DNA of 64,000 nucleotides from Acinetobacter phage Ab1-TPeters, in sequence record PP763253.1. The stretch is one strand, 5' to 3'. Of the stretch, positions 1 to 64,000 are shown in pieces (positions within the stretch are counted from its first letter, which is position 1; each line of letters begins with the position of its first letter). The translations under genes were made by a program, and so were the position numbers. The notes beneath the pieces are model-generated. The model was not told the DNA's origin and did no database searches. It saw only the letters and a list, made by a program, of their open reading frames with translations.

Positions 1-135
1 CTAGCTTCGGCTGGGTAATTTCAGCATCGTTCAATTCCAGACTAGCTAACGACTGCCAGATGTCGTCAACGGCTGTATAACTTGTTATACTTTACACCAG
101 CAGGGGGTAAATAAAATGAAGAGCGGAGTAAATAA

Positions 136-834
136 GTGAAATTGATTTTAGTAAGACATGGTGAATCAGTAGCTAACGTTAATCCTAAGCTATATGATTC
201 AATTCCAGATCACGCTATTCCTTTATCTGATGAAGGTAAGCTTCAAGCTAAATTTACTGGAGGTTTAATCAGTCGGTATCTTAAATCACAGATATGTAAT
301 ATTCCAGTTGAACACTTGATATATTCTCCATACAATCGAACTAAAGAGACAACTGAGATTATCTACGATAACTTAAATGGTATAGGTATTAATAGTTTCG
401 TTGAATATGTTGGAATTCATGAAATAGAAATCTATAATAATCACCCAGACATGCGTGAGAGTAATTGCTATAATATAGATGAAATGGAGGAATACGGTAA
501 GTTCTGGTTCAAACGAGGTACTGCTGAGTCATTAGCTGATGTATATAAAAGAGCCAAACAGTTCTTACGTGATCTAATTGATCTGAATTTGCCTCAAGGA
601 ACTCCAGTAATTGTTGTAAGTCATCGTGTGTTTTTGAGAGTTCTAACTTCTATTCTTGAGGGTCACACTATCAAGAAATTATGTAAATCCGGTATTAACT
701 TTAACAATGCTGAAGCACGAGTGTATGACTTAGATACTCAAAACTCTAAGTTCGGAGTCCCTGAGATTTTAGGCATTAAGAAACTAAACGAAAACAAGGA
801 ATTATCTTATGTTGAAAACTGCACTTTTAATTAG
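136..834 (+). CDS. histidine phosphatase superfamily protein (phosphoglycerate-mutase-like)
   Basis: N-terminal LVRHGES motif (RHG catalytic signature) and a downstream VVSHRV second-His region; 232 aa. Confidence 0.6.
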   Translation: MKLILVRHGESVANVNPKLYDSIPDHAIPLSDEGKLQAKFTGGLISRYLKSQICNIPVEHLIYSPYNRTKETTEIIYDNLNGIGINSFVEYVGIHEIEIYNNHPDMRESNCYNIDEMEEYGKFWFKRGTAESLADVYKRAKQFLRDLIDLNLPQGTPVIVVSHRVFLRVLTSILEGHTIKKLCKSGINFNNAEARVYDLDTQNSKFGVPEILGIKKLNENKELSYVENCTFN

Positions 835-1081
835 CACTATATTACTTCTGACTGGATGCACTGGCCCAGTAAATGTAGATCAGACTGTAGCTTATTCAGA
901 AGCTATTCCAGATGAACTGAAAGATTGTTCATTTCACTTAGTAAAAGGTGATTGGACGACTAATCACATAACTGTTGTACGTTGCCCTAACTCCACTGTG
1001 TCAACAAGTTATATGCAAGGTAAGACTCAACAAACAGTTGTAGTTATTGATGGAGTAGAATATGTCAAACAAAATCCATAA
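809..1081 (+). CDS. putative lipoprotein
   Basis: Hydrophobic N-terminus ending in LTGC lipobox-like motif; overlaps upstream stop. Confidence 0.35.
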   Translation: MLKTALLISTILLLTGCTGPVNVDQTVAYSEAIPDELKDCSFHLVKGDWTTNHITVVRCPNSTVSTSYMQGKTQQTVVVIDGVEYVKQNP

Positions 1082-1289
1082 AATTAGTCAATATCATTAT
1101 GCGATTGCAGATGAAGGTGGCTGGTTACCTGGAGCTTACTATACTTACGAAGCAGCTGAGTTAGCTCTAAAACATAAGTCAAGAGAAGATTGGAGATTTC
1201 TTCAAAGACTTCAAGACATAGCCAATGAACAAGAAAATCCTGAAAACAGAGTTATTTCAGAGAAACTAATATTAGATAACTTAAATTAA
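1062..1289 (+). CDS. hypothetical protein, paralog 1 of tandem pair
   Basis: 75 aa; clear sequence similarity to the adjacent 1314..1541 product (KxHKI...G.Y...EAA.LA...R...RFLQ....N....RVISE..I.D.L). Confidence 0.45.
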   Translation: MSNKIHKISQYHYAIADEGGWLPGAYYTYEAAELALKHKSREDWRFLQRLQDIANEQENPENRVISEKLILDNLN

Positions 1290-1313
1290 CAATTTAGCAG
1301 GGATTAAAGGGTT

Positions 1314-1541
1314 ATGCTAAGCAAAGTCCATAAAATAGACGATGGTTTCTATTTAATAAAAGACAATGGAAAGATTTTAGCTGGAGTTTACGACAGTGAA
1401 GAAGCAGCTATATTAGCTTACCGCAGGCGAAATGTTCAGAATGGCAGATTCCTGCAGAAAATCTGGAATAAAGTAAACCAGCGAAGGTTAGTAAGCGATA
1501 GAGTTATTTCAGAAAGGTTTATCATGGATAGCTTAAAATGA
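1314..1541 (+). CDS. hypothetical protein, paralog 2 of tandem pair
   Basis: 75 aa; same length and conserved motif spacing as 1062..1289. Confidence 0.45.
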   Translation: MLSKVHKIDDGFYLIKDNGKILAGVYDSEEAAILAYRRRNVQNGRFLQKIWNKVNQRRLVSDRVISERFIMDSLK

Positions 1542-1957
1542 ATAGATTTGAACGTAAGTGGTGCAAACAAAATGGGATTCTTTCAGTTGGGAATTGTCCA
1601 GATAAGTATTTAACTAAAAATTCTGAAGGTGAGTATGAGTCTCAAGCTGTTGAGGCAGCTTATCAGGGATATAAGATGTGTGAAGGTAACATCTCTATTA
1701 TCTCAAGACTTTCAGCTGTAGCTATTGATTTAGAAAACAAAATAGAAAACCTATTTTCTAAATTTGAAGTAAGAACTCCAGCTATGAGAATGAGCTTGGA
1801 GTCAGATTTCAGATGCTGTAAAATGCAATATCAACATCTTATTAATTTTGATGAAAAATTTTATGAACTAGAAGAGCTTCAGTTTTATATTAATTTGCTT
1901 CAATCTAAAATGGATTTTGTCATCGAGAATATAACAGGATTGAAGACTCGCAAATAA
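1538..1957 (+). CDS. hypothetical protein
   Basis: 139 aa ORF, ATGA overlap with upstream gene. Confidence 0.35.
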   Translation: MNRFERKWCKQNGILSVGNCPDKYLTKNSEGEYESQAVEAAYQGYKMCEGNISIISRLSAVAIDLENKIENLFSKFEVRTPAMRMSLESDFRCCKMQYQHLINFDEKFYELEELQFYINLLQSKMDFVIENITGLKTRK

Positions 1958-2019
1958 CGTCAACACCTGTTAAAGTGTAATAACACAAAGCCTAAACTTA
2001 AATTATCTGGAGTTACAAA

Positions 2020-2679
2020 ATGAATACATCTAACTTATTTCAAAACCTAAACAAAGCAATGATGGATCAACTTTTCTGTCGAATTGAAAACGTTGTTTGG
2101 GATTTAACAACTGGTGAAGTAGGAATCCTAACTAAAGATGAAATGATTGCAACTTTCACCCCTCCAGCTCTTGAAGAAGTTAACGAAGATTCTCAACCTA
2201 GTGACAACTGTGGTGTAGTTACTCACAATCCATTCTCTGCTATGTCGATGGCTCTTCCAGCTTATGGTCAAAAGATCTCTGCTAGTGAAGTTAAAATCGG
2301 TGACATCATCGTTACTAATAAACAAGCTTCTGGCTGGGTAACTGGAATCCGACCTAATGGTAAATTTGATATCCAGAAAGTTGACGGTAATACAACTAGC
2401 TTCAATCCTCCTAATGTTCAGATTATGGGTTCAGGAACTCAGAATGGCGTTATGGTAGTTCGTACCTTGGTTAACTTGACTGGAGGTAATCTAGGTGGAT
2501 TTAAAGATTCACTTATGCCACTTATGATGATGTCTGGCGGTAGCTTAGATGAGACTCAGTTTGACAAACTTATCCCAATGATGCTGATGGGTGGAATGAA
2601 CGGTGGATCAAATAACATGATGCAAATGTTCATGATGATGTCAATGATGGGTGGTAAGAAAGGTGGTCTACCTTTTTAA
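2020..2679 (+). CDS. hypothetical protein with Met/Gly-rich C-terminal tail
   Basis: 219 aa; last ~60 aa are extremely Met/Gly rich (MPLMMMSGG...MMQMFMMMSMMGGKKGG). Confidence 0.45.
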   Translation: MNTSNLFQNLNKAMMDQLFCRIENVVWDLTTGEVGILTKDEMIATFTPPALEEVNEDSQPSDNCGVVTHNPFSAMSMALPAYGQKISASEVKIGDIIVTNKQASGWVTGIRPNGKFDIQKVDGNTTSFNPPNVQIMGSGTQNGVMVVRTLVNLTGGNLGGFKDSLMPLMMMSGGSLDETQFDKLIPMMLMGGMNGGSNNMMQMFMMMSMMGGKKGGLPF

Positions 2680-2960
2680 GTGCTAGTGAATCTGTAATTG
2701 AGAAGGGTGATAGTTACTTCGATCGCCCTCTTGGTTTACTAGCATTAAAGTACGAAATCTTAGCAAGAGAAGTACTAATTAAAGATTACGTCAATCTAAG
2801 TAACCCTGTTCCAGTTAAATTCACCAAGAGAAACCATAACGGTAAAGTTTTAGTTGAAGTTACTAATGAAGCTGGCGATGTAATCGTTGAATTTAATGGC
2901 AAGAGTATTAAATTCAAGAATGACTACGGATGGGTTAGAACCAGAGGTCAATACTTACAG

Positions 2961-3524
2961 GTGTTTGTGGCTGATCCTTTAGTTGAGAAATTCCAGATAG
3001 TTGGAATGCGCTATGGTGATTATTCTAATATCTATAAGCAAATGACTCTGGATCACTTGGATAGAGAGTTCAGATCAAAGAGCAGAAATGGTGAGAACAT
3101 TTATATGTTCAATGACCCATTCAATGAAGCTGATAAGACTGCAGTTGTATTAAGAGGATCTCGAGGTACATTTGGCTTCTTAGCTAAGAACTGTGCTGGC
3201 TATGGCTCAACTGAGAACATCCGTAGTATAATGGCAGCTTGTGATGAAGTCAAATTAGTTATCAAGGAGTTTACCCAGTCAGCTGCAGATAAGGGTATTG
3301 AGAGCGTAAAGTTTACTGGTGTAGTAGCTATTGACCACTTTGCCTTTGATCCAAAGCTAATTAAGATTAAAGTGCCAATTAGCTTAAACACAAGAACTCC
3401 ATTTGATTCTTACATAAACAACGCGTCTACTCCACCTGAAATTAGAGAACGATTCAGCAGAATTATAAACTCTGATTCCAGCTTTGACTGGGATCTTAAT
3501 CCATTATCGGATGAGGATTGGTAA
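2961..3524 (+). CDS. hypothetical protein (frame open upstream to 2679 with no start codon)
   Basis: 187 aa from the ATG; the same frame is stop-free for 94 codons upstream back to the stop of the previous gene. Confidence 0.4.
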   Translation: MFVADPLVEKFQIVGMRYGDYSNIYKQMTLDHLDREFRSKSRNGENIYMFNDPFNEADKTAVVLRGSRGTFGFLAKNCAGYGSTENIRSIMAACDEVKLVIKEFTQSAADKGIESVKFTGVVAIDHFAFDPKLIKIKVPISLNTRTPFDSYINNASTPPEIRERFSRIINSDSSFDWDLNPLSDEDW

Positions 3525-4073
3525 ATGACTACCTTAATTAATATCTTTGGTGGACCTAGTGCTGGTAAAACAACACTTTCACTGGGTCTAACCTACGCCT
3601 TAAAGATGGCTGGATATAAAGCTGAATACGTTCACGAAGTAGCTAAATACCCAGCTTTAGTCAATGACATCAAGTACTTTGATTCCCAGTATCATGTCAC
3701 TAACAATCAACATAAGCTTCTTTCTGCTTACTTAGATAATGGTGATCTTGATTTCGTTATTACTGATGCTCCTTTACCATTGGGTTTAATCTATGGTGAG
3801 CATTATGGTAAACTCGACAAGATCACCAAAGAAGCTATTGAAGATCTTTGCTGTTCAGTTCGCTGTAAATCAGTGGTAAACATCCTCAAAGTATATGATC
3901 CAGAAGTAGCTTACGATCCTGTTGGTCGATATCAAATTCAGACAGAAGCTCACGAAATTCACCGTAAAATGACTAAGTTTATCGCTGGAGTAGATCACAT
4001 TCAGATCGGTAAACTTAACGATGAAGTAATCAAAGATCTCGTAACCAATTTAATAAAGAGACATTTTAAATGA
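3525..4073 (+). CDS. P-loop NTPase, kinase-like
   Basis: Walker A FGGPSAGKTT at N-terminus; Walker-B-like DFVITDAP. Confidence 0.5.
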   Translation: MTTLINIFGGPSAGKTTLSLGLTYALKMAGYKAEYVHEVAKYPALVNDIKYFDSQYHVTNNQHKLLSAYLDNGDLDFVITDAPLPLGLIYGEHYGKLDKITKEAIEDLCCSVRCKSVVNILKVYDPEVAYDPVGRYQIQTEAHEIHRKMTKFIAGVDHIQIGKLNDEVIKDLVTNLIKRHFK

Positions 4074-4663
4074 AGCTCATAATGATCAATGGTGCTCCTT
4101 ATTCTGGTAAGGATACAGTTGCAAATCACTTAATGGAGCGTAGTAACGTTTATCGTGCTCGTTTTAAAGATCCACTGTATGAGGCACTTTCTCTATTCTA
4201 CGGTCTTCCACTCAAAGAAGTTGAAGATCTTTGTAATTCACCTAAGGAAATCAAGGATTCACCTCATCCTAAATTCAATGGCAAGTCACCACGTGGTGCT
4301 TTGATTCATATGTCTGAAGATGTGATGAAGCCCAACTTCGGTCTGGATATTGTTAGTAAACTTACTGCTAAGAAAATTCAATGTCTTGAATTAGGTCGTG
4401 ATTACTTTGACTCTGAACTGGTTGTAGTTATGCCAGATTGTGGTTTCCCGAATGAAGTTGAAGAACTTCAGGCTATGTTAGGTCTAGATCGTTCAGACAT
4501 CTTCTTGATTCGAATTGAACGTGAAGGATGTAGTTTTGAGGGTGACTCAAGAACCTACGTACCTAATCCAGACTTAGTTATTTTCAATAACTCTAGTCTA
4601 GTTGACCTATATGCTGTTGTTAATTACAGCGTAATTAATTTTCTAAATAAAGGATCTAAATAA
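4070..4663 (+). CDS. deoxynucleoside monophosphate kinase-like (T4 gp1-like)
   Basis: N-terminus MKLIMINGAPYSGKDT resembles T4 dNMP kinase N-terminus and P-loop. Confidence 0.5.
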   Translation: MKLIMINGAPYSGKDTVANHLMERSNVYRARFKDPLYEALSLFYGLPLKEVEDLCNSPKEIKDSPHPKFNGKSPRGALIHMSEDVMKPNFGLDIVSKLTAKKIQCLELGRDYFDSELVVVMPDCGFPNEVEELQAMLGLDRSDIFLIRIEREGCSFEGDSRTYVPNPDLVIFNNSSLVDLYAVVNYSVINFLNKGSK

Positions 4664-4935
4664 TGACCTCTGTAAATCGCTTAATGAAAGACGCAGTAGC
4701 TCGCGCAAATGGAGTAAAACCGCAAGTATTCGCTTTAGTTACTGCTGGTAATAAAGGTTTTGATTGCTGGTCTAACTCAGCTGATCCAGCTCAGACAGCA
4801 GGTATTCTGGTTTCAAATACAGTGGCTATTATTCAGAACCAAGTAAAACCAGAGAAGCAGAATGAAGTAATTGATTCTTTGATCAAAGTACTTGAGAAGG
4901 CTAAAGAGGCAATTGAGAATAAGCCTGTCTCTTAA
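4663..4935 (+). CDS. hypothetical protein
   Basis: 90 aa ORF, ATGA overlap. Confidence 0.35.
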   Translation: MTSVNRLMKDAVARANGVKPQVFALVTAGNKGFDCWSNSADPAQTAGILVSNTVAIIQNQVKPEKQNEVIDSLIKVLEKAKEAIENKPVS

Positions 4936-4987
4936 ATCGCTCCAAAACCTGTTTAGGTGTGGTTGGGACACTTCCCGCCTAAACAGG
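4924..4987 (+). promoter_or_regulatory. conserved intergenic element copy with 10-bp stem hairpin
   Basis: CCTGTCTCTTAAATCGC...AAAACCTGTTTAGG...CCTAAACAGG, then AGGAG RBS. Confidence 0.4.
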
Positions 4988-5089
4988 AGAGTAACATGTT
5001 CAGATCGATTATCATTAACATCTGGAAGTTTAAGTTGATCATAAAGCCATCTAAAATTAATTTATACTTTGTTTCTCACAATAAAGTAG

Positions 5090-5356
5090 GTGGTTCGAGA
5101 ATTCGCATTTCTCGTAAAATATTTTGAGGTCTTTATGAACTTAATGCATATAAAATTAATTCACAACGTTATCAGAGTTAACCCTGGAAGTAGATTCCCA
5201 GATGGTACAAGACGACCTGCTCTTTATCTTGGTAAAGATCAGTGCTCTTATACACCCTGTCGTGAGGAAGCTCTTAAGCTTAAAGACGAGATCATAGTAA
5301 ATTTCATACCTATGATTAAAGAAAACAATTGGTCAATAGTCCCTTGCTTTGACTAA
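5090..5356 (+). CDS. hypothetical protein (start more likely ATG near 5135)
   Basis: ORF; internal ATG MNLMHIKLI preceded by a GAGG-like RBS. Confidence 0.3.
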   Translation: MVREFAFLVKYFEVFMNLMHIKLIHNVIRVNPGSRFPDGTRRPALYLGKDQCSYTPCREEALKLKDEIIVNFIPMIKENNWSIVPCFD

Positions 5357-5373
5357 GTTCACTAGGTGCTTAA

Positions 5374-5730
5374 TTGCACCTATTTTATTTTATGGAATTC
5401 AAAATGTCTGACAAATTACACTTAAATATGGAAGTGATCTTCTCAACTGAAGCGCGTTCACCTCAGGGAATCCTCATGAACGCTGTTAAGAAGATTTATT
5501 GTCTAAAAGAAAATGATTGGTCTATCTCCAAACACCCAGATGATCTTAAGATTTTAATTCTTAACGCTGAGTTAGATCACATTTCTGATGTAGACAAACT
5601 TCATGACTTGCTTATTGATAAAGCTAACCATGATCTAGTTCTCCAATTGAATATTGGGATAGGGTTTGTTGCTCTAAATGATCGAGTCAATAAGGATTAC
5701 ACCAACGTAGTTGGTTCTAGCAATGACTAG
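5374..5730 (+). CDS. hypothetical protein
   Basis: 118 aa ORF. Confidence 0.3.
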   Translation: MHLFYFMEFKMSDKLHLNMEVIFSTEARSPQGILMNAVKKIYCLKENDWSISKHPDDLKILILNAELDHISDVDKLHDLLIDKANHDLVLQLNIGIGFVALNDRVNKDYTNVVGSSND

Positions 5731-6109
5731 CGAATCTTCATATTTTCCGATGGATGGAAATGCCTCAACTTGGCATGGTCGTCAGATAGAGAAGCTCATT
5801 GGCAGATCATATCAGACGATAGTTAGGCAAGTTGAAGACAATTCCCACTTATTTCCAAGCAAGAATTATGTAATTGTGCCTCACCAGATTGTTAAGTCAG
5901 TTCCAGCTGGAGTTAAGAAGACTTCTTACCGTTGTATTAAGTTTGAAGTTAAAACCCTGATTATGTCAAAAGAAGACTGGATGACTTACTTGATAATGTT
6001 CAAGAATCCTTTTCAAGAAGACTTAGTTAAGCAAATTAAGAAAGGTTGGACATTCGCTGAACTAGAGATTCCACATAAGAAAGTTAAATACAGCCAATCT
6101 TCACAATAA
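5711..6109 (+). CDS. hypothetical protein
   Basis: 132 aa ORF. Confidence 0.3.
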   Translation: MVLAMTSESSYFPMDGNASTWHGRQIEKLIGRSYQTIVRQVEDNSHLFPSKNYVIVPHQIVKSVPAGVKKTSYRCIKFEVKTLIMSKEDWMTYLIMFKNPFQEDLVKQIKKGWTFAELEIPHKKVKYSQSSQ

Positions 6110-6147
6110 CCTGAAGAGCTGCTTTCTTAGATAAGGCAGGAGTTAAC

Positions 6148-6369
6148 ATGATAAAATTTATTAAATCTCTGTTAGTAAAGAAAGCTGAAGTAAAAGAGCA
6201 ACCTTACCATGCTTTAGATTCTGACATTCTGATTTACAGAACTGACAAACCTCATCAAGTGGTCATGGCCGTTAATGAGGAAGCTTTCCTTGAAGTTATT
6301 GTGGTTTCTAAATCAGATATGTCAAAACAACTGGCTAAATTTCAAACGGTGAAAGCAGATGAAAGTTGA
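6148..6369 (+). CDS. hypothetical protein
   Basis: 73 aa ORF downstream of promoter-like motif and AGGAG RBS. Confidence 0.3.
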   Translation: MIKFIKSLLVKKAEVKEQPYHALDSDILIYRTDKPHQVVMAVNEEAFLEVIVVSKSDMSKQLAKFQTVKADES

Positions 6370-6589
6370 ACCACTTAGACATTCACTTTGGTGTGGATTT
6401 GAAGTACTGGTTAGAGAGTTGTATCAGCCATTCGTTTTACGTAACGGTCAAACAACAATGCTAACTGAAACTAGCAACACTTTATGTGATCGTTACCATG
6501 GAGTAGTTTACACCACTAAAGAAGTGTTTGATAAAATGAAAGAAATCCCTGGATATAGAGAGGTTGAATTACCAAATGAACTTTCGTGA
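6359..6589 (+). CDS. hypothetical protein
   Basis: 76 aa ORF. Confidence 0.3.
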   Translation: MKVEPLRHSLWCGFEVLVRELYQPFVLRNGQTTMLTETSNTLCDRYHGVVYTTKEVFDKMKEIPGYREVELPNELS

Positions 6590-7166
6590 TGCTATGTTGC
6601 AAATGATGTTAGGTCGTAAAGTATTCCTAGAGAATAACGGATTCAGTACACCCAACTTTACCTTAAATAAGGAAGGTGTCTTAGTGGATTCTTCAACTAA
6701 CAAGTCAGTTAACATCACCAGACCAATGGTTGAGTCAGATCAGTGGCAGGTATTTGAGAATAGACAGTCTGGCCGAACTACTCGGATGATCAATAATCTT
6801 ATTTCGAGTTTCTTAGATGGACGAGCTTGCTATGTTCTATCTAATGCAACTCACTTGAATACTCTGAAAACTACTGTATTAAATCTAGCTAAAGAACGAC
6901 TAACTGAAGACCAGTTTAAGATATTTGAGAAATCAGTTAAGTTTGAGACACCTGGTAGTTTAGGAGTAAAACAGGAGTCCCACATAGGTAACAACCCTTA
7001 TGTGGATTTTGTAAATAAGAGATTAAAACATGCTCATCCTAATTGCCAGCTATTCATAGATCATTACTTCTATGAGCAAGTGGTTGACAAAGAGTGGAAA
7101 ATAATTGATTGGTCACTTAATAAATCAACTGAATTCACAAAGGCTAGTGAAGATCAAGGAATTTAA
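6564..7166 (+). CDS. hypothetical protein
   Basis: 200 aa ORF. Confidence 0.35.
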   Translation: MNYQMNFRDAMLQMMLGRKVFLENNGFSTPNFTLNKEGVLVDSSTNKSVNITRPMVESDQWQVFENRQSGRTTRMINNLISSFLDGRACYVLSNATHLNTLKTTVLNLAKERLTEDQFKIFEKSVKFETPGSLGVKQESHIGNNPYVDFVNKRLKHAHPNCQLFIDHYFYEQVVDKEWKIIDWSLNKSTEFTKASEDQGI

Positions 7167-7167
7167 T

Positions 7168-7548
7168 ATGCCCAATCAAGAATTAGAGAGACTTTCTGAA
7201 AGATGGGGAGTTGAATTAAGAGGTTTTGAAAATCTGATTATTCCATTAAAAAAGGATGAATACACTGGGATAGGAAAAGAGGCTAATTTAGTAGCTAAAT
7301 TGTTAGAGAAGAGAGGTTATAGACTTAGAGGTTTAAATTTTCAATACAATGAACCTTATGTTGTTGTATTTGATAATGGAACTTATGGATTTACACACAA
7401 CATTCCAAACGATATTTCTAAATTTAAATTTAGAAATATTAAAGACATAAAAGGTGAGCAGATCGTAGACAAAAATTTATTCTTTGGTTTTGTTTATGGG
7501 TCAGTTTTCGGTATTTTAATTACAATTTTCGTAATCTGGTTAATGTGA
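7168..7548 (+). CDS. hypothetical membrane-anchored protein
   Basis: Start moved to ATG at 7168 (non-overlapping); C-terminal hydrophobic helix FGFVYGSVFGILITIFVIWLM. Confidence 0.35.
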   Translation: MPNQELERLSERWGVELRGFENLIIPLKKDEYTGIGKEANLVAKLLEKRGYRLRGLNFQYNEPYVVVFDNGTYGFTHNIPNDISKFKFRNIKDIKGEQIVDKNLFFGFVYGSVFGILITIFVIWLM

Positions 7549-7613
7549 ATCCAGTTAATTAAAAAGTAAAGCATCTATACCAGATGCAGTAAAATGTTTT
7601 AGAGATAATATCA

Positions 7614-7832
7614 ATGCAAAATAAAACTTACACAGATAATTTAGAAGTATCTGGAGAGGACGAGCTATCTGAGATCAAGAAGAATGCTCCAAGAGGTGCA
7701 AAAGGCTATGCTGAGGTAAATGATAAAGTTATTTACTTTATTAAATCAGCTGTTGGTTGGCGTCAGATTAAAGGTAACTTAATCAGCTTTCACGATAGTG
7801 GTTTACCTTCTCAAATGATAAAGCTCCTTTAA
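7614..7832 (+). CDS. hypothetical protein
   Basis: 72 aa ORF. Confidence 0.3.
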   Translation: MQNKTYTDNLEVSGEDELSEIKKNAPRGAKGYAEVNDKVIYFIKSAVGWRQIKGNLISFHDSGLPSQMIKLL

Positions 7833-7915
7833 TGGGGCTTTATTCACGCCAGTTGAATCTCTGGAATAAGACCAAGAGCTGTTAAGTTAGAGCAGCTGAT
7901 AATAAGGAATAATCA

Positions 7916-8038
7916 ATGGCTACACTGTTAATTAAATTTGCTTTAATTTCGCTTTTTATTTTAGCTTTAATCGGGATTTTGTTTCTGATGAATCAGGCTA
8001 AACACGATTACATAAAACATGAGGAAGATGATCAATGA
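7916..8038 (+). CDS. small hydrophobic protein (40 aa)
   Basis: Not in ORF track; MATLLIKFALISLFILALIGILFLMNQAKHDYIKHEEDDQ, single TM helix. Confidence 0.25.
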   Translation: MATLLIKFALISLFILALIGILFLMNQAKHDYIKHEEDDQ

Positions 8039-8508
8039 AGAATTGGTACTCTAGAACTCCGTCTGATTGTTTGATTCCGACATTCACAACTAAAGAGCAT
8101 CGCTGGTTGAGTAACATGTGGCCAGCTAAGTTGATTATAGCTGGAATTGAGTATAATTCTAGTGAGAACGCATATCAAGCATTCAAGTATATCTCTGATA
8201 CTCAGCGCAGATATATAGCTAAACTTACCCCAGCTCACTCTAAGCATTATAGTAAAGAGAATCCACTAACTAATCCTCTATTTGAAGCAAGAAAGGTGGA
8301 GATTATGAGGCAAGCTCTTTATGCTAAATTTACGCAGAATCCTGATCTACGTGATCGTCTTACTTCAACTGGTGATTTGATCCTAGTTGAAGGGAATTGG
8401 TGGGGTGATTTATTCTGGGGAGTAAATAAGGACACTGGATTAGGTCAGAATAACCTAGGTGTTTTACTTATGGAAGTAAGGAGTGCTCTGCGTGACCAAC
8501 AAAGTTAA
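8035..8508 (+). CDS. NADAR / YbiA-like (DUF1768) protein
   Basis: LSNMWP...IEYNSSENAYQAFKY and LILVEGNWWGDLFWGVNKDTGLGQNNLGVLLMEVR match the YbiA/NADAR conserved blocks. Confidence 0.6.
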   Translation: MKNWYSRTPSDCLIPTFTTKEHRWLSNMWPAKLIIAGIEYNSSENAYQAFKYISDTQRRYIAKLTPAHSKHYSKENPLTNPLFEARKVEIMRQALYAKFTQNPDLRDRLTSTGDLILVEGNWWGDLFWGVNKDTGLGQNNLGVLLMEVRSALRDQQS

Positions 8509-8719
8509 GTCAATGTATGTCAGTTTCAATGGAGCTCCTAACGGTGACTTCCTCCAGAAATTGAATTTGTCAGGTAAGATAGAGAGCCACGTGCTTAACA
8601 CCAATTCAACTCTTATTGTCTTCTCTAAACTATTAACTAAGGAAGAAGCACTAAAATTTTTACTTAGTTTTGAGTTTGACATCAATAAGGTTAGCTTTAC
8701 ATTCAAAAGGGATAAGTAA
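8483..8719 (+). CDS. hypothetical protein
   Basis: 78 aa ORF. Confidence 0.3.
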   Translation: MLCVTNKVKSMYVSFNGAPNGDFLQKLNLSGKIESHVLNTNSTLIVFSKLLTKEEALKFLLSFEFDINKVSFTFKRDK

Positions 8720-9000
8720 TGCAGGATCAAGTAAATAAACGAACCAGAGAAGTTCAGTTTAGCGTTGTTGATTCATATATTGAATACCAGCGTCAGAAAG
8801 GACTTAATTTTCAAGAGATGGCTAAAGCTATTGGTATGTCAGTTCTTAAGTTTCAAAATATGGTCACTGGTCACGATGAGTTTAATATTCATGACCTAGC
8901 TAAAATCTCCAGTGTCATTTCAATGGACTTTGATCTAGTGTTCAAGAAGCAAGATTCAGTTCCTGAAGCTCCACCTACATCTTTTACATTAAGTAACTGA
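8719..9000 (+). CDS. hypothetical protein
   Basis: 93 aa ORF. Confidence 0.3.
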   Translation: MQDQVNKRTREVQFSVVDSYIEYQRQKGLNFQEMAKAIGMSVLKFQNMVTGHDEFNIHDLAKISSVISMDFDLVFKKQDSVPEAPPTSFTLSN

Positions 9001-9064
9001 GCGTTAGTTATGATTTTAAATTTCTTATTAAAACTATTTAGCTTCGGCTCAAGTTTAGACACTT

Positions 9065-9292
9065 ATGAGGATGAGCATGATTCAAGTAATCACAATGAAC
9101 TCAGCTAAGGATTATAAAATCCGTAAATTTGGTTCTTTACATGACCTTAAGAAGTTCTTAAGTCACCGTGGCTTATTTACCAAATTTCATTCCAGAGTTG
9201 AGTTCAAAGGTCAGCTCTGGAAATCATTTACAGTGATGTCACGTGAAAAGGATGTGACTCCACAATTCAAAGAGGTCTTAGTTGAATTATGA
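9065..9292 (+). CDS. hypothetical protein
   Basis: 75 aa ORF. Confidence 0.3.
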   Translation: MRMSMIQVITMNSAKDYKIRKFGSLHDLKKFLSHRGLFTKFHSRVEFKGQLWKSFTVMSREKDVTPQFKEVLVEL

Positions 9293-9606
9293 ACAAAGAA
9301 ATAACAGTAGACTTAAGAGTTGATGAAATTGATTCTTTCGGCAGCATCACTTCTCGTTTAGGTCAAACAGTAATTCAGTCAACACATCGCATAGCTAAGC
9401 TATATGGATCTAAATTCAGTGACGAAATGAATGATCTGAAGAAGCTCTACACTGACCATGCTTGTGATCTAGCTAAAGAGATTATTAAAGGAACTGGAAA
9501 TACTATCACTGTGATGGTTACTGAATCAACAGTTGACAGTTTCAATAAAGTTCTTAAATCAACTAGTCGTGGTATCTTAATAACTAATGAGGTCAAAAAG
9601 AAATGA
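9289..9606 (+). CDS. hypothetical protein
   Basis: 105 aa, ATGA overlap. Confidence 0.3.
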   Translation: MNKEITVDLRVDEIDSFGSITSRLGQTVIQSTHRIAKLYGSKFSDEMNDLKKLYTDHACDLAKEIIKGTGNTITVMVTESTVDSFNKVLKSTSRGILITNEVKKK

Positions 9607-10163
9607 CTGAGATCAAGGGACAACCTACGCTGTCACCTAAAGGTAGTAATATCAATGAAGCCGCAGTAAAGTCTGTTATTAAAGCAGTTGAGAAAAGTTT
9701 ATATGAATCAACTTTAGTTGGCGACTTTAGTCACAAGCCTTTTAATCCAATGGACTTAAAAACTAACTTAGGTCTTCAAGGTCAATACGTTCTTGAAGAA
9801 AACTCCTATGATCCTGTTTCTGGCTTATTAAAAATAGATTTCAAAGGTAAGCCTACAGCTGATGATTTAATAACTTTAGCTAAAGCTGGAATTATCGACA
9901 GCTCTAACGCACTATCTCAATTCAAGCAGTTATTGCCTAAGCAAGTAGGTTTGTCTTTCTCAATTGAGGCTAAAGGTGAAGTTACTGAAGATGAGAACGG
10001 AAGTACTGTATTCTTGAATAAGGGAGCTGAGCCTCAGGACTTCTTTAACGACTTAGAGACGACTAAGAAATTTAAGTCTATTCTAGATCGATGGAATAAT
10101 GGAATGCCAGTAACTAAAAAGGAATTTGACGATCTTTATAAATCGTATAAGGAAGAATTCTAA
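9603..10163 (+). CDS. hypothetical protein
   Basis: 186 aa, ATGA overlap. Confidence 0.35.
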   Translation: MTEIKGQPTLSPKGSNINEAAVKSVIKAVEKSLYESTLVGDFSHKPFNPMDLKTNLGLQGQYVLEENSYDPVSGLLKIDFKGKPTADDLITLAKAGIIDSSNALSQFKQLLPKQVGLSFSIEAKGEVTEDENGSTVFLNKGAEPQDFFNDLETTKKFKSILDRWNNGMPVTKKEFDDLYKSYKEEF

Positions 10164-10852
10164 TGACTATCGAATTAGATGTATTTAATTTAGTAGACAG
10201 TGGAGCTGCATTTAAGAACACAATTGACACTTCAGTTTCTGATTCAGCTGTATCAAATATGAAGAGTGGCTTTGATAACTTACTGCAAGATCCAGTTAAG
10301 ATGGCTAAGTTAGAAGAAGCTGGTATTACTGACGTTGATCTACGTGAGTACCAAGATAAACTAAGTGGTGTTCAAGAAGTTGCTAATAAGTTAAACAGTC
10401 ACGTTGGAGAAAGCCTCAGTCAGATTAATTCAAAGCTAAGTCTGGCTAGTTCATATACTAACATCATGAAACGACTTGGATCACCAGTGGCTGGTTGCGA
10501 TGCTTCATCTAGTTTGTTGGGTTCAATAATGGGAGGTGGTGGAGCTTTCCTCAGTTCTCTAGCTGACCAAGCTGCTGGATTTATGTCACTTATTGAAGGC
10601 GGTATAGATAACGTTCAAGAATGGGTAGGTAAGTTTAATGGCCTAGTCTCTTCAATTATGGCAATTCCTAGTCAGATTGAAGATATGATTAATGCTGAAA
10701 TCCAGGCGATGAGAGACATGCTTAATAAGTGTGTAGCTGCTGGTTTAGCTTTCGGTTTAGGGTCACTGTTAGGTGACGATTGTGCTGCAGCTGTGTTAGA
10801 ATCAGTTGCTACTCCAGAAATGGGTGAATTAATGGGAAAATTTAAATTATGA
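10163..10852 (+). CDS. hypothetical protein (Gly/Ala-rich C-terminal half)
   Basis: 229 aa. Confidence 0.35.
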   Translation: MTIELDVFNLVDSGAAFKNTIDTSVSDSAVSNMKSGFDNLLQDPVKMAKLEEAGITDVDLREYQDKLSGVQEVANKLNSHVGESLSQINSKLSLASSYTNIMKRLGSPVAGCDASSSLLGSIMGGGGAFLSSLADQAAGFMSLIEGGIDNVQEWVGKFNGLVSSIMAIPSQIEDMINAEIQAMRDMLNKCVAAGLAFGLGSLLGDDCAAAVLESVATPEMGELMGKFKL

Positions 10853-11091
10853 AAAATCAAAAAGGTTCAAGCTGGTTAGAAGTTATTATCGGTTTAGTTT
10901 TTATTTGTATTATTCTTTTAGCTGGCAAAGTCTTTGGTTACGTAGGTTGCCAGAGCTATTCATCTAATACAGATCGATCAGTTAAATATAGTCTTCTTTC
11001 AGGTTGCTATGTAAAGACTCAACAGGGATGGATACCTAAAGATGAAATCGGTGAACGAGTAATGTCAGAGAGCGTGCCTAAAGATGACTAA
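10849..11091 (+). CDS. hypothetical membrane protein
   Basis: 80 aa, N-terminal TM helix. Confidence 0.3.
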   Translation: MKNQKGSSWLEVIIGLVFICIILLAGKVFGYVGCQSYSSNTDRSVKYSLLSGCYVKTQQGWIPKDEIGERVMSESVPKDD

Positions 11092-11203
11092 AGAATATGA
11101 ATGTCGTGATTGCGAATACGTTTCTGATGAGTACGAACTATTAGATCCTGATCAACCAGAGTGTCCTGAGTGTGGATCTGCAGATGTAGAAGAGATAGGG
11201 TAA
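11084..11203 (+). CDS. small zinc-ribbon protein (39 aa)
   Basis: Not in ORF track; MTKEYECRDCEYVSDEYELLDPDQPECPECGSADVEEIG with CxxC...CxxC. Confidence 0.35.
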   Translation: MTKEYECRDCEYVSDEYELLDPDQPECPECGSADVEEIG

Positions 11204-11247
11204 GCTGTCTCTTAACCAGGTTAAAAACCTGTTAAGTTGTACAGGGG
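11204..11247 (+). promoter_or_regulatory. conserved intergenic element copy
   Basis: GCTGTCTCTTAACC...AAAAACCTGTTAAGTTGTACAGGGG. Confidence 0.4.
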
Positions 11248-11300
11248 AGTTGCCCTTTTTATCTAAGGAGACTTCGGTCTCCTTTTTCATTGGAATCATC

Positions 11301-11588
11301 ATGACTAACCAAAATTTATTAAACCTTCAAATTCTTCTAGAGTCTAAGCGTGAGTTGGAATCACATCTTCTAGTTTCTGGGTGGAAGCAAGAACTGGATG
11401 AGCTCCATTTCTATACTCACAAAGATCACCCCCAGTTTGTTGTTCAAATCATTACTGATGCAGTAAATTTATCTTGCAGCTTAGCTCTATTTAACGGAAC
11501 TGAAAAAGTTTCAACTTGCCTGTCAATTCATAAATTAAATTTAGATATCAAGGAGTATTCAAAATGGCTAACTACACAATCGGCTTAA
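11301..11588 (+). CDS. hypothetical protein
   Basis: Start moved from 11250 to ATG 11301 because 11250-11290 holds a promoter-like motif plus hairpin/U-tract. Confidence 0.3.
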   Translation: MTNQNLLNLQILLESKRELESHLLVSGWKQELDELHFYTHKDHPQFVVQIITDAVNLSCSLALFNGTEKVSTCLSIHKLNLDIKEYSKWLTTQSA

Positions 11589-11776
11589 TCGGTTCAGGAT
11601 TACTGTTGTCTTCTAAGAATGTGGAGTCTGAACCAGAATTCACTAAAGTTCTGGATGATGTGTTCTATTTTCACACACGTGAAGCTGCGGAAGAATTGAT
11701 GGAAGCAATTAACTTAGATAATATGCTGGAATTGATTACACTAAATGAGGAAGTAACGCAGGAAGAGATATTATGA
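11564..11776 (+). CDS. hypothetical protein
   Basis: 70 aa ORF. Confidence 0.3.
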   Translation: MANYTIGLIGSGLLLSSKNVESEPEFTKVLDDVFYFHTREAAEELMEAINLDNMLELITLNEEVTQEEIL

Positions 11777-12372
11777 AGTCCGAAATAAAATATAGCATTG
11801 ATGCTAAAATGATAGCTAATTTCCCAGCTGACCATAAGATCTGGTTTAATAGAGCTTACTACTCTGCAGTATTTGAATCAGCGATAGCTCAATTAGGTGA
11901 TATGTTAATAAACAATCCAGACTCTTTTGTAATAAATAAGTTTTTGAATAACTTATGTGACTGGGTTAAGCAAGATAAGTCTACCAACAACCTAACTAAT
12001 TTTCCAGGCGGAGGTTATTCTCCACTGTCTAGGTATGGTCAATCTTCAGATGTGTTTAATTTTTGTGTTTTAGAGAATGTCTGCAAAGAGTGGCGAGGAA
12101 TAGTCGTTAATGAAGTTCTTTGTGTTCCTGTAATAAATACTAATAATCTAAATTTATCTGAGAAGATTATTTCTGAACTCACCCTTAATTCAAATAAGTT
12201 CAAGGATAGCAAGATAGCTGAATTAAAGGCTAAATACCCAGATAAGAAAGATATACTTCCTAATCTTAGAACTGGTATAGTAGTTCTCTCAGACCTTAAT
12301 GTTAGTGTGTTACTAGCTAACTTGGATAAATTTAAAATGTCTGGATTAAGTAATGATACGAATTTTAAATAG
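11773..12372 (+). CDS. hypothetical protein
   Basis: 199 aa ORF. Confidence 0.35.
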   Translation: MKSEIKYSIDAKMIANFPADHKIWFNRAYYSAVFESAIAQLGDMLINNPDSFVINKFLNNLCDWVKQDKSTNNLTNFPGGGYSPLSRYGQSSDVFNFCVLENVCKEWRGIVVNEVLCVPVINTNNLNLSEKIISELTLNSNKFKDSKIAELKAKYPDKKDILPNLRTGIVVLSDLNVSVLLANLDKFKMSGLSNDTNFK

Positions 12373-12694
12373 AAGACGAAAAGATCCTGAACTTCCTGGC
12401 CTTACTGTTTACATAGGTAGGCCAAGTAAGTGGGGTAATCCTTATTCACATAAGCCTGAGACTCTTGCTGAAATCAAAGTGAAATCAAGAGAAGAGGCAG
12501 TAAGGTTATATGAGGCTCACTTCGAGGAATTACTTAAGAATCCTGACATAAGAAGAGACTTCGATAATCTGGCTGAGCAAGCTAGACATGGCCACTTGAA
12601 TCTCGAATGCTGGTGTTATCCAGCTCAATGCCACGGTGAAGTAATTAAGCAGAAGATAGAAAGTATCTTAATATCTGAGCGCAGAGGAGGTTGA
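12353..12694 (+). CDS. DUF4326-like protein
   Basis: GRPSKWGNPY motif and C-terminal CWCYPAQCHGEV cysteine/histidine cluster typical of DUF4326. Confidence 0.4.
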   Translation: MIRILNRRRKDPELPGLTVYIGRPSKWGNPYSHKPETLAEIKVKSREEAVRLYEAHFEELLKNPDIRRDFDNLAEQARHGHLNLECWCYPAQCHGEVIKQKIESILISERRGG

Positions 12695-12710
12695 AAATAT
12701 TTTCAACTTT

Positions 12711-12753
12711 CCTGTTTCTTAACCAATCTCAAAGCCAGTTAAATTGTCGGGGG
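12711..12753 (+). promoter_or_regulatory. conserved bipartite intergenic element copy
   Basis: CCTGTTTCTTAACCA...AAAGCCAGTTAAATTGTCGGGGG followed by GCAGTTCCCGCTG hairpin. Confidence 0.45.
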
Positions 12754-12784
12754 CAGTTCCCGCTGTCTAATCTGGAGCTATCTT

Positions 12785-13126
12785 ATGAACGTATTCGTTG
12801 CACGCACTAATATCCTAATACACGCTGATATCGGTTCACTTTCTTCAAAGTCTGAAGTGGTTTTCAGTCCTTCTAAAGTTTTTAATTTAAGCGAAGGTGA
12901 ATACTATGAGGTGATCATCAAGGAGAGTGCTAAATCTAAACGTCACTGGGATTTATTCCTGGAAGGTTCTGATGGTAAGATAGGTGAATACGTTGGAGTA
13001 ATTCGTCTTCCTAAAGGAGAATCAGTTAAGGGTGTTAACTTCACACACTCTAAGTTGAAGCGAATTGAAGGAAACAAAATCAGACTAGACTTCCACATGG
13101 AGAATTACTGGTCTGACGAAGAATAA
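12785..13126 (+). CDS. hypothetical protein
   Basis: 113 aa downstream of conserved intergenic element. Confidence 0.3.
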   Translation: MNVFVARTNILIHADIGSLSSKSEVVFSPSKVFNLSEGEYYEVIIKESAKSKRHWDLFLEGSDGKIGEYVGVIRLPKGESVKGVNFTHSKLKRIEGNKIRLDFHMENYWSDEE

Positions 13127-13127
13127 T

Positions 13128-13168
13128 CCTGTTTCTTAACAATCCTTAGAACCTGTTAAATTGTCGGG
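13128..13168 (+). promoter_or_regulatory. conserved bipartite intergenic element (CCTGTTTCTTAAC-N9-GAACCTGTTAAATTGTCGGG)
   Basis: Best consensus copy of an element repeated at least 10 times upstream of + strand genes. Confidence 0.5.
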
Positions 13169-13218
13169 CTGAAACGTCTCGGTTCTATCACGTAACCAAC
13201 CAATAGATAGGTACAATT

Positions 13219-13587
13219 ATGCATCAGTTTAATATTACTAAATTCCCTATGACTTCAGAGCTTCTTGAACGTGAGAAAGCTCCTAAGATTGCTGACATCT
13301 TACAAAACTTGCTGGCTGATTTGCAAGTTGAAGCTGAAGTCGATCTTCGAACTGATTACTCTGGTCGATTTATGTACGGCTCAACTTGTTTAGGTTTAGT
13401 TGGAATGCCAGCTGATCTTGAAAATGTTATCAATTCCTTCCTTATGTTTATCACATTAGATCTTGCTGATTCAGATCCAGACTGGCTTCAGAACTTGATA
13501 ACTATGATTAACAGTCGTTGCATAGATGACATGGGTAAGGGTAAGATCTATTACTGGCCTATGTTCTCTAACGAATCTACATATTAA
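13219..13587 (+). CDS. hypothetical protein
   Basis: 122 aa downstream of conserved intergenic element. Confidence 0.3.
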   Translation: MHQFNITKFPMTSELLEREKAPKIADILQNLLADLQVEAEVDLRTDYSGRFMYGSTCLGLVGMPADLENVINSFLMFITLDLADSDPDWLQNLITMINSRCIDDMGKGKIYYWPMFSNESTY

Positions 13588-13658
13588 TTAAAATCTTGTT
13601 GAGAGAAGTTGCTAGCTTCTCTCACATCCTCAACAATCAATAGATAGGATATATTAAA

Positions 13659-14018
13659 ATGCGTCACTTCGTTCTTCAATGGAAACATACTCGTCAATTC
13701 GAATTCGTTCAGGGGGATAGCTGGAAGGATGCCTTCGAAGGTAACTTTCATCCTAAGGCAATGGCTAATGTCTTCAACTACGAAGAACTTTACCCTCACT
13801 TCATGCTACCTAAAATCCCAGAGGGAGTTGTACCTTTAACTATTCTGTTCTCTGAATCAGGTCATGGCTTGATGATTAGAATGGTACGTGGGTCAGTTAC
13901 TCCTGAGCTAAGATCTGCTTTAATCTCTAAAAAGCTGTATAAAGATAGATCATACATGGAGAAAGCTGTGTATAAAGCTTTCAATGAGCTGTATAACTCG
14001 GGAGTGTCTAATGTCTAA
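13659..14018 (+). CDS. hypothetical protein
   Basis: 119 aa ORF. Confidence 0.3.
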   Translation: MRHFVLQWKHTRQFEFVQGDSWKDAFEGNFHPKAMANVFNYEELYPHFMLPKIPEGVVPLTILFSESGHGLMIRMVRGSVTPELRSALISKKLYKDRSYMEKAVYKAFNELYNSGVSNV

Positions 14019-14421
14019 ACCACTATTAGTTCAAGGAAGCTACGTAAAACTACGTGCTGGATCAGTAGCTGAAGTTATTTCGGTTCTGAAGTCTAAGGGT
14101 TATATTTACGCTCCTGTAAGTAATTGTCGTTACTTGGCAACGATTTTCTCGATAACTCTTCGTGATTTGCTTAGTAATGGTGAGTTCAGGGAGGTTACTC
14201 TGAACTATGTCAAGAAAGAGCCTAATTTATATCTTCAATACGAAAACAGCAGAGAGCTTAGCAAGTCTGGCAGTAATATAGTCGATGTAATTTCCAAAGA
14301 GGATTACATTAAAATTACTCTGGATAGTTTACAAAAGATATACGACACTAATCGGAATAAAATAGCTGACATGAAGGCTCAACAGAAATCAATTAAATCT
14401 TTAATGGAGACTTTAGCATGA
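13984..14421 (+). CDS. hypothetical protein
   Basis: 145 aa ORF. Confidence 0.3.
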   Translation: MSCITRECLMSKPLLVQGSYVKLRAGSVAEVISVLKSKGYIYAPVSNCRYLATIFSITLRDLLSNGEFREVTLNYVKKEPNLYLQYENSRELSKSGSNIVDVISKEDYIKITLDSLQKIYDTNRNKIADMKAQQKSIKSLMETLA

Positions 14422-14669
14422 AAGAATTACTGTCAGGTTACCCTGTAGGTCAGATAGTTTGTATTAGCTCTGAGCGAGTTATTAATCCAGTTTCTATTCC
14501 ACTAGAGGAAGCTGAAAAGCTAGTTGCTGATTACACTGCTGGTTTAGATATTCACTCAGAACGAGCTCGTCGTGAATTTGGTGATAACTTCACTCCAGAA
14601 CAGCGACTAATTGCTAAACGTAAAAACTTCTTGAGCTTCTATAGCTCATCATTACCTAAAAACAAATAA
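14418..14669 (+). CDS. hypothetical protein
   Basis: 83 aa ORF, ATGA overlap. Confidence 0.3.
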   Translation: MKELLSGYPVGQIVCISSERVINPVSIPLEEAEKLVADYTAGLDIHSERARREFGDNFTPEQRLIAKRKNFLSFYSSSLPKNK

Positions 14670-14681
14670 GAGAGAACTTCT

Positions 14682-15143
14682 ATGAAACTTAATTTTAATA
14701 AAGGCAACAATGAGGCTTCAGTTGCTAAGTGGAATAACATCGTTGTATTATTAACTTCTGGGGAAACTGGCGAACAAGAAGTTATGTTCACTGGTGTATC
14801 TAAATCTGGTAAGGCTTTGTTTGCTAAATTGGCAGATGGAGTTAAAGTCAATGCTCCTGAGGGAGTTCGCTCAACTGGGTCAATGTGCTGTGAGTACGGT
14901 CATGGTTTAGATGAGAACAACATTGAATATGACTTTACTCCTGGTTTAATGCACCGTTACTTATACATTTCCAGATACGAGCCTAGCTTCCCTCAGTTTA
15001 CTACCCCAGCTATTGGTGGGATCTACTACTTGACTCAGTACAAAGGTGACTGGAAAGTTGCTGGTGTAGATGACCCTAGCTTGTTGAATGACTTCCTTCA
15101 CTTAAACACAACTTACCAATCTCTGGAGAAGTCAAATGGCTAA
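14682..15143 (+). CDS. hypothetical protein
   Basis: 153 aa ORF. Confidence 0.3.
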   Translation: MKLNFNKGNNEASVAKWNNIVVLLTSGETGEQEVMFTGVSKSGKALFAKLADGVKVNAPEGVRSTGSMCCEYGHGLDENNIEYDFTPGLMHRYLYISRYEPSFPQFTTPAIGGIYYLTQYKGDWKVAGVDDPSLLNDFLHLNTTYQSLEKSNG

Positions 15144-15507
15144 TGTAAGAATTCGTCACGTACGTCCAGGCAAAACAGTTTACGTAGCTTCTCCTTATTA
15201 CGATGGCTTAGAGAAGTGGGTTCTTCAGTCTGGCCCAGTTGATACAATTGTAGGCTCAAAGGACTTCGTAAATGTAAAGGCAACTTGCCTTAAGTCTGGA
15301 TATGAACTTAAATTTATGAGTCAGCGTTCCCTTAAAGATGCTGGGATTATTCCTAATAACTATAACGGAGCACGTTCGTTTACTAAATTAAGCGAAGCTA
15401 AGCGCTGGTTAAAACAGGCACATAAGGATCCTAGTCTTATTGACATTCTTAATCCTAAAGAAGACTCTGATTTTATTGATATGGATTGGGGTGATTATTG
15501 GGAATGA
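15136..15507 (+). CDS. hypothetical protein
   Basis: 123 aa ORF. Confidence 0.3.
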   Translation: MANVRIRHVRPGKTVYVASPYYDGLEKWVLQSGPVDTIVGSKDFVNVKATCLKSGYELKFMSQRSLKDAGIIPNNYNGARSFTKLSEAKRWLKQAHKDPSLIDILNPKEDSDFIDMDWGDYWE

Positions 15508-15508
15508 T

Positions 15509-15548
15509 CCTGTTTGTTAAACATTGTTCAAACCTGTTAAGGTAAGGG
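15509..15548 (+). promoter_or_regulatory. conserved intergenic element copy
   Basis: CCTGTTTGTTAAACATTG...AAACCTGTTAAGGTAAGGG. Confidence 0.4.
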
Positions 15549-15584
15549 CGTCTGTCTTTACTTTAACAAACTGAGATTTACATT

Positions 15585-15779
15585 ATGCTAAAAATTCTTG
15601 TATTAATCGTTGGGTTCGCTATTCTCTTGACTTTAGGTTTCCTTATCAACAAACGTCAAAAAGCCTACGAAGCTAAATTGAGAGAAGAAGCTAAACAACG
15701 TCGCTTGAAGTCTTTACGTGATCGTCAATTAAGCAAACGTGAACTAGCTGCTATTGAATATAATCTGGAGTGTGACTGA
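15585..15779 (+). CDS. small membrane protein
   Basis: 64 aa, N-terminal TM helix then charged helix. Confidence 0.3.
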   Translation: MLKILVLIVGFAILLTLGFLINKRQKAYEAKLREEAKQRRLKSLRDRQLSKRELAAIEYNLECD

Positions 15780-15949
15780 TGATCACTCTTAAGTTCTTTC
15801 TTGAATCAATTGTAATAGCTGCTATAGCTTGCTTGTTCATGATCGCAATGATAAAGGCTAGTGATCGTGAATTCAGACTCAAACTGGAACATGAATGTAG
15901 TTCAGGTGACTTATATTCATGTTCTGAATTAAATAAAATTCCGGAGTAA
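15779..15949 (+). CDS. small membrane protein (56 aa)
   Basis: Not in ORF track; MITLKFFLESIVIAAIACLFMIAMIK..., start overlaps upstream stop (TGATG). Confidence 0.25.
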   Translation: MITLKFFLESIVIAAIACLFMIAMIKASDREFRLKLEHECSSGDLYSCSELNKIPE

Positions 15950-16048
15950 TATTGTGAGTAAACAAGTTGACAAACGAATTGCAGTTATTGCTGAGCGCTT
16001 AATGGTTATTAAGCTTCGTCGTAATTTAGAAAGAAAGAAGGTGAAGAA

Positions 16049-16303
16049 GTGAGATCTATGTATCATGGATGGAGAACTGATTTGATTCTACTTAGATTCA
16101 AAGAGCTTCACCCTAAACGTAAAGCACTCAAGATGAAGATAAAGGCACGTGGCTTACCTGAGTCTATGGAACTGTGCCGATTGACTATGTGTATTATTGA
16201 AATGAGATCTGTCCTCAAATATCGTGGAGTCACTAATATTAAAGAAGCACTTCGAGATCCAGCTAATTTAGTCTGGAGTTGCCCAGTTAAGGAAGTTAGG
16301 TAA
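16049..16303 (+). CDS. hypothetical protein
   Basis: 84 aa ORF. Confidence 0.3.
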   Translation: MRSMYHGWRTDLILLRFKELHPKRKALKMKIKARGLPESMELCRLTMCIIEMRSVLKYRGVTNIKEALRDPANLVWSCPVKEVR

Positions 16304-16536
16304 TGCCTATTTCAGTTCGAATTTACAATAACGGTGACACAATTATCAACGTTGTTCACCCAGACCACATTGCTGACCACATTGAATACAATTGTGATTT
16401 CAGATGGGGATGTGCACTGGTAGTTGATGGTGAGATCAAGAATAAAGGATATCTGGATGAGTCTCGAATTATGGAGATTTATAATTCAGCAAAACTACCT
16501 GACCCAACTAAATTCACACCAATACCTTACCGCTAG
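16303..16536 (+). CDS. hypothetical protein
   Basis: 77 aa, ATGA-type overlap. Confidence 0.3.
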   Translation: MPISVRIYNNGDTIINVVHPDHIADHIEYNCDFRWGCALVVDGEIKNKGYLDESRIMEIYNSAKLPDPTKFTPIPYR

Positions 16537-16546
16537 AATCTCTAAA

Positions 16547-16586
16547 CTCCCCTCAAGAGCTGTTTACTTTTGAGGGGAGTTTTTAT
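16547..16586 (+). terminator. rho-independent terminator
   Basis: CTCCCCTCAA...TTGAGGGGAG stem followed by TTTTTATTT. Confidence 0.5.
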
Positions 16587-16608
16587 TTACCCAACAATCG
16601 AGGATATT

Positions 16609-16899
16609 ATGAAGAAATACATTATGTCAGTGGAGGTGCCGTCAGTTCTTGACTCACCTTTAATTCAATTTAATACAATGCTAAATGACAAGACTCATCG
16701 TGAGGCTTTTAAGCTAGTTATCAAACAAGAAGCTCTTTCACCTAACTATCTGGATAAGTTGAATAATTCTGAGGTTCGTGAACGAGTTGCTAAGGTAATT
16801 GCCAAGTCAATAGATAAATTTGTTGAGTCAGGTTCAGTTCTTACTTCAAAGACTAATCGAACACCTTCAGTTAGAATTTCAGTAAAACCTGTTCCTTAA
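16609..16899 (+). CDS. hypothetical protein
   Basis: Start moved from 16570 (inside terminator hairpin) to ATG 16609, MKKYIMSVEV. Confidence 0.3.
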   Translation: MKKYIMSVEVPSVLDSPLIQFNTMLNDKTHREAFKLVIKQEALSPNYLDKLNNSEVRERVAKVIAKSIDKFVESGSVLTSKTNRTPSVRISVKPVP

Positions 16900-16954
16900 C
16901 ATTGGATAAAGCCTGTTTAAAATGATAGGGGAAAGCCCCGCAGGAGTATAAATC

Positions 16955-17260
16955 ATGTATAAAACAGCTTTAATCGCGACTATTTGCCTCTTAGCGGCAG
17001 GGAAACCTTCCGCTTTAATTTGGGAATATAATACCTCAAATGAGCGTGAAATGGTCATAAAACGTACAGTTCAGAAGGATTTACGCTTACCTTACGATGA
17101 ACGTCATAAAGTTGCGAGATATGATGCTTCAGTATATTATAAGTGTGAGTCTGGAATTGCTATGAAATACAATGTTAAGACAGGTGAAGTCGTTGAGATC
17201 AAGTCAGGTTGTTATCTAGATGTACCTGAGGGTAAATCTAGATTGCCTCGATTCCTATAA
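16955..17260 (+). CDS. hypothetical secreted protein
   Basis: 101 aa with N-terminal signal-peptide-like segment. Confidence 0.3.
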   Translation: MYKTALIATICLLAAGKPSALIWEYNTSNEREMVIKRTVQKDLRLPYDERHKVARYDASVYYKCESGIAMKYNVKTGEVVEIKSGCYLDVPEGKSRLPRFL

Positions 17261-17375
17261 ACCAACCAATCGAAAACTCGAAATTGACTCCAAACGCTGT
17301 TTAAGTGCCGGCAGGGGGCAGGATTTCAGAGAGTTTAATGAGTGGAGTTAATAAGTAATTTATTAATTTAATTAA

Positions 17376-19217
17376 GTGAGAAGTGAAGTGATTGAATTAG
17401 AAAATAAGGTAGTTGAAGCAAGTAAGGCTTACTATTCAGGTAATCCTATAATGAGTGACTCAGCATTTGATGAAATGATTGATGAGTTACGTAAAGTACA
17501 TCCTGAGTCAGAGTTGTTAAATACAGTTGGCTGGGGAGGTGAAGTAAATGAATCTCACTTAGAGAAATTCCCTCATTCTACTTTCATTGGTGGACTTCCT
17601 GAAATTAAGATTCACAATATTGAATCATTACCAGAATCTGAATTCTATGTTGAGTCAGATAAACTGGATGGAATTACAGGTGTAGCTTACTATGAAAACG
17701 GTGAACTAGTTCGAGTTCTTACTCGATTTGATGGTAAAGAAGGACTTGATATAACTAAGAACTTAGAGTATGCTAATATTCCTAAATCAGTTCCTGTAGG
17801 AATCAAATCAGTTCGAGGTGAAGTTCTTATTACCAGAAAGGATTTTGATGAAGTCTTATCTGAGCATTATTCGAATGAGCGTAACGCTGTAGCTGGAATG
17901 TGTAATCAGAAGAATCTAAGTGATGAACTTAAGAAATATATTAAGTTTGTTGCATATGATATTCCTGAATCAGAAGATTTACCTCACTTGAAATCTAAGT
18001 GGGATAAGCTACGTATGATTGAAGCATGTAAATTTAACCCAGTAAACTATACAGTTCACCTATCTAGAGACTCAGTAATTCAGAGTTTAAAAGAATTCAA
18101 TCCCTACGAGAGATCAATTGAATTTCTTCTTGATGGCGCAGTTGTAGATATCCAGTCTGAAAATAAAACTGTCAAGGTAAAGTACCCAGCTGTAATAAAA
18201 GAAGTTGAAGTAGTCTGTGTAATCTGGCAGCAATCAAAACACGGTAAACTTATTCCAGTAATTCAGACTAAACCAATTGAACTTGACGGAGCAATGGTTA
18301 CTCGGTTTAGTGGATTCAATGCTAAGGCCATTAGCGATAACGGAATTGGAGCTGGAGCAATAATTAAAGTTTGTAGATCAAACATGGTTATTCCTCACTG
18401 GCATTCAACAGTAAAATCAACTCAACCAGATTTACCTGAAGAGGTATATGGTGAAAAGGTTTATTGGGATGGTGTTCATCTAGCTGTGTCAGTGGATGTA
18501 AAGAAACCTTTCCTACATAACTTACTAGCAGTGAATAAGGTTGACGGAATAGGCTGGACTGCAATCACAGAAGCAGTTTCAGTTCTAGGAATTCAAGATG
18601 CATCTCAACTGGTTAACATTTCTAGATTGATCAAAGAGCATAAACCCACAGCTAACTTGATTGTCGGAACTAAGAATCTCTTAGATCACTTCGGGGACAG
18701 TGTTCGTTACCATAAGTTAATTCAAACTTTAGAGAACATCACTAGCCGGACTTACACAATTGCGGATTTGATCGAAATGATGAATCTGAAAGGTGTAGGT
18801 GGAACTGCAGCTCATACTATTGGTCGTGAGGTAAGTCATGGTGAATTCCTATGGATGCTAAGTGATGGAGCTCTTTCAGAAGATCTGGCTAAGAAGTTAC
18901 CTAATTACGTAGCTTGTAATTCTATTATTGAGAATAGATCATATATTCTTGAAATTCTAGAATTAGATCTTGAGATTGTAGACTACGTAGTTGAAGAGCC
19001 TAAAGAAGGATTGAAGGTATGTGCAACTGGGTCACTTTCAATGACTAGAAGCAAGTTGTTTAATGAATGGGCTAAACACGGAGTAATTGAGACAGATGCT
19101 GGAAAAGCTGACGTTTTAGTTTGTTCAGGTGAGGGCTCATCTAAGTGGAAAACTGCTAAGAAACGTGGTATTCCTATTTTAACTGAAGAAGAGTTCGTCT
19201 CTCAATATCTCAAGTGA
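17376..19217 (+). CDS. ligA: NAD-dependent DNA ligase
   Basis: 613 aa; adenylation motif ESDKLDG; N-terminal Ia-like domain (YY..NPIMSDSAFDEMIDEL); C-terminal BRCT-like segment. Confidence 0.85.
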   Translation: MRSEVIELENKVVEASKAYYSGNPIMSDSAFDEMIDELRKVHPESELLNTVGWGGEVNESHLEKFPHSTFIGGLPEIKIHNIESLPESEFYVESDKLDGITGVAYYENGELVRVLTRFDGKEGLDITKNLEYANIPKSVPVGIKSVRGEVLITRKDFDEVLSEHYSNERNAVAGMCNQKNLSDELKKYIKFVAYDIPESEDLPHLKSKWDKLRMIEACKFNPVNYTVHLSRDSVIQSLKEFNPYERSIEFLLDGAVVDIQSENKTVKVKYPAVIKEVEVVCVIWQQSKHGKLIPVIQTKPIELDGAMVTRFSGFNAKAISDNGIGAGAIIKVCRSNMVIPHWHSTVKSTQPDLPEEVYGEKVYWDGVHLAVSVDVKKPFLHNLLAVNKVDGIGWTAITEAVSVLGIQDASQLVNISRLIKEHKPTANLIVGTKNLLDHFGDSVRYHKLIQTLENITSRTYTIADLIEMMNLKGVGGTAAHTIGREVSHGEFLWMLSDGALSEDLAKKLPNYVACNSIIENRSYILEILELDLEIVDYVVEEPKEGLKVCATGSLSMTRSKLFNEWAKHGVIETDAGKADVLVCSGEGSSKWKTAKKRGIPILTEEEFVSQYLK

Positions 19218-19224
19218 GGTAACT

Positions 19225-19602
19225 ATGAAATATATCCTTGGTTTACTCTTACTAATTCCATTAAGCTCTTTGGCTAAACCAGCTAAACTAACTGCAGATC
19301 AGATTGATTGTTCAGCAGTTAGAGCTATGTCTTATGAAATAATGGTTAAGCGTCAGTATTCAACTGAAACTCCTGAATCTTTGTTTAATAAAGTTAATAA
19401 ATCTGCATATCTGGATAACAAAGTTAAGTCGGCATTCGAAGTTATCATATACGATTCTTTTGACTATGACTTAGCTGAAACTAAACAAGGTAAAGATTAC
19501 AGAGTCAAAGATTTCTCTGACTTCTGGTATAGAAAATGTAATTACGGCAGATACTTTTACTCAGATCCAGTTAATAGAGTTATAAATTGGACAAAGTACT
19601 AA
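19225..19602 (+). CDS. hypothetical secreted protein
   Basis: 125 aa with signal peptide (LLLIPLSSLAKPA). Confidence 0.35.
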   Translation: MKYILGLLLLIPLSSLAKPAKLTADQIDCSAVRAMSYEIMVKRQYSTETPESLFNKVNKSAYLDNKVKSAFEVIIYDSFDYDLAETKQGKDYRVKDFSDFWYRKCNYGRYFYSDPVNRVINWTKY

Positions 19603-19634
19603 AAACACTTTAAAAGTAGGAAAAACGCTGTTTT

Positions 19635-19690
19635 CCTGTTTCTTAAACAATCTACAAGCCTGTTGAAATGTCGGGGCGGTTCGAACCGCC
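19635..19690 (+). promoter_or_regulatory. conserved bipartite intergenic element copy plus palindrome
   Basis: CCTGTTTCTTAAACAATC...AAGCCTGTTGAAATGTCGGGG then GGCGGTTCGAACCGCC palindrome. Confidence 0.45.
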
Positions 19691-19724
19691 TTATACTTTT
19701 ATAATATACACTGGAGTTTATATC

Positions 19725-20345
19725 ATGGCTACTAAAATTTCGAAAATCGTTGTTGCTTTAGAAGGTGCTGCAATTGAGGTTAACGGTCTATCTTACAAAG
19801 TAAGTCAAGGTGCTTTGTATGATGCAGATGGTGAAAAATTAACTCCACGAAAGTTAGGCACAACTTGGTCTGAAATCTTCGAAATGTCTGGAATAAATTT
19901 GGATCCTAAGAAATCTGAACTTGCTTCTTCAGAAGACATTATTGAAGAAGTAAAGAATACTAAGGTAGATGTTCCTGAGAATAAGGATGACTCTTCAAAC
20001 AATCAACAAGACAGTAAACAAGATAGTCAGAACGATCAACAGGATAACCGAGGTCGTCAACCTCGAAAAGAGATAGCTTCTGACGCTAACTTGGAATATT
20101 ACACAACTCCAGGACAGAAAGCTGCTCTAGCTCCAATTTATGAGAAGTCTGATAATAAGACAGCTCAAATGATTATGAGCTACTGGAAAGATGAGATGGA
20201 TCGTGCCACAGTTGTACGAGTTAATCGCGATCAAGTTCTTGAGCTTGATGAAGTGTTTAAGGCTGCGTTAGAAACAGGTGAACACAATATCCCATCACGT
20301 ACATTGAATTCGTTGAAAGCGAAACACGTTGCATTATCTAAATAA
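19725..20345 (+). CDS. hypothetical protein with acidic Q/D/S-rich central region
   Basis: Start moved from 19668 (inside conserved intergenic element and palindrome) to ATG 19725 with RBS GGAG. Confidence 0.35.
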   Translation: MATKISKIVVALEGAAIEVNGLSYKVSQGALYDADGEKLTPRKLGTTWSEIFEMSGINLDPKKSELASSEDIIEEVKNTKVDVPENKDDSSNNQQDSKQDSQNDQQDNRGRQPRKEIASDANLEYYTTPGQKAALAPIYEKSDNKTAQMIMSYWKDEMDRATVVRVNRDQVLELDEVFKAALETGEHNIPSRTLNSLKAKHVALSK

Positions 20346-20351
20346 GATTAC

Positions 20352-20378
20352 GGGGAGTTTAGGCTCCCCTAATTTTTG
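20352..20378 (+). terminator. rho-independent terminator
   Basis: GGGGAG-TTTAGG-CTCCCC hairpin followed by TAATTTTTG. Confidence 0.5.
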
Positions 20379-20438
20379 TACTTAGGATTTACGCTGGATA
20401 GGTCTCTGAAATAACCTGAAAAGCTGTTTTTAGTAGAG

Positions 20439-21170
20439 GTGAATAAGATGTCGTTAAACAAATATTCAGTGGTTTTCTCAGGGACTCAAGGTTCAGGTAA
20501 AACCACTTTAACAAACGCTTGGTCAAAATTAGCTGGAATTCCATATAAAGCAGTTGAGACTAGAAAGTACGTGCCTGAGGGCATTTCTTCACATAAAGAT
20601 ATTATTAATCTTTCTGTAACTAACCCTGAAGTAGCTATTAAATTCCAATCTGATTTAATTCAGAACCGATTCAAACTCTTCAGTGAGTTAATGGAATCAG
20701 ATCAAAAGTTCACTAGTGATCGTGCTGTCATTGACAGTTATGTTTATTACTTGATGCATAACTCAATGTTTGCATGTGAAGAGAACAATCTAGCAAATAA
20801 TGGATTTACTCAAGCAAGTGTTGGTCTATACGATCTAACTGTCTTAATAAATCCTAAGCCTATACATGTTGAAGACGACAGCTTCAGAATTTCAAATTTA
20901 TTCTACAACCGTGCCTATGCTGATTTACATAAGGCTACAACACTTAGAATTTATGATGCGATTTTCGGTAATGCTAAGACATTGTCTAGCTACTCTCACG
21001 AAGGTGAGTTATACAATAATCTTCGCTCTTCAATAACTATGCATGTAGCTAAAACTCAATCTGGATATAAGCGTGGATTGATTATTCTTAATGAACCAGA
21101 TGGTATGATTCCAACTGAAAAACGCTTAAACCTAATTTCTAACGCAGTAAATGCATTTGACCAAATGTAA
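20439..21170 (+). CDS. P-loop kinase (candidate nucleotide or DNA-base kinase)
   Basis: Walker A VVFSGTQGSGKTT near N-terminus; lies directly upstream of the TS-family gene. Confidence 0.5.
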   Translation: MNKMSLNKYSVVFSGTQGSGKTTLTNAWSKLAGIPYKAVETRKYVPEGISSHKDIINLSVTNPEVAIKFQSDLIQNRFKLFSELMESDQKFTSDRAVIDSYVYYLMHNSMFACEENNLANNGFTQASVGLYDLTVLINPKPIHVEDDSFRISNLFYNRAYADLHKATTLRIYDAIFGNAKTLSSYSHEGELYNNLRSSITMHVAKTQSGYKRGLIILNEPDGMIPTEKRLNLISNAVNAFDQM

Positions 21171-21179
21171 GGAAATAAA

Positions 21180-22229
21180 ATGAAATCTTTTGCAGTGCAA
21201 AGTGCCAATCAAGCATTATATGAGTTGACTCAAGAATGTAAGAATGAAGGCTTTAGTTATTCAACAGAAACTTCTCATAATTCAACACCAGTTGTTTCAC
21301 TAGGTCTAACTCACTTAGAGCTTACTAATCCACTAAATCGCTTTATTAATATTAAAGGTCGAAATACTAACATCTTTGGTATTATTGGTGAGTGCATCTG
21401 GGTTCTATCTGGTTCAGCTGAACTAGGTGATTGGATGAAAACTTTAGTTCCTCGATCACCAGATTATGCAGATAATGGTGATACATGGCGTGCAGGTTAT
21501 GGCGAACGAATCTATTACAATGGTCAGATCAACTCTGTAATTGACAGATTAAAACGAGATAATAAAACTCGTCAAGCAGTTCTCTCAATTTATGACCCTA
21601 GCCGTGACACAGATGCTGGAATTAGTGCGGAAATCGGTTCTATTAATACCAAAGATCACGTTTGTAATATGTCAATGGCGTTTAAGATTCGTGATGGCAA
21701 GCTAAACATGACTCTGTTCAACCGCAGTAATGATATCTACTGGGGTTTGTTAAATGTTAACGTTCCAGAATTCACTCTTATTCAAGAGATCATTGCTGCT
21801 TACGTTGGTGTTGAAGTCGGTTCATATAATATTATCTCAGATGATTGTCATATGTATCAAATGCCAGTCATCATGAAACAAGCAGAAGCTGTAATTGAAA
21901 ATTATAACTGGATTGATTCGACAGGTCATGACGATCGTAAGTTGGAATTAAGCCCTAAGATTAATAATATTAATCTTTTGAGAAAGTTCTGTGAGCGAAT
22001 TATCTTTGAATCTGAGATTACTAACGAGAATTCAATTGAGGATTATGATCGTCGAATTCTTTCTATTATTGAAGAGTTTAAAGTTACTGGCAAATTAGCA
22101 GATTACGTTAAAATGGCTTGTTACTATTATGCTTCAACTCTAGGTGTAATTTACCCACGCCTTCGTGATTTAGAATCGTCTTATCTGGAAGAGTTAATCG
22201 ATAACTCTTACTTCAATCCCACGAAGTAA
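21180..22229 (+). CDS. thymidylate synthase family enzyme (dNMP hydroxymethylase/methylase-like) with ~90 aa C-terminal extension
   Basis: 349 aa; nucleophile region DHVCNMSMAFKI aligns with TS PCH...QFYV block; NRSNDIYWGLLNVNVPEFTLIQEIIAAYVG aligns with TS QRSxDxxLGxPFNIASYALL block. Confidence 0.65.
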   Translation: MKSFAVQSANQALYELTQECKNEGFSYSTETSHNSTPVVSLGLTHLELTNPLNRFINIKGRNTNIFGIIGECIWVLSGSAELGDWMKTLVPRSPDYADNGDTWRAGYGERIYYNGQINSVIDRLKRDNKTRQAVLSIYDPSRDTDAGISAEIGSINTKDHVCNMSMAFKIRDGKLNMTLFNRSNDIYWGLLNVNVPEFTLIQEIIAAYVGVEVGSYNIISDDCHMYQMPVIMKQAEAVIENYNWIDSTGHDDRKLELSPKINNINLLRKFCERIIFESEITNENSIEDYDRRILSIIEEFKVTGKLADYVKMACYYYASTLGVIYPRLRDLESSYLEELIDNSYFNPTK

Positions 22230-22237
22230 GATCCGTC

Positions 22238-22270
22238 AGCTCTTGATTCCGGTCAAGAGCTTTTTATTTT
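22238..22270 (+). terminator. rho-independent terminator
   Basis: AGCTCTTGA-TTCCGG-TCAAGAGCT hairpin followed by TTTTTATTTT. Confidence 0.5.
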
Positions 22271-22296
22271 GTAATAAACAACGTAAGAGAAATGTA

Positions 22297-22980
22297 ATGA
22301 ACCCAACCAAATTAGTTTCAAAGATTCTCTCCGTATTCCGTTTCGCTGGAATACCTATTATTGGCGATCGTTTAAACATTGCTGAGCATTCATATGAAGT
22401 TAGTTTATATGCAACTAAACTAGCTCGTCAACTTCTTAAAGATGGTCACATTGATGGAGCGAAAGCCCATCTTATTGTTGAACATGCTGTCCTACATGAC
22501 ATACCTGAAACGATGACTGGAGATATTCCTTACCCAGTTAAATCTCAATATCCACAGTTAAAAGAAATTTTAGATAAAATCGAGGAAGATATTACCTTTT
22601 CTGAGTTGTCAATCTTTCCTATTCATTATGACACTGACGTTTTATTCATTGTTAAACTATGTGATCTTTTAGCGGTATTCCGTGAAATGTCTGCTGAATT
22701 AGATTTAGGAAATTATGAATTGAATGAGGGTTATGTTAAATCTAACTGTCTAAAAATTTTAGAAACAGCTATTAATAAATATAAGCTAGACACTCCAGCT
22801 AAAGTAGCTGCAATGCAAGAGATCGCTTTTGACTTTATGTCACTTAAGAGTAAAAATGAGTTGAAAGGAATCTTAGTTTCAGCTATTCTCTGTCAGTTAG
22901 AATTTAATGGTGTAGATAAAGATGAATATCGAGAGCTTGATCAAAGATTTACAGAAGAGTGTAAAGCCTCAGTCTCTTAA
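22297..22980 (+). CDS. HD-domain 5'-deoxynucleotidase (YfbR-like)
   Basis: Start moved from 22243 (inside terminator); H..EVSLYATKLA and LHDIPETMTGDIPYPVK match the YfbR HD...D metal-binding blocks (YfbR: YHDASEVLTGDLPTPVK). Confidence 0.55.
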   Translation: MNPTKLVSKILSVFRFAGIPIIGDRLNIAEHSYEVSLYATKLARQLLKDGHIDGAKAHLIVEHAVLHDIPETMTGDIPYPVKSQYPQLKEILDKIEEDITFSELSIFPIHYDTDVLFIVKLCDLLAVFREMSAELDLGNYELNEGYVKSNCLKILETAINKYKLDTPAKVAAMQEIAFDFMSLKSKNELKGILVSAILCQLEFNGVDKDEYRELDQRFTEECKASVS

Positions 22981-23926
22981 TGCACGTGTATTTAATGGCC
23001 GAGCTAAAGAGTTTGATCCAGCTGAACATGAAGTACTTGGAGAATCAACTGATCATTATCACTATAACTGTCCTTTCTGTTTAGAAGAAAGAGGTAAGGA
23101 AGATGATGATGGTAAGTTCTATTGGAACTTCCAAAAATTTGTAGGTTGGTGTTTTAAGTGCAAAACTATCGGATTCCTCAAGACAGATAAACCAATTGAG
23201 CAAGTTAAGATTGATATGATGCTACAGTCATTTATATCGAATGCTTCAAGAATTGAGTATGAGCTAATGAGAGAAATCTTTAACTCATCAATTAGCTTTA
23301 ACTGTCTTGATTTTTCATCTAAGTTGTCTGAAAGAGCTTTAAACTATCTAGATGAACGTATTCCGTTTTACTCAGAAGTAGCAGAAGCTCTAGGATTTAC
23401 TGAAGTAAGTGAAACTGGGGTTTTAATTCCAACTTACATTAGAGGTCAATGTAAATCATATAACATTCGACTTTATAATCCTACAGGTAAAATGAAGTAT
23501 TACCTAGCTAAGAATGTTGAGAAGTATCCGTATTCACCAACTCGTGTATTTGATAAGGCTGGATCAGTTGGCCAAATCACATTAGTAGAGGGAGCATTTG
23601 ATGCTTTGGGAGCCTACTTCGATGGTTATTCAAACCCAATTGCATTGAATGGCTTATCTATAACTCCTATGATTGCCTTTCTACTAAAAACAATTATCCC
23701 AGAGTCAGTGGTAATTTATCTGGATGATGAAGAAAAATCTCAGAAGATTAAGCGAGATATTCGTAGAATATTTCCAACTGTGTCTAGTATAAGGGTTCGG
23801 AAAACATGGGGTCAAGATCCTGAAGAAGTATTTAAGTACAAATTAGGAAGAGCTTCTCCAGAGTATCTACTAGGTGTTTTAGAAAGAATTAATAAACTAA
23901 AGGAACTTAATAATGAATCCACGTGA
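22922..23926 (+). CDS. DNA primase (zinc-ribbon + TOPRIM)
   Basis: CPFC...CFKC zinc ribbon; TOPRIM-like LVEGAFDALGA and YLDDEE acidic motif; sits between nucleotidase and helicase genes. Confidence 0.5.
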   Translation: MNIESLIKDLQKSVKPQSLNARVFNGRAKEFDPAEHEVLGESTDHYHYNCPFCLEERGKEDDDGKFYWNFQKFVGWCFKCKTIGFLKTDKPIEQVKIDMMLQSFISNASRIEYELMREIFNSSISFNCLDFSSKLSERALNYLDERIPFYSEVAEALGFTEVSETGVLIPTYIRGQCKSYNIRLYNPTGKMKYYLAKNVEKYPYSPTRVFDKAGSVGQITLVEGAFDALGAYFDGYSNPIALNGLSITPMIAFLLKTIIPESVVIYLDDEEKSQKIKRDIRRIFPTVSSIRVRKTWGQDPEEVFKYKLGRASPEYLLGVLERINKLKELNNEST

Positions 23927-24644
23927 GGCCATGCTGACCTCGATCTTCAACTTTCCTGAGGAGTTTCGAGTAACTTCGAACCCTCGACCTAGAAAGGGGT
24001 TGTTCATTGGTAGTATCAATAAATGTGCACGTTATCTTCTAATTGCAATGAAAGTACCTAAGCAGTTAAATGGTATTAATGTAGTTTACTTAGAAAACGT
24101 TCAGATGTCTTCTAACGCTGATTATATCGTTAGCATGGGCAATGAGATTGAGAATGTCATGAGACGACATTTGAAATATCGTAAAGTGCCAATCCATGCA
24201 GATCAAATGCAGATAACTGAACTGGACGGTAAGATCAGAGGATTCCTTGACTTCGGTGTTGAAGTTGAAGGAATTGGTATGATTATTATTGATGCCAAGG
24301 GAATGAGTGAATCTGTATTTGCTCGATTCACTGCTGCAGCAACTTTGCTGGATTTCAAAGAAGATTACTTCTATCAGGTTCTTCATTACATCAATTCAGT
24401 TAAGCTAGAATATGGCTATATTGTTGGTGTTAATAGATCAACTGGGCAAGTTGCGGTTAAGGAAGTTTCTCGAGCTAAATACCAAGACTTATATAATAAG
24501 TCAATGGAACGTAGCAAGAAAATAATTGTTACTCCTATTGAAGAGTATCATACTCTTGAAGCTGCACCAGATAATGAATGTACTCAATGTGAATTCGTAT
24601 CTGCGTGCCGCCCAGAATTTTACGCCAGTTTAGGTGTAAATTGA
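23913..24644 (+). CDS. PD-(D/E)XK nuclease, Cas4-like with Fe-S cysteines
   Basis: D...E..IIDAKG core; one N-terminal Cys plus C-terminal CTQCEFVSAC cluster as in Cas4/RecB-family exonucleases. Confidence 0.5.
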   Translation: MNPREAMLTSIFNFPEEFRVTSNPRPRKGLFIGSINKCARYLLIAMKVPKQLNGINVVYLENVQMSSNADYIVSMGNEIENVMRRHLKYRKVPIHADQMQITELDGKIRGFLDFGVEVEGIGMIIIDAKGMSESVFARFTAAATLLDFKEDYFYQVLHYINSVKLEYGYIVGVNRSTGQVAVKEVSRAKYQDLYNKSMERSKKIIVTPIEEYHTLEAAPDNECTQCEFVSACRPEFYASLGVN

Positions 24645-24689
24645 GATCAACAGCTGTTTAATTTGAAAGCGTAATATTAAGGTAAAATT

Positions 24690-26375
24690 ATGATTCCTGT
24701 GAGTGAATTGCTAGACGAAGTGGTTTCTACTTATTGTCCTGACTTTGTCTTCCGTCCAAATCAACGTGAATGTGTTATTGCAATTCTAGATAACTTCATT
24801 AATAAAGGTCAGAAATTTGTTTTACTTAATTCTGACACTGGTACTGGTAAATCTTGGATTGCTTGGTTAGTTGGTATGTGTGTAAACACATTTGAACGAA
24901 TTAACTCAGCAACTGAGGAGGAAGCTAAGGAAGTAAACAGTTTGTATCTTACTAAGACAATCAGTCTTCAGCATCAGTATCACCATGACTTTAAGAATAT
25001 GAAGTTGCTTAAGTCAGCTTCAAATTACTCGTGTCATACAACTGAATCTTTGCCGATTAATCCTAAACTCAAAGTTCATGAAAGTTGTATGTTTACAAGA
25101 GACTCTGGTCAATGTTTATATTCTCGAGCTAAAAGTGACTTTAATCGTTCAGATATGAGACTTCTCAATTATGCTTATTTCCTAGCTTTCCAGCGTAATT
25201 CAATTAGTCCTATGTCAAGTACACTGCTGGTAGTGGATGAAGCACACACTCTTCCGTCTTACTTAATCGATTTTAGTTCAATTGAACTAAACTTTGATAT
25301 TCTGTCAAAACATGCTGCAATGACTAAAGATGTCAAAGATTATTTCCCTCTTGGACATTTTCACCGTAGCGATTTTCTTCAAACAGAAGACTTGAAGAAA
25401 ATTCTGGATTACTGTTTTGATGCTTCATCTGATTTAGATGAGAGAATCATGTCAGTTATGGATGAGATGGAAGGAGCTTCTGGTCATTCAGTAGCTGAGT
25501 TGATTGAAAGATCTCTTAAACCTTTAAATGCAGCTTCAAACTATTTCACTGATCTTGGTGGTAAACTTTACCTTATGCTAAACTCAACTAACCCTGATAA
25601 CTGGGTTCAAGAGAAATGTACAGTAGAGCTCCAGACTAAGACTAATGAAATCTTTGAATTTAAATCGCTTGAAGTTGATTCTACCATGCTTAACATTATT
25701 CATGAGAACTCAAAATATGTTCTTTTGATGTCAGGTACTTGTGGTCGTTTAATCAAAGACTTAAATATCGGTGAAGATAACGTAGCTGTCATGTCTAGTC
25801 CTTATGTATTCCCAATTGAGAATCGTCCATTCATCTCGATGTCTGACTTGCCTCCATTGAACTATAGCACTCGAGATACAGTTATTCCAAACTACTTGAA
25901 GCGTATTGATGAACTTCTGGACATGATGCCAGATGACTCAGGCTTAATTCACTCAGTAAGCTACACGAATGCCAACTATATAAAAGAGAATAGCCGACAT
26001 AAGAATCGAATTTACATTCCTAATAAGGAAGAACTTCGAGATATTAAGTCAGTTGTTCAGAAAGGACGAGTTCTTATCTCTCCAGCTATGATTGAAGGTA
26101 TTGACCTTAAAGGCGATGCTGCTAACTTCCAAATCTTCATTAAAGTTCCATATCCTTCACTTGGGTCTAAATGGATGAAGAAGAAAGTTAAAATGGATCA
26201 AGACTGGTACAATTTTGAAACTTTAGTCTCAATTCAACAAGGATCAGGTCGTGCTATTCGTTGTGCTGAAGACGTTGCAGTAACGTTTATGCTAGATCCA
26301 GCTTTCCGTTCACTTTACCAGAAAACCAAACAGTATATCCCTAGTTGGTTTGATAAAACTATTGTATGGAATTAA
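24690..26375 (+). CDS. SF2 DEAH-box DNA helicase (DinG/Rad3-like)
   Basis: Walker A NSDTGTGKSW; DEAH box VVDEAH; motif VI QGSGRAIR. Confidence 0.65.
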   Translation: MIPVSELLDEVVSTYCPDFVFRPNQRECVIAILDNFINKGQKFVLLNSDTGTGKSWIAWLVGMCVNTFERINSATEEEAKEVNSLYLTKTISLQHQYHHDFKNMKLLKSASNYSCHTTESLPINPKLKVHESCMFTRDSGQCLYSRAKSDFNRSDMRLLNYAYFLAFQRNSISPMSSTLLVVDEAHTLPSYLIDFSSIELNFDILSKHAAMTKDVKDYFPLGHFHRSDFLQTEDLKKILDYCFDASSDLDERIMSVMDEMEGASGHSVAELIERSLKPLNAASNYFTDLGGKLYLMLNSTNPDNWVQEKCTVELQTKTNEIFEFKSLEVDSTMLNIIHENSKYVLLMSGTCGRLIKDLNIGEDNVAVMSSPYVFPIENRPFISMSDLPPLNYSTRDTVIPNYLKRIDELLDMMPDDSGLIHSVSYTNANYIKENSRHKNRIYIPNKEELRDIKSVVQKGRVLISPAMIEGIDLKGDAANFQIFIKVPYPSLGSKWMKKKVKMDQDWYNFETLVSIQQGSGRAIRCAEDVAVTFMLDPAFRSLYQKTKQYIPSWFDKTIVWN

Positions 26376-26742
26376 AATGATTCATCATAACTTAACGATT
26401 CTTGAGGGAGCGATTATTAAAGTAGAGCAGTGTTTTAGTAACACTGTCTCTCTTTCTCAAGAAAACAAATCAAATCCTATCTTACGTAAGATTAACCTTA
26501 ATAGAAATGGATTTATTCTAACTCCTAAAACTACAGTGCATATTCAAGTTGGATTTGATTATGACTACTGTGCTTACCATTTAAATGATGTGAAGCCATC
26601 TAAAGCAGTTCGTGAAAGTAATTTAATTTTAAATAATTTTTACGTAGATGAAGGAAAGACGTTTGTAACTGTAACTAATATGAATTCTTCTAATTCTGTG
26701 AGACTAGAACCTGGTGAGGTTTTAGGCTCTATAATGATGTAA
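26350..26742 (+). CDS. hypothetical protein (possible dUTPase-like fold; start probably ATG 26377)
   Basis: C-terminal VRLEPGEVLGSIMM loosely resembles a dUTPase C-terminal motif; weak. Confidence 0.25.
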   Translation: MIKLLYGIKMIHHNLTILEGAIIKVEQCFSNTVSLSQENKSNPILRKINLNRNGFILTPKTTVHIQVGFDYDYCAYHLNDVKPSKAVRESNLILNNFYVDEGKTFVTVTNMNSSNSVRLEPGEVLGSIMM

Positions 26743-26778
26743 AAAGCTGTTTAATAAAAGAAGTGTAAGGAAAACGTA

Positions 26779-29700
26779 ATGACCAAATTTTTGACTGACT
26801 TGACTTTACAAGATCAGGCTGTTTTTATTCTGTTATCTCAAACCAACAACTCAAGAGCATTTGAGAATGGTTATGCTGCTGACTTCTTAAATTTTGTTAC
26901 TATTAACTCTCCTCATCGAATTGGTTATGTTGAAATTACCAATGAAAATGAAGAGCATGTTCTTAATCAAGAAGAAATTTCTAAGTTGAAAGATTTAGTT
27001 GGAAACCGTAAGGTTATTCTTTTAGGTAAGAACACAGTAAAAGCAATTGCTGGTGAGTTGATTAACAACCGAGTTCGTTATTTATCTTTGTTGGATATGT
27101 CATACTTGACTTGTGCTAACTTAGGTAAAGTAGCGATTTGTGGTCACCCAATGTCTTACAAAGACGTCTTTAAAGGAAATGTTGATGCTCAACAGAAACT
27201 TATTCTACGTGTTGATGAGTTAATTCAGCCACGTGCTAAAGAATATGAAGTTGAAATTGTAGCTCCCTCACTGGACGATCTTGAAGACATCTTAAATCTA
27301 TGTGCCAATCAACCAGCCATTGGTTACGACATTGAAGCAAACGATTTAGATATTTGGGCAGCTCACTGGGAAAAGAACTTATTTAGTCTGTCAGTGTTCG
27401 AATCAGAATCTAAACTTATGTCATTCTGGTTTAACTGGCGTGAATTTACTTCGGATCATAAGAGATTATTTGAAAATTTCTTAGATAAGAATCAGTCTAA
27501 AATTTGGACTTACAACTGTACATATGAAATCCAAGCAGCTTGGAGAGTCTTCGGTAAACGTTACTTATTTCAAGATGCTTTGATCTTAACTACTATGGAT
27601 GCTAACCGTGGTGATCTTAAGACTAACGCTCGTAAGTATTTGAAATGTGATTTCTGGGAAGATGAGCTAGCGAGTATTCGTGATGTTTATGAAGCCTTTT
27701 TCAAATTATTCTTAGATAAAGGTAAAAAGAATTCAATACATGATGAGTTCAAAGCTTTTGTTAAATCAGATCAATTCCAGAATTTAGATAATCTTCGTGA
27801 GTTTCTGATTTCTAAGGGTAGAAAACCAGAATGGATGAATGATATTAATGATTTAGCAGTTGCTTTAGGTGAAGATGAAGTAGTCAAAGGTATCTCTGAA
27901 TTTCCATATCAGTGGTCAGCAGTTCCATTCGACATTTTAGGTAAATACTGTTGTTACGATTCAGCTTACACTCTGCCAATTGCAGCTAAACTGTACGGTA
28001 AGTATGAGAAAGGATATAAACATTACATCAAACACCCTTGGTTAGCTTGTATCTTTGAAGCATGGGGATGTGGTTGGGATGAATCTAAAGCTAAGGAAGT
28101 TGAGAAAGATTATTTACGTTTGATGAATGAATCTCTAAGTGAATTGATCTTAAATCTTCAACCTAAGTTAGGTCTTCGAGCTCTAGATGTTAAACCGATT
28201 CTTCAGTGGAAATTACCACATGAGGCTACTTCATACACAGCTACAGGTAAAGAACGTAAACATAAGGTGTTGTCTGAGTACGATCGTCATGGTTGGATTA
28301 AAGGTATTTACAATCCTGGTTCAAACACGGCTGATGCTCGAGCTGTATTCTGGGATGTTTACTTAACAGAACGAGTTGAGTTAGCAACATTTGCATATAC
28401 TCTTGTCAATGATCTTCGATTCAGAGGAATCTGGGAGAAGTTACTGATTAAGATGATTGAAATGACAGAGTTCAAGTCTAAAGATGAAAGTAAGACTGAG
28501 AACGAATTCTTAACTGAATATGGTGCAGCTCAAGTTCTTGAAATGTTGTCAGTATTCTTAGAAAATCCAAATTTAACTGATCGTGAGACAGTTAAGATCT
28601 TGGCTTCTAGTTTCACTGAGACGAATAAGACCTATAAAGACAATACTGGACGTAACGCTAAAGAAGTAATGGCAGCTCAGTATGAGATTCAATGTCAATT
28701 CTTTGGTGTTGACATTGATGATGAATCTACTTGGACTCCTGAATTCAAGATTCTATTCTTACTTCAGAAATATAAGAAAGTAGCGAAAGCTCTGTCTACT
28801 TATGTTAATGGTAAGTTAGGTCGAGGATGTGTATGGTTGTCTAAAGTATTTCCAGATCGTCCTCCAGTTCGATTGAAACCTTATCATGAGGTTGAGGAAG
28901 GATATAAACTTAAACTTGATGAGAAGTTAATTGCATTCTATGACTTTAATAGTTTGTCTGCATCAACTCACCGTTGGGGATCTGGATTCCATACTATTAG
29001 CCCAGGTGTAGCTATCCGCAGTGCTTTAGTTCCGTACTACAGCAATCAGATCTGGACTCATATTGACTTTAGTCAGGCTGAGTTGGTGATGTTGGCATTC
29101 TTCAGTCAAGACCCTAACATGATTAAAGTATTCATGGAAGGTGGAGATATGCACAGATATGTAGCTAGTCTAGTGTATCAGAAGAAGCCTGAGGATGTTA
29201 CTTCAGAAGAACGTCGTGTAGCTAAGACAGTATCATTTGGTATTGTTTACGGTAAGGGTATTGAGAACTTAGCTCTAGAAATCACTGGAGGTGATGTTCC
29301 TCGTGCTCAAGCAATTTTCGATGCTTTCTTCGTGTCATTCCCTGGAATCAAGAAATGGATGGATGAGCGTAAGACTCAAGGTCGTGAAACAGGTAAGGTG
29401 ACTAATCTGTTTGGTGCATTGATTGAGGTGGAAGATGGCTTCAGTAAAGGTAACGCTATTGATCGTCACTCAGTAAACTACCCAATCCAGTCTTCATCTT
29501 CAATGGTTGCTGGTGGTTCAATGTACGACTTGTGTTCTACAGTTGACCAACAAGGAATCTTTGGAACTGGAGTTGGATTCGTGCACGATGCATTAGATCA
29601 TACAGTTGATATCGACAATCTGGTTAACTTCTTAGTTTATTCTAAGAAAGTGATGCAGGATCAAGTTTATGAAGAACTTGGTACTCCGATGAAGATTGAC

Positions 29701-29988
29701 CAAGAGATTGGTGCGACAGCTCTAGACTTATGTGAGCTGAAGAGCTTCACTGAACTTGAAAATGGTTTAGAAATCATTCTCGGAGGTGACGAAGAGGCTG
29801 TAAATAAACTGGTTGACAAGTTTAGAGTAGAGAGTGCTAAGTACGTTATTGACAACACTGAAATCATTGACAGTTCAGACTCATATACATCTTGGGAAGG
29901 ATTGTTTACTGAGAAAGGTGCATATAGTTCAGATCGTGGTCAAACGTTAAAGAAAGTTAAGACTAAAGTGACTCTTCGCTATAGTTAA
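26779..29988 (+). CDS. family A DNA polymerase with 3'-5' exonuclease domain
   Basis: 1069 aa; Exo I IGYDIEAND; motif A HIDFSQAELVM; motif B RRVAKTVSFGIVYGKG; motif C FVHDALDH. Confidence 0.85.
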   Translation: MTKFLTDLTLQDQAVFILLSQTNNSRAFENGYAADFLNFVTINSPHRIGYVEITNENEEHVLNQEEISKLKDLVGNRKVILLGKNTVKAIAGELINNRVRYLSLLDMSYLTCANLGKVAICGHPMSYKDVFKGNVDAQQKLILRVDELIQPRAKEYEVEIVAPSLDDLEDILNLCANQPAIGYDIEANDLDIWAAHWEKNLFSLSVFESESKLMSFWFNWREFTSDHKRLFENFLDKNQSKIWTYNCTYEIQAAWRVFGKRYLFQDALILTTMDANRGDLKTNARKYLKCDFWEDELASIRDVYEAFFKLFLDKGKKNSIHDEFKAFVKSDQFQNLDNLREFLISKGRKPEWMNDINDLAVALGEDEVVKGISEFPYQWSAVPFDILGKYCCYDSAYTLPIAAKLYGKYEKGYKHYIKHPWLACIFEAWGCGWDESKAKEVEKDYLRLMNESLSELILNLQPKLGLRALDVKPILQWKLPHEATSYTATGKERKHKVLSEYDRHGWIKGIYNPGSNTADARAVFWDVYLTERVELATFAYTLVNDLRFRGIWEKLLIKMIEMTEFKSKDESKTENEFLTEYGAAQVLEMLSVFLENPNLTDRETVKILASSFTETNKTYKDNTGRNAKEVMAAQYEIQCQFFGVDIDDESTWTPEFKILFLLQKYKKVAKALSTYVNGKLGRGCVWLSKVFPDRPPVRLKPYHEVEEGYKLKLDEKLIAFYDFNSLSASTHRWGSGFHTISPGVAIRSALVPYYSNQIWTHIDFSQAELVMLAFFSQDPNMIKVFMEGGDMHRYVASLVYQKKPEDVTSEERRVAKTVSFGIVYGKGIENLALEITGGDVPRAQAIFDAFFVSFPGIKKWMDERKTQGRETGKVTNLFGALIEVEDGFSKGNAIDRHSVNYPIQSSSSMVAGGSMYDLCSTVDQQGIFGTGVGFVHDALDHTVDIDNLVNFLVYSKKVMQDQVYEELGTPMKIDQEIGATALDLCELKSFTELENGLEIILGGDEEAVNKLVDKFRVESAKYVIDNTEIIDSSDSYTSWEGLFTEKGAYSSDRGQTLKKVKTKVTLRYS

Positions 29989-29996
29989 TTAAGATT

Positions 29997-30022
29997 GGGA
30001 TTCTTCGGAATCCCGATTTTTA
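29997..30022 (+). terminator. rho-independent terminator
   Basis: GGGATTC-TTCG-GAATCCC hairpin followed by GATTTTTAG. Confidence 0.55.
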
Positions 30023-30050
30023 GGGCAGTTTGAAACTCGCAAATGAGTCT

Positions 30051-30184
30051 AAAAGCTGTTTCTTAGAAAGTGTTGAAGCCTGTTCTTTTTACAGGGCTTT
30101 GGCACTTTAGGTGCAGGATAAAGTAGGGGAAACAGCTGTTTTCCTGTCTCTTAAAAGTTGCTAAAACCTGTTTCGTTGTAGGGG
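30051..30184 (+). promoter_or_regulatory. two tandem copies of the conserved intergenic element upstream of the RNAP-associated operon
   Basis: AAAAGCTGTTTCTTAGAAAGTG + GAAGCCTGTTCTTTTTACAGGG, then AACAGCTGTTTTCCTGTCTCTTAAAAGTTG + AAAACCTGTTTCGTTGTAGGGG. Confidence 0.45.
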
Positions 30185-30212
30185 TTATATTTTCTTTTAT
30201 GATCTTGCTATT

Positions 30213-30824
30213 GTGTTCTTAATTTTTGTTCGGGTATTTGTAATGTCTTCAGAAAGGCAATCTACTTTAGCTCTATCCTTAAATGAGTTAGAGTTTATTA
30301 ATCCAGATGCATACTTAAATGCGTCTAATTCCACCTCCTTACGGGATTTCGATTATTGGCATTCGCGTGCAACTAACAACGCGAGCTATACCGAGAACCT
30401 TATTCAGGAGGAGTATCGTCGTCAGTATCCGAATTACGATCGCGTAACTCAGATGCATTCCTCGTCAACTGAGGTAACACCTGGAATGAACGGGGGTTCA
30501 GTCCAGAGTTTAATTTCAAGTGCAATACCTGAAATTGATCCTCAGAAAGAGTCAGAGTTTTTGATTCTAGTTCAATCTATCTTGAATAGGTTTGATTTCT
30601 TCGAAAATGAGCAGAAATTGAATCTTATTAAGGTATTTGGTTTTACTATCAATGCCGCTGGCTTATCGACACATCATCCAGACCTAGTTGAGCATGTCTC
30701 TCACTTTAGAGAAATTAAGTTTCCTAATATAGCTGATTTACATCGGTATGTTGGATCACGAACTAAAGCAGATGAAGCACGTAAACTTTTCAAAAACATT
30801 GCAGCAGAATATTTCTTAGGGTAA
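30213..30824 (+). CDS. hypothetical protein immediately upstream of RNAP beta-prime (possible start ATG 30243)
   Basis: 203 aa; position suggests it may be co-transcribed with the RNAP subunit gene. Confidence 0.35.
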   Translation: MFLIFVRVFVMSSERQSTLALSLNELEFINPDAYLNASNSTSLRDFDYWHSRATNNASYTENLIQEEYRRQYPNYDRVTQMHSSSTEVTPGMNGGSVQSLISSAIPEIDPQKESEFLILVQSILNRFDFFENEQKLNLIKVFGFTINAAGLSTHHPDLVEHVSHFREIKFPNIADLHRYVGSRTKADEARKLFKNIAAEYFLG

Positions 30825-30830
30825 TTAATA

Positions 30831-32144
30831 ATGAATAACCGTATCAACCTAGTATTAAGCGTAGCTCGTGATTCAGACATCCGCAAGACTACCAATGGGG
30901 AAGTAACTAACATCGGTTTATATAATTTTAGATTCAAAGAGCCTGTTCCATTTGAGGGTGGATTATTCTGTCAAAAGATTTTTGGGCCAATCAAAGACTA
31001 CACTTGTGCATGCGGTGCACGTAAAGGTGGTAAGACAGTTGATGGTAAAGCACCATCTTGCGAGATCTGTGGGGTAGATCTAGTGAAGTCTGAGGTTCGT
31101 TCAAAACGTGAAGGTTATATTGATGCGAAAGTACATTATGTAAATGCATATGCAATGCCACTCTTGGGTGCAATTCTTCAAATTGGTGAGGGTAATATTG
31201 AAGGAATATGCAATGGTACTATGTATTTCCGTTTTAAAGAATCAATGAACGGTCTTCGTTCAATGTCTGGTAAGTTTTATTCAATTGAGCTATCAAAAGA
31301 AGACAAGACTTGGGGTACTTCTGCTGAGGAGCTCCTGGATGCAATTCAAGATCTTGATTTGGATTCTGCTTACATTATGAAGAACTGCAATAGCCGAGAC
31401 GTGAATCGCTATCACGATAAGGGTTACACTATTTCAGACTTCTTCTGCTCTCACGTGCGAGTGTCCCCTCCACGTACTCGTGATATGTCCGTAGTAAATA
31501 AGGATATATCATTTCACCCAGTAAACAACATCTACGCTCGTATCGTTCGAATTGGAGCACGAGTAGCAACTTTAACCAACCAGATTCTGGAATATGATGG
31601 TGAGTTAAACTTAGAGCAATTAAAACAAGTGATTCGTGGTGAATCAATTGTGCTCCAAGCGCTAATTGATGCCTTGTTGTTTAAAGGAGCTACAGATTAC
31701 CGTGGAAATGAGATTCCATCAGTTATCTCTTCACTTGGAGGTAAGGAAGGTATCGTCCGTGGTAACTTACTGGGTAAACGAGTTGACTTCTCTGGTCGAT
31801 CTGTGATCATTTCCGGACCTGAACTTCCGTTAGATACAATCGGTGTTCCTTGGAAAATGATGTATGAGTTGCTTAAGCCGTTTATTCTGAATAAGCTAAT
31901 TGAGCATCTTGAGGATCTTGATGGTATTTTAACCAGCCAGACTTTGAAGAAAGCTCGAACTATGTATGCTAACAAGAGCACAGAAGCAATGATGTTTATG
32001 CGAGAGTTAGCAGACAGACACTGGGCATTCTTGAATCGTGCACCGTCACTTCACAGATACTCAGTAATGGCGTTCAAAATACAGCTTCACAGTGGTAAAG
32101 CAATTAAGCTGCCACCTATGCTTTGTTCACCATTCAACGCGGAT
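30831..32144 (+). CDS. multisubunit RNA polymerase beta-prime subunit, N-terminal half, exon 1
   Basis: Zinc-binding CACG...CEICG region aligns with E. coli beta-prime C70-C88; GKRVDFSGRSVIISGPEL aligns with [36 protein letters not shown] aligns with LLNRAPTLHRLGIQAFEP; exon ends ...PFNAD, the first three residues of the catalytic NADFDGD motif. Confidence 0.85.
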
Positions 32145-32504
32145 TAATCCCAAGCAGAGTCCGCCCAGATTAGAAATGATTTGGACAAAAACTTCCTTAA
32201 TTGCTGGAACGTCCTTAATGGATAATCAGCAGCTGGGTTCAATTATGAACAGAGTTCAACGACTATCGAAAGCCGATTTAGAGTGGGGACAATCTAAATT
32301 GAAGCAAGTAGAGTACAGCCAAGCGGTAGGTTGTTACGTGGAATGGCGTAACAATAATTCCTTTAAATGGAAACAGGAAGACCTAATCACTGTAGACCAC
32401 AGTGTAAGGATATGAGATAGTCTCAACGTTCTATAGTAATATAGAGCAGTGTTTATAGCCAATAAACACGGTCGTAAGCTAGCGATTTACGATGAAGATA
32501 ATTG
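32145..32504 (+). other. group I self-splicing intron (ORF-less, 360 nt)
   Basis: 5' exon ends in U32144. Internal guide GUCCGC (32159-32164) pairs with exon GCGGAU, with a U-G wobble at the splice site. P7 halves CAACGACUAUCG (~32256-32268) and GAUAUGAGAUAGUCUC (~32409-32425) form GACUA/UAGUC. Terminal G at 32504 sits immediately before exon 2, which encodes FDGDQMAIH. Confidence 0.8.
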
Positions 32505-32678
32505 TTTGATGGGGATCAAATGGCAATTCACCTTATTCTTAGTTGTCAAGCAATGGATGAAGTCGAGTTCATTCGTGTTCAGAACAACCGTATGAATTCT
32601 ATTAACTGGGATACACCTTTACTCGCTCCGAGCCATGAGCAGATTGTGGGCTTACTTGAATTAACTTTGGGCGAATAA
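32505..32678 (+). CDS. RNA polymerase beta-prime N-terminal half, exon 2
   Basis: Translates FDGDQMAIHLILSCQAMDEVEFIRVQNNRMNSINWDTPLLAPSHEQIVGLLELTLGE; aligns with E. coli [55 protein letters not shown]; stop at 32676-32678, so the subunit is split here. Confidence 0.8.
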   Translation, partial: FDGDQMAIHLILSCQAMDEVEFIRVQNNRMNSINWDTPLLAPSHEQIVGLLELTLGE

Positions 32679-32688
32679 GGAGAGATTT

Positions 32689-33042
32689 ATGTTTATTTCA
32701 GAAGAAAAGATTTTACATCACATTTGCTCTAAGAATGAGTTCAATCATTACGTAGGGGAAGATGAGAATATTACTGAGAAACGCCTTCTTGACAGATTAT
32801 GTCAAGAAGGGAAGATAACTCTGATTTCAGAGGACTCTGCTCAACAATGGTACCTTCCTACTAATATCGGGAGATTAAGAGATCTTGAGTATAAAGTTAA
32901 TTATAGAATTGCAGCTAAGCTAAATATGCCTCACTGGATTTCAGTTAAATTAGGTAATCTTATAAATTCCTTCTATCAGGATAACGATTACGTTAACTAC
33001 GCCAGGTGTCTAAATTTACAGAAAAAGGTAGATAAAAAGTAG
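32689..33042 (+). CDS. hypothetical protein
   Basis: 117 aa ORF with AGGAG RBS. Confidence 0.3.
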   Translation: MFISEEKILHHICSKNEFNHYVGEDENITEKRLLDRLCQEGKITLISEDSAQQWYLPTNIGRLRDLEYKVNYRIAAKLNMPHWISVKLGNLINSFYQDNDYVNYARCLNLQKKVDKK

Positions 33043-33043
33043 C

Positions 33044-33091
33044 AAAAGCTGTCTCTTAAAAAGTGCTAAAACCTGTTAAGATGTCGGGGGG
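33044..33091 (+). promoter_or_regulatory. conserved bipartite intergenic element copy
   Basis: AAAAGCTGTCTCTTAAAAAGTG...AAAACCTGTTAAGATGTCGGGGGG then GGGGGGATTTTCCCCTCG hairpin. Confidence 0.45.
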
Positions 33092-33122
33092 ATTTTCCCC
33101 TCGCTTAAAACAGGAGTTAGTT

Positions 33123-33353
33123 ATGTTTGGCAAATATCAGTTAACTGTCGTGGTAAATGGGTTCAACTCTTTCATTATTTCTGCAAACGTTAATAAGTAT
33201 AGTGAATTGGTTGAAAAGTTTGAACAATATGCTAATCAGAAATATGCTGGGTTCAAATTCGAAGAAGTTTCTTACAAAGAGCCTGTCATGAAAAGCTCAA
33301 AAGAAATTCGACTTAATCGCGACGAAAACTTCGAAGTAATTACACTGGATTAA
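33123..33353 (+). CDS. hypothetical protein
   Basis: Start moved from 33063 (inside conserved intergenic element) to ATG 33123 after RBS CAGGAG. Confidence 0.3.
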   Translation: MFGKYQLTVVVNGFNSFIISANVNKYSELVEKFEQYANQKYAGFKFEEVSYKEPVMKSSKEIRLNRDENFEVITLD

Positions 33354-33355
33354 AA

Positions 33356-33700
33356 ATGAAACACCAAAACAAATTAATGTTAATGTCTAAATCGGAATCT
33401 TTAAAACCAGCTCTTCGTGGCTTCTTATTGGAGAGCGTTAAGCAAAATGATCTTAATAGACCAGCTTATCTTGATAATTTTGTTAACTCAGGGATATTTG
33501 GGGTAGTTGAAAAACAACGAGTGAAGATATTAAAATCAGATCGGTCAGATCTCTTAGTAGCTGGTGTGATTTATGACTTATCTAGAGTTCTTGAAATTAA
33601 TGAAATTCTTAATAATCTAAAACCAGCTGAAGCTGAAATTGAAATGACCTTTGAAGATAAATTTATGGCTTTCTACGCTGGCGGTAGTCATATTCACTAA
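33356..33700 (+). CDS. hypothetical protein
   Basis: 114 aa ORF. Confidence 0.3.
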   Translation: MKHQNKLMLMSKSESLKPALRGFLLESVKQNDLNRPAYLDNFVNSGIFGVVEKQRVKILKSDRSDLLVAGVIYDLSRVLEINEILNNLKPAEAEIEMTFEDKFMAFYAGGSHIH

Positions 33701-33709
33701 GGAATATAT

Positions 33710-34441
33710 ATGAATAAACGTATCTCAGATCATCTTCTTAAAATTTCTGAATTGAAAAGACTTGCCAAACATAACTCTTATCAATATGGATCTTACAGGA
33801 AAGCAGCTGATGTAATTAGAAATCTAAACTTCGAACTAACTCCGGATTATGATTTCAAATCACTTCGTGGAGTAGGAGCTGCAATTGATTCTGAAATACG
33901 TGAATTCTTAGAGTGTGGTGATAAAACCCCAAGATTCAAAAAGTACTACTCTGAAATCTCAGCTGAGTATATTGCCAATGACGAAGAAGTTAAAGATTCT
34001 ATTCTTGACTTCTTTACGGAATTTGGTAGTGACTACAAGGTATCTGTAGCTGGTTCAATAAGAAGAAACTCACCTTTCATTAGGGACGTTGATTTACTAA
34101 CTACAGCTCCAGCTAAAGTAATCTACGACATGTTAGAAAAATCTGCTAGATTTGAATACGTCTATGGGGCAGATCGTAAGGTTAGATTCAAAGACGTATT
34201 TCTTGATCTGGAATATGACATCAAGATGTGTCCTGAAGAGTCATGGATCCCTTGTTTACTGCACTCAACTGGATCAGCGGCACATAATATCCAGATGAGA
34301 GCTAGAGCCAAGAAGCTCGGTCTTACTCTAAATGAATACGGTTTATTTGACAAAGACAAACCTGTTAGGCAATGTTATACAGATGAGCGTGAGATCTTTG
34401 AGGATCTTGGAATGATTTATATCTCTCCGGAGTATCGCTGA
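33710..34441 (+). CDS. minimal family X DNA polymerase (Pol beta-like)
   Basis: 243 aa; HhH-like LRGVGAAIDSEI; VAGSIRRNSPFIRDVDLLTTAP matches Pol beta GSFRRG...DMDVLLTHP; C-terminus LHSTGSAAHNIQMRARAKKLGLTLNEYGLF...EREIFEDLGMIYISPEYR matches Pol beta YFTGS..FN..MR..A...G..LNEY.......E..IF..L...Y..PE.R. Confidence 0.6.
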   Translation: MNKRISDHLLKISELKRLAKHNSYQYGSYRKAADVIRNLNFELTPDYDFKSLRGVGAAIDSEIREFLECGDKTPRFKKYYSEISAEYIANDEEVKDSILDFFTEFGSDYKVSVAGSIRRNSPFIRDVDLLTTAPAKVIYDMLEKSARFEYVYGADRKVRFKDVFLDLEYDIKMCPEESWIPCLLHSTGSAAHNIQMRARAKKLGLTLNEYGLFDKDKPVRQCYTDEREIFEDLGMIYISPEYR

Positions 34442-34491
34442 GAGCTCAAAAATGAGCTCAAAAGCTTTTTAAGTGTAATGGAGGCTTCGCT

Positions 34492-34761
34492 ATGAAACTA
34501 ACAATAGAAACTGACCAAAATATAAAGTCAGTAAAACTGGAAATTGAGTTTGAAGGTGGTTCAGTAACTAAAACTTCTCAGAATTTTGTTACTGAAAATT
34601 CAACAACTCAAAATCACGTTCACTCTACACCTGTAGAGTCACCTAAACAGTTTGAAGAAGTAAAACCTGTTAAGCGTGAAGTTAAAGAAATACATCAGGA
34701 AGACAAGCCTGAAGAAAGAGCACCTAACATAGATTCTGGCATGATGGATACAACAATATGA
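34492..34761 (+). CDS. hypothetical protein
   Basis: 89 aa ORF. Confidence 0.3.
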   Translation: MKLTIETDQNIKSVKLEIEFEGGSVTKTSQNFVTENSTTQNHVHSTPVESPKQFEEVKPVKREVKEIHQEDKPEERAPNIDSGMMDTTI

Positions 34762-35621
34762 AAATTATTCGATCTTACTTTTTCAGCAATGCTTTTAAGT
34801 ATGAAAACATAGAGCCAACTAAAGATAATTTAGTTAAATTGAAAGAGCAATATGAAAAAGTAACTGGCTTAGCTGTAGTTGACGATATTATTACTGATTT
34901 TGATATGATTGAAGAAATTGGTAATTTTGTTGAATCCAATAACTTTAAATCTCCAGATCAACATTCTAGTTTTAAAGCTGGTCCAATTGCTAGTGATTAT
35001 TTTCGCTTTATTTCAATTACGAAGGCTTTTGAGGCTCGAGAGATTGGAGATGAAGTGTTCTATGTTGATAGTGACATGGTTTTCAGTGATAAAGCTAAAG
35101 AATTCTTTAAAGGTAAGCTAGGTAATGATAAACCTAAGATGAAAACTATGTGTATTTCATCTTTATCAGCAAATGGAAGTAGAATTAGTGGTTACGTCGA
35201 GCACTGGTTTAACGGTATCTTCCAGACTAATATGGCTGCAGCTTACTTAATGCTGCATTGCATTGAATATATTCTTTTTGAAGATGACTCCAATATCGAT
35301 GAGAAACTCAAAAATGACCTCAACAGCTTTTTAATTAGAATGAAGAATCGTCAGAAAGTTCCTTGGGGTCTGATTGGAACTAGACTTATGGAGTTCTTAG
35401 TTAAAACTGGCCGACTTGAAATTATCCAAGATAATTCTATGACTTCAGTTGTCCTAGGAACTTATACTAACAAGTTTATCCGTGAAAACACTAAGCTTGA
35501 CGTAAACGTTCTACTAAATCATATTGATACAGCTAATACTGCTAATAATAGAAATTATGATTTAGACATTGTAATGACTAACACTGGGTTTAACCGAGTT
35601 TATTTATTGGATTTCAAATGA
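34758..35621 (+). CDS. putative GT-A fold glycosyltransferase (DxD motif)
   Basis: 287 aa; FYVDSDMVF resembles the DxD nucleotide-sugar binding motif of GT-A/GT8-like transferases; first gene of a sugar-nucleotide cluster; weak. Confidence 0.3.
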   Translation: MKIIRSYFFSNAFKYENIEPTKDNLVKLKEQYEKVTGLAVVDDIITDFDMIEEIGNFVESNNFKSPDQHSSFKAGPIASDYFRFISITKAFEAREIGDEVFYVDSDMVFSDKAKEFFKGKLGNDKPKMKTMCISSLSANGSRISGYVEHWFNGIFQTNMAAAYLMLHCIEYILFEDDSNIDEKLKNDLNSFLIRMKNRQKVPWGLIGTRLMEFLVKTGRLEIIQDNSMTSVVLGTYTNKFIRENTKLDVNVLLNHIDTANTANNRNYDLDIVMTNTGFNRVYLLDFK

Positions 35622-35926
35622 CTCTACATATTAAGAACATCACTAAGGAAGGTCGTCTAATTAAACAAGACGATCGTTATACAGTAACTGACGTTAATCA
35701 TCTTAATAATCTTACTGTTTCAGAAACTGTTTTGAATGCAGGTAAAGCTACTTCTGGTCATTCACACGATGGTTTGGAAGAAGTCTACATGTTCACCAAA
35801 GGTTCTGGTTTAATGGAGCTAGGTGAGCCTAATTCAGAAGGTTTCGAGATCAATACTTATGGTGTTGAAGCAGGAGATACAGTTTGTGTCCCTGCAGGTT
35901 GGTTTCACAAGGTACTCAACAATTAA
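35618..35926 (+). CDS. cupin-fold protein (possible sugar-phosphate isomerase)
   Basis: Both canonical cupin motifs are intact: G-HSH-DGLE-EVYMFTK-G and G-DTVCV-P-A-G-WF-H-KVL-N. Confidence 0.6.
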   Translation: MTLHIKNITKEGRLIKQDDRYTVTDVNHLNNLTVSETVLNAGKATSGHSHDGLEEVYMFTKGSGLMELGEPNSEGFEINTYGVEAGDTVCVPAGWFHKVLNN

Positions 35927-35963
35927 GAGTCAACTCTAACATTTACAGCGATTTTCCAGAAAT

Positions 35964-36437
35964 ATGAGCGATAAGAAAGTCATTGGCTTTACTTGTTCAA
36001 CTTTCGACTTACTGCATGCTGGTCATGTAGTAATGCTCGAAGAGTGCCGCAAGCATTGCGACTACCTAATTGTTGGTCTTCAGAACGACCCTACACTGGA
36101 TAGACCAACTAAAAATAAACCAATACAGAGTATCATTGAACGTCAAATTCAACTGCGTGGTTGCTCCTACGTGGATGAAATTGTTGTTTACAACACTGAG
36201 GCTGATCTGGTAGATCTTCTCTTATCTTATAATATTGATGTGAGAATTTTAGGTGTTGAATATCAGAAAGCTGAATTCACTGGAAAGCAAGAATGCTTAG
36301 ATAAGGGAATTCACCTCATATTTAATTCTAGAGATCATTCTTTCAGCTCTTCTGAGTTACGTAAACGAGTTCATTCAGCTGAAGAATCAAAGAGATCAGA
36401 AATTTCTTTTACTGAGGATCAGTTTCGTGAAAAATAA
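35964..36437 (+). CDS. cytidylyltransferase-fold sugar-phosphate nucleotidyltransferase (TagD / HldE-C-like)
   Basis: FDLLHAGH (HxGH) motif; YLIVGLQNDPTLDRPTKNKP and YVDEIVVY...DVRILGVEY follow the TagD / HldE domain II pattern. Confidence 0.65.
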   Translation: MSDKKVIGFTCSTFDLLHAGHVVMLEECRKHCDYLIVGLQNDPTLDRPTKNKPIQSIIERQIQLRGCSYVDEIVVYNTEADLVDLLLSYNIDVRILGVEYQKAEFTGKQECLDKGIHLIFNSRDHSFSSSELRKRVHSAEESKRSEISFTEDQFREK

Positions 36438-37182
36438 AAAGATTTTAATATTTGACGTAGATGGAACTGTGGTTGAATCCTGTCAAGTTCTTGAAGGTGA
36501 AATGCTTAAAGTTCTATCTAAGATAGTGACTAATGGTATTCCAGTTGTATTTATGTCAGGTACAGATAATGCTGAACTTGAACGAATGGTTGGTCTGCCT
36601 TTATCTTCAGTTAGCTGTAATAGCCGAATCTATCTAGCAGGTAATTCAGGTGCTGAGATCTATAAACTAAGCACTGGGTTTATAAAAACTGAAGCTGCTT
36701 TAGAGTTTCGTAAATCACTTGACCTTTCTAGTAAGTCAAATATTCTTAAAGCTGTAGCTAATGCTATCAAGAAATTTGAACTTAAGTGTGAGATCGGTGA
36801 ACAAGTAATTGACCGTGGTAATCAAATTACTTTATCTTGCATTGGACGTAAAGCTCCATCCGAAGATAAAGCTAACTGGGATCCTGACTGTACTAAACGA
36901 AATGAAATAGCTAGTTACATTAAAGGCAAACTTGGTGTTAATTACTCTGTCACTGTAGCTGGTACTACGTCAATTGATATTACTTCAGATAGCTGGGATA
37001 AGGCGGACGGAGTAAGAAAGATTGCTGAGCTGGAAGGTATTGAACTTAAAGACATCTTCTTCTTCGGAGATAAATGTCAAGTAGGTGGTAATGATTACCC
37101 AGCTGCAGCTATCGTTGATCATTGTCATGTCAAAGATCCATCAGAAACTCTTTCTATTTTAGAAACCCATTTTATTGTATAA
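36427..37182 (+). CDS. HAD-family phosphomannomutase-like enzyme
   Basis: N-terminal ILIFDVDGTVVES (DxDGT); C-terminal FFFGDKCQVGGNDYPAA resembles eukaryotic-type PMM FFGDKT..GGND.E. Confidence 0.55.
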   Translation: MKNKKILIFDVDGTVVESCQVLEGEMLKVLSKIVTNGIPVVFMSGTDNAELERMVGLPLSSVSCNSRIYLAGNSGAEIYKLSTGFIKTEAALEFRKSLDLSSKSNILKAVANAIKKFELKCEIGEQVIDRGNQITLSCIGRKAPSEDKANWDPDCTKRNEIASYIKGKLGVNYSVTVAGTTSIDITSDSWDKADGVRKIAELEGIELKDIFFFGDKCQVGGNDYPAAAIVDHCHVKDPSETLSILETHFIV

Positions 37183-37198
37183 TTGAGGCAAGTGTAAA

Positions 37199-38140
37199 AT
37201 GAAAATCCTCGGACTTGATTTAGGTTACGGACACAACAAATGCTGTTATGGTGAGGATGGAAAGATTAAGAATCTTTTCAAAATACCATCTGTTTTAGCT
37301 AATGTTGAAAAACATGAACTGGCTAACGACAAACGAATTGTTGAATTTGAAAATGAACATTACTACGTGGGTGATGACGCTCTAGCTGTAGCTAGTAATC
37401 AAATTCTTGATATTAACAGCTATGCTAAACTTGAATTTGCTGCTCCTATCTTTATTTACAAAGTATGTAAGGATCTTGACATTAACCCAGATCGTTTGGT
37501 TCTTGGTTTATCTATTGCTCAGATTGCTAACTCTGGTTATTTCAAAGAGCGCATCGAGAAGTTCTTAGTTTCAAATGGCATTGAATGTGAAATTCTTTTA
37601 GTGCCTCAAGGTATGATTGCTAAGCTTGCTATTGATAAGTATGGCTTCAATTTTCCTACTGAGACTACTGAATTTGAATCACTTCGTAACTACGTAGGTG
37701 TGGATATCGGATTTAACACTCTGGATATCTTTCAAGTAACCAATGGAAAAACTTCATCTAACTTAGTTCGCGGTATTGAAGAGCGTGGTATTCAAGTAAT
37801 TGTTCACCGTTTGCTTACTGATATTAAGAACAGACTCGGAGTTAACCTTACCGTAAGTGAAGGCAAAGAGGTTCTAGATAACGGATTCCTTCGTCGACGT
37901 GGTAAGAATATTGATTTCTCTGAAGAGATAAATAAGCAAGTTAAAGTTTATGCTGAAGAACTAAGCGTTTTAATTGAAAACGAGTTTGGTGAAGTTCTTA
38001 ATAAATCTGAAGCTTTAGTTCTTTTCGGTGGTGGTAGTTACTCACTTAAATCACTTGAATCTTCATTTGTCAAAATTCCTGCTCAAAAAGCAGAGTTTTA
38101 TAACGTAATTGGTTTTTACTTATTCGGGGATCGTAAATAA
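37199..38140 (+). CDS. actin-like ATPase (ParM/Alp-like)
   Basis: Phosphate-1 ILGLDLGYGHNK, phosphate-2 VGVDIGFNTLDI, adenosine motif LVLFGGGSYSL. Confidence 0.55.
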   Translation: MKILGLDLGYGHNKCCYGEDGKIKNLFKIPSVLANVEKHELANDKRIVEFENEHYYVGDDALAVASNQILDINSYAKLEFAAPIFIYKVCKDLDINPDRLVLGLSIAQIANSGYFKERIEKFLVSNGIECEILLVPQGMIAKLAIDKYGFNFPTETTEFESLRNYVGVDIGFNTLDIFQVTNGKTSSNLVRGIEERGIQVIVHRLLTDIKNRLGVNLTVSEGKEVLDNGFLRRRGKNIDFSEEINKQVKVYAEELSVLIENEFGEVLNKSEALVLFGGGSYSLKSLESSFVKIPAQKAEFYNVIGFYLFGDRK

Positions 38141-38766
38141 TGAATCGATATACTCCATTATCTGAATCAGCTGTAACCGTATGTGATATTGAAACACTAG
38201 GGCTGGATACTAATAACGGTAGCGTAGTTGTTTCAATTGGTTTAGCTACAATTAAAAATAAAATGATTGTAAGCACTAAAGAATGGCTACTAGATATTAA
38301 TCACCTAGAGCATTCTGGCTTTGGTAGAGATGACTCAACTATTGAATGGCATGCTAAGTTACCAAGTGAAACTTTCGAGATTAATTTCCGTGAAGGAGAA
38401 AGACTTGCTCCGTCAGTTGCTATAAAGGAATTTAGTGATTATGTTACTAAATTAAATGAAACTGAAGAAATGCACTTCTTAGTTGGTAATTCACCAGACT
38501 TTGATTTTGGAATGCTGGGTCACTATCTGAATAAGTTTGATATTGATCGCCCTTGGAAGTATTTCCAGCTACTAGATTTCAGAACTCTAGCAACTACCTT
38601 CGGCTTATCTAAAGACTTAAGAGACAGATCAGCAAGATTTGCCTCTGCGATGACTGAACAATACCCTCATAACGCACTATATGATGCTGTTTATGAAGCA
38701 GCTATTTTTGTGTCATTTATTGAGCGATCAGAAAAACTTCGTGAACTCGATAAGGCTCCAGCTTAA
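38140..38766 (+). CDS. DEDDh 3'-5' exonuclease (DnaQ-like)
   Basis: Exo I VCDIETLGLD, Exo II VGNSPDFDFGML, Exo III HNALYDAVYEA. Confidence 0.55.
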   Translation: MNRYTPLSESAVTVCDIETLGLDTNNGSVVVSIGLATIKNKMIVSTKEWLLDINHLEHSGFGRDDSTIEWHAKLPSETFEINFREGERLAPSVAIKEFSDYVTKLNETEEMHFLVGNSPDFDFGMLGHYLNKFDIDRPWKYFQLLDFRTLATTFGLSKDLRDRSARFASAMTEQYPHNALYDAVYEAAIFVSFIERSEKLRELDKAPA

Positions 38767-38827
38767 TCTTCGGATTGAGCTTAAAAGCTTTTTAAATTGT
38801 AATCCCGCCTAACTTTATGGAACAACC

Positions 38828-39466
38828 ATGTCTAAGCCTAAACTAAAACCTGCAGTACTTTGTTTGACTAAATCAGTTCTTGATCTAGTTCAGATCCCTG
38901 AAAATGCGAAAGGCATTTTCTCACTTAATTTAAGTGAAGTAGCTGCAGATCAATTCCACTTTATTAATCGATCAGTTGTAGACAACGTTAATGACCTAAC
39001 CATCGGTAAAGCTTTCCCTCACTTAATTGGTTATGTTACAGTTAAATTAGGAGATAAATACCTAAGTTACTCTCGTGAAAATACTGGCGGTGAGACTCGA
39101 TTAGCAGGTCGTCGCTCAATCGGTATTGGTGGTCATACTGACATTGAAGATGTAGTTATTTCAGAAGGTGGTCATATTGATGCTACCTCAACTTTAGAAA
39201 ATTCTATCTGTCGTGAGCTTGAAGAAGAAATTGGTCTGGATTTGTTCAATATTCGAGCTGAGCGTTTCGATAGCTTAATTGTTGACAGAACTGACGAAGT
39301 TGGTTCTGTTCACTTAGGTGTTCCTTTAATCATTGAGATTAAATCAGAAAACGAAATCATTAAAACTGATGAAGTTCATGATATCCAGTGGTTAACTAAG
39401 GAACAATTGTTAGCAGACTTTGATGCATATGAGAACTGGAGCAAAATTGTGATCGAGAGTCTCTAA
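38828..39466 (+). CDS. putative Nudix hydrolase
   Basis: Approximate Nudix box GGH...E.SICRELEEEIGL; weak. Confidence 0.35.
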   Translation: MSKPKLKPAVLCLTKSVLDLVQIPENAKGIFSLNLSEVAADQFHFINRSVVDNVNDLTIGKAFPHLIGYVTVKLGDKYLSYSRENTGGETRLAGRRSIGIGGHTDIEDVVISEGGHIDATSTLENSICRELEEEIGLDLFNIRAERFDSLIVDRTDEVGSVHLGVPLIIEIKSENEIIKTDEVHDIQWLTKEQLLADFDAYENWSKIVIESL

Positions 39467-39473
39467 TATTACC

Positions 39474-39510
39474 GAGGAAGCTGTAATAAACCAGCTTCCT
39501 CCTTATTATT
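39474..39510 (+). terminator. rho-independent terminator
   Basis: GAGGAAGCTG-loop-CAGCTTCCTC 10-bp stem followed by CTTATTATT. Confidence 0.5.
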
Positions 39511-39521
39511 GGAGTTCAGAA

Positions 39522-39935
39522 ATGATATCTGAAAGTATTTTATGTTTAGCTGCAGTTATTTTTCATGAAGCTAGAGGTGAACCTGAATTAGGTAAACTAG
39601 CAGTAGCAAATGTAGTTATAAACAGAACTAAAACTAGAAACTTGAATGAATGTCAAGTTGTTAAACAGAAGAGACAATTTTCATGGTACAGGGGTCAATC
39701 TCAAATAGACAAAATGAGAAATCCTAAATATGAAGAATATCTTAAATTAGCAAATAAAGCTAGGGCAAGAGACGTTACGAATGGAGCTACTTTCTTTCAC
39801 GCAACGACAGTCTGTCCAAATTGGTCTTACTATCTAATTAGATCCAAGTCAATTGGAGGTCACAGGTTCTATAGAGAATTAGATACTAAGTCCAATTCAA
39901 CCAAAAGGAGAATCAATAATGATTGCAGGTGGTGA
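39522..39935 (+). CDS. cell wall hydrolase, SleB family
   Basis: AAVIFHEARGEPELGKLAVANVVINR matches the SleB/Hydrolase_2 signature (EARGE...AVA.VV.NR). Confidence 0.65.
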   Translation: MISESILCLAAVIFHEARGEPELGKLAVANVVINRTKTRNLNECQVVKQKRQFSWYRGQSQIDKMRNPKYEEYLKLANKARARDVTNGATFFHATTVCPNWSYYLIRSKSIGGHRFYRELDTKSNSTKRRINNDCRW

Positions 39936-40509
39936 ATTAATTGAACACTGCATAAAAGAGAAGTTATGGCATTTTGAGAGTGTTGATGGAGCTAAAGCTC
40001 ACGTTGGCCCAAACTCATTAGATGTTCGGTTGAATTCACATTTTCTTGTAATGACTTCTCCTACCTCATCAGAACCATTTGATATAACTTTAGATGAAGA
40101 TAGTCGTAAGTTGTTTAATGAAGTCGAAGCTAATGAAATCATAGTGAATCCTGGAGATTTCATTTTAGCTTGCTCAATGGAAAGAATTGACTGCTCTCAG
40201 ACTATCGGAGTTAAGACTCAAGACGATATCACTGTTCCAATGATATTTACTCAACATTATGACGGACGAAGCACATTGGCTAGATTAGGTCTTCTGTCGC
40301 ATGTATCAGCTGGTTTTGGTGATTTTAATTTCAAGGGTGCGTTTACTTTAGAAATTAAAAATCTAGGAAATTACCCTTTAGTTTTACGAAAAGGTATGCG
40401 AATAGGTCAAGTCTATTTTGAGCAAACCTTATTTCCTAAGAAGTATGAAGGTTACGATCAAACTGACTTCAAACCAGCTTACCCTAGAACAGGCTCTGGA
40501 CGATTCTAA
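39919..40509 (+). CDS. dcd: dCTP deaminase (dUTPase-fold)
   Basis: GRSTLARLGLLSHVSAGFGDFNFKG...TLEIKNLG...LRKGMRIGQVYF matches Dcd conserved blocks (GRSSLARLGL..H.TAG.IDPG...TLE..N...I.L..G..I.Q..F). Confidence 0.75.
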   Translation: MIAGGELIEHCIKEKLWHFESVDGAKAHVGPNSLDVRLNSHFLVMTSPTSSEPFDITLDEDSRKLFNEVEANEIIVNPGDFILACSMERIDCSQTIGVKTQDDITVPMIFTQHYDGRSTLARLGLLSHVSAGFGDFNFKGAFTLEIKNLGNYPLVLRKGMRIGQVYFEQTLFPKKYEGYDQTDFKPAYPRTGSGRF

Positions 40510-40760
40510 TGATTTTAAGTATCGAACATATATCTGGTAGATTATCAGAAGTTAATCTTAGCGAATTATCTGATTGTAAATTCTGTAAATCAAAACCAGA
40601 ATGGTTTAATCAGGATCAGATATTTGTATTAAGATGCTCATTCTGTAAATCTGTATCTAAAGGTTTCTTATGTAGACCTTGCATGAAAGAAGAGTCTGAC
40701 ATTGACTCAGCTATCTTTAAATTAACTAGTGAATGGAACACTAAAAATGACACCAAATGA
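40509..40760 (+). CDS. cysteine-rich small protein (putative zinc-binding)
   Basis: CKFCKS...CSFCKS...CRPC cysteine pairs. Confidence 0.3.
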   Translation: MILSIEHISGRLSEVNLSELSDCKFCKSKPEWFNQDQIFVLRCSFCKSVSKGFLCRPCMKEESDIDSAIFKLTSEWNTKNDTK

Positions 40761-41070
40761 TCCTATTGTTTTAGTACTTGCTGGAGCTTACGAGCCATCT
40801 GAACGTGATTTGGATACCCATGCTCAACACTTGAATAAGAAACGTGAACAAGCTGTGGCTCAACTTATGAAAATTGATTCTGAGTTAGAACAAGTAGCTG
40901 AGTTGAAGAACAGCTTAGCTAGAGCTAACTCTGATGAAATTACTGCAGAGGTTGTGGCTAAAGTCTGTAGTTCAATGCTTCAAGGACGAGTTCTTAAAGA
41001 CTCTGATGTACCGAAAGAAATGGTTAGTAAAGCTAAATTCTATTTAGCTAAATATGGATTCGCTGGATAA
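40729..41070 (+). CDS. hypothetical protein
   Basis: 113 aa; last + strand gene before the bidirectional terminator. Confidence 0.3.
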   Translation: MNGTLKMTPNDPIVLVLAGAYEPSERDLDTHAQHLNKKREQAVAQLMKIDSELEQVAELKNSLARANSDEITAEVVAKVCSSMLQGRVLKDSDVPKEMVSKAKFYLAKYGFAG

Positions 41071-41112
41071 GTCCAATAAAATAGGGAGCCTAGGCTCCCT
41101 ATTTTATTGGAC
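41071..41112. terminator. bidirectional rho-independent terminator (42-nt perfect palindrome)
   Basis: GTCCAATAAAATAGGGAGCC/TAGGCTCCCTATTTTATTGGAC between convergent + and - gene blocks; flanking A/T runs give U-tracts on both strands. Confidence 0.7.
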
Positions 41113-41700
41113 TTATGCTTCATTTTTAGATATTTTACCTGCAGCTAAAATAGGTAAATCATATCGAAATGAGTGAGGAACTGTCCCTGCACTTACCCAA
41201 CGATATGAAGTAACTCTTTTAGGGTCAAAATCCATAATATTTACTGCGTCTGATTGATTTCCGCCAAGTACCTTCAACATTCCAGATTTAGTTTTACCTA
41301 CTACTAAACCTACGTGGCCACCTCCTTCTCTAGTAAAGGTAACTACACATCCATAAGCTGGTTTATCTAGCTTAGTTCCAACTTTTTCCCAATCTTTAGC
41401 ACGGAAGAAAGATTTAGGTATTTTACTAACCAAACCAGCCTTGCAAAAGACCCCAGCTAAGAATGAGCCACACCAAGCTACTTCATCATTGAAAGCTGTT
41501 GAACCATCTTTATTCTTACCGAATAACCAAGACAAATCTTGTTTAGTTTGCTCAGCTGCGATCTGTATTAGGTTAACAATCTTAGCGTTGTGTTTAGGTC
41601 CTTTAATTTCAGCTTGGCCTATATAGGTTCTAGCTACTTTTACATGATTTAATTCAGTCATTTTATTACCTTCACTTAATTTAGTTGACACAAAATCCAC
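41113..41700 (-). CDS. CHAP-domain peptidoglycan hydrolase (lysin)
   Basis: Catalytic Cys context AWCGSFLAGV and His context GGGHVGLVVG with CHAP-typical spacing. Confidence 0.6.
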   Translation of the reverse strand: MDFVSTKLSEGNKMTELNHVKVARTYIGQAEIKGPKHNAKIVNLIQIAAEQTKQDLSWLFGKNKDGSTAFNDEVAWCGSFLAGVFCKAGLVSKIPKSFFRAKDWEKVGTKLDKPAYGCVVTFTREGGGHVGLVVGKTKSGMLKVLGGNQSDAVNIMDFDPKRVTSYRWVSAGTVPHSFRYDLPILAAGKISKNEA

Positions 41701-41774
41701 TGGATGTCTCTATATAAGTTTAATTGATGATAAATAATTATCGATAAATTTTACAACCTTTAGGTTTACGTAAA

Positions 41775-43817
41775 TCAAACCAACCAAGTTACTTGCTTAT
41801 AGTTCGGATTGTTTGCAAATGTTTCAACTTTCACAATCCATTGATTTGCAGCCGTCACTTTTGTGGCTAAAGATAATGTTCGACCACTCCAGCTGTAAGA
41901 AATGCCAAAGCTGCCGTTAATTTTTTCTGTTGCGAATGTGACACTAGACGAATCATCGCTCGAAATTACAAGCTCAACCAAACCAATCGAACCACCAGCA
42001 CTTGCATCAGCAGCAGCAATCGTAATGATTGATGTACTTCTGTTTTTCGCTGTCAAGATAGGGGTTTGAGTGGTTGTTAAATTAACCTGTCTAACCTCAG
42101 TAGTATCGTAAGCAGTCGATGCACCAGCTGGATTAACAATCTCTAATAGAGATCGTTCTCTATACTGAGCTGTGATAGACCTACGATCTATCGGAGCAAC
42201 AGGCGTTGCTGTACCAGTGAATGTATTTAAACCAAATGATGCTTGAGAAGTAATAATGTTTGTATTAAATGACGTATCATTAAAGATATTACCCTCAATG
42301 ATAAAGTCCCCTGTCGCTGGAGTATTAAAAGAAAAACCTTTAGCTGTTCGTCCGTACATGCGGTTGTTTGTAAACCTACCTGATAGGATAGTGTAGCCAA
42401 GTGTTGTACTGAAAGCATAAGTATCAAACTCACAGTTATCTACAATACAATCCTTCCATCCGTTTGCACAGTTATTGCGAATTGTAGCTACACCTTTGAA
42501 TCGACAGTTCAAGAACTTAACATTAGGCGAACCTGTAGGAGTGTTTTGCTCTTTAACCAAAACAGTAGGTTCTGCACCCGAACTAGAAACCGCATTGAAC
42601 TCGCAGTTTTCCATCGTCACATTATAAACGGTGTCTGCTGTATTAGGGTTTGGCTCAATATCAAATAGATATACCCATGATAATTCAGGTTTTAACTGAC
42701 GGAATTTACAGTTTTTGAAATGAACATCATGACAGAAAACTAATGCAGCAGTATTGCGACGTGCATCGTCAAAATTACAGTTTTCAAAGTAGTGATTTCC
42801 GCAGTCCGCACCAACAACTCCGCGAATATACAAGCCTTCAAATCTAAATCCTGATGTGTCAACGTATCTTGCTGTGAAGCTGTCACCAATGATCCTCATA
42901 CCAAAACCGCAAGCGGATGTTGATTGATCTAGGCGAAGGCCAAGCATTTTAAGATTAGATATTTTACAGTTTGACACGTTTTCAGGCATATAGAACAAAT
43001 CTGTTGAGCCTGTCGAGTGCCAAAATGTTCCATGCTCGTATCTCGCTTCCTGAACAATCGAGGTCGGTGCAGCCGAGATTTCTGCATACGTTTTAGTGGT
43101 TGTAAAGGATTCGAAAGTACCTTCAATGTGAACATTCGATTTTGCCAGTACCTGAGCGTAAATGTGCCCCTTCGGTAGTTTTACTTTTCCACCTCCAATA
43201 AGAGCCATGTAGTCAATACACTTTTGCAATATAGCGGATTGGTTGATTAAATCAGTCTGCAATAAATTTGCTCTGAGTCCTACCTGTGTCGCATGTAAAG
43301 TCTTATCTTTAAGTTTTAATTTCCATCGGCCTGTACTAACACCAGTAACTGCGATTACAGAAAAGCCGTCATCAGTAGCATTAGAGGAGCTATCCCATTG
43401 ATAGAGTGAACCACCATAGCCACTGTCAGCGTTATATTCAAGAGTCTCAACCTGCTGCTTGTTTTTATTACCTTTGTAGTTACGGAGACTCTCTATATTT
43501 TGAATCAGTTGAACTACTGAATTGTTAATCTCTTGTTGATTTTTACCACTTTCATCTTTTATGAATTGAGCTTCTTTCTCACGTTTATCTAAAACTTCTA
43601 GTTCAGGATAGTTCAAATCTTCTAAAGTAATATCAATATTGCCAGATGAGTCAGGCTCTTTGTTATTAACTTTCTTAACTGGCGCTAGTAAGCTAGGGAT
43701 ATTCTCAATCTCTTTACCTAATTTTCTTAAGTCCCGAGTTTGCTGATTATGGTGCTTGTCTGTTAACAATTCACCATTTAATTCAGTAGTTAATTGAGAT
43801 TCTAATTGAATCGCCAT
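41775..43817 (-). CDS. tailspike / tail fiber with right-handed beta-helix (pectate-lyase-like) domain
   Basis: 680 aa; repeated NC.F.. turns (NCNFDDA, NCKFRQL, NCEFNAV, NCRFKGV, NCANGW, NCEFDTY) typical of parallel beta-helix depolymerases; coiled-coil N-terminus. Confidence 0.5.
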   Translation of the reverse strand: MAIQLESQLTTELNGELLTDKHHNQQTRDLRKLGKEIENIPSLLAPVKKVNNKEPDSSGNIDITLEDLNYPELEVLDKREKEAQFIKDESGKNQQEINNSVVQLIQNIESLRNYKGNKNKQQVETLEYNADSGYGGSLYQWDSSSNATDDGFSVIAVTGVSTGRWKLKLKDKTLHATQVGLRANLLQTDLINQSAILQKCIDYMALIGGGKVKLPKGHIYAQVLAKSNVHIEGTFESFTTTKTYAEISAAPTSIVQEARYEHGTFWHSTGSTDLFYMPENVSNCKISNLKMLGLRLDQSTSACGFGMRIIGDSFTARYVDTSGFRFEGLYIRGVVGADCGNHYFENCNFDDARRNTAALVFCHDVHFKNCKFRQLKPELSWVYLFDIEPNPNTADTVYNVTMENCEFNAVSSSGAEPTVLVKEQNTPTGSPNVKFLNCRFKGVATIRNNCANGWKDCIVDNCEFDTYAFSTTLGYTILSGRFTNNRMYGRTAKGFSFNTPATGDFIIEGNIFNDTSFNTNIITSQASFGLNTFTGTATPVAPIDRRSITAQYRERSLLEIVNPAGASTAYDTTEVRQVNLTTTQTPILTAKNRSTSIITIAAADASAGGSIGLVELVISSDDSSSVTFATEKINGSFGISYSWSGRTLSLATKVTAANQWIVKVETFANNPNYKQVTWLV

Positions 43818-43820
43818 ATT

Positions 43821-44258
43821 TTATTCATCCTTTCTCAAATTACTTAGCTTATCTAACCTATCTTTAGCCTTATCTCGTGTTTCAGGATCAGTCGCCCAAT
43901 TTAGTAATATTACTAAGATAGGTGCACCTAGGCAACCTAACACGAAAGCTGGGCCAGTCAAAACTGCAGGTGTCCATTCCAGCCATGCATTTAAGCTAAT
44001 GCAGGGAAATAACCCCGCACCAGTACCAATAATTATTTTAGCTACTCTAGGATCTTGAGTAAGTTCAGAGTCTACAGGTGTTTTAATAAAAATAGAACAA
44101 ACACCTCCAAACACTGAAGCAAACAATACAGACCAGAAACCCCACTGGATGGTGTCACTTACTCGTTCTTGAAGCCAAACCCCAGCATAAGCTGAGATTG
44201 GCAGTGAAAAAGTAAGTAACAGGATTAAATTCATTAAGAATTTCATGAAACACCTCAA
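43821..44258 (-). CDS. membrane protein (3-4 TM helices), possible holin-like
   Basis: 145 aa, multiple hydrophobic helices, charged C-terminus; sits in the lysis/fiber neighbourhood. Confidence 0.3.
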   Translation of the reverse strand: MRCFMKFLMNLILLLTFSLPISAYAGVWLQERVSDTIQWGFWSVLFASVFGGVCSIFIKTPVDSELTQDPRVAKIIIGTGAGLFPCISLNAWLEWTPAVLTGPAFVLGCLGAPILVILLNWATDPETRDKAKDRLDKLSNLRKDE

Positions 44259-47200
44259 ATTATAGTAGTTCTGATATTCTTAACCTCAGGATCTGCAGAA
44301 TAAGAAGTAGAACTTAGTTCAATCTTGATTCTAGTAGCTGCAAGGCTAAGATTATCTACTTTGTATTCTACAGTTTGTCTACCAAAACCAATGTCTGTTC
44401 CAGATTTATTAGTTATCTCTTGGAAATCACCATTGGCTAATTGATAGAAAACTTTTACTTTAGAGTTTAAAGGCTCGTATTGATCCAGATAAATTCTAAG
44501 GCTAGCTGGTGTAACAAGTCCATTCTTGATTGTGAACTGACGTTGAACGTAAGTAGCAGGGCTATCTGAGGTTCCGTAAACCAATGAAATACCTGAAAGT
44601 ACTTTAGGTGATTTCTTAGTATCGTTAGTTTTTAATTCAAGCCATAGTTCTATATTACCCGCAGATACCTCGATAGGCGGAACTTTAACCACTTCATTAA
44701 CAGATAGATCGTAAGTAGCAGATCCAACTTTCATGAAGAAGCGTGCAGATGTGCCAGTTGGTGTATCCACGTCAGCTACTACTTTAAAGTTAGTTGCTTG
44801 ATCTACCAAATTATTTACAGTAAGTACTTTAACAGTTTTAGTTGGTTTATAAGTTATACTATGTAGTTTGAAAGTTAAGTCTTCATCCTGAACTGATGTC
44901 CAAGTTCTCTCATTAGCTGATAAAAGTAGAACTCCGTCATGAGTTTGATTTCTGACCCATTTAGAAGTTGCAGTACTGTATTCACCTACTCTAGCTGTAG
45001 CTACTTTACCTTGGAAGTTAGCAGTTGCTACAATCAAAGCATATTCAACACCAGCAATTACTTTAATAGGCATTTTTAAGTTGATTTTATTCCAACCTAA
45101 TTTTAGAGACTTATGGCTAACTGAACCTAAACCTAATAGATCATTCCAGTTAGGGATACCAGCTACTGTAGAAACTATTTTTATTTGTAAAGTGTTAGTA
45201 GGTAATTCTGTTAGGTAAATTGAAACAGCACTCAATTCTTGGTCAACTGCAGGTAAGAAAGTCTGAGAAACTGGATCGTAACCCCATGGTACTTCTTTAC
45301 CATTCCAGTTGAAGTCACCTTTGTCTCGAGTTTTACTCAATTTGAGTGACAAAATAGCTCGACAGGTTGCCCTTGAAGTTCTGCCAGTTGCAATTACATC
45401 ATAATCACCTAGAGTTGTGCCAACTGCTATTGGAATTCTAGCTTTAGCTTTACCTTGTGAATCAGCAGTAACTGTGGAAACTATGTTACCTCTGAATCTT
45501 ACATCAATCAACTCACCTGAGTTAAATAGGCTAAGGTTAGCGTAGCTTTCAGTAGCTCTTGGCATAAAGTTACCGTGGAAGTAACGCCACCAAGCATTTG
45601 CATACAGAGTGCCTGGGCTTAATGATATAACTGCCTGAGGAGCGTTACCTTGAGAATATGGGTTAATCCTTTGATCTTTAGTTATTTCTAACTGCTGGTC
45701 AAAAACTATCTCAGAAGCTGAATCAAGAGAGAAACTAGAGTCAGAGTTTAAGGCATTTGCTAGATAATTTGTTCCAATTTTCAAAGCAGTGTCTTCAATT
45801 ACTGCATTTTGATCTATACCTTGATCTCTCATATTCTCATTAAGAAGAGAGTCAACTATAATTCCACGTTTGTTAGTAACTGGATCTAAGGCACTAGCTT
45901 CGTCTTTAAGTGACAATTGAGCTACGTTATAGACTAAGTTGTCTACATCTGATCTTAATTTCTTAAGGTCAGAGAAGCTCATGATCATGACAGTACTTTC
46001 TTGGTCAATTACAGGATCTGCACCTAAAGCTACTGTTACTGTTCCAAGTGATAAATATGGGCCAGATGGAACTGATGGAGGAAGTACATAATTTGGAGTA
46101 TTTGGAGTTCCTCGTTGAACGTGAATTTCACCTTGGCTATTCAATAGAATTCTGTCAATTCTGGATAAGTAGAAATCATAATCAACATACATAACTGAGT
46201 TATGAACTACTTCAGCAGCGTCTTCATCAAATAATCTTAGACTTCCGTTAAGAATATACGCACTAAAGTTAGCTACAAATTGAAATTCTACTTGATAACT
46301 AGAACCAGGAGATGGTTCAGCCCCATTTGGAGTCCAGCTTATTGTATCGCCAGATTGAACATAATCAACGTTAGGTTGATAAATAGTTCCACCTTGTTTC
46401 ACTGAAAGAATTTGAAGAACTGGAGTTCTAGGTAAAATATCAACACCACCTCCAACACTACCTCTTGTAACATTAGCAGTTATCTTCTTAGTCGCCATCA
46501 CTTCAGTAATTTGCTTAATAGGTTCATTTCTTAAGCTATAGCTTAGCACTCCAGTTGAGAAAGTAACTGGTTCAGAAACTGTGCTTCTAAAATCAGTGTT
46601 AGCATCAACTAAGAATTCAGTCTCAACTGGGAATTCACACTCCACACCTGACACTCGAGCTGATCCAGAAGATAACAAGAATTTGTAATTGTCTTCAGTA
46701 ACTTCACCAATTTGAATAGAAAGACCTGAGATTACATAAGACCCATGGATACTAAAATCATATCTAGCTATTGATTTGTTGATGGCATTAGTCATATCAG
46801 TTGTTGATTGACTAGTCAATATTTCACCATCTTTTACTGTGAATACAGGAAAGAAAGCCTCACCCTCTTCTACTTTATCGCTAGTTGTCCAGTTACCGAT
46901 TACCTGAATTCTGAAAGCACCTTCTTCAAGATAACCTGGAGATAAAGGATCTGGTTCTAGTAAAGCAGCGTCTTCATTGGCAGTTACAGTTCTTTCAGTT
47001 ACTACAACTCCAACTAGAGTTAATCCCTCAGGAAGATTAATCTCTGTTTTCTGACAATGGGTAGGTAAGCCTTCAATTGAAAGAGTGCCTTCATTGATAA
47101 CTAATTGTGAAGCAGATAAACTTTCTACTTCACAACCAGTTAAAATAGTTCCATTAGAAACTAAATGTCTGCTAACTTTCTTTAACAACTCAAGAATATT

Positions 47201-47320
47201 GTCCTGAAGCTCATTCATTTCAGCAGATTGCAATGTTCTACCTGCTAAGAACGCTAGCTTTCTATAACCTTTAATAGGGTCATAGTTGTTAAAATAATCT
47301 TCTCTATCTTGAATAGACAT
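44255..47320 (-). CDS. large tail fiber / baseplate structural protein
   Basis: 1021 aa in tail module. Confidence 0.4.
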   Translation of the reverse strand: MSIQDREDYFNNYDPIKGYRKLAFLAGRTLQSAEMNELQDNILELLKKVSRHLVSNGTILTGCEVESLSASQLVINEGTLSIEGLPTHCQKTEINLPEGLTLVGVVVTERTVTANEDAALLEPDPLSPGYLEEGAFRIQVIGNWTTSDKVEEGEAFFPVFTVKDGEILTSQSTTDMTNAINKSIARYDFSIHGSYVISGLSIQIGEVTEDNYKFLLSSGSARVSGVECEFPVETEFLVDANTDFRSTVSEPVTFSTGVLSYSLRNEPIKQITEVMATKKITANVTRGSVGGGVDILPRTPVLQILSVKQGGTIYQPNVDYVQSGDTISWTPNGAEPSPGSSYQVEFQFVANFSAYILNGSLRLFDEDAAEVVHNSVMYVDYDFYLSRIDRILLNSQGEIHVQRGTPNTPNYVLPPSVPSGPYLSLGTVTVALGADPVIDQESTVMIMSFSDLKKLRSDVDNLVYNVAQLSLKDEASALDPVTNKRGIIVDSLLNENMRDQGIDQNAVIEDTALKIGTNYLANALNSDSSFSLDSASEIVFDQQLEITKDQRINPYSQGNAPQAVISLSPGTLYANAWWRYFHGNFMPRATESYANLSLFNSGELIDVRFRGNIVSTVTADSQGKAKARIPIAVGTTLGDYDVIATGRTSRATCRAILSLKLSKTRDKGDFNWNGKEVPWGYDPVSQTFLPAVDQELSAVSIYLTELPTNTLQIKIVSTVAGIPNWNDLLGLGSVSHKSLKLGWNKINLKMPIKVIAGVEYALIVATANFQGKVATARVGEYSTATSKWVRNQTHDGVLLLSANERTWTSVQDEDLTFKLHSITYKPTKTVKVLTVNNLVDQATNFKVVADVDTPTGTSARFFMKVGSATYDLSVNEVVKVPPIEVSAGNIELWLELKTNDTKKSPKVLSGISLVYGTSDSPATYVQRQFTIKNGLVTPASLRIYLDQYEPLNSKVKVFYQLANGDFQEITNKSGTDIGFGRQTVEYKVDNLSLAATRIKIELSSTSYSADPEVKNIRTTII

Positions 47321-47334
47321 TGCAACCTCAACGT

Positions 47335-48201
47335 TTAGAATGTGATAATAACTTCGCGGATTTCTCTTGAAGTAGAGTCTCGGTAAACTGGAGCTACGTT
47401 AGCTACTGCAATTAAATTACCGAAGTCACTAATTTCAGAAGGCAGAAGGTAGTTTTTGTTTTCATTTCCCAAAGCAGGAACTGTGTCAGTAAACACACCG
47501 AACTGATAAATTGTTTGATCTGAAGCATCAGATAAAGCAAAACCAACTTGGAAATATAAGTTATTTGTAGGTTCAGCTGACTCAGACCAGTTTACTAACT
47601 CAAGTTCATTTTGTGAGTTAAGAACAGCCGTAACTATCTCACCGTTAGGATCACGCTTAACAAACTTTTTAATATTAGCTCGTCTACGTCCAACTTCATT
47701 GTAAAGTAAATTTAATGATTCAGGTGGAGCAACAGGGGAAGTTGTCCAAGGGTCAATTACTGTGGAATTTGAAGTAGGTAGTAACTTATCTGGATTAGTC
47801 AGCCCAGTTAAATCAGTATACGAAGCAGTTGAAGTTTCACCTAGAAGCTCATATACACCTGAGGTTAAGCTTAATTTATAAACTCGATAACCTTTAGAAC
47901 CTGACACTGAGCTCCAACCTAGATTTACTGCATTCTGGCCTGCAACTAAATCAACTAGAGCTACAGCTGATCCTGAAGTTTCACCAAAATCAGTGAATGC
48001 AGTTACTCGATAACGGTGAGATCCAACTTCTAAATTTCCTCCAGTTGTTGGAGTTTTAGTTCCTACAGTCGGAGCAGCAATTGAACTAGGTAGCTTACCC
48101 CAACCTAAGTATATCTCACGGTCTTTTACGTATTTTGCTACAGTTATGTGAGCTCTGTCAGTAATAGTATACTGGTTATTTCTGCTAAGTATTTCAGCCA
48201 T
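47335..48201 (-). CDS. tail fiber/baseplate-associated structural protein
   Basis: 288 aa, Ser/Thr/Gly-rich. Confidence 0.3.
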   Translation of the reverse strand: MAEILSRNNQYTITDRAHITVAKYVKDREIYLGWGKLPSSIAAPTVGTKTPTTGGNLEVGSHRYRVTAFTDFGETSGSAVALVDLVAGQNAVNLGWSSVSGSKGYRVYKLSLTSGVYELLGETSTASYTDLTGLTNPDKLLPTSNSTVIDPWTTSPVAPPESLNLLYNEVGRRRANIKKFVKRDPNGEIVTAVLNSQNELELVNWSESAEPTNNLYFQVGFALSDASDQTIYQFGVFTDTVPALGNENKNYLLPSEISDFGNLIAVANVAPVYRDSTSREIREVIITF

Positions 48202-48339
48202 TTTTAGTATCCTCGATCAGAACCCATGAATCATTAATGAGTCTGTATTTTTCTTTAGTTGTTGCATTCACATAGATAGATCCTTCAGCAGCGTCTTTAG
48301 GAAAGACACCTATTGAATCACTGTACAGTTGAGGTTCAC

Positions 48340-49668
48340 TCATGTTTCGTATTCCTCGGGCTCATAATCGAATAAAGTATAAACGCCAGTTTTAGGTAGT
48401 TCAGTTGGAACTTCTATTGATAAATAAGTACCAGTTTCTAAGTTTAAACACTCAGAATTAATTCTGATAGCGGTCTGGAAGTGTTTGACTTTCAATTTAG
48501 AAGCGTAGTCATAGCTATCTAGTTTAATCGATGTCTGAATAGGATGAATCTCTAGATTACCCTTACCACCGTAGATAGGTTTCGACTCCCTTATTGCTAC
48601 GTAGTTTGAATTGTAATTATAATTATAACCAGAACTATACGAATCATCAGAATAATTCTGATAATACCCTAAAGCATAGCCATCAGAGTAAGCCTTAAGT
48701 TGGTTAGATACAAGTTCGTATTCGTTAGTATAGTCACTGCTTAAATAACCATTATCAACAAACATCTTCTGGTAGTTAGAATTATATTTGTTGTTGTATC
48801 CAGTTGCGTCTATTACTACTTCAGTTCCAACTACTACTGATTTGCCTACATTATAGTCTGAACCATAAAACTTATCAGCATAGTTTTTGTAGAAAGTATT
48901 GTGACTGGATTTAATTCTAGTGGCAGTCTGACTAACCACTGGTTCAAGTGGTTTGTTAAATAAGAATTCCTGTTTTCTACAAAATAGAGCCAGTAGACCA
49001 TTCTTATCAGTTACATACCCACCAGTTGGTCTTCCAAATACAGATCGATCAAGTCTCCAGTTCTGTGACAAAGCTCCAAGCCCTAGTTCAATTGACCAGT
49101 CACTATAATCACCAAGATCCCAGTTACTTTTTAAGTTCAAGCAGTTGGTTATTGAAGAGAGTTTTACACAAACAGGAAGAACTTCCTCAGCTAATCTCAT
49201 TAAAATTACTAATTTATCTCTGGATATGATTTCTTGAGTGTTTTCAACCACTACAATAATCTTAGTACAGCCAGCTCTAGTTTTAAGTAATTTTAGATAC
49301 CTATACTGAACACCTGCTAGTTTTAATGCAGTAAGGAAACCTTCCATAGTGCCTTTAAGTGCAATGAAATCGGGCATCATCTGAGCTAAGCCAGACATGT
49401 CAATTCCATCACGTTCAGACATAACTTCAATTATTGTCTTACCGCCTAACATTCTGATCAAATTATCTGGATCAAAACCTGAAAGATGTGGTTTAAATAA
49501 ATGTTCTACGTACTCTACATCTGGATCGAAGAACTTATTAAGTCCTTCGTCCATAATTGTAGAAAAGAATTTATATAATTCTTTATCCTGAAGATTCTTA
49601 GGAAAGTACTTTAACGTTTCAGTATTTCTCGCCATTTTTAGAGTACCCCAAACTTGAATCTGTGCCAT
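48340..49668 (-). CDS. tail fiber-like protein with Tyr/Asn/Ser-rich low-complexity region
   Basis: 442 aa; YNNKYNSNYQ...GYYQNYSDDSYSSGYNYNYNSNY. Confidence 0.35.
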   Translation of the reverse strand: MAQIQVWGTLKMARNTETLKYFPKNLQDKELYKFFSTIMDEGLNKFFDPDVEYVEHLFKPHLSGFDPDNLIRMLGGKTIIEVMSERDGIDMSGLAQMMPDFIALKGTMEGFLTALKLAGVQYRYLKLLKTRAGCTKIIVVVENTQEIISRDKLVILMRLAEEVLPVCVKLSSITNCLNLKSNWDLGDYSDWSIELGLGALSQNWRLDRSVFGRPTGGYVTDKNGLLALFCRKQEFLFNKPLEPVVSQTATRIKSSHNTFYKNYADKFYGSDYNVGKSVVVGTEVVIDATGYNNKYNSNYQKMFVDNGYLSSDYTNEYELVSNQLKAYSDGYALGYYQNYSDDSYSSGYNYNYNSNYVAIRESKPIYGGKGNLEIHPIQTSIKLDSYDYASKLKVKHFQTAIRINSECLNLETGTYLSIEVPTELPKTGVYTLFDYEPEEYET

Positions 49669-51016
49669 TTGAATAAGCTTCGTCTATGTCTTTTTGAGTA
49701 AATTTAATTTCAAGATTACGCAGAGCAAAATATTCTTTATAGCTAGCTTGTTTGTCTTTAATCGGGTACTCAAGATAGATTCTATCAACGTGCTCTAGTT
49801 CACAGATGAAGTCCTTAGAGAGCAATTTATTTGGTTGAAATGAACTACCTAATTTTAAGCACATGCTATTAATTAAATCAGTTATTTTAGATTTGAGTTC
49901 AGCTGTGTTAGCACTTTTATCTATAATAACATTGATCTTATAGTCAACATCAATCTTCTCAGGATCTTCAATAAAGAATGAGGTACCTAAGATAGCATGT
50001 TGCTCTAGGTAAAGATAGAAATTTTCTCTCATTTGAGGAGTAAAAATTTGTTCATCTTCTCTTAAATAAGCAACGTTTACTGCACAACAGCTATTTGATC
50101 TACTTACTGCGTTAGTGGAAACTAAACCTTCATAAGTCAAAGATATGTTACGATAGTCACTTATTGATGTAAGTAGACCATTACTGTATCGAAATCCTGG
50201 AGCAGCAGCTTTAACTTTTTCTAATGAGTCTTCGTTTGACCCATAGTCTGTTATCTTCCAATAAGTTATTGAACCAATAGATAGCTGTAACTCTGAACCA
50301 TCAATTCTTCCATCTAAAGCAATCAATGAAGGAGTCAAGTAACTTACTTTAAGTTTGTCACCAAACTCTGGCTTTCTACCTATTAAACCATTTCCGAAGA
50401 TAAGGTAAATTCCAGAAGTCATTGATCTTATCAAGATAGTGTCTGAATTAGATTTAGATAATAGTCTTACTGGTGACAGAGTTTCCTCATTTAGCTTAAA
50501 TTCCACTAAATTATTGTCTATGTCACCTTCAAAGAATAAACTTAAATAATCGCTTACATCTTTAATTTCTTGTTCAGAAGAATTCCAATCACCTAGAGCT
50601 ACTTCAACTGTATTCGAACCAGACTCAATTCTTTTATCTTCAGTTAAAACTAAATTGTATTTACCGTAAGTGCCAATGGGAATTTCTTTTGACCAGAAAG
50701 ACTCAATATCTGAGTTGAATGTAAGTCTTATTCTAGTTGCTGCTTTTCTATTAAAATAATAACCCAGAGCTGAAGCAATGGCCACAGCTTCCGATTTTAT
50801 GTAGTTTTCGTATAAAGTTGAGTTCTTTCTATTTGATTGAGCGGCAAAACCTAAGAGAGCTGTTATAGCTGCACCTACATCAAGAACTGTCTCACCTGCA
50901 CCAGCTATATAAAAATCTTTCCAGCGATTTTCATAATCTGGAAGGCTTTTGACATAATTTGATAAGTGAGACTTTACTTCATCAAAGGAGATCGAATTAA
51001 GATTATTAAGGTTCAT
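49619..51016 (-). CDS. baseplate wedge protein (gp6/J-like)
   Basis: 465 aa; position between gp25-like and fiber genes. Confidence 0.3.
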   Translation of the reverse strand: MNLNNLNSISFDEVKSHLSNYVKSLPDYENRWKDFYIAGAGETVLDVGAAITALLGFAAQSNRKNSTLYENYIKSEAVAIASALGYYFNRKAATRIRLTFNSDIESFWSKEIPIGTYGKYNLVLTEDKRIESGSNTVEVALGDWNSSEQEIKDVSDYLSLFFEGDIDNNLVEFKLNEETLSPVRLLSKSNSDTILIRSMTSGIYLIFGNGLIGRKPEFGDKLKVSYLTPSLIALDGRIDGSELQLSIGSITYWKITDYGSNEDSLEKVKAAAPGFRYSNGLLTSISDYRNISLTYEGLVSTNAVSRSNSCCAVNVAYLREDEQIFTPQMRENFYLYLEQHAILGTSFFIEDPEKIDVDYKINVIIDKSANTAELKSKITDLINSMCLKLGSSFQPNKLLSKDFICELEHVDRIYLEYPIKDKQASYKEYFALRNLEIKFTQKDIDEAYSNGTDSSLGYSKNGEKY

Positions 51017-51378
51017 TTCTTCAATCCTATTTCATAAGTGTAAGTCTCTGGCAGATTTACTATTTTAAATACTAAAGTAAGCCAGTAAACATGATTATCG
51101 AAATCAGCTACAACGTTGGTCTTAGCTTTATCTAAAATTGCTCTAGGTTCAAACTTAGTTACTACATCAACAACTTCTGAGTAGACTGCTAATTCAGTTG
51201 CATAGCTCATTGGTTCAAATAGAATATCTTGAAGTGAACAGCCTACTGAAGATCTAAAAAGTCTTTGTTTCTTCTTAGTTCTGAGAAGGTTAACAATTGA
51301 TTGAAGTACAGCTTCACCATTAGTTAAGTAGTTTTTAGATAAGCTTTGGTCAACATCTTTATAAATTACCTCAATCAT
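51013..51378 (-). CDS. baseplate wedge protein (gp25/W-like)
   Basis: 121 aa; size and position typical of gp25-like baseplate proteins. Confidence 0.3.
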   Translation of the reverse strand: MIEVIYKDVDQSLSKNYLTNGEAVLQSIVNLLRTKKKQRLFRSSVGCSLQDILFEPMSYATELAVYSEVVDVVTKFEPRAILDKAKTNVVADFDNHVYWLTLVFKIVNLPETYTYEIGLKK

Positions 51379-52043
51379 TATTGACTCCCGATAGGGTTAC
51401 TAGTTTGTTGTCCCATTGACTCAGAGTGAACGTGACTATTGTAGATAGCTCGATCTTCAGACATGTTTCTAGTAGAATCAGACAATTCACCATCAAATTT
51501 AGATTCAGGTATGTCAAATTTACCTAGCTTAGCTAGAACATTTAGAGCTTCAGCTATGTCAATTTTTGCTTTACTAGGTGTAGTAAGAGTGAACCCACCA
51601 TCAGAATCAATTTCAAACTTGAATCCAGAGCAGTGATCAAACAAAAGTGTTTTCTTCTGTTTATTTACAGCGAAGACTGTTCCAGAACTATCCTTAAATC
51701 CGTATACGTTCGGGTAATCTTCTCTGAACTCTTCAGGGACAGCATTTAAGTGCCAGTTGGATTTATAGAAACCAGAGTGTATGTCACCGTGAGGAAATTC
51801 TACAATAACTTCTGATCCTATATCAGGTATTTCAACTCTTTGAGCATCAGCTGAATCACCAAAACCTACAGGAAGCTCTGGGGTAAACCAAATAGGTGCT
51901 TCTGATTCAAAGACTCCAGGTATTTTTACCTTTAGTCTTCTCTTGAACTCAGGGTCTTTATTATCAGTTACAATAGCTTTGTGAGGTGTACTTAATAAAC
52001 CCGAATTTGAGGAGTTCTGATTTAAATCAGTTAATTTAATCAT
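51378..52043 (-). CDS. baseplate protein
   Basis: 221 aa in baseplate cluster. Confidence 0.3.
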   Translation of the reverse strand: MIKLTDLNQNSSNSGLLSTPHKAIVTDNKDPEFKRRLKVKIPGVFESEAPIWFTPELPVGFGDSADAQRVEIPDIGSEVIVEFPHGDIHSGFYKSNWHLNAVPEEFREDYPNVYGFKDSSGTVFAVNKQKKTLLFDHCSGFKFEIDSDGGFTLTTPSKAKIDIAEALNVLAKLGKFDIPESKFDGELSDSTRNMSEDRAIYNSHVHSESMGQQTSNPIGSQ

Positions 52044-53170
52044 TTTATCTCCTCTTGACCATTAGAGCCATCTCTACATAAAGTAATAATAGTCTTTAAT
52101 TCTTTGTTAGCAATAATTCTTGCCTTTTTATCTACAAACCATACACCTGAATCAACTTCACTTGCAGATCTACTATTTTGATTGTCAACTGTTTTTAGAA
52201 GAACTGTGTCTAATAGATTAACTGGAATTGTTTGATTGTTGAAGGTAACTTTAGCTTTCGTGCTTTGAAGCATTAGGAGGTTACGCACATTATAATCATA
52301 TGATAACTGATAATTAGAATGCATATTCTGGTTTGAGATTCTTGATTTTCCTACTCTCTTACCTAAACCTGAAACACCCTGATCTCCATTAACCATAGTG
52401 TTTATTTTCTCAGGAGTAGCATACATGCTAACATTCTGTGAACTGTCATGAAGTAAAGTGCTTTTAGGCTGACCGCCAATAGCTGAAGAGAATCCACGAT
52501 CATCTTGAAATGACGGCACGCTCTCGTAAACGAATGTCTTATCTGAATCAATTGAAGTTGAAGTAAAAGTGAATTCAGCTGGATTAGATAAGGCTTTAAT
52601 CATAGATCGCATTCTGAATTCACCAGAAGCATTAATACCTACTAGCAGTGTGTCAGTTTTATCTTTGAGTGTAGAATGAAGCCATAACTCATTAATAAAT
52701 TTTCTATTATTAGTGTTAGGTTGGATCCAATTCATCTCATCATCAGAGCCATCAGTTTCATCTATAACTTTGAAATACTTTCCAGCTATCTCTTTTATAA
52801 CATCTACTGACTTACCACCGTAAGTCTTAACAAAGCATTCTGAGTTGTAAGTAAGTGAGACACCTACTCCAACTGTTCTATACATTCTTGAATTATTGGA
52901 AACTGAACTTTTAGTAGTGTCAAAAATGTAGAGTCTTATTGATTCTAAGTTATTTAAGTCTTTACCAAAAGTTACGTCTAGATAATTCCCATTATTCAAG
53001 AATTTTTCTAATTCGAAATTATTGCTAAGTGAAAAGACTAACTCAAAGAGTGGCAAGACATTACCAGTTTCTTCAATAAGCTTGAACATTATTAATTGAT
53101 CTTCGCGAATAAAGTTATCTATGTTCGCTAATTTAAACTTACATAAATACTTACCAGTAATGCCTATCAT
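52040..53170 (-). CDS. baseplate hub-like protein
   Basis: 376 aa downstream of tape measure gene. Confidence 0.3.
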   Translation of the reverse strand: MIGITGKYLCKFKLANIDNFIREDQLIMFKLIEETGNVLPLFELVFSLSNNFELEKFLNNGNYLDVTFGKDLNNLESIRLYIFDTTKSSVSNNSRMYRTVGVGVSLTYNSECFVKTYGGKSVDVIKEIAGKYFKVIDETDGSDDEMNWIQPNTNNRKFINELWLHSTLKDKTDTLLVGINASGEFRMRSMIKALSNPAEFTFTSTSIDSDKTFVYESVPSFQDDRGFSSAIGGQPKSTLLHDSSQNVSMYATPEKINTMVNGDQGVSGLGKRVGKSRISNQNMHSNYQLSYDYNVRNLLMLQSTKAKVTFNNQTIPVNLLDTVLLKTVDNQNSRSASEVDSGVWFVDKKARIIANKELKTIITLCRDGSNGQEEIK

Positions 53171-53180
53171 TGCGCAACCT

Positions 53181-53597
53181 CTATAAAATTTCGAGAGTAG
53201 AAATTTCAGAGCTATTAGTCTTAGTCGAGCTATTTGTACTTAGCTCAAAGTAAACGTTTTCAATCTGATCTAAACTCGGATATTTAATAATTAAACCATT
53301 CTTTAAATCATCTGGGAAACAAAGCCCATTTAATGACATGATAATCCACCAATATTGATAATTACCTTGACCATAAAGAGCTTCTGACAGTAGGTCAGGT
53401 CGACCTACTTCAGATAGGATAGTGTAACTTCTTAAATCTTTCAATCTATGAAGTTCATGCAGAAATTTAGAATTATTTAAATTAAACATAGCTACGTCAC
53501 ATTTTTCAGTTAACTTAGCTATATCGAATCTGTCTAAACCTTTATTGTCTGAAGTTCTAAACATAAATACCTCACAAGAACCAGCTCTGAATCTCAT
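53181..53597 (-). CDS. tail structural protein
   Basis: 138 aa. Confidence 0.3.
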   Translation of the reverse strand: MRFRAGSCEVFMFRTSDNKGLDRFDIAKLTEKCDVAMFNLNNSKFLHELHRLKDLRSYTILSEVGRPDLLSEALYGQGNYQYWWIIMSLNGLCFPDDLKNGLIIKYPSLDQIENVYFELSTNSSTKTNSSEISTLEIL

Positions 53598-54204
53598 CAG
53601 CTGTAGGAAGAATAGCTGGTTGAAAAGTAAGGTTTACTTTGATGTAAAGAGGCTTACCTGTTGACTTAACTACAGCCATACTGGAGTTATGACCTACAGA
53701 TAGCAAAGTTAAACCAGTGGCTCTGAAGTACCTACCAATTGAGATACTCCAAACACCGTCAAGACTTTGAGTGCCAAAATTCTTGGTTAACTTCTCAACT
53801 CCGTAACCACCAGGAGATGAAAGAACACCAAATTCACCTCCAGTTGTTCTAGGTCCAACTAGACCTAGCAGATTCTTTAAGATACCTGTTGTGTCAATTT
53901 CTGGTTTGTAAGCGAAAATAGTCATAGGTATCTGAAAGATAGGCTTGTTGTTTCCAGTCCATTGAGATACAGTCTCACGTAAGTTCTTAATTACGTACTG
54001 ATCTCCCATTGAAGTAGCATTAGCTGCTAAGTTAGCGATGTCTTGTAGACTGCCACCACTGTTACCATCTTTTGAATCGTAAATAGCACTTGAGTCAAAA
54101 CCGAAGTCTTGTTCAATTAGTGAGGAAAGTTTGAAGCCCTCAGAATGCACTATGTTTATTAGAGCATTAGGATTAGAGAGCATTTGTTCATAGAATAATG
54201 CCAT
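53572..54204 (-). CDS. tail structural protein
   Basis: 210 aa. Confidence 0.3.
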   Translation of the reverse strand: MALFYEQMLSNPNALINIVHSEGFKLSSLIEQDFGFDSSAIYDSKDGNSGGSLQDIANLAANATSMGDQYVIKNLRETVSQWTGNNKPIFQIPMTIFAYKPEIDTTGILKNLLGLVGPRTTGGEFGVLSSPGGYGVEKLTKNFGTQSLDGVWSISIGRYFRATGLTLLSVGHNSSMAVVKSTGKPLYIKVNLTFQPAILPTADEIQSWFL

Positions 54205-56300
54205 TAAGCTAAAACTCCTTTAACAAACATATGTAAACCTAAGTCATCTATCTTATCGTCAGTGTTCAGTGGAAGAACACTTTGATTTTGAGTTGCTGGT
54301 TTAGCGATAGGTGCAGCGTTGGCTGACATATTTGCAGCATCTTTATAGACTAAAGGTACTTTAGGTTGAGGTTTAGATATCTGAGGAACTGATTCCTTTA
54401 CTGGCTTAGCTATAGTTGGAGGAATAGCTGGACTCTGTTTGATATCTTTCTTTTTCTGATCAAGAAGTTTAGGTGTCTCAACTTTAGATTTTGCATCTTT
54501 ACCATTGACTTGATCGTTTCCAACTTTCTTAGTAGCTGGCTTAATGATTTGCTCTTTACCAGATCTAAGATTACCCTCAACCCTTTGCATTGCATTTAAA
54601 ATTTTCTCTCTTTCAGCTGGAGTGTAATCAGACATTTTCTTATTCACACCAACTGCGGATAAAACTGCTTTCTGGTAAGCGGCAGTATTATTCTCATGTG
54701 GTGGAGCATATCTAGCAATAGCTGCTGTTAGAGTAAGGTTCTTATACCTAGCTCCATTGAACAACATATCCCCTTTAGCCTTTCTGCCAGTTTCCATATT
54801 AGGGAAAATAGCAAATCTACCATCTGACCCGATAGCACCTAAGCTGGCTGTGTACTTATTGTACTCCATGTTGCCTGGGTTATTGTTCCGCCAGTTCCTG
54901 TCACCTGTTCTCTTAACAATAGAGCCATCTTCAAGCTGGTAAGTAACGCCTTTCTTACCGTCATTTGCATTAATAATTTTTGCAACTGACTTACCTGCAG
55001 GAGTTGTGGTGTGTATTGCTTGACCTGCAGTGTAACTTCCAGCTCCACCTGAACTGCCTATGCCATTGAATACATTAGTCATACCAGCTACTGCGTTATT
55101 TTTAAAATTATTAAAATTTTGCAGGCTGTTATTGAGAAGATTAGTTCCTACTGTCTTAGCTAAACCTAAACCCTTAAAAAATTTACCTATTACAGGTAAT
55201 TCAGCTAACCAGTCAAATAAACCTCCGAAACCGTCACCGATAAAAGTGAAAACTCCTTTGATTTTATCGTGAACTCCTTGACCTATCTTTTTAATTGCAA
55301 CAATAGGTTTAGTTAGCTCTTTTAATGTGCTAGCAACTTTTTCAGGTGATAATATTCCGAATGACAAACTAGAGATACCGTGAGATACAGCTGAGCCAGT
55401 TTTAGTCAGTAAATTAGATTTACCAAATAATTTCTCTGCTTTTTCATCACTGAAACCTTGGTAAGCATTATATAAACCAACACCACCAGCAGCTAAAGCA
55501 CCAATTCCTGGAAGAAACCTAGCAAACTTACCGAATTTATTTAGTTTATTAAACTTACCAAATCTCTTACCAAAACCTCCAAATAGCGAGTCAGCTATTC
55601 CTTGTGATTCAGGCTTAGCTACTTCAGCAGGAGCTCTACTGCTCATTTGACTCAGAATTCTTTCTAGAATGTCTGTTTGTTTTCTTTCTTCAAGTAGAGA
55701 CTTGTCTTCAACTAGTTTAATGGAGTCACTGTTAGTATCTTCTTTTATTGAAGCATTAGTTATTGAAGCTTCAATTTTACCTAAGTCTTCCTCAATCTCA
55801 TTAAAAATATCTAACTGAATTGATTCAAATGGTTTATTTGTATTTTTAAGTTCTGGAATTTCAGGTGGCTTAATGGACTCCTGAAGATCATCGAATTTAA
55901 CAGAGATTTTCTCAAGCAACTCATTAGTTTTCTCAGGATCAATTCCCTCAATTTTACTTAAAGCTTGCTCAAGAGCACCTTGTCCGTTCTCTTCATTTTC
56001 TTTTCTTTGCTTTCTCTCAGCTCTGAGTTGTTTTAATTCAGACCTGTAAGAAGAAAACATGTCACCTATGTTAATTTTATCAGCCAGGCCATCTAGACCT
56101 ACAGCACGCAACCCAGCTTTACCTAACTGATTTCCAGCAAATCTAGCTTTAGAAAATCTAGATATGTCATCTATTCCAAATCGGCTTGCTAACTCTTGTC
56201 TAAATCCAAATAATTGATTTTGACTAGAGTTAGCTAATTTACTGCCAGTAATTCTGATAACGTCAGAAACTAAACTATTGTTCATTTTGTTCACCATCAA
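54204..56300 (-). CDS. tape measure protein
   Basis: 698 aa; coiled-coil N-terminal half, Gly/Phe/Lys-rich FGGFGKRFGKFNKLNKFGKF repeats; located between tube/chaperone and baseplate genes. Confidence 0.45.
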   Translation of the reverse strand: MMVNKMNNSLVSDVIRITGSKLANSSQNQLFGFRQELASRFGIDDISRFSKARFAGNQLGKAGLRAVGLDGLADKINIGDMFSSYRSELKQLRAERKQRKENEENGQGALEQALSKIEGIDPEKTNELLEKISVKFDDLQESIKPPEIPELKNTNKPFESIQLDIFNEIEEDLGKIEASITNASIKEDTNSDSIKLVEDKSLLEERKQTDILERILSQMSSRAPAEVAKPESQGIADSLFGGFGKRFGKFNKLNKFGKFARFLPGIGALAAGGVGLYNAYQGFSDEKAEKLFGKSNLLTKTGSAVSHGISSLSFGILSPEKVASTLKELTKPIVAIKKIGQGVHDKIKGVFTFIGDGFGGLFDWLAELPVIGKFFKGLGLAKTVGTNLLNNSLQNFNNFKNNAVAGMTNVFNGIGSSGGAGSYTAGQAIHTTTPAGKSVAKIINANDGKKGVTYQLEDGSIVKRTGDRNWRNNNPGNMEYNKYTASLGAIGSDGRFAIFPNMETGRKAKGDMLFNGARYKNLTLTAAIARYAPPHENNTAAYQKAVLSAVGVNKKMSDYTPAEREKILNAMQRVEGNLRSGKEQIIKPATKKVGNDQVNGKDAKSKVETPKLLDQKKKDIKQSPAIPPTIAKPVKESVPQISKPQPKVPLVYKDAANMSANAAPIAKPATQNQSVLPLNTDDKIDDLGLHMFVKGVLA

Positions 56301-56371
56301 TCATTTTTATGTAAACTGTGGCTTCTTCGTAATCAAGATGTTTAGCTTCCAGAACGCTACTCACTACACCC

Positions 56372-57157
56372 TTACGAGCTAGCGTAAATTTCAGATAAAA
56401 TAGATTTTCTATCTCTACGAAAGGGAATAGCCAATTGGCTAAGTACCTCTACGTTACTAGAAGATTCTCTTTCACAGTGAGGACATTTAATTGCTACTTT
56501 CTGTTCACCAAAATCTAACAACTCACGAACAGTAAACAGAACCTCTAGGTCATCACCTGAAACAGTCTTAATTAATTCAAGAGCTTCTGGAATACTCATG
56601 TCTTGAACTGTCATAGCTAAGTAGCTAGAGTCTGTCTGAGGTAAATCTAACTTAGCGAATTCAATAAACTTCTCAGCAGTAACTGTATTTAGAATTAACT
56701 GTTTACCTGCATTCACTCCTTCCTTAAGGGTATACTTAATAGGAAGACTTACAAGTTCTTCTGGTAGGTCATTAAATTCAAGACTATCTAACTTGAGATC
56801 TTGTTTAACGTGCTTGCCGCAGTCTGATTTTGGACAATCATACTCAAAAGTAAAGAGAGTGTTGTGAAATGTAGTAAGCTTTCTTAAGATCATAATATAA
56901 ATTAAATCTTGGTAATCTAACTGTTCTGGTTTGATTCCAACGCATTCAATTCCTTTGTAAGCTGATCTTAATTTGTCAATATCTTCAGATTCGAAGATTT
57001 CAGTGCACTCTTCTAACTCACCAATGCTGTAAGTGTAGAAATAAATTTCTGTGCCTTGTGGGTAAGGCTTAAATTTTGATGGTAATTCTTTAACTTGAAT
57101 ACGTCTAGTTTCTCGCTTTACGCTAGGCGTTACGCTATCTCGAGTAATTACGTCCAT
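56372..57157 (-). CDS. tail assembly protein
   Basis: 261 aa; CxxC...CxxC pairs. Confidence 0.3.
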   Translation of the reverse strand: MDVITRDSVTPSVKRETRRIQVKELPSKFKPYPQGTEIYFYTYSIGELEECTEIFESEDIDKLRSAYKGIECVGIKPEQLDYQDLIYIMILRKLTTFHNTLFTFEYDCPKSDCGKHVKQDLKLDSLEFNDLPEELVSLPIKYTLKEGVNAGKQLILNTVTAEKFIEFAKLDLPQTDSSYLAMTVQDMSIPEALELIKTVSGDDLEVLFTVRELLDFGEQKVAIKCPHCERESSSNVEVLSQLAIPFRRDRKSILSEIYASS

Positions 57158-57636
57158 TAAAGTTTTCCTGCGATATTAAAATTTAAATTGTGTTGGTCAG
57201 CTTCAGATGAAGAAGTTCCTTTGAACGGATGACCACCATCTGGATATACTAGATAAGATTTACGATAAACAACCGATTTATCTCGTCTATATTTAATTAC
57301 ATGTAAAGTTTTAACTGCTTCAGCCAGAGTTAAAACTCCTTCATTTGAAACCGTACTATTCAACCATTCTTCAAACCAATGATGTAAAGTACCTTCTTCA
57401 TCATCCAAGTATGTAATTGACATATCTGGAGCAGATTTGTTCATCGGTGATTTGAATTCAGTAGTTGACATAGTTCCTACAAATGAAGTAGTCGTTATGT
57501 TATTTATGTCTACGTCAGTTGCAGGGAACCAGTCAGAAAAGGGAGCTGGAGCACCTTCGAGTTTAATATCCCAAAGGTACGAAGCTCCCCATTCGATAGC
57601 CCTGACTTGACTTAAATTATTTAAGAAGCCAGCCAT
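57157..57636 (-). CDS. tail protein
   Basis: 159 aa. Confidence 0.3.
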   Translation of the reverse strand: MAGFLNNLSQVRAIEWGASYLWDIKLEGAPAPFSDWFPATDVDINNITTTSFVGTMSTTEFKSPMNKSAPDMSITYLDDEEGTLHHWFEEWLNSTVSNEGVLTLAEAVKTLHVIKYRRDKSVVYRKSYLVYPDGGHPFKGTSSSEADQHNLNFNIAGKL

Positions 57637-57645
57637 AGTCTACCT

Positions 57646-58158
57646 TTAAAGTTTACGTTGAGTGAAATCATCGTAAGACAAGATCATGCTAGGTTTCATG
57701 TTCTCTGAACCTGAACCTTGTAATTGACCATTGTCATAGTCTTCTAGGAAAGCTCCAATAAGAACATATTCCCAGATTGGTCTGTCAGCTCGATCTAAGC
57801 GAACTAAGCGAACCTGAGCTTCAACTTCTGATTTCTTCTTACCCTTACCTGTGTTAGTTTCATAACACATTTCTTGCCACTTAGAGATAATTTCAGAGAT
57901 TTTACCATCTATAGTTTCATTCAATTGAAGAGTAAGAGTTCCAACTGGAGTGTAAATTCCAGGTTGTTTTACTGGAGGTAAACCACGAATTTGAATCGGG
58001 ATTGATTGTCCAGTTTTCTTAGGTACGTCACTTGACTCAGCACGTAAGTTAATGTCCTGGCCATTAATTCCAGCTGGAGCAGCATTGAATTGAATGTACC
58101 AGTTATACGTGGTAGCGAAGTCACCTAGACCACGAATTTGCGATAAAGTAGGTCTCAT
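57646..58158 (-). CDS. tail tube protein
   Basis: 170 aa immediately downstream of sheath-sized gene. Confidence 0.4.
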   Translation of the reverse strand: MRPTLSQIRGLGDFATTYNWYIQFNAAPAGINGQDINLRAESSDVPKKTGQSIPIQIRGLPPVKQPGIYTPVGTLTLQLNETIDGKISEIISKWQEMCYETNTGKGKKKSEVEAQVRLVRLDRADRPIWEYVLIGAFLEDYDNGQLQGSGSENMKPSMILSYDDFTQRKL

Positions 58159-58169
58159 TGTTATTCACC

Positions 58170-59945
58170 TTAAGCTGCTTGAGCTTGTAGACTTACAGAA
58201 CCTTCGCTAGTAAGAGCAACTGTGAAGTTGATTTTCTCTACTGATTGAGAAGGGCAGATAATAAGATCGACATTCAGAATATGATTATCGATATCTGACT
58301 GACTGTTGTTAGTCTCATCGCACACAGTAACGTACGATGTAACACCTTTACGAGCTAACACTGAGTCCATATATTGGTCTATCTTAGCTTTTACATCTGC
58401 ACGAGTGTCTGAATCGTTAAACTCAAACAGAGTGCCTTCTAAGAACTTAGTGATAGCTGGACCTAAAGTAACTAGCAGAAGTCGTACGTTCAGACGATCT
58501 AGCATTGAAGCTTGAGCTTGGAGTGTCTTCTGACCCCAAATCTTAATACCTTCACCTTCTTCAAATATGATAGGGTTAATTCCGTTATCATATAAGAAAT
58601 TCTGGTCTTCTTCATTGAAGTGAACTTTAGTGTCTTTAGCTGATACGATACCGCGAGTGTTACCTGCAGGTGGGTACCAAATCTCGAAGTTAGAAGCTGT
58701 TTGAAGAATAGCTGCAATAGCGAAACCATCTGGAGCTACAAAGATATCTCTGTCATTGAACTCGTCATATACTTCCACGTGAGGAGCATAAAGAGTTGCG
58801 TAGCTAGAATTGATATTCTGGTCTACTTTACGGAATTGGACACACTCACTAGCTGAAGTTTCTTCATTAGCTTGAGCAGACAAAGGTGCAGAAGTAATTG
58901 CAACTAAGTCCTGACGTCCTTCAGCTAAGTCTTTAACTGCTTGTTGGTAAGCAGGAATAGACCAACCTGAATCACCTACTACTTTAATTCCACTCCAACG
59001 TTTCTTGTTCTTAAGTGAATTAAGAGCTCGAATCATATCACCTGTAGTGATCGGATCACCGTCAGTACCGCCAGTTAAAGCAGTTGGAGTAAGTACGTCT
59101 GGGATAGTTGTAACAAATTCATTATCAACGATCTTAACATTGATGTTGTTTTTAGTTACATCTTCAACGTAGTAGCTTAAGCCTTCAATTACGTCACGAC
59201 TCTTAGAAATAATTACTGAGTCGATTGGGTCATTGAAATTACCTTTGCGGTAAATGCTCAACTTAGCAGTGTTAGGAATGGTTGTGTAGTTAAATGCAGG
59301 AGAAATATATGTTTCTCCTTCTGAAGCTTCGAAACTAACTGCAGTTGTTAAAGCAGCGTTAGCGTAAAGAGCTAATCCTGATTCAGTGTATTTAACAAAG
59401 TAGACCTGACCTGATTTAAGACCCACTGGAAGTTTACCTAGAACACGAATAGGGAATCCGTCAGTCCATTGAGATAAATCTTCAGCAGTAAAGACACCTG
59501 CGCCAACAGTAACTTTAGTATCAGTTTTATAATTATGAATAGTAAAGTAAAGTTGATCACCCCACTTACCTTGGTCAGCAGCGTGAAGATAGATACTGTT
59601 ATCACCTAGCTCTACTCCAGCTGGAGTGAGAGAGCCTTGACCAGTAACGGTAGCACCAACCAAAGCACCCGCAAATTGAGCAGACTCAGGCGCAGCACGA
59701 ACAACAATAATATTGTCACCACCCTTGTAAGCAGCTAAAGCTGAGAAGTAAGATGTAGAACCACCCACTGGAACTTTACCTGAAGCAGTAAATCGCTTCA
59801 AGAAGTTATTTCTGTTTCCAGGCAACACTGGAGTGTTAACTGGGCCACGCTCAGCAGCAACTACCAAAGCAGCGTAAATTGAATCGCCGACTTTAACGTA
59901 AGAACTTAAATCACGTTCTTTATATTCAACAAATGCTCTTGTCAT
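58170..59945 (-). CDS. contractile tail sheath protein
   Basis: 591 aa; size and position (upstream of tube) typical of myovirus sheath. Confidence 0.5.
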   Translation of the reverse strand: MTRAFVEYKERDLSSYVKVGDSIYAALVVAAERGPVNTPVLPGNRNNFLKRFTASGKVPVGGSTSYFSALAAYKGGDNIIVVRAAPESAQFAGALVGATVTGQGSLTPAGVELGDNSIYLHAADQGKWGDQLYFTIHNYKTDTKVTVGAGVFTAEDLSQWTDGFPIRVLGKLPVGLKSGQVYFVKYTESGLALYANAALTTAVSFEASEGETYISPAFNYTTIPNTAKLSIYRKGNFNDPIDSVIISKSRDVIEGLSYYVEDVTKNNINVKIVDNEFVTTIPDVLTPTALTGGTDGDPITTGDMIRALNSLKNKKRWSGIKVVGDSGWSIPAYQQAVKDLAEGRQDLVAITSAPLSAQANEETSASECVQFRKVDQNINSSYATLYAPHVEVYDEFNDRDIFVAPDGFAIAAILQTASNFEIWYPPAGNTRGIVSAKDTKVHFNEEDQNFLYDNGINPIIFEEGEGIKIWGQKTLQAQASMLDRLNVRLLLVTLGPAITKFLEGTLFEFNDSDTRADVKAKIDQYMDSVLARKGVTSYVTVCDETNNSQSDIDNHILNVDLIICPSQSVEKINFTVALTSEGSVSLQAQAA

Positions 59946-59946
59946 T

Positions 59947-60126
59947 TTACACCTCAGTCAACTGGTACTTAAGGCCAGCTGGTAATTTGTCGAGTTGAAC
60001 GTCATTTGCATTCACAGTTATTCGACCCTTAGGTGGGATAATTGTAAAATCATTTTTATAGCTTAATTGTACATCTTCGTTCAACGTATTCAAGATGATA
60101 CAACCAGTAGGCTTTTTAGCTGCCAT
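59947..60126 (-). CDS. small hypothetical protein (59 aa)
   Basis: Not in ORF track; MAAKKPTGCIILNTLNEDVQLSYKNDFTIIPPKGRITVNANDVQLDKLPAGLKYQLTEV, fills the gap upstream of the sheath gene. Confidence 0.3.
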   Translation of the reverse strand: MAAKKPTGCIILNTLNEDVQLSYKNDFTIIPPKGRITVNANDVQLDKLPAGLKYQLTEV

Positions 60127-60136
60127 ATTGATCTCT

Positions 60137-60832
60137 CTATTGATTATTCCAAAGTATTAGATTGTCTGAATCAAGTGAACCTTTCTTAACCTCAAGGTCT
60201 CTACCTGAACAGTCTTTAACAGTGAAGGTAACTTCCTCAATTCTAGGGTAATCCTCAGCTGGTAGCTCTAGCTCACCAGTAACGACAACTCCAGTAATTG
60301 TAGCACTTCCTCCGAGAGATTTGTAGTAATTGGTGTCTTTATTGAAGAATAACTCCTCTAAATCACGTTCCCAATTAATAGCAAAATCTATCTCAGCATC
60401 AATCCCTGGAATTTTGACAGAAACGGTTGATACTGAATTGATAGCTTGGTTAGTAAGCCAAAGTGCCTCAAATACTTCAAGATCATTTATAGATTGAGAA
60501 TAATATTGAAATCTATATTTAAATTGAACTGGAGTAAATTTGAGGTCGTTAACCGAGCCACCTACAGGGGAGGTGACGATCTGACCAACTCTCCCTGTAG
60601 AAGCTCTTTGGATAGAATCACGAGACCAAGCTAAAGCAGGCAAACTAGTATTAGCAGCCACTGGCTTACTGTCATCGTTCAATCCATCCTGAACACGTAA
60701 GCTATTTAAAGTTGTTTCATAGCTTAACTGAGGATCGAACACAATTGATCTAATAAGATCTTTTAGTTTGGTCATTGCCACAGTGTGAAGTGAGCTAATA
60801 ACCATAGCTGAAGTAATAGCAAATCTGCTCAT
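60137..60832 (-). CDS. tail/neck structural protein
   Basis: 231 aa. Confidence 0.3.
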   Translation of the reverse strand: MSRFAITSAMVISSLHTVAMTKLKDLIRSIVFDPQLSYETTLNSLRVQDGLNDDSKPVAANTSLPALAWSRDSIQRASTGRVGQIVTSPVGGSVNDLKFTPVQFKYRFQYYSQSINDLEVFEALWLTNQAINSVSTVSVKIPGIDAEIDFAINWERDLEELFFNKDTNYYKSLGGSATITGVVVTGELELPAEDYPRIEEVTFTVKDCSGRDLEVKKGSLDSDNLILWNNQ

Positions 60833-61393
60833 TTAATCCCCCAAGCTAGATAGCTTAAATCTGTGAAAGATAGTTGTTTGATTTCCAACCACTTCTAAGC
60901 CAACAACTATGAATCTTATTTGTTTTGAATCGCTTCTATTTATTGAAAGAATGTCACCTTCATTTAAATCTGAATCAGTAATTGTGTAAGCATATCCTGC
61001 TTCCTCAATATAACCTAAATCAAATTTGTTAATTAAGCGCCATTGATAGTTATTAAATAAAACTTTTAATGGAACTCCTTCACCTTTGTATCTAACATTA
61101 GTGTCAATTGGAGTTGGATTAAAAATGCCATTAGTGAGATCAATTGTTTGAAACTCAGTTTCTGGTGGATTGTTGTAAACTTCATCGTAGATAGATGATT
61201 GCTCATAGGTAGTTTTAGGACTTGAATTAAAAGTGCTATTACCTGCAAAAACACCATAGACTTCGTCAGCTTGGTCAGATAGTTGTCTCTTAAACATCAG
61301 ACACTCCTGACCGCTAACTAATAAACCAGCTTTAACGTGAGCAAAAGTAAATTTATTAGTAGCCTCTTCGAGTTTATTCAAAAAGTTACTCAT
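60833..61393 (-). CDS. neck/tail completion protein
   Basis: 186 aa. Confidence 0.3.
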   Translation of the reverse strand: MSNFLNKLEEATNKFTFAHVKAGLLVSGQECLMFKRQLSDQADEVYGVFAGNSTFNSSPKTTYEQSSIYDEVYNNPPETEFQTIDLTNGIFNPTPIDTNVRYKGEGVPLKVLFNNYQWRLINKFDLGYIEEAGYAYTITDSDLNEGDILSINRSDSKQIRFIVVGLEVVGNQTTIFHRFKLSSLGD

Positions 61394-61400
61394 AAATCAC

Positions 61401-62036
61401 CTACATAGCTGCTAGCATCCAATCACTGGTAGTTTGGATATCTTCAATTGCCTTCTCGTAGATTCCTTGACCCTCAGCTACCAACTGTTCACCATCTTGA
61501 GTGAATGGTAAGTCATTAAGAGCAAATGATCTTCTAGACCTTCCGATAGATATCATCAGTCGACCTACAAATAAATCAATGAAGAAAGAATCAGTTAACT
61601 CTAGAGATTCAATTGATTTCTTCTCTTTGTCATATACATGTGGAACTGCATACCTTACTTCATAACTATTCTTAGGTAAGAATGTCTTAAATACACCAGT
61701 TGATGAATCATATCTCCAGTATTGACTAGAAATAGTTCCGAATCTGTTGTAACTGAAGTATTGAGTTAAACCAGCTCTAGTCTTAATGTCTGCGATTAAG
61801 ATTGGCTTACGTTGAGGGAAACTAGCAGGGTTATCGTCAAAAACCTTACCATCATAGAGCTCAAGAAATTCGGTTTTAACTTCTGGACGATATCTACTAT
61901 AAACAGCTAGCTCACGAATAATGAGCATTTCAACTAAGTCATGTCTGAACATAGTTGCTTCTTCAATATTTTCAAGAATGAATTGACCTGACTGGATAGA
62001 AAAGGCATCCATAAGCTCTTTATAAGATATCGCCAT
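61401..62036 (-). CDS. head-tail connector/completion protein
   Basis: 211 aa. Confidence 0.3.
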   Translation of the reverse strand: MAISYKELMDAFSIQSGQFILENIEEATMFRHDLVEMLIIRELAVYSRYRPEVKTEFLELYDGKVFDDNPASFPQRKPILIADIKTRAGLTQYFSYNRFGTISSQYWRYDSSTGVFKTFLPKNSYEVRYAVPHVYDKEKKSIESLELTDSFFIDLFVGRLMISIGRSRRSFALNDLPFTQDGEQLVAEGQGIYEKAIEDIQTTSDWMLAAM

Positions 62037-62040
62037 GTCT

Positions 62041-62355
62041 TCACCCCATCAGCTGTTCGCGTCTTCTCATTGAGATTTCACGGTTACGTTTAGTGGAAGC
62101 CTTACGGTTAGCTTTCTTAGCAGCTTTACTACGGCGACGCTTCTCTAGCGCTGTCATTCTAACTAGGTTACCAGTTTTTGAATCACGTTTGAAGCCTTCA
62201 CGATTTTGTACTCCAGCATATTTTCTACGCTTTAGAATAACTGATTTACCATCGCGGATAGCTCGAATCCGTTTAATAGTGAAAACAGATTCGTTTGTAT
62301 CTTCTACTACTTGAACTGATTGAACAGTTTCCAATAATCTTTGTGCTCTACTCAT
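62041..62355 (-). CDS. highly basic small protein
   Basis: 104 aa; C-terminal half KRRKYAG...KRRRSKAAKKANRKASTKRNREISMRRRE is Arg/Lys-rich. Confidence 0.35.
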   Translation of the reverse strand: MSRAQRLLETVQSVQVVEDTNESVFTIKRIRAIRDGKSVILKRRKYAGVQNREGFKRDSKTGNLVRMTALEKRRRSKAAKKANRKASTKRNREISMRRREQLMG

Positions 62356-62894
62356 GGAGTTCTCCGAGGTCTATTAAGATACTCAAGGATTTGCTTATTA
62401 TCAGCAATCAAGCCGTTTTGCATTAATACTTTTACTAATGCTAAACTATGTTTGCACATGCCTGGAGTTTTAGTTGGGTTTCTTTCAGGGTAAGTTGTGG
62501 TCTTTCTTACATAAGGTTTGAATTTACCAATTAAGGCTTTCTTTTGCTTATTCGGATATTGCCACATGAAGTAATCATCCTTACAAGTACATCTAACTTG
62601 TAAGTTATTCTTCGTAGCTGAAATTTTAGGTATATAAACTACACCGCCTCCATCTAGATTAACTTTTAATAAATTAGTCTTATCTGGAGTATCAGAGTTA
62701 GTCACTTGTGAAAAAGTAAGCTGGACTAGGTATTGACTGAAAGAGTCTTTCTGTTGAGTTCGAGCTTGCGCTTTAACAAATAACTGCTTAGTTCTAGGCA
62801 CATATTTGAAATCAAGAGCTCCCACTTTACCTACAGGATATTGATTCTTTCTTAAAATGTTAGTTCCGCGTAAGATAATATCTTGTAAATTCAT
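62352..62894 (-). CDS. head-tail joining protein
   Basis: 180 aa. Confidence 0.3.
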   Translation of the reverse strand: MNLQDIILRGTNILRKNQYPVGKVGALDFKYVPRTKQLFVKAQARTQQKDSFSQYLVQLTFSQVTNSDTPDKTNLLKVNLDGGGVVYIPKISATKNNLQVRCTCKDDYFMWQYPNKQKKALIGKFKPYVRKTTTYPERNPTKTPGMCKHSLALVKVLMQNGLIADNKQILEYLNRPRRTP

Positions 62895-62916
62895 AAGAGC
62901 TCTCTCATTAATTCAG

Positions 62917-63612
62917 TTATTCGATAACTGTAATTTTGACTTCTTTAGTAAGTTCAGGCTTAGCCTTAGACTCTACTAAAATAATTGCTTCACCAGCTTT
63001 CTTACCTACCAGCTTGCCTCTACTTAAAGCAACAATATCTGGTGTTTTTGAAGTTATATTAAAGTTTTTATCTGTAGTTTCTTCTGGTTTGATTGAAACA
63101 GGAAGTGAATACTTATCACCCACTTTAATTTCAATATCTTCTTTAACTTCAATTTCAGTTGGAAGAATAACTGGAATCAGTACTTCCACTCTTACTTCTT
63201 GAGAAACTGAATTATCAAAGTTTGAAGTAACTTTAAGTTTCGCGACACCTTCCGCTAAGCCAGATACTTCTTGGTTATCACTTAGCTCAACGAATTCTTT
63301 ACCTTCAAGAATTTCCACTTTAACTGAAGAATCTTCAATGCTGTTCGGAATTACTTGAACTTCAAGAGCTTTAAGTTGACCAACTAGAATTCTAAGTGGC
63401 TCTACCTTTAGCTCTTTAAGAGTAATCTTCTCTTCTTCAGCATTATAATCTACTTCTAGATTGTATCGTTTAACCCAATAGTCCAAAACATCCTTAACGT
63501 TAGCAACTGGATTATTTAGAAAAACTACAGATCCTGGGCGAAGTTCAGTTTTAGCTTTACCAATTTCTAAGGGTAAAGAAATTTTGAATTTACTGTTGTT
63601 TGTAATACGCAT
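62917..63612 (-). CDS. head decoration / Hoc-like protein with Ig-like (Big_2-like) domain
   Basis: 231 aa; C-terminal IEIKVGDKYSLPVSIKPEETTDKNFNITSKTPDIVALSRGKLVGKKAGEAIILVES matches the Big_2 pattern; lies next to the capsid gene. Confidence 0.4.
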   Translation of the reverse strand: MRITNNSKFKISLPLEIGKAKTELRPGSVVFLNNPVANVKDVLDYWVKRYNLEVDYNAEEEKITLKELKVEPLRILVGQLKALEVQVIPNSIEDSSVKVEILEGKEFVELSDNQEVSGLAEGVAKLKVTSNFDNSVSQEVRVEVLIPVILPTEIEVKEDIEIKVGDKYSLPVSIKPEETTDKNFNITSKTPDIVALSRGKLVGKKAGEAIILVESKAKPELTKEVKITVIE

Positions 63613-63673
63613 TTCGTACTCCTGTGTTAGAAAGAGGGGAATTACCTTTCGATAATTCCCCTTTTCTCAGCTG

Positions 63674-64000
63674 TTAAGCAGTGATGTTCAGACCAACAAC
63701 AAGATTGTTGTTAATCGGAGTCATACCAGCCCAAACACCAGCAGCTTTAGTACCGCGGAATGGGTTGTTAGAATCCTGAACAGTATCAGTTACGATTAAC
63801 GGCATGAACGGAGAGTAAGCCAATGGGCAATTGAAGTAGCCATCTGGGTTACCTAACAAGAACATTGAATCGTCTGCAACTAGGTTAGTTGCGCGGATTA
63901 CAGGGATACCATCATAGTAGCCATATAAGCCGATTGAAGTAGTAGGTTGCACTGCAGCAGCACGGAACTCAGGAAGACCACGAAGGGTTGCACAAGCAGT
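63674..64000 (-). CDS. structural protein, probably major capsid protein (C-terminal part; continues beyond window)
   Basis: Frame stays open to the window edge on the - strand (…TACATLRGLPEFRAAAVQPTTSIG…); sits at the head end of the structural module. Confidence 0.35.
   Translation of the reverse strand, partial: TACATLRGLPEFRAAAVQPTTSIGLYGYYDGIPVIRATNLVADDSMFLLGNPDGYFNCPLAYSPFMPLIVTDTVQDSNNPFRGTKAAGVWAGMTPINNNLVVGLNITA

Follow-up and report, generated by a model that had tools for sequence, protein, structure and literature searches.

Acinetobacter phage Ab1-TPeters (sequence record PP763253.1) carries three consecutive genes, for a P-loop kinase (hereafter kinase A), a ThyA-fold enzyme and a YfbR-like HD phosphohydrolase, which probably constitute the core of a pathway that supplies 5-hmdUTP ahead of replication and excludes dTTP, with modified thymine in the phage DNA. 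While the logic of thymine replacement is well known, kinase A and the HD hydrolase have so far been undescribed in such a pathway. The families, folds, conserved residues, gene linkage and clade reported below were observed in the window, i.e., the whole 64,000-nucleotide stretch analysed, and in its relatives. On these grounds, every element of the original prediction's logic appears to be supported by either homology or context.

Phage group and gene organization

By its sequence, the phage is assigned to the recently described RP13/EP_H11/YerA41/Carin-5 group with an SP15-like PolA. Its PolA, primase and helicase genes are syntenic with those of RP13, EP_H11 and IME392. The best PDB match of the polymerase is 9qhs, a 1142-aa phage PolA (5e-55), and it also matches the 1306-aa chains 9qlh and 9qli; the YerA41 polymerase has 1306 residues (bioRxiv 10.1101/2025.03.26.645540). 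Mass spectrometry has shown that about 70–75% of the thymidines of YerA41 and Carin-5 are hypermodified (PMC12686479). Homologues of kinase A and of the HD protein were undetected in these two phages, and the pair is thus not obligatory for the group.

Open reading frames and family matches confirm the predicted succession of kinase, TS-like and HD genes on the plus strand (Table 1). The ATG starts given for the kinase and HD genes are also those called on an identical Logan contig, and for the HD gene the ATG is favoured because the upstream TTG (22243) falls inside the second hairpin. Terminator-like sites number 7 in positions 19000–24800 vs 2.6 +/- 1.6 in shuffles, all being consensus matches only. 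Such hairpins bracket the kinase and TS pair, and the first of them marks the predicted start of this unit.

Table 1. Features of the module and associated genes in the window
Feature	Position	Strand	Remarks
Second AAA_28 P-loop kinase	3525..4073	+	module membership uncertain
T4 gp1-like dNMP kinase	4070..4663	+	phrog_139 4e-43; Pfam DNMK below cut-off
Terminator-like hairpin GGGGAGTTTAGGCTCCCC, then T-run	20352..20369	+	just 5' of kinase A gene; consensus match only
Kinase A, P-loop kinase, Pfam AAA_28	20448..21170	+	ATG start, 240 aa; alternative GTG 20439
ThyA-fold enzyme, proposed dUMP 5-hydroxymethylase	21180..22229	+	PF00303; 349 aa
Terminator-like hairpin between TS-like and HD genes	22238..22261	+	consensus match only
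YfbR-like HD phosphohydrolase	22297..22980	+	PF12917; ATG start, 227 aa; longer ORF from 22243
Family A DNA polymerase, SP15-like/RP13-like subfamily	26779..29988	+	32% identity over 95% with RP13 PolA
dCTP deaminase	39919..40509	+	PF22769 4e-29; TIGR02274 95.4 bits vs cut-off 92.8

The order kinase-TS-HD also occurs in EP_H11, IME392, L005, L006, L015, L060/61 and L067, with protein identities among these loci mostly of 30–46%. Since the same order is kept in diverged relatives, we judge that the adjacency is not due to chance. In 13 diverged contigs, kinase A is found either in this arrangement or beside an HD or dCMP deaminase gene, and the block always lies just 5' of primase-helicase-PolA. 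The HD gene adjoins kinase A in 11 of these loci; in L015 a dUTPase_2 gene is also a neighbour, and in L062 and L068, which have no TS gene within 7 kb, a dCMP deaminase gene lies beside the kinase. This tight, repeated linkage to a hydroxymethylase or other pyrimidine-pool enzymes is consistent with the suggested combination of kinase, hydroxymethylase and nucleotidase. Profile matches also recovered the dCTP deaminase, the dNMP kinase and the further P-loop kinase that had been named elsewhere in the window. The deaminase, proposed earlier as the dUMP feeder, has a homologue in EP_H11 (45% identity), and in L015 it sits within the kinase-TS-HD gene block.

The ThyA-fold enzyme

The TS-like protein matches PF00303 (Pfam, 1.1e-15) and phrog_3676 (8.8e-76), labelled 'thymidylate synthase' in PHROGs, and falls under every NCBIfam TS equivalog cut-off with scores 3- to 20-fold lower. 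Aligned to E. coli ThyA, it keeps Cys162 (C146), Glu71 (E58), Arg182/Ser183/Asp185 (R166/S167/D169), Asn194 (N177) and His224/Tyr226 (H207/Y209), which bears out the claim of an intact nucleophile Cys and folate/dUMP-binding blocks as far as the nucleophile and the nucleotide-binding residues are concerned. Three positions are changed, namely Trp80 to Ser, Trp83 to Tyr and His147 to Asn. Trp80 of TS is critical for hydride transfer, and the EcTS W80G structure 1KZJ is among the fold matches. Compared with the 264 residues of E. coli ThyA, the protein has about 85 extra, close to the 90 expected, and most of them form three C-terminal helices at 264–320 in the structure model. The best PDB match is the CMP hydroxymethylase MilA, both by sequence (2e-18, vs 1e-9 for the best TS) and by fold (TMq 0.71–0.74 over 323–344 columns, vs 0.56 over 263 for E. 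coli TS), and the fold match takes in the C-terminal helical extension. The best phage relatives are those in EP_H11 and IME392 (46–50% identity), RP13 (38%) and ViI-like phages (34–41%), and PhiW-14 gp230, a 'deoxyuridylate hydroxymethyltransferase', shares 29% identity over 88%. The phages of the closest characterised relatives, PhiW-14 and ViI, make 5-hmdU-derived bases (PMC5977210, PMC8989533).

The scores below the TS cut-offs, the MilA-like sequence and fold, and the Trp80 to Ser and His147 to Asn changes argue for a hydroxymethylase rather than ThyA. As the original prediction held for the extended TS homologue, the protein groups with hydroxymethylases, and by homology it is of the hydroxymethylase type rather than a genuine TS. 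It has been cautioned that sequence alone cannot tell hydroxymethylases from TS (PMC5977210), and this warning, the PF00303 match with all nucleotide-binding residues kept, the PHROGs labels 'thymidylate kinase' and 'thymidylate synthase', and the carriage of thyA by many phages would suit a housekeeping set of a divergent genuine TS, a thymidylate or deoxynucleoside kinase and a general 5'-deoxynucleotidase that boosts dTTP for canonical DNA. Such a set is quite improbable, however, given the equivalog scores, the loss of Trp80, the MilA-like extension, nearest relatives from phages with 5-hmdU-derived DNA, and the experimentally shown T hypermodification of clade members (PMC12686479); moreover, it would be futile to set a nucleotidase beside an enzyme that makes dTMP.

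The residue at the E. coli Asn177 position, which specifies uracil, is Asn in the TS-like protein and all its relatives, and Asp in MilA; T4 gp42 also has Asp. Of the earlier dUMP/dCMP proposal, the dUMP part is upheld by the kept Asn, while dCMP hydroxymethylation is unlikely because of the same residue. A T-even or MilA type dCMP hydroxymethylase, with 5-hmC replacing cytosine, is hence hardly credible, even though a CMP hydroxymethylase is the best solved-structure match and the unrelated myovirus MW202897 has a YfbR/DatZ-family HD gene directly 3' of a 'pyrimidine hmase', next to a glucosyltransferase. Against it also stand the encoded dCTP deaminase, which destroys dCTP and makes dU nucleotides, and the location of the clade's modification on T (PMC12686479).

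Kinase A

Kinase A belongs to the AAA_28 (NadR ribosylnicotinamide-kinase-like) family and has a C-terminal beta-rich addition. It scores 35.1 bits against Pfam AAA_28 (cut-off 27), shows a weak dNK match as well, and receives the PHROG name 'thymidylate kinase' (3.8e-8). Among 1.84 billion proteins, 38 representatives of its own family were recovered at E<1e-30. The invariant residues of the family are the Walker A motif, H49, F66-Q67, D91-R92 ('SDR'), D96 and R147. The fold neighbours of the AlphaFold2 model (pLDDT 83) are NadR ribosylnicotinamide kinases, deoxynucleoside kinases and thymidylate kinases, with no polynucleotide kinase among the top 50 matches; NadR proteins are the top named ones, at an identity of only 16–18%. 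Nothing beyond the P-loop could be aligned with validated 5-HMUDKs (BLAST, profile comparison) or with gp1-like dNMP kinases, and kinase A is placed outside both the 5-hmdU DNA kinase and the T4 gp1 dNMP kinase families.

Action at the nucleotide level is suggested by the small-molecule kinases among the fold neighbours, the 'DR' motif after strand 3, the invariant Phe-Gln pair, the low pI of the family (median 5.8 vs 8.3–8.7 in three validated DNA kinases), the pool-enzyme gene neighbours, and the dNMP kinase and dUTPase genes that adjoin the hydroxymethylase gene in ViI and PhiW-14. On balance, with a slightly better than even chance, the substrate is 5-hmdUMP. In NadR, the best-named structural relative, the phosphate acceptor is a nucleoside 5'-OH and not a monophosphate, which counts against this role. 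The window already encodes a T4 gp1-like dNMP kinase, so that the need for a second 5-hmdUMP kinase is not evident; this enzyme is weakly similar to ViI dnk, has a homologue in Carin-5 and none in EP_H11 1–72 kb, and might convert 5-hmdUMP to 5-hmdUDP instead of, or alongside, kinase A. In a pathway reconstituted in E. coli, host kinases were enough to convert 5-hmdUMP to the triphosphate (PMC13458397). The second AAA_28 kinase showed no detectable relatedness to kinase A beyond the P-loop.

Membership in the NadR kinase-domain family and the NadR fold matches might also indicate a ribosylnicotinamide kinase that salvages NAD+ for the NAD-dependent ligase, with the TS adjacency being incidental. 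The ligase gene lies two genes 5' of kinase A in the window and in L060, and the window also carries NADAR and NUDIX genes. Yet what stays linked to the kinase gene in the 13 diverged loci is HD, TS, dCMP deaminase or dUTPase and not the ligase, the nucleotidyltransferase encoded in the window is a far better match to heptose-1-phosphate and glycerol-3-phosphate nucleotidyltransferases than to NMN adenylyltransferase, and the identity to NadR is low, which makes this function very improbable.

A rather unlikely alternative, which leaves the TS-like and HD roles unchanged, is that kinase A is a non-homologous stand-in for the 'missing' 5-HMUDK. Its target would then be the hydroxymethyl group of 5-hmdU in new DNA, or possibly of free 5-hmdUMP, and phosphorylation there would produce the leaving group for aGPT-Pplase-type transferases that attach the hypermodification. 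The gene position speaks for it, since the validated 5-HMUDK of ViI, gp67, lies directly 5' of the homologous TS gene in the same position and orientation (PMC8989533), a gp67-type kinase occupies the slot of kinase A, between aGPT-Pplase1 and TS, in the IMG/VR loci L024-L026, and kinase A itself has an aGPT-Pplase1 homologue on one side and the TS gene on the other in EP_H11, L005 and L006. In addition, RP13, EP_H11 and IME392 are reported to have aGPT-Pplase1, and '5HMUDK could not be detected' (bioRxiv 10.1101/2025.03.26.645540). Neither a PF18748-like ORF nor a gp1-like dNMP kinase was found in EP_H11 1–72 kb, which leaves kinase A as the sole candidate there. The nucleotide step could be covered by the separate dNMP kinase or by host kinases able to process 5-hmdUMP (PMC13458397). 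However, the resemblance to 5-HMUDKs in the P-loop alone, the small-molecule fold neighbours, and an acidic to neutral family pI where validated DNA kinases are basic point away from a DNA kinase. Furthermore, aGPT-Pplase1 adjoins the kinase in only 4 of the 13 loci, all in one clade, and in L062 and L068 the kinase lies beside a dCMP deaminase without a nearby TS gene. The 64-kb window (six frames) and the examined stretches of L015, L060 and L062 yielded no aGPT-Pplase-like ORF, and a scan of viral contigs did not return the contig of origin of L015; a canonical 5-HMUDK was likewise not found in the window.

The HD phosphohydrolase

The HD protein scores 56.8 bits against PF12917 YfbR-like (cut-off 25.9; 3e-15) and matches phrog_7076 'dATP triphosphohydrolase' (8e-21), as well as YfbR (1.9e-5) and DatZ (1.3e-3) in the PDB. 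Its motif HDIPETMTGDIPYPVK corresponds to HDASEVLTGDLPTPVK of YfbR, and its score lies under the NCBIfam YfbR equivalog cut-off (39.9 vs 122). The base and phosphate specificity is not readable from sequence, as the triphosphate-neutralising K81 and K116 of DatZ have equivalents in YfbR and the HD protein alike. We propose, by analogy, that the enzyme removes canonical thymidine and/or deoxyuridine nucleotides. Phages are known to use the YfbR/DatZ HD family to purge one canonical dNTP, as DatZ does (PMC8065100), and a dTTPase/dUTPase is a pathway-linked enzyme of PhiW-14-like phages (PMC13458397). The HD gene directly 3' of the 'pyrimidine hmase' in MW202897 also speaks for such a role.

Proposed pathway

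In the following scheme, we infer every substrate and product, as well as the DNA composition. The dCTP deaminase would provide the deoxyuridine nucleotide for the hydroxymethylase, in which Cys162 would attack C6 of dUMP and the methylene would be taken from CH2-THF, the overall reaction being dUMP + CH2-THF + H2O -> 5-hmdUMP + THF. The exocyclic methylene is proposed to be hydrated and not reduced, since the enzyme has neither the Trp80 shield nor the closing C-terminal tail of a real TS. Kinase A, predicted to be co-transcribed with the hydroxymethylase, would most likely convert 5-hmdUMP to 5-hmdUDP, and host NDP kinase would yield 5-hmdUTP. The HD enzyme would dephosphorylate canonical thymidine and/or deoxyuridine nucleotides, whereupon the SP15-like PolA would insert 5-hmdU for T and copy the modified template. 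Given the clade, further decoration of 5-hmdU after replication is probable, by genes that would lie outside the window.

Comparison with known systems

The RP13-like/SP15-like phages share with the window the PolA type, the primase-helicase-PolA synteny, an RNAP beta' fragment, PolX, NAD ligase and dCTP deaminase. EP_H11 and IME392 also share kinase-TS-HD, and RP13 shares HD-kinase, although the proteins share only 30–50% identity and have no match at the nucleotide level. In EP_H11 and L005, aGPT-Pplase1, PIG-L, glycosyltransferase-like and ATP-grasp genes precede the kinase, whereas the window lacks all four, and SP-15, unlike the window, has ThyX-type enzymes (PMC5977210). The TS homologue and the deaminase already appear in a published table for this group (PMC12686479), and the published accounts examined hold no discussion of the kinase-HD pair.

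MilA (mildiomycin CMP 5-hydroxymethylase, PDB 5B6D, 5JNH) is the best solved relative of the TS-like protein, but its identity is about 21%, its substrate is a ribonucleotide, and it has the cytosine-type Asp where the window enzyme has the uracil-type Asn. Cyanophage S-2L DatZ (an HD dATP triphosphohydrolase) and E. coli YfbR (a 5'-deoxynucleotidase) belong to the same HD subfamily as the window protein, which keeps the metal ligands, the metal site B E/D, the Pro and the two Lys (PMC8065100). It differs in matching them at E-values of only 1e-5 (YfbR) and 1e-3 (DatZ), in having Phe and not Trp as the ribose-excluding aromatic, and in having Gly at the base-selecting position, which is Ile22 in DatZ.

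Salmonella phage ViI (Kuttervirus) has the cluster gp67 (5-HMUDK) - thyA (dUMP hydroxymethylase) - dnk - dUTPase of the 5-NeOmdU pathway. The likeness lies in the TS homologue (41% identity over 197 aa by tblastn; 34% over 85% in ViI-like phages), in a kinase gene directly 5' of the TS gene, with nucleotide-pool enzymes coming next, and in the logic of producing 5-hmdUTP ahead of replication. In contrast, kinase A shares no homology with gp67 or dnk outside the P-loop, the window has an HD phosphohydrolase where ViI has the dUTPase/NTP pyrophosphohydrolase, it contains neither an aGPT-Pplase nor a PLP enzyme, and replication depends on an SP15-like PolA and not on a T4-like gp43 system. Delftia phage PhiW-14 likewise has a three-gene block of hydroxymethylase, kinase and nucleotide hydrolase in its alpha-putrescinylthymine pathway, gp230 (dUMP hydroxymethyltransferase) - gp231 (dNMP kinase) - gp232 (dUTPase), and infected cells contain hmdUTP and no dTTP because of a dTTPase (PMC5977210). 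Its gene order is different, its kinase and hydrolase are of other families, and the likely counterpart of gp231 is the gp1-like dNMP kinase, 16 kb from the module. In the Bacillus phages SPO1 and phi-e, which have Gram-positive hosts and are unrelated to Ab1-TPeters, 5-hmdU fully replaces T through a dUMP hydroxymethylase, a dUMP-supplying deaminase, a dNMP kinase, a dTTPase and a dTMPase (PMC8989533); this is the same enzyme set as proposed for the window, matched by described activities and not by sequences.

Organization of the Three-Gene Block

The original prediction read three consecutive genes of Acinetobacter phage Ab1-TPeters, encoding a P-loop kinase (hereafter kinase A), a thymidylate synthase (TS)-like enzyme and a YfbR-like HD phosphohydrolase (hereafter the HD enzyme), as a candidate module for thymine replacement or hypermodification. 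This interpretation is backed by homologous sequences and predicted structures, by the conserved gene linkage and by the clade of the phage, all of which support regarding the three genes as a variant of the well-known phage 5-hmdU pathway. The general 5-hmdU logic and the modified state of the phage group are already published; the kinase and nucleotide hydrolase families are those previously not tied to this pathway. ORF calling recovered the three plus-strand ORFs that had been claimed, and the dCTP deaminase, dNMP kinase and additional AAA_28 kinase named elsewhere in the window are likewise real genes (see the table). Similarity between kinase A and the additional AAA_28 kinase is confined to the P-loop, and their kinship was rejected.

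Gene calls on a Logan contig of identical sequence put the first codon of kinase A at ATG 20448 and that of the HD protein at ATG 22297; the upstream HD start, a TTG at 22243, falls within a terminator-like hairpin. A second such hairpin lies ahead of kinase A, and the kinase and TS genes thus resemble one bracketed unit; these hairpins are consensus matches, of which positions 19000-24800 hold 7 against 2.6 +/- 1.6 in shuffled sequences. A further hairpin near the beginning of the ORF upstream of kinase A suggests that the true start of that ORF is perhaps an ATG near 19725.

Features of the Ab1-TPeters window, with family matches and remarks
Feature	Position	Strand	Match or remark
Histidine phosphatase (branch 1)	136-834
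Second AAA_28 P-loop kinase	3525-4073		overlaps start of dNMP kinase gene by 4 nt
T4 gp1-like dNMP kinase	4070-4663		phrog_139, 4e-43
NADAR domain protein	8035-8508		homologue in EP_H11
NAD-dependent DNA ligase	17376-19217		common with EP_H11
ORF upstream of kinase A	19668-20345		acidic/Gln/Ser-rich, without family match
Terminator-like hairpin	19673-19692
Terminator-like hairpin	20352-20369
Kinase A (AAA_28)	20439-21170	+	Pfam 35.1 bits, cut-off 27; deoxynucleoside-kinase match weak; PHROGs 'thymidylate kinase', 3.8e-8
TS-like enzyme (Thymidylat_synt)	21180-22229	+	Pfam 1.1e-15; phrog_3676 'thymidylate synthase', 8.8e-76
Terminator-like hairpin	22238-22261
HD enzyme (YfbR-like/HD_3)	22243-22980	+	Pfam 3e-15; phrog_7076 'dATP triphosphohydrolase', 8.2e-21
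Cas4-like PD-(D/E)XK nuclease	23913-24644		Pfam match weak; phrog_1706, 4e-14
RNA polymerase Rpb1 domains 1-2 only, 438 aa	30831-32147		EP_H11 homologue annotated beta' subunit
PolX (pol beta-like)	33710-34441		common with EP_H11
287-aa ORF	34758-35621		only two homologues among 5.8 billion proteins
Nucleotidyltransferase, 157 aa	35964-36437		closest: RfaE domain II (heptose-1-phosphate adenylyltransferase), glycerol-3-phosphate cytidylyltransferase
Nucleotidyltransferase/HAD pair	35964-37182		HAD-IIB/phosphomannomutase-like phosphatase beside the nucleotidyltransferase
Actin-like protein (ParM/Alp7A/MreB-like)	37199-38140		early region
NUDIX hydrolase	38828-39466
dCTP deaminase	39919-40509

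The Phage and Its Clade

The window is laid out with an early/replication arm on the plus strand to ~41 kb and a structural arm on the minus strand. Megablast with positions 20000-24000 found no nucleotide-level match among GenBank phages. By protein, the closest relatives of the TS-like enzyme, kinase, HD enzyme, primase, helicase and PolA are those of the E. coli phages EP_H11 and IME392 and the Ralstonia phage RP13; synteny with EP_H11 spans the block from the kinase through TS, HD, primase and helicase to PolA, and a fragment of RNAP beta', PolX, NAD ligase and dCTP deaminase are also common to the two. An SP15-like family A polymerase and the shared replication-gene synteny place the phage in the RP13-like/SP15-like group, the 'RP13-like' group having been defined by Sieskind et al. 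(PMC12686479). The best solved relative of its PolA is 9qhs, a phage PolA of 1142 aa (5e-55), and the 1306-aa chains 9qlh and 9qli are matched as well; the YerA41 polymerase has 1306 residues (bioRxiv 10.1101/2025.03.26.645540).

Within this group, YerA41, Carin-5 and SP-15 are the only phages for which hypermodified thymidine in virion DNA has been demonstrated, and LC-MS/MS revealed a linker-phosphate-sugar hypermodification on about 75% of thymidines in Carin-5 and about 70% in YerA41 (PMC12686479). In the table of the same study, every group member, EP_H11 and IME392 included, is listed with a TS homologue and with a deaminase acting on dCTP or dCMP (PMC12686479). Earlier literature therefore covers the clade together with its TS homologue and deaminase; as far as we could find, it does not cover the kinase, the HD enzyme or this particular phage.

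Several other genes were observed in the window and its relatives. The 438-aa ORF of the window has Rpb1 domains 1-2 only, and a separate piece with domains 3-5 is present at 788-2281 of L060, a contig of a relative; the multisubunit RNA polymerase of the phage group may therefore be split. The ligase and PolX fit the base-excision-repair toolkit discussed for the UDG-fused polymerases of the group (bioRxiv 10.1101/2025.03.26.645540). The Cas4-like nuclease gene lies between primase and helicase, a slot kept in L015, L060 and L010. Inteins occur in helicase, PolA and topoisomerase genes of relatives (L060 11616-14483, L062 10514 onward, L067 4499-6895), and no intein match was found in the window's own copies of those genes.

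The TS-Like Enzyme as a Probable Hydroxymethylase

The TS-like enzyme belongs to the ThyA superfamily PF00303 (58 bits against a gathering score of 24.3, residues 53-228). Its nucleophilic Cys, earlier thought to be intact, is indeed kept, C162 aligning with E. coli C146, and so are the nucleotide-binding residues: R182, S183, D185, N194, H224, Y226 and E71 correspond to E. coli R166, S167, D169, N177, H207, Y209 and E58. N194, which takes the place of E. coli N177, is the uracil-specifying Asn and is invariant across the nine-sequence alignment, and the CMP 5-hydroxymethylase MilA, a cytosine enzyme, carries Asp at the equivalent position. Identity as a ThyA orthologue is ruled out by scores far under the equivalog cut-offs of all seven NCBIfam TS models (7/7 missed), the best being 64.2 bits vs 174.55 for TIGR03283 and 54.9 vs 327 for NF002497.

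The enzyme also departs from TS in lacking the folate-shielding Trp80/Trp83 pair and the short closing C-terminal tail. E. coli Trp80, Trp83 and His147 are replaced in the alignment by Ser, Tyr and Asn, and 123 residues with three extra helices follow the His-x-Tyr motif. In TS, Trp80 governs solvent access and hydride transfer; an EcTS W80G entry appears among the fold-search matches of the model. The best solved sequence match is the hydroxymethylase MilA (2e-18), as against 1e-9 for any TS, with the best solved TS scoring <=41 bits. MilA is also the best fold match of the AlphaFold2 model (pLDDT 88.6), with a TMq of 0.71-0.74 over 323-344 columns, compared with 0.56 over 263 columns for E. 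coli TS. Because the MilA match includes the three C-terminal helices, the extension of about 90 residues remarked upon in the original prediction is a feature common with a proven hydroxymethylase.

Phage relatives of the enzyme rank in the order EP_H11, IME392 and RP13, then the Ackermannviridae TS homologues and PhiW-14 gp230, a 'deoxyuridylate hydroxymethyltransferase'; tblastn gave 180-182 bits to ViI-like TS and 145 bits to gp230. In this comparison with PhiW-14 gp230, ViI-like TS and solved TS structures, the enzyme is nearer to enzymes from phages with 5-hmdU-derived DNA than to ThyA. Cells infected by PhiW-14 make hmdUTP (PMC5977210), and ViI DNA contains a 5-hmdU-derived base (PMC8989533). 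Since Kropinski et al. warned that hydroxymethylase and TS activity are inseparable by sequence alone (PMC5977210), we strongly infer, short of proof, that the TS-like enzyme is a hydroxymethylase of the known phage dUMP type.

The HD Enzyme and Proposed Exclusion of Canonical Nucleotides

The HD enzyme belongs to PF12917 (56.8 bits vs a cut-off of 25.9) and retains the H...HD...D metal ligands. Its alignment with YfbR covers AEHS, HD...E...GD.P.PVK and K..D; the motif HDIPETMTGDIPYPVK agrees nearly residue for residue with HDASEVLTGDLPTPVK of YfbR, and the downstream K..D is also common to both. It falls far below the cut-off for orthology to E. coli YfbR (NF003009; 39.9 bits vs 122) and is equally related to DatZ, the phage dATP triphosphohydrolase, and to OxsA-like proteins, the DatZ match being 1.3e-3 and the best PHROG 'dATP triphosphohydrolase' (8e-21). 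The triphosphate-neutralizing Lys of DatZ occur in YfbR too (PMC8065100) and, being common to DatZ and a monophosphatase, do not discriminate between dNMP and dNTP action for the HD enzyme.

DatZ exemplifies the use of this fold by phages for destroying one canonical dNTP (PMC8065100), and in PhiW-14-type phages the link of a dTTPase/dUTPase to the pathway is established (PMC13458397, PMC5977210). In an unrelated 40-kb myovirus, an HD gene of the same family lies directly after a 'pyrimidine hmase'. From this gene context we infer that the HD enzyme excludes dT (and dU) nucleotides.

Kinase A: Family, Gene Context and Role

Kinase A belongs by profile score and fold matching to PF13521 (AAA_28/NadR ribosylnicotinamide-kinase-like), an assignment precomputed for its homologues. 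Only five relatives with common words were found among 5.8 billion proteins, and an exhaustive HMMER search yielded 38 full-length representatives at E<1e-30, plus a wider family of shorter kinases. The model (pLDDT 83) resembles NadR ribosylnicotinamide kinase (1e-8 in BFVD, 2e-5 in PDB), deoxynucleoside kinases and thymidylate kinases, and no polynucleotide kinase was seen among its top 50 fold matches. Among the invariant residues of the family are those of Walker A, the 'SDR' that follows strand 3, an Arg of the lid and a Phe-Gln pair, features that would fit base-binding sites of dNK/TMPK type. Two known phage kinases were rejected as counterparts on sequence. The profile of the 5-hmdU DNA kinase (5-HMUDK), PF18748, matches M6 gp54 at 7.7e-18 and gives no match to kinase A, and both BLAST and hhalign against the validated enzymes ViI gp67, M6 gp54 and PhiW-14 gp37 align the P-loop only, ~20 columns. 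Against the T4 gp1-type dNMP kinase, the hhalign probability is 15% and the P-loop alone is aligned.

Across the 13 loci of the kinase A family, three arrangements are found. The order kinase-TS-HD, followed by primase-helicase-PolA, is present in the window, EP_H11, IME392 and the contigs L015, L060/61, L067, L005 and L006, the kinase thus adjoining the TS gene in 8/13; the HD gene adjoins the kinase in RP13, L063 and L064; and in L062 and L068 the kinase adjoins a dCMP deaminase, without TS or HD within 7 kb. In the latter two, the place of the TS and HD genes is occupied by a block that precedes kinase A and consists of a CsrA homologue plus TerD-domain genes, two to four in number (L062 2355-4244, L068 3147-7017). 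In L015, a dUTPase of the dimeric type comes directly upstream, and the same block includes a dCTP deaminase. The conserved neighbors thus identify nucleotide-pool enzymes as the persistent partners of kinase A. Isoelectric points in its family lie in the acidic to neutral range (median pI 5.8, 1/38 above 8), unlike those of the three validated DNA kinases (pI 8.3-8.7), the isoelectric point being a weak proxy for DNA binding. Together, the pool-enzyme partners and the low pI favor a nucleotide-level role, and kinase A would most simply be a 5-hmdUMP kinase.

The alternative is that kinase A, independently recruited from a NadR-like ancestry, replaces 5-HMUDK by phosphorylating the 5-hydroxymethyl group of 5-hmdU, in DNA or as free nucleotide. 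Gene position lends this some weight, as the biochemically validated 5-HMUDK of ViI, gp67, is encoded immediately ahead of the TS homologue (PMC8989533), and IMG/VR loci show aGPT-Pplase1 ... gp67-type kinase - TS, a slot that kinase A occupies in EP_H11-like phages. RP13, EP_H11 and IME392 possess aGPT-Pplase1, and 5HMUDK 'could not be detected' in them (bioRxiv 10.1101/2025.03.26.645540); a search of EP_H11 1-72 kb likewise found no kinase of PF18748-like or gp1-like type. A dedicated 5-hmdUMP kinase may also be dispensable, as E. coli host kinases are able to bring 5-hmdUMP to the triphosphate (PMC13458397) and the window encodes its own gp1-like dNMP kinase. However, kinase A adjoins aGPT-Pplase1 in only 4/13 loci, all from one clade, that of EP_H11, where the aGPT-Pplase1 homologue lies directly upstream of the kinase and is itself preceded by PIG-L, glycosyltransferase-like, ATP-grasp and decarboxylase genes. 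In the window, HMMs for aGPT-Pplase1 and 5-HMUDK found nothing in all six-frame ORFs of the 64 kb, and the acidic to neutral pI also speaks weakly against a DNA kinase. We consider direct phosphorylation of the hydroxymethyl group rather unlikely. If true, it would give access to the thymidine hypermodifications of the group, which have long linkers and bear phosphate and sugar.

Replacement or Hypermodification

Further decoration of 5-hmdU is likely in view of clade membership, and plain 5-hmdU is a less likely final base. Tblastn of all proteins of the L005 cluster against the window matched the kinase-to-PolA block alone, and Pfam and PHROGs searches of ~40 window ORFs found no transferase, PLP or radical-SAM enzyme, or glycosyltransferase. 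As a lead only, the nucleotidyltransferase/HAD pair might provide DNA hypermodification with an activated donor, either a sugar or a polyol; it is preceded by the 287-aa ORF and a 102-aa ORF, and the nucleotidyltransferase has a homologue, 53% identical, in Vibrio phage 150E35-1.

The nomenclature of one family deserves mention. PF18723 is named '5-hmdU DNA kinase, helical domain' (HMUDK_hel) in the Pfam copy used, and its Ackermannviridae homologues are 'aGPT-Pplase1' in GenBank, a conflict that could mislead annotation. PF18723 proteins lie at L001 6197-7168, L005 8984-9928 and L006 47-991, and their Ackermannviridae homologues correspond to ViI orf00160; our use of aGPT-Pplase1 follows homology to ViI gp160 and the GenBank names.

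Implications and Comparison with Known Systems

The pathway predicts thymine-modified DNA in the Ab1-TPeters phage, and such modification would bring resistance to many restriction enzymes as well as difficult amplification and sequencing. The sequence was found only as Logan contigs of run SRR28813070 (5.6, 11.4 and 14.6 kb); exact-pattern scans of IMG/VR and GTDB genomes did not find it, the first ORF of the window had no recorded counterpart, and the contig continuing past the window end holds structural-looking genes only. Speculatively, this fragmented assembly is compatible with hard-to-amplify DNA, and thymine modification may be a reason why the phage is recorded as short contigs only.

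For RP13-like phages, the AAA_28 kinase and its YfbR-like HD neighbor become concrete, conserved candidates for two steps still open in current papers, namely the pathway kinase and dTTP exclusion. 5-HMUDK is already in use for labeling 5-hmU, and a hydrolase selective for dT/dU nucleotides would aid in making fully substituted DNA in vivo. To our knowledge, searches for hypermodification clusters at present use 5-HMUDK sequences as sole seeds; were kinase A a second family of hydroxymethyl kinases, such searches would be widened beyond these seeds, and the activity, on DNA or on the base hydroxymethyl, would have arisen by convergent evolution in two unrelated families. In SP-15, the modified base is reportedly built as a nucleoside triphosphate, and this triphosphate-level synthesis would be explained if kinase A, as a hydroxymethyl kinase, acts on the mononucleotide. 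The proposed role of kinase A as a 5-hmdUMP kinase would parallel ViI and PhiW-14, in which a dNMP kinase is found beside the hydroxymethylase.

Follow-up and report, generated by a model that had tools for sequence, protein, structure and literature searches.

The window analyzed here, a 64,000-nucleotide (64-kb) stretch of DNA from Acinetobacter phage Ab1-TPeters (PP763253.1), comes from an uncultured myovirus whose sheath and baseplate genes lie in the same window. On the + strand, to which all window coordinates below refer, an open reading frame at 30831–32147 contributes 438 codons of an RNA polymerase β′ sequence (exon 1, 30831–32144), ends with the residues ...CSPFNAD, and has CCA TTC AAC GCG GAT TAA at its 3′ end. 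T32144 is the last exon base and is followed directly by TAA, as an earlier sequence-only reading of this DNA had proposed in placing ...PFNAD-stop at 32144–32147. Exactly 360 nt further on, a second frame opens at 32505 with TTT GAT GGG GAT CAA ATG GCA ATT CAC (FDGDQMAIH) and continues for 57 codons through SHEQIVGLLELTLGE to a stop codon at 32676–32678 (exon 2, 32505–32678). The insert at 32145–32504 splits the NADFDGD motif between its first Asp and the Phe, and joining the two frames completes the motif, again in agreement with the earlier reading.

The joined exons encode a 495-residue protein with the Pfam domains RNA_pol_Rpb1_1 (PF04997) and Rpb1_2 (PF00623), and the matches of this protein in the PDB had E-values of ~1e-60 (E=6e-62 for C. 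difficile β′, 7l7b_D). It aligned end-to-end with the first ~500 residues of the bacterial 7l7b_D chain and had no gap at the junction, where ...CSPFNADFDGDQMAIH... lay opposite ...CTAYNADFDGDQMAVH... and the NADFDGDQMA segments were aligned. The spliced protein was also collinear, and gap-free across the junction, with nine uninterrupted phage homologues of 480–532 residues, and the collinearity of the joined exons with uninterrupted homologues put the insertion within the catalytic motif precisely between D and F. The C-terminus encoded by exon 2 coincides with the natural end of these nine stand-alone β′ N-terminal subunits, all of which stop at ...SHExxVGL..., so that the stop at 32678 marks where such a subunit normally finishes and is not a second interruption. 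N-terminal β′ is a stand-alone protein of 480–532 residues in the closest sequenced phages and in eight metagenomic homologues, and no C-terminal part of β′ was found in the 64-kb window. By homology, the gene is a stand-alone N-terminal β′ subunit of a split, bacterial-type multisubunit phage RNA polymerase. The β′ assignment of the sequence-only reading was thus borne out by the Pfam and PDB matches, and its scope is narrowed from a full-length gene to the N-terminal subunit alone.

The sequenced phages closest to this one by β′ were Escherichia phages EP_H11 and IME392, Ralstonia phage RP13 (39% identity), and Rhizobium RHph phages (36%), and the adjoining DNA polymerase A gave the same list at 29–33% identity. 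Among 50,697 phage records, megablast found no near DNA match to the gene region, and 14,618 nt of the window matched the independently named Logan assembly contig SRR28813070_456 with 0 mismatches. Promoter and terminator scans around the β′ gene gave nothing above chance, and tRNA genes were not found in the 64-kb window. Many genes of this phage have no Shine-Dalgarno sequence in front of them.

The insert is very probably a group I intron of 360 nt that is removed by splicing. In an Rfam scan of the 64-kb window, the sole match was Intron_gpI (RF00028), with 66 bits and E=1.6e-14 at 32135–32446. The gathering score of this family is 50 bits, and the match spans model positions 1–253 of 253; the model ends at P9, leaving P9.1, P9.2, and the 3′ tail outside. 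The minimum-free-energy fold of the precursor was 5 standard deviations below dinucleotide shuffles (z=-5.0), with none of 100 shuffles as good, and this unconstrained fold alone yielded ten expected helices (P1, P2, P3, P4, P5, P6, P8, P9, P9.1, and P9.2). The covariance-model check proposed in the sequence-only reading gave a positive result. Within the insert, the exon frame contains 12 stop codons, the first of which is the TAA at the first intron codon.

The elements that define the 5′ splice site lie together at the exon 1 boundary. The last six bases of exon 1, GCGGAU (32139–32144), form the exon strand of P1 and pair with the internal guide GUCCGC (32159–32164), with the splice-site base U32144 in a wobble pair with G32159. 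Just upstream of the guide, the P10 strand CAGA (32155–32158) pairs with UUUG (32505–32508), the first four bases of exon 2. P2 is a hairpin (CCAGAUU/GAUUUGG, 32165–32184) that appears in the minimum-free-energy fold. The 5′ strand of P3, CUUCCU (32192–32197), pairs with AGGAAG (32375–32380), and this helix was recovered by RNAalifold and in comparative counts, as was P4 (UGCUGG/UCAGCA) with P5 (GUCC/GGAU) enclosed in it (32202–32231). P6 is a hairpin (GUUCA AUUA UGAAC, 32237–32250) closed by a four-base loop. J6/7 and the 5′ strand of P7 follow as GUUCAACGACUA (32254–32265), which fits the Rfam consensus, is invariant in seven of seven family members, and carries a core motif that occurs only once in the window. 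The P7 strands are GACUA (32261–32265) and UAGUC (32418–32422), matching the pair that the sequence-only reading had recognized. The 3′ strand, an Rfam-supported and invariant element, makes a pseudoknot with P3.

A peripheral domain of the P7.1/P7.2 type fills the 109 nt that separate GACUA of P7 from AGGAAG of P3 (32266–32374), where the minimum-free-energy fold has three hairpins (32275–32300, 32330–32355, and 32358–32372) and where the conserved sequence AGUAGAGUA is found at 32307–32315. Extra helices between P7 and P3′ are the hallmark of subgroup IA, the group of the classical phage introns, and the arrangement here resembles that subgroup; Rfam treats group I introns as a single family. 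P8 (32382–32409) has an outer CCU/AGG and an inner CACUGU/ACAGUG helix in the minimum-free-energy fold. The P9 hairpin (UUCUAUA GUAA UAUAGAG, 32429–32446) was obtained by free-energy folding, by RNAalifold, and in the comparative counts. It is followed in the minimum-free-energy fold by P9.1 (32449–32469) and P9.2 (32472–32492), together at 32449–32492, the latter with the conserved loop GCUAGCGA. The terminal (ω) G was read from the sequence as G32504, the last intron base, as had been claimed, and the CAGA/UUUG pairing of P10 is present as well. Upstream alternatives, with the 3′ splice site after G32494 or G32497, run into a stop codon, and G32504 is the one G residue, among those inspected, from which the open frame continues in line with the homologues.

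Introns at the same site were found in two other β′ genes. In Vibrio phage 150E35-1 (OX241562.1), the β′ frame ends in ...CSPFNAD-TAA, and after 1011 nt it continues with HDGDTMAVH (positions 4845–5855 of the stretch designated L004). In the JGI contig Ga0489999_000522 (L088), the break follows ...SPLNAD, and after 872 nt the frame continues with YDGDTLAVH (3493–4364). The insertion site, NAD|xDGD, is identical in all three. The host β′ proteins are 32% (150E35-1) and 48% (L088, the closest relative) identical to the window protein, and the two introns share with the window intron a homologous P1–P9 layout that includes P2. They differ in having an open reading frame in the P6 loop (250 residues in 150E35-1 and 204 in L088), where the window intron has its four-base loop, and in having neither P9.1 nor the P7.2 hairpins that the window intron possesses. 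In the GenBank record of Vibrio phage 150E35-1, the β′ pieces are entered only as separate coding sequences.

An intron-less allele exists for the Vibrio intron. Phage 150E35-1 has a close relative, Vibrio phage 1.031.O, whose β′ gene is uninterrupted and 3792 nt long; the joined 150E35-1 exons are also 3792 nt long and are 91.4% identical to that gene from end to end. Over the 42 nt that flank the junction, spliced 150E35-1 does not differ from 1.031.O, whose site reads TTCAACGCTGAT|CATGATGGCGAT, and this intron-plus/intron-minus pair thus validates the site used in the window. The allele pair was seen for the homologous Vibrio intron, and the nearest β′ relative of the window phage (the one with 48% identity) is itself intron-plus. 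Further copies at the same site were not found in IMG/VR or in the JGI metagenome collection, and the latter evidently does not hold the L088 contig, which makes its negative result weak evidence. A strict same-site pattern had no match in IMG/VR, and a loose one, consisting of the guide sequence and the exon end, had 120 chance matches there, none of which was accompanied by a β′ gene or an intron core. The strict pattern matched one stretch in the JGI metagenome collection (L337), which we rejected as a chance match with no intron core strings visible.

Comparison of related introns supports the proposed structure in several ways. First, P1 covaries among the three same-site introns, with strands GCGGAU/GUCCGC in the window, GCUGAU/GUCAGC in Vibrio 150E35-1, and GCAGAU/GUCUGC in L088. 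The middle pair is G-C, U-A, and A-U, respectively, and the guide tracks the Ala codon at its silent third position (GCG, GCU, or GCA). This variation supports the guide pairing with its U-G wobble that the sequence-only reading had drawn from the window alone. The first exon 2 codon also differs among the three (UUU in the window, CAU in 150E35-1, UAC in L088), and the P10 strand covaries with it (CAGA, CAUG, and (AU)CGUG, respectively), and P2 has three distinct sequences, all of them paired. Second, we aligned seven family members with MAFFT after removal of their open reading frames and without structural guidance, and found covariation in P2, P3, P5, P6, P8, P9, and P9.2. When the P1–P9.2 structure was laid on this unguided alignment, 83% of cells were paired, compared with 33–43% when the partners were slid by 1–3 columns, and 24 pairs had changed on both sides, compared with 4–11 for slid partners; none of 500 shuffles reached the observed values. 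MAFFT placed the guide sequence of two introns one column off, and P1 is under-counted in these figures; the manual register is the correct one. Third, RNAalifold applied to the seven-member alignment returned P3, P4, P5, P9, and P9.2, with compensatory change in 15 of its 32 predicted pairs.

Individual helices differ in how much they reveal. Changes on both sides affected 4 of 6 pairs in P3 (97.6% of cells paired) and 6 of 6 in P9.2 (100% paired), and the homologous place of P8 holds a different helix sequence in each of the seven introns, paired in seven of seven. P4 was 100% paired and included one double change, from G-C to U-A, which belongs to the first of the introns in the Internexus terminase gene. 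P7 was invariant in the seven-member set, where its pairing is compatible and its covariation uninformative. In a helix-by-helix table built by eye at homologous places, where 100% pairing is partly by construction, each helix was fully paired in each intron, and non-cognate strand combinations were 38–91% paired. The counts on the unguided MAFFT alignment and those from RNAalifold are consequently the fairer test. Of the conserved group I core, which comprises P3–P8 with the P4–P6 domain and the P3/P7 pseudoknot, the helices P3, P4, P5, P6, and P8 were paired in seven of seven introns and had double changes.

We infer a standard group I splicing pathway from this anatomy and the established chemistry, and the exact junctions have the same basis. 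The primary transcript would fold into P1–P10, with the guide GUCCGC (32159–32164) paired to the exon end GCGGAU and presenting the U32144-G32159 wobble. An external guanosine bound in P7 would then attack after U32144. P10, formed by CAGA with UUUG, would align exon 2, and the terminal G32504 would take the place of the cofactor in the G site, allowing the freed 3′ –OH of exon 1 to attack after G32504 and to create the junction GCGGAU|UUUGAU. The predicted ligated junction is ...AACGCGGAU|UUUGAUGGG, in an mRNA that would encode ...CSPFNAD-FDGDQMAIH... within the 495-residue subunit. An unspliced transcript would give a truncated protein without two of the three catalytic aspartates, and production of an active phage RNA polymerase would thus depend on splicing.

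It is possible, if unlikely, that the insert is a functional group I intron whose splicing is non-autonomous or non-constitutive, in the sense that a protein cofactor from host or phage would be needed or that translation or the GTP level would tune the reaction and thereby time the phage RNA polymerase. Dependence on protein cofactors is widespread among group I introns, the td intron of phage T4 couples its splicing to translation, and the product of the host gene here controls the phage transcription program. The large peripheral domains of the window intron (P7.1/P7.2, P9.1, and P9.2) could be seen in the same light, but self-splicing phage introns often carry such helices when they belong to subgroup IA, and no cofactor is indicated by the sequence. 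Regulated splicing would in any case be a refinement of the main explanation and no true alternative to it.

Less probable still is a decayed, splicing-dead relic in a split gene or pseudogene, in which the 438-residue fragment would be complemented in trans by a 58-residue fragment that starts at TTG 32502 and supplies FDGD. That TTG is in frame and lies 3 nt before exon 2, and several genes of this phage have no Shine-Dalgarno sequence, so that its absence before TTG 32502 would not by itself bar separate translation of exon 2. The lack of a homing-endonuclease gene would suit an old, immobile element, and β′ is naturally divided into separate chains both in the present clade and in jumbo phages (PMC7598289). 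The natural split point of the clade, however, is 57 codons further on, at the exon 2 stop. A relic would also not be expected to have core helices that are all intact, P1 and P10 elements that match the exons of this very phage, and an Rfam score above the curated threshold, and the exons of 150E35-1 are under the same constraint as the intron-less 1.031.O allele. We know of no RNA polymerase in which the Mg-binding aspartate triad is shared between two chains, which counts further against a split gene. The chance that the insert is an intein, an assembly artefact, or a bypass element over which translation hops, as in T4 gene 60, is negligible: its length is a multiple of three and it sits at a catalytic motif, as inteins do, but the 12 in-frame stops, present from the first insert codon on, rule out an intein, 360 nt with a full group I fold far exceeds the 50-nt gap of gene 60, and an identical sequence in a second assembly record together with homologous same-site inserts in two phages rules out an artefact.

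The group I intron at 32145–32504 has no homing-endonuclease gene. In tblastn searches, homologues of the intron open reading frames of 150E35-1, L088, or AR9 were not found in the 64-kb window. An open reading frame of 79–107 codons (from 32092 or 32176 to 32415, in another frame) overlaps the boundary between exon 1 and the intron; it had no Pfam or PHROG match, and the AR9 homologue, whose sequence was read by eye, has a stop codon that closes the matching frame. We regard this overlapping frame as non-coding on these sequence grounds. The earlier description of a compact, ORF-less intron accordingly holds. The P6-loop open reading frames of 150E35-1 and L088 share 43% identity (E=5e-49), match Pfam T5orf172 (GIY-YIG-related) weakly, belong to no PHROG family, and are putative homing endonucleases. 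A P6-loop frame may have been lost from the window intron or may never have been present. With no open reading frame of its own, the window intron is probably immobile by itself or mobilized only in trans.

The window intron is a selfish element that belongs to a widespread family of phage introns. Distant blastn matches of the 360-nt intron lie in the virion-RNA polymerase β′ gene of AR9/PBS1, in the B-family DNA polymerase gene of Yersinia phage phiR1-37, in terminase genes of Staphylococcus and Bacillus jumbo phages, in ribonucleotide reductase genes of Lactococcus, Brochothrix, and Listeria phages, and in Enterococcus phages, where the host gene is unannotated. At its gathering threshold, Rfam missed the ORF-containing homologues (L004, L088, L091–L095, L125, L140, and others), which were recognized by eye from conserved core strings. 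One core string, GTTCARMGACTATCGAAA, was present in at least 120 IMG/VR stretches, several of them in β′ genes of jumbo phages. Among the matches listed, P1/guide pairing predicts 5′ splice sites at ILPG| (L207), DYDG| (L197), and DFDGD| (L140). The predicted site of a further intron (L125) is at NAD or 1 nt after it, and joining its obvious exons gives NADFNIDGD. Two more of the matches listed (L116 and L201) lie in the NRxPTLH motif of β′. Identity among the β′ lineages that host these introns is below 30%.

The window copy is itself a mosaic in its similarities. P1–P2 are nearest to the same-site introns, and P7.1/P7.2 and the 3′ domain are nearest to the introns of phiR1-37 and AR9; the P7–P3′ segment is 69% identical to that of the phiR1-37 DNA polymerase intron and 53% identical to that of the AR9 β′ intron. 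Taken together, the several sites within the loop and the mosaic window copy give a hint that one family of introns repeatedly targets the catalytic loop. We offer only tentatively the stronger proposal, which is more doubtful than not, that the β′ catalytic loop is a landing pad colonized many times independently by this one family. If true, recurrent targeting would fit reverse splicing or core shuffling, and not endonuclease homing alone.

Group I introns in phage RNA polymerase genes have been published before. In AR9 and PBS1, the gene for the N-terminal β′ subunit of the virion RNA polymerase contains two introns, one of group II and one of group I (PMC12350094), and our statements about AR9 rest on the GenBank annotation, our own reading of the sequence, and that paper. 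No intron in public phage records is closer to that of the window than the group I intron of AR9/PBS1 g145, the second intervening sequence, which has 68–70% DNA identity to it over the core and has the elements GUUCAACGACUAUCGAAA, AGUAGAGUACAGCCAAGCGGUAG, and GUAGCGA in common with it. As in the window, the host is an N-terminal β′ subunit gene interrupted in the same catalytic loop, and the AR9 exons are joined in GenBank. The differences are several. The AR9 insertion, placed by its P1 (CUACGAU/GUCGUAG), is 6 nt downstream of the one in the window (DYD|GDT compared with NAD|FDGD), and the AR9 intron has no P2 and carries a 494-residue endonuclease frame of the CapR/zinc-ribbon type in its P1 loop. 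By Rfam, the AR9 gene also holds a group II intron upstream of the group I intron. Its β′ protein belongs to a jumbo-phage type that has diverged strongly, in contrast to the bacterial-like protein of the window. In PhiPA3 gp210, a putative group I intron lies beside the conserved catalytic aspartates of the virion-RNA polymerase β subunit (Birkholz et al., 2024; PMC11620839). That intron sits in a β gene, in contrast to the β′ gene of the window, and it encodes an HNH nicking endonuclease shown to be a weapon against PhiKZ (PMC11620839), whereas the window intron has no endonuclease.

Group I introns at the catalytic motifs of essential phage genes are a classical observation (PMC3984707, PMC12908238). 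The classical IA2 introns, of T4 td, nrdB, and sunY, of the SPO1 and Bastille DNA polymerase genes, and of Twort, resemble the window intron in their placement at a conserved motif of an essential gene and in their extra P7–P3′ helices (PMC3984707). They exist in ORF-containing and ORF-less forms (PMC3984707), and their host genes differ from that of the window. None of the papers searched joins a group I intron with NADFDGD. In light of AR9/PBS1 and PhiPA3, the window provides a further example and no new mechanism; it holds an ordinary group I intron in an unusual place and alters nothing in the understanding of how group I introns function.

Gene callers split this essential gene into a 438-residue "β′" and small orphan open reading frames, and recognition of the intron restores a complete catalytic subunit. 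The case adds a selfish ribozyme, supported by covariation, inside the Mg-binding loop of an RNA polymerase, and it indicates that one intron family has reached β′ genes of both the bacterial type and the jumbo-phage type in phages of very different hosts. The cultured pair of Vibrio phages, 150E35-1 (intron-plus, with an open reading frame) and 1.031.O (intron-minus), provides a system for homing or interference competition at the RNA polymerase active site, comparable to that of PhiPA3 and PhiKZ.

The group I intron that splits the NADFDGD motif of the RNAP beta-prime N-terminal subunit gene of phage Ab1-TPeters (window 32145-32504) appears, from segment-by-segment alignment, to be mosaic in its similarity to other introns. 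We compared each segment with the introns at the same site in Vibrio phage 150E35-1 and JGI contig Ga0489999_000522, the AR9 beta-prime intron, and the phiR1-37 DNA polymerase intron (alignment A1). The P1-P2 segment was closest to the same-site introns (39-49% identity), the P7.1/P7.2 segment was closest to the phiR1-37 and AR9 introns (69% and 53%, respectively), and the segment from P9 to the 3' end was again closest to the phiR1-37 and AR9 introns (58% and 50%). The P7.2 hairpins and P9.1 of the window intron are missing from both introns at the same site.

An ORF of 107 codons on the + strand (window 32092-32415; 79 codons from an internal ATG at 32176), found by gene callers, covers the end of exon 1 and three-quarters of the intron in a different frame. 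This ORF is probably non-coding; it had no match in Pfam or PHROG, and reading of the AR9 homologue showed the corresponding frame to be closed.

Among the IMG/VR matches listed and in AR9, members of the same intron family seem to be inserted at several further points in the catalytic loop of jumbo-phage beta-prime genes. These sites were placed on their 5' side only, using stop codons and pairing between P1 and the guide sequence, and the predicted positions are after ILPG in L207, at NAD or 1 nt past it in L125, after DYD in AR9 (L001), after DYDG in L197, and after DFDGD in L140. In L116 and L201 the predicted position is instead in the NRxPTLH motif. The first intervening sequence of AR9 g145 matched two models for group II introns, RF02004 and RF00029 (L001 728-901 and 2141-2225), and group II models matched at equivalent places of the PBS1 beta-prime gene (L003), in agreement with PMC12350094. 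The GenBank note on the ORF of this AR9/PBS1 sequence reads 'group I intron VSR'. In the terminase large subunit gene of Bacillus phage Internexus, four tandem group I introns of the window-intron family (L096 596-1942; Rfam scores of 70-94 bits each) are packed into ~1.4 kb.

The C-terminal part of beta-prime was not found in the 64-kb window by tblastn. In an intron-less relative (L089), only 1.2 kb separates the gene for the N-terminal part from that for the C-terminal part downstream of it, so Ab1-TPeters has a different arrangement of RNAP genes. None of ten window ORFs scanned against Pfam, comprising the largest ones and the two flanking the beta-prime gene, was an RNAP subunit. Other + strand genes encode an NAD-dependent DNA ligase (17376-19217), a small family-X-like DNA polymerase with HHH_8 and thumb domains (33710-34441), and an actin-like protein (37199-38140; Pfam ALP_N and MreB-like_C on an identical Logan gene call). 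The − strand gene for a 1021-residue DUF4815 protein with a lectin-like domain (44255-47320) is surrounded by tail and baseplate genes.

Three related introns carry an ORF in the P6 loop: those of 150E35-1 (L004 4961-5713), the JGI contig (L088 3614-4228), and Staphylococcus phage Machias (L092 437-1537). The 150E35-1 and JGI contig ORFs form one uncharacterised family with a weak T5orf172 match, and their final ~20 codons span P6', J6/7, and P7 and reach P7.1; the final ~12 codons of the Machias ORF span J6/7 and P7. Because the 3' ends of all three ORFs read through the core, coding and ribozyme-core constraints coincide there.

Follow-up and report, generated by a model that had tools for sequence, protein, structure and literature searches.

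In Bacillus phage SP-15, a gene set has been proposed to glycosylate 5-(4',5'-dihydroxypentyl)uracil (PMC5977210, Table 2), and Carin-5 (Cobetia), YerA41 (Yersinia) and RP13 (Ralstonia) have been grouped as 'RP13-like' T-hypermodified phages (PMC12686479), whose thymidine bears a linker, a phosphate and an oligosaccharide. Phages with sugar-hypermodified thymidine are marked by an SP-15-like DNA polymerase, the group being defined in 10.1101/2025.03.26.645540 and PMC12686479. RB69, DLP3 and HY126 use an arabinosyl-5-hydroxycytosine pathway (PMC13326640), in which a central ketose phosphate is turned into an NDP-sugar that is then placed onto the C5 oxygen of the DNA. A sugar on a hydroxymethyl pyrimidine is also found in T4-type glucosyl-hydroxymethylcytosine and in base J of kinetoplastids, which is glucosyl-hydroxymethyluracil. 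T4 takes its UDP-glucose from the host, and the hydroxymethyluracil of base J is made by oxidizing thymine in the DNA, not from dUMP as proposed below.

Here, we analyzed a 64-kb stretch (the window) of the genome of Acinetobacter phage Ab1-TPeters (PP763253.1). Within the arm that holds the genes for replication and nucleotide metabolism, this SP-15/RP13-like myovirus carries a compact five-gene cassette, orf89-A-B-C-D, which is a single translationally coupled unit:

34454–34472, plus strand: promoter-like repeat GAGCTCAAAAGCTTTTTAA, 20 nt 5' of orf89
34492–34761, plus strand: orf89, small ORF of acidic, low-complexity sequence; its stop codon and the A start share the ATGA
34758–35621, plus strand: A, putative DXD-type sugar transferase, 287 aa, conserved DSD motif
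35618–35926, plus strand: B, predicted sugar-6-phosphate aldose-ketose isomerase, minimal cupin (PF06560), 102 aa
35927–35974, plus strand: original 3' end of B, ESTLTFTAIFQKYER (15 codons still in frame) and then a stop; overlaps the start codon of C
35964–36437, plus strand: C, predicted sugar-1-phosphate nucleotidyltransferase, HIGH-motif cytidylyltransferase fold (PF01467, 8.7e-14), 157 aa
36427–37182, plus strand: D, predicted hexose-6-P to hexose-1-P mutase, HAD-IIB (PF03332), 251 aa, GTG start

The first-pass annotation had described A to D as four adjacent, overlapping ORFs. All four were found on the plus strand where it had placed them, and by their coordinates A and B share 4 nt and C and D share 11 nt; B and C, however, are 37 nt apart here because an in-frame TAA (35924–35926) ends B early, with loss of its last 15 conserved codons. 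In contig L005, which has ~72% DNA identity to the window phage, B and C overlap by 11 nt and the gene order is the same (orf89-A-B-C-D-ParM-like-exonuclease). Pairwise dN/dS values were 0.125 for A, 0.127 for B, 0.074 for C and 0.186 for D, so the four genes are under purifying selection (0.07–0.19), and together with the synteny this shows that the cluster is no chance run of ORFs. The position of orf89 is also kept in L005 (41% amino acid identity, pairwise dN/dS of 0.35); it has no PHROG match and possibly belongs to the sugar module. The GAGCTCAAAAGCTTTTTAA repeat occurs in four plus-strand copies with at most 3 mismatches (24643, 34454, 35316 and 38777; 0.07 expected), three of them directly 5' of genes, and the motif is also present at the helicase and NUDIX genes. 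No terminator-like site was found between 34441 and 39474, and the copy at 34454 is the probable start of the cassette transcription unit. The tail and baseplate genes are on the other strand and in the other arm.

B belongs to the cupin-type phosphoglucose isomerase (PGI) family. It matches the Pfam GPI model PF06560 with 25.4 bits (cut-off 20.7), and the two canonical cupin motifs reported in the first-pass annotation can both be read in its translation (G42-x5-H48-x-H50-x4-E55-x6-G62 and G86-x5-P92-x-G94-x2-H97-x3-N101). For the intact orthologue, the top PDB matches were archaeal cupin PGIs (1.3e-5), with 4/4 metal ligands aligned. B is without the N- and C-terminal parts of the characterized cupin PGIs, which presumably include the phosphate-binding segment. 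The earlier cupin call stands, but the premature TAA had gone unmentioned. Beyond this stop, 14 of the 15 residues encoded by ESTLTFTAIFQKYER are identical to those of the intact 118-aa orthologue, and the codons show five synonymous changes and one non-synonymous change (dN/dS about 0.05). Since these codons are still conserved, the stop either arose recently, is an error or is tolerated. Logan contig L010 has the same TAA and is 100% identical across the overlap; it may come from the same phage stock.

C had been annotated as an HldE/TagD-like protein of cytidylyltransferase fold with an HxGH motif, and our searches agree, placing it in the HldE-II/TagD/ECT clade of HIGH-motif nucleotidyltransferases. 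The motif is H18-A-G-H21, the score against TIGR00125 is 53.1 (NCBIfam cut-off 27.7), and the matches to TIGR02199 rfaE_dom_II (1.4e-19; 70 bits, HldE-II cut-off 181.5 bits) and TIGR01518 TagD (3e-14) are both under their equivalog cut-offs. C also matches phrog_7878 (6.4e-33), and its top PDB matches are the ethanolamine-phosphate (ECT) and glycerol-3-phosphate (TagD) cytidylyltransferases. An NMN, FMN or CoA adenylyltransferase was rejected: the NMNAT, NadD and CoaD models of NCBIfam gave 2e-6 to 0.09, most above 1e-4, and are outscored by rfaE_dom_II and TagD. An FMN/NMN enzyme had been named earlier as one example of a case against a sugar module.

D is a HAD-IIB enzyme of the phosphomannomutase (PMM)/alpha-phosphoglucomutase type, and its profile is not that of a plain phosphatase. 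The PMM-type C-terminus noted earlier is borne out by the PF03332 match, which covers residues 93–246 (44.8 bits, cut-off 22.4); PF08282 (2.9e-12) and TIGR01484 (65.4, cut-off 41.8) match as well. The top PDB match is 4bnd, the L. lactis alpha-phosphoglucomutase (2.4e-21, full length), followed by PMMs, and D contains a DVDGT nucleophile motif and a GDK..GGNDYP motif.

We read B, C and D as one sugar-activation pathway because of these family assignments and because of the company that their homologues keep. B and C types are fused in a single protein of Acinetobacter phage vB_AbaM_3098, whose cupin domain is 39% identical to B, and B and D homologues (72% and 51% identity) are adjacent in the Acinetobacter T4-like phage AB1I1M-1. 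C homologues are next to sugar genes in two phages: in cyanophage S-B43 these encode RmlB, RmlC, epimerases and a PMI-type cupin, and in Vibrio phage 1.031.O the neighbor is a DXD glycosyltransferase. In Agathobaculum phage AB434P2, the C homologue is flanked on one side by a choline-kinase-like gene and on the other by a pyrimidine hydroxymethylase. The AB1I1M-1 pair is close to the hydroxymethylase of that phage, with a thymidylate synthase (TS) homologue, a T4 beta-glucosyltransferase and a glycosyltransferase of the TAGT type a few genes away; neither C nor A has a homologue beside it. In the proposed pathway, B would act on a ketose phosphate, in the simplest case fructose-6-P, and turn it into an aldose-6-P, either glucose-6-P or mannose-6-P, D would shift the phosphate to C1, and C would form the NDP-hexose. 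The bacterial GDP-mannose (type II PMI-GMP plus PMM) and ADP-heptose (GmhA-HldE-GmhB) routes likewise comprise an isomerase, C1-phosphate formation and a nucleotidyltransferase, and we take the vB_AbaM_3098 fusion to mirror bifunctional PMI-GMP. The window module has no kinase. B matches the GPI family rather than the PMI family of the GDP-mannose route, the fold of C differs from that of ManC, and the best curated model for C, HldE domain II of the ADP-heptose route, is matched far under its cut-off. No HIGH-fold nucleotidyltransferase is known to use alpha-glucose-1-P or mannose-1-P, which counts against the proposed pathway. The NDP-manno-sugar suggested in the first-pass annotation is not favored because B and D have glucose enzymes, cupin PGI and alpha-phosphoglucomutase, as their closest characterized relatives. 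Judged from these relatives, glucose would be at least as likely as mannose: glucose is our tentative choice, mannose a serious contender, and heptose possible but doubtful.

A is an orphan protein with three members known. Libraries of 5.8 billion and 1.84 billion proteins yielded only P0001 (identical) and P0002 (70%), and the third relative is XPT09236 of Cobetia phage Carin-5 (25.6%, E 1e-9). The invariant residues include K2-I3-x-R5-x-Y7-F8-F9, S79-D80-Y81-x-R83 and Y102-V103-D104-S105-D106, so that the SD..R...YVDSD motif is conserved and its D104-S105-D106 is unchanged across the three homologues. Of the earlier call of a GT-A glycosyltransferase with a DSD motif, the motif thus stands, but the GT-A part is not supported: searches of Pfam, NCBIfam, PHROGs and the PDB gave no significant match to A, nor was there similarity to a glycosyltransferase family in a search that included 1.84 billion representative proteins. 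Its AlphaFold models have pLDDT values of 39.6 and 41.8, too low to be of use. From the short SD..R...YVDSD motif, A may be a glycosyltransferase. A role as a transferase is suggested because its sole outside homologue, in Carin-5, is 4 nt from a polysaccharide pyruvyl transferase gene, because A and B are translationally coupled, and because the acidic motif is invariant in a gene under purifying selection.

The surrounding genes point to modified thymine:

17376–19217: NAD-dependent ligase, third member of the SP-15-like PolA/PolX/ligase triad
20439–21170, plus strand: thymidylate-kinase-like P-loop kinase (AAA_28, 1.9e-8; phrog_2107 'thymidylate kinase', 3.8e-8)
21180–22229, plus strand: TS homologue with dUMP-hydroxymethylase signature (PF00303, 1.1e-15)
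22243–22980, plus strand: HD-domain YfbR-like 5'-deoxynucleotidase (PF12917, 3e-15)
26779–29988, plus strand: SP-15-like family A DNA polymerase, 1069 aa
33710–34441, plus strand: family X DNA polymerase (DNA_pol_B_thumb, 2.9e-19; HHH_8, 5.7e-11), directly 5' of the module
39919–40509, plus strand: dCTP deaminase (PF22769 DCD, 4e-29)

The hydroxymethylase-like gene mentioned in the first-pass annotation is the TS homologue. By the residue criteria of PMC13326640, it has Asp at ThyA L143, while N177 stays Asn and D169 stays Asp; its top PDB match is the CMP hydroxymethylase MilA (2.2e-18), and its closest phage relatives include IME392, EP_H11, RP13 and ViI-like phages. It would supply the hydroxymethyl acceptor. 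The kinase directly 5' of it, with an orthologous kinase-TS pair in IME392, is a predicted hm-dUMP kinase, and the nucleotidase is a candidate for excluding a canonical dNMP. The dCTP deaminase makes dUTP and therefore dUMP for the hydroxymethylase, and the gene set matches those of YerA41, EP_H11 and IME392 (PMC12686479, Table 1). The top phage matches of the family A polymerase are RP13, IME392, EP_H11, Rhizobium RHph phages, LIS04 and phiLo; its best PDB match is 9qhs (5e-55), and 9qlh (1306 aa, 8.4e-21) is outranked by many ordinary Pol I structures (about 2e-23). The window phage is kin to the T-hypermodified phages.

We therefore favor, at a probability of roughly 45%, that B, C and D make an activated sugar which A would attach to phage DNA at hydroxymethyluracil, blocking nucleases. 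The acceptor would be the hydroxyl of the 5-hydroxymethyluracil for which the phage TS homologue is responsible, or else a linker attached to this base, and the modified thymidine would protect against host nucleases; we infer the substrates, the nucleotide, the sugar, the activity of A and DNA as the acceptor. DNA is proposed as the target because the window encodes the PolA/PolX/ligase triad of SP-15-like phages, a TS homologue with L143D and N177 and D169 kept, and the deaminase, kinase-like and nucleotidase genes; because thymidine is oligosaccharide-hypermodified in SP-15, YerA41 and Carin-5; because the cupin GPI, PMM, uridylyltransferase and glycosyltransferases of SP-15 were assigned by its authors to that modification; and because the module is in the replication arm rather than the tail/baseplate arm. 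DNA glycosylation had already been hypothesized in the first-pass annotation, and the replication genes, the hydroxymethylase signature and the Carin-5 homologue of A add contextual support. Counted against it are the lack of detectable glycosyltransferase kinship of A and its short DXD-type motif, the missing PGI termini and early end of B, the scores of C under the HldE-II and TagD cut-offs, and the finding of no B, C or D homologues in the other SP-15-like phages examined.

The described systems resemble this locus only in part. SP-15 shares the polymerase lineage and the overall scheme, with some of the families in common: its gene 11 encodes a cupin-type glucose-6-P isomerase (PF06560), and the phage also has a mutase for hexose phosphates, a nucleotidyltransferase for hexose-1-P, an hm-dUMP synthase and glycosyltransferases. 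Its cupin (226 aa) is, however, weakly similar to B (23% over 61 aa), its nucleotidyltransferase carries the annotation UTP-glucose-1-P uridylyltransferase, unlike the C type, and its sugar genes are scattered, with no A homologue among them and no HAD-type D relative found in SP-15. The RP13-like phages share PolA, PolX, ligase, the TS homologue and dCTP deaminase; none of their proposed sugar genes (#174–179 in Carin-5, among them one for a glucose-1-P thymidylyltransferase-like enzyme) is a homologue of B, C or D, and the Carin-5 homologue of A (#097) was given no assignment by the authors (PMC12686479). In RB69, DLP3 and HY126, a TS homologue and a nucleotide kinase likewise share a cluster with genes for an isomerase, a HAD enzyme, a nucleotidyltransferase and glycosyltransferases. 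In contrast to the window, their isomerase has the SIS fold, a kinase and a HAD phosphatase (AfhE/AfhF) take the place of a mutase, the nucleotidyltransferase has the MurU/GalU fold, the transferases are GT-B, and the TS homologue carries N177D and D169N, neither of which is present here. The T4-type acceptor is cytosine, unlike that proposed here. Base J is chemically like the simplest proposed product, a hypothetical hexosyl-hydroxymethyluracil; A matches no Pfam glycosyltransferase family, the J glucosyltransferase itself being outside this comparison.

Among the alternatives, the leading one, though unlikely, is that B, D and C only raise the hexose-1-P/NDP-hexose pool for a DNA glycosyltransferase from another part of the genome or for host enzymes, with A unrelated. 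The Acinetobacter T4-like phages, in which A and C do not accompany B and D and recognized DNA glucosyltransferases are already encoded, would fit this, as would the lack of glycosyltransferase similarity in A and the coverage of 64 kb of the genome, but A is translationally coupled to B in an order kept in L005, and its Carin-5 homologue abuts a sugar-modifying gene. Remodeling of the host envelope, in which the NDP-sugar and A would alter LPS, capsule or another glycan and so block superinfection or change receptor display, is also unlikely and ranks second. In jumbo phages and cyanophages, similar clusters with a cupin isomerase, a HIGH nucleotidyltransferase and a glycosyltransferase were interpreted in print as host-surface modification, which also speaks against DNA as the target; the best curated match of C is an ADP-heptose enzyme domain, and one bacterial D homologue adjoins gmhA and hldE. 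Against this, the module is surrounded by genes for replication and nucleotide metabolism, DNA glycosylation characterizes the phage group, A shows no membrane or lipid-carrier features by eye, and the phage appears lytic, no integrase or repressor being recognized among the ORFs scanned (many small ORFs lay outside the scan).

Some mycobacteriophages glycosylate their own virion proteins, and a sugar-activation pathway would be equally useful if A decorated capsid or tail proteins; the separate strand and arm of the tail and baseplate genes and the promoter-like motif shared with helicase and NUDIX genes make this improbable. Slightly further down we place CDP-alcohol chemistry, with C as a TagD/ECT-like enzyme making CDP-glycerol or similar and A transferring a phospho-alcohol instead of a sugar. 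The top PDB matches of C, the CDP-glycerol glycerophosphotransferase of SP-15, and the phosphate and C3H7O5P ion in the Carin-5 and YerA41 adducts agree with it, but it leaves the coupled cupin, the PMM-type mutase and the B-C fusion unexplained, C-family genes of cyanophages adjoin NDP-hexose dehydratase and epimerase genes, and TagD scores below rfaE_dom_II. Least probable is that the premature stop in B, seen in L010 too (maybe the same phage stock), is the sign of a decaying module with no activity in the window phage: the reading frames of A, C and D are complete and have low dN/dS, the 15 codons past the stop are conserved, and a host isomerase could stand in for B.

The four open reading frames that the first-pass annotation had described as a sugar-nucleotide module are all on the + strand and were correctly placed, and the motifs it had assigned to them were found: D104-S-D106 in A, both canonical cupin motifs in B, H18-A-G-H21 in C and a PMM-type region in D.

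34492-34761, + strand: orf89, small ORF of 89 codons directly upstream of A, overlapping the start of A by ATGA
34758-35621, + strand: A, 287 aa, orphan candidate transferase
35618-35926, + strand: B, 102 aa, cupin
35964-36437, + strand: C, 157 aa, HIGH-motif nucleotidyltransferase
36427-37182, + strand: D, 251 aa, GTG start, HAD-IIB mutase-type enzyme

A and B overlap by ATGA, and C and D by 11 nt. The window from 26479 to 41096 is 100% identical to a contig in a public assembly (Logan contig L010), and the gene order orf89-A-B-C-D-ParM-like-exonuclease is kept in L005, a contig of a related phage that is ~72% identical in DNA. Between the window phage and the L005 phage, dN/dS was 0.125 for A, 0.127 for B, 0.074 for C and 0.186 for D; these low values indicate four real genes under purifying selection. 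A ParM/Alp7A-like actin homologue, also kept in L005, lies directly downstream of the module at 37199-38140.

In the mechanism that we propose, B would convert a ketose phosphate to an aldose 6-phosphate, D would convert the aldose 6-phosphate to the aldose 1-phosphate, C would convert the latter to an NDP-sugar, and A would place the sugar onto hmU, or onto a linker on hmU, in the phage DNA. A bolder, less probable version of it is base-J-like: hexosyl- or heptosyl-hmU would be written directly onto phage DNA by an unrecognised DNA glycosyltransferase family, that of A with its three members, through a non-canonical NDP-sugar route. In this route a minimal cupin would serve as the isomerase, an HAD-type mutase would replace kinase and phosphatase, and a HIGH-fold enzyme would act instead of a GalU/RmlA-fold hexose-1-phosphate nucleotidyltransferase. 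We put the probability of this reading at roughly one in four.

Among the activation enzymes, D has the clearest assignment. It scored 44.8 bits with PF03332 (PMM; cut-off 22.4) and 65.4 bits with TIGR01484 (HAD-IIB; cut-off 41.8), and its best solved relative is the alpha-phosphoglucomutase of Lactococcus lactis (4bnd, 2.4e-21, full-length match over residues 2-246), followed in the PDB by the eukaryote-type mutases PMM1/PMM2 and by fungal and protist PMMs. The nucleophile motif DVDGT (DxDxT) and the motif GDK..GGNDYP are both conserved. A genome scan for relatives of D found three MAG loci with gmhA-hldE or GalT-like neighbours, which do not settle the sugar, and tblastn repeated at E 10 gave no further matches to D. 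In a Desulfovibrionaceae MAG (L012, 5965-9408), a D homologue with 34% identity is convergent to gmhA (SIS) and hldE (PfkB plus cytidylyltransferase-like); these neighbours may hint that some PMM-like HAD-IIB proteins take part in heptose activation.

C matched PF01467 with 52.3 bits (cut-off 21) and TIGR00125 with 53.1 bits (cut-off 27.7), H18-A-G-H21 being its HxGH motif. Its best curated matches were the heptose-1-phosphate adenylyltransferase domain of HldE (1.4e-19) and TagD (3e-14), and it scored far below the cut-offs of both equivalog models, that of HldE domain II (TIGR02199, 70.4 vs 181.5 bits) and that of TagD, the glycerol-3-phosphate cytidylyltransferase (TIGR01518, 53.2 vs 165.4 bits). 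C forms a branch of its own, carried largely by phages (phrog_7878; 132 phage records). The refuting scenario of the first-pass annotation, in which C is an NMN/FMN adenylyltransferase, found no support: the models of NMN, nicotinate-mononucleotide and pantetheine-phosphate adenylyltransferases matched C at 2e-6 to 0.09, mostly above 1e-4, far worse than the HldE and TagD models, and we rejected an NMN/FMN/CoA adenylyltransferase role.

B matched PF06560 (cupin-type glucose-6-phosphate isomerase) with 25.4 bits (cut-off 20.7), and in the PDB its intact orthologue hit cupin PGIs from archaea (1.3e-5). H48, H50, E55 and H97 of B align with H88, H90, E97 and H136 of the Pyrococcus enzyme as a His/His/Glu/His set of metal ligands; we take these Pyrococcus residues, so numbered, to be its ligands. 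The full ~190-aa PGI domain, with the flanks that hold the sugar phosphate, is absent from B: the family is 117-118 aa long and covers positions 66-132 alone of the 182 in the profile. Because B is a minimal cupin that lacks what flanks this core in the 190-aa enzymes, we infer its isomerase role rather than assign it. A genome scan for relatives of B found none.

The window copy of B is cut at codon 103 by an in-frame TAA (35924-35926), leaving 102 aa; L005 has a Ser codon at this position, and the same stop is present in the identical Logan contig. The stretch after the stop (35927-35974) contains 15 codons that are still in frame, ESTLTFTAIFQKYER, and the former 3' end closes with a TAA overlapping the start of C. 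Compared with the intact 118-aa L005 orthologue, 14 of these 15 residues match, with five synonymous changes and one non-synonymous change, and the 15 codons are also conserved with copies in Acinetobacter phages. The lesion is thus either of recent origin, or tolerated, or an error of sequencing that passed into both assemblies. In the alignment with PGI, the lost segment lines up with the final core strand of the barrel. The host can also interconvert fructose 6-phosphate and glucose 6-phosphate, so a truncated B need not halt the pathway. Recoding of the TAA was considered and rejected, as ORFs as long as 1069 aa run without interruption and the window contains no tRNA genes.

Homologues of B, C and D are linked to each other in other phages. 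In Acinetobacter phage vB_AbaM_3098, a 257-aa protein annotated as hypothetical (3962-4735) is a fusion of a C-type HIGH nucleotidyltransferase and a B-type cupin, the latter 39% identical to B (E 3e-22). The Acinetobacter T4-like phage AB1I1M-1 has homologues of B and D (72% and 51% identity) side by side, a few genes away from a thymidylate-synthase-like gene (TS homologue), a TAGT-type glycosyltransferase and a T4 beta-glucosyltransferase. The C homologue of cyanophage S-B43 adjoins a PMI-type cupin, an NDP-hexose 4,6-dehydratase, an RmlC-type epimerase and further epimerases, and that of Vibrio phage 1.031.O is two genes from a DXD glycosyltransferase. Agathobaculum phage AB434P2 has a compact cluster (769-5582) of genes for a thymidylate-kinase-like protein, a choline-kinase-like protein, a C-type nucleotidyltransferase, a hypothetical protein, a TS homologue and another hypothetical protein, so that the C-type gene lies between the kinase-like genes and a pyrimidine hydroxymethylase. 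These neighbourhoods connect the C family with loci of DNA modification more than once, and, together with the fusion, they give good support to the prediction that isomerase, mutase and nucleotidyltransferase would yield an NDP-sugar. The annotation of the AB434P2 TS homologue names a dUMP hydroxymethyltransferase, yet the protein has Asp at the position of ThyA N177, which predicts dCMP as its substrate.

Three sugars can be read from these relatives. A manno-sugar, as put forward in the first-pass annotation, is possible, because D also matches PMMs, and it is not favoured, because B and D have glucose enzymes as their nearest characterised relatives. The nucleotidyltransferase-cupin fusion of vB_AbaM_3098, which mirrors the bifunctional PMI-GMP enzymes, counts for mannose. 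Heptose is suggested by the best curated model of C, HldE domain II, and by the bacterial D homologue beside gmhA and hldE. Glucose also has the precedent of SP-15, for whose DNA sugars PGI, PGM and a G1P uridylyltransferase were proposed by its authors (PMC5977210).

A is the weak point of the finding. Its family has three known members, from the window, from L005 and from Cobetia phage Carin-5 (XPT09236, 25.6% identity), and none of the three has a Pfam match even at E 10. We found no match to A among NCBIfam, PHROGs or PDB profiles (the latter at E 10), and no relatives in scans of IMG/VR and JGI metagenomes. An exhaustive phmmer search of 1.84 billion representative proteins returned A itself alone, a word-indexed search, run both with A alone and with the three-sequence profile, gave nothing beyond the known members, and megablast of the module region against 50,697 phage records gave no match. 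The hhalign probability between A and the Vibrio phage DXD glycosyltransferase was 0.2%, and a search for relatives of the latter, for a GT32-like profile, returned one sequence. AlphaFold2 models of the family (A; P0002, the family member 70% identical to A; two-sequence alignment) had pLDDT values of 39.6 and 41.8, too low for use. Invariant in A, P0002 and the Carin-5 homologue are S79-D80-Y81-x-R83, Y102-V103-D104-S105-D106 and, at the N terminus, K2-I3-x-R5-x-Y7-F8-F9. The acidic DXD, a putative metal-binding motif, would end a hydrophobic strand and follow an SD..R-type nucleotide-binding helix; as a lead, this arrangement resembles the TcdB/GT32 motif 'ASDxxR...YxDxDM'. For the earlier GT-A call, support comes from the invariant DXD-type motif; no significant similarity to a glycosyltransferase family or profile was found.

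In Carin-5 (5974-7686), 4 nt separate the A homologue (#097) from #096, a polysaccharide pyruvyl transferase. This neighbour, the invariant residues and the translational coupling of A to the activation genes favour A as a sugar transferase, for which we would offer slightly less than even odds. The thymidine adduct of Carin-5 contains an unexplained 216-Da residue; as a speculation, a pyruvate-ketal deoxyhexose would have this mass (146 + 70 = 216 Da).

The window is a piece of a myovirus genome with two converging arms, the + strand arm carrying replication and nucleotide metabolism and the - strand arm carrying the sheath, baseplate and tailspike genes. The replication backbone (kinase, TS homologue, HD nucleotidase, primase, helicase, PolA and RNA polymerase) is syntenic with that of E. 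coli phage IME392. PolA (1069 aa) groups with those of RP13, IME392, EP_H11, Rhizobium RHph phages, LIS04 and phiLo. The solved structure closest to it is 9qhs (5e-55), and 9qlh (1306 aa) matches at 8.4e-21, with many ordinary Pol I structures scoring better than 9qlh; from their lengths and names we take 9qhs and 9qlh to be the phiLo and YerA41 polymerases. This long family A polymerase of the SP-15 cluster is accompanied in the window by PolX and a DNA ligase, as in SP-15/RP13-like phages, and by genes for 5-hm-dUMP synthesis, namely the TS homologue and a dCTP deaminase, which fits Table 1 of PMC12686479. The combination of PolA, PolX and ligase defines the SP-15-like group, and its chemically studied members SP-15, YerA41 and Carin-5 carry thymidine with a linker, phosphate and several sugars (10.1101/2025.03.26.645540; PMC12686479).

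The TS homologue (21180-22229, + strand) bears out the hydroxymethylase-like gene of the first-pass annotation. It has Asp at the position of ThyA L143, which marks a hydroxymethylase and not a methylase, Asn at N177, which marks uracil and not cytosine as the substrate, and Asp at D169, which sets it apart from the 5-hydroxycytosine synthases (PMC13326640). A thymidylate-kinase-like gene is directly upstream, and the dCTP deaminase and HD nucleotidase are nearby. Synthesis of 5-hm-dUMP by this phage is very probable, and the module is in a good position to decorate the result. The early arm also encodes a NADAR-domain protein (8035-8508).

Against this combined context, the other explanations that we weighed are less consistent, though each keeps some probability. 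Remodelling of the host envelope is how comparable clusters of jumbo phages and cyanophages have been interpreted in the literature; here the cassette shares the + strand with replication and nucleotide metabolism, in a phage group characterised by DNA glycosylation. Glycosylation of virion proteins would draw on the same NDP-sugar, and the genes for sheath, baseplate and tailspike are in the opposite arm. Pool-boosting alone, with A unrelated, has on its side the empty profile searches with A, and against it the coupling of A to the activation genes. CDP-alcohol chemistry can appeal to the TagD match of C, which scored below the equivalog cut-off and behind HldE, and a decaying module to the stop in B, set against the low dN/dS values of the intact A, C and D.

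Phage-encoded activation of a sugar and its transfer to a pyrimidine C5-oxygen are already known (T4, RB69/DLP3/HY126, SP-15, Carin-5). From the known phage pathways the cassette differs in its minimal cupin, its HAD mutase instead of kinase and phosphatase, its HIGH-fold nucleotidyltransferase, its orphan candidate transferase and its layout as a single coupled unit, in a lineage with unsolved thymidine chemistry. The RB69-type (Afh) arabinosyl-5-hydroxycytosine pathway, which is recognised by N177D with D169N, was rejected, as the window TS homologue keeps Asn177 and Asp169. The Afh/RB69 system uses an SIS isomerase, AfhE and AfhF, whereas B, C and D have folds other than those of the RB69/DLP3 enzymes.

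Sugar-hypermodified thymidine (SP-15, YerA41, Carin-5, RP13) blocks restriction enzymes, polymerases and sequencing, and its biosynthesis is still unsolved, as stated explicitly by the Carin-5 authors (PMC12686479). The cassette is the most compact candidate seen here: it packs three activation enzymes and a candidate transferase into 2.4 kb, a related phage has it intact, and A has a homologue in a phage whose adduct mass is known from mass spectrometry. If A is a transferase, it would represent a new family of DNA-modifying enzymes and a tractable entry point for reconstituting the pathway; if C makes NDP-hexoses, a function would be gained for a phage gene that is widely mis-annotated as 'TagD' or 'HldE' (132 phage records). 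We regard the interest of the cassette as moderate, and as greater should A turn out to glycosylate DNA.

Two repeats were enriched in the window:

4926, 11206, 13130, 15511, 19637, 20401, 30057, 30145 and 33050, + strand: bipartite motif TGTCTCTTAAA-N8-AAACCTGTT
24643, 34454, 35316 and 38777, + strand: repeat GAGCTCAAAAGCTTTTTAA

The bipartite motif has nine copies vs 0.03 expected, all on the + strand and apparently intergenic in the early arm. The phage encodes its own RNA polymerase, and this motif is probably a promoter class for it. The second repeat has four copies vs 0.07 expected, three of them just upstream of genes (helicase, orf89/A and NUDIX) and one inside gene A. A scan for sigma-70 promoters was uninformative (29 sites vs 29.8 expected). 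A group I intron (32135-32446, + strand; Rfam RF00028, full-length model, 66 bits, E 1.6e-14) splits a multisubunit RNA polymerase subunit gene into the ORFs 30831-32147 and 32502-32678; the IME392 orthologue of this subunit is uninterrupted and matches both flanks.
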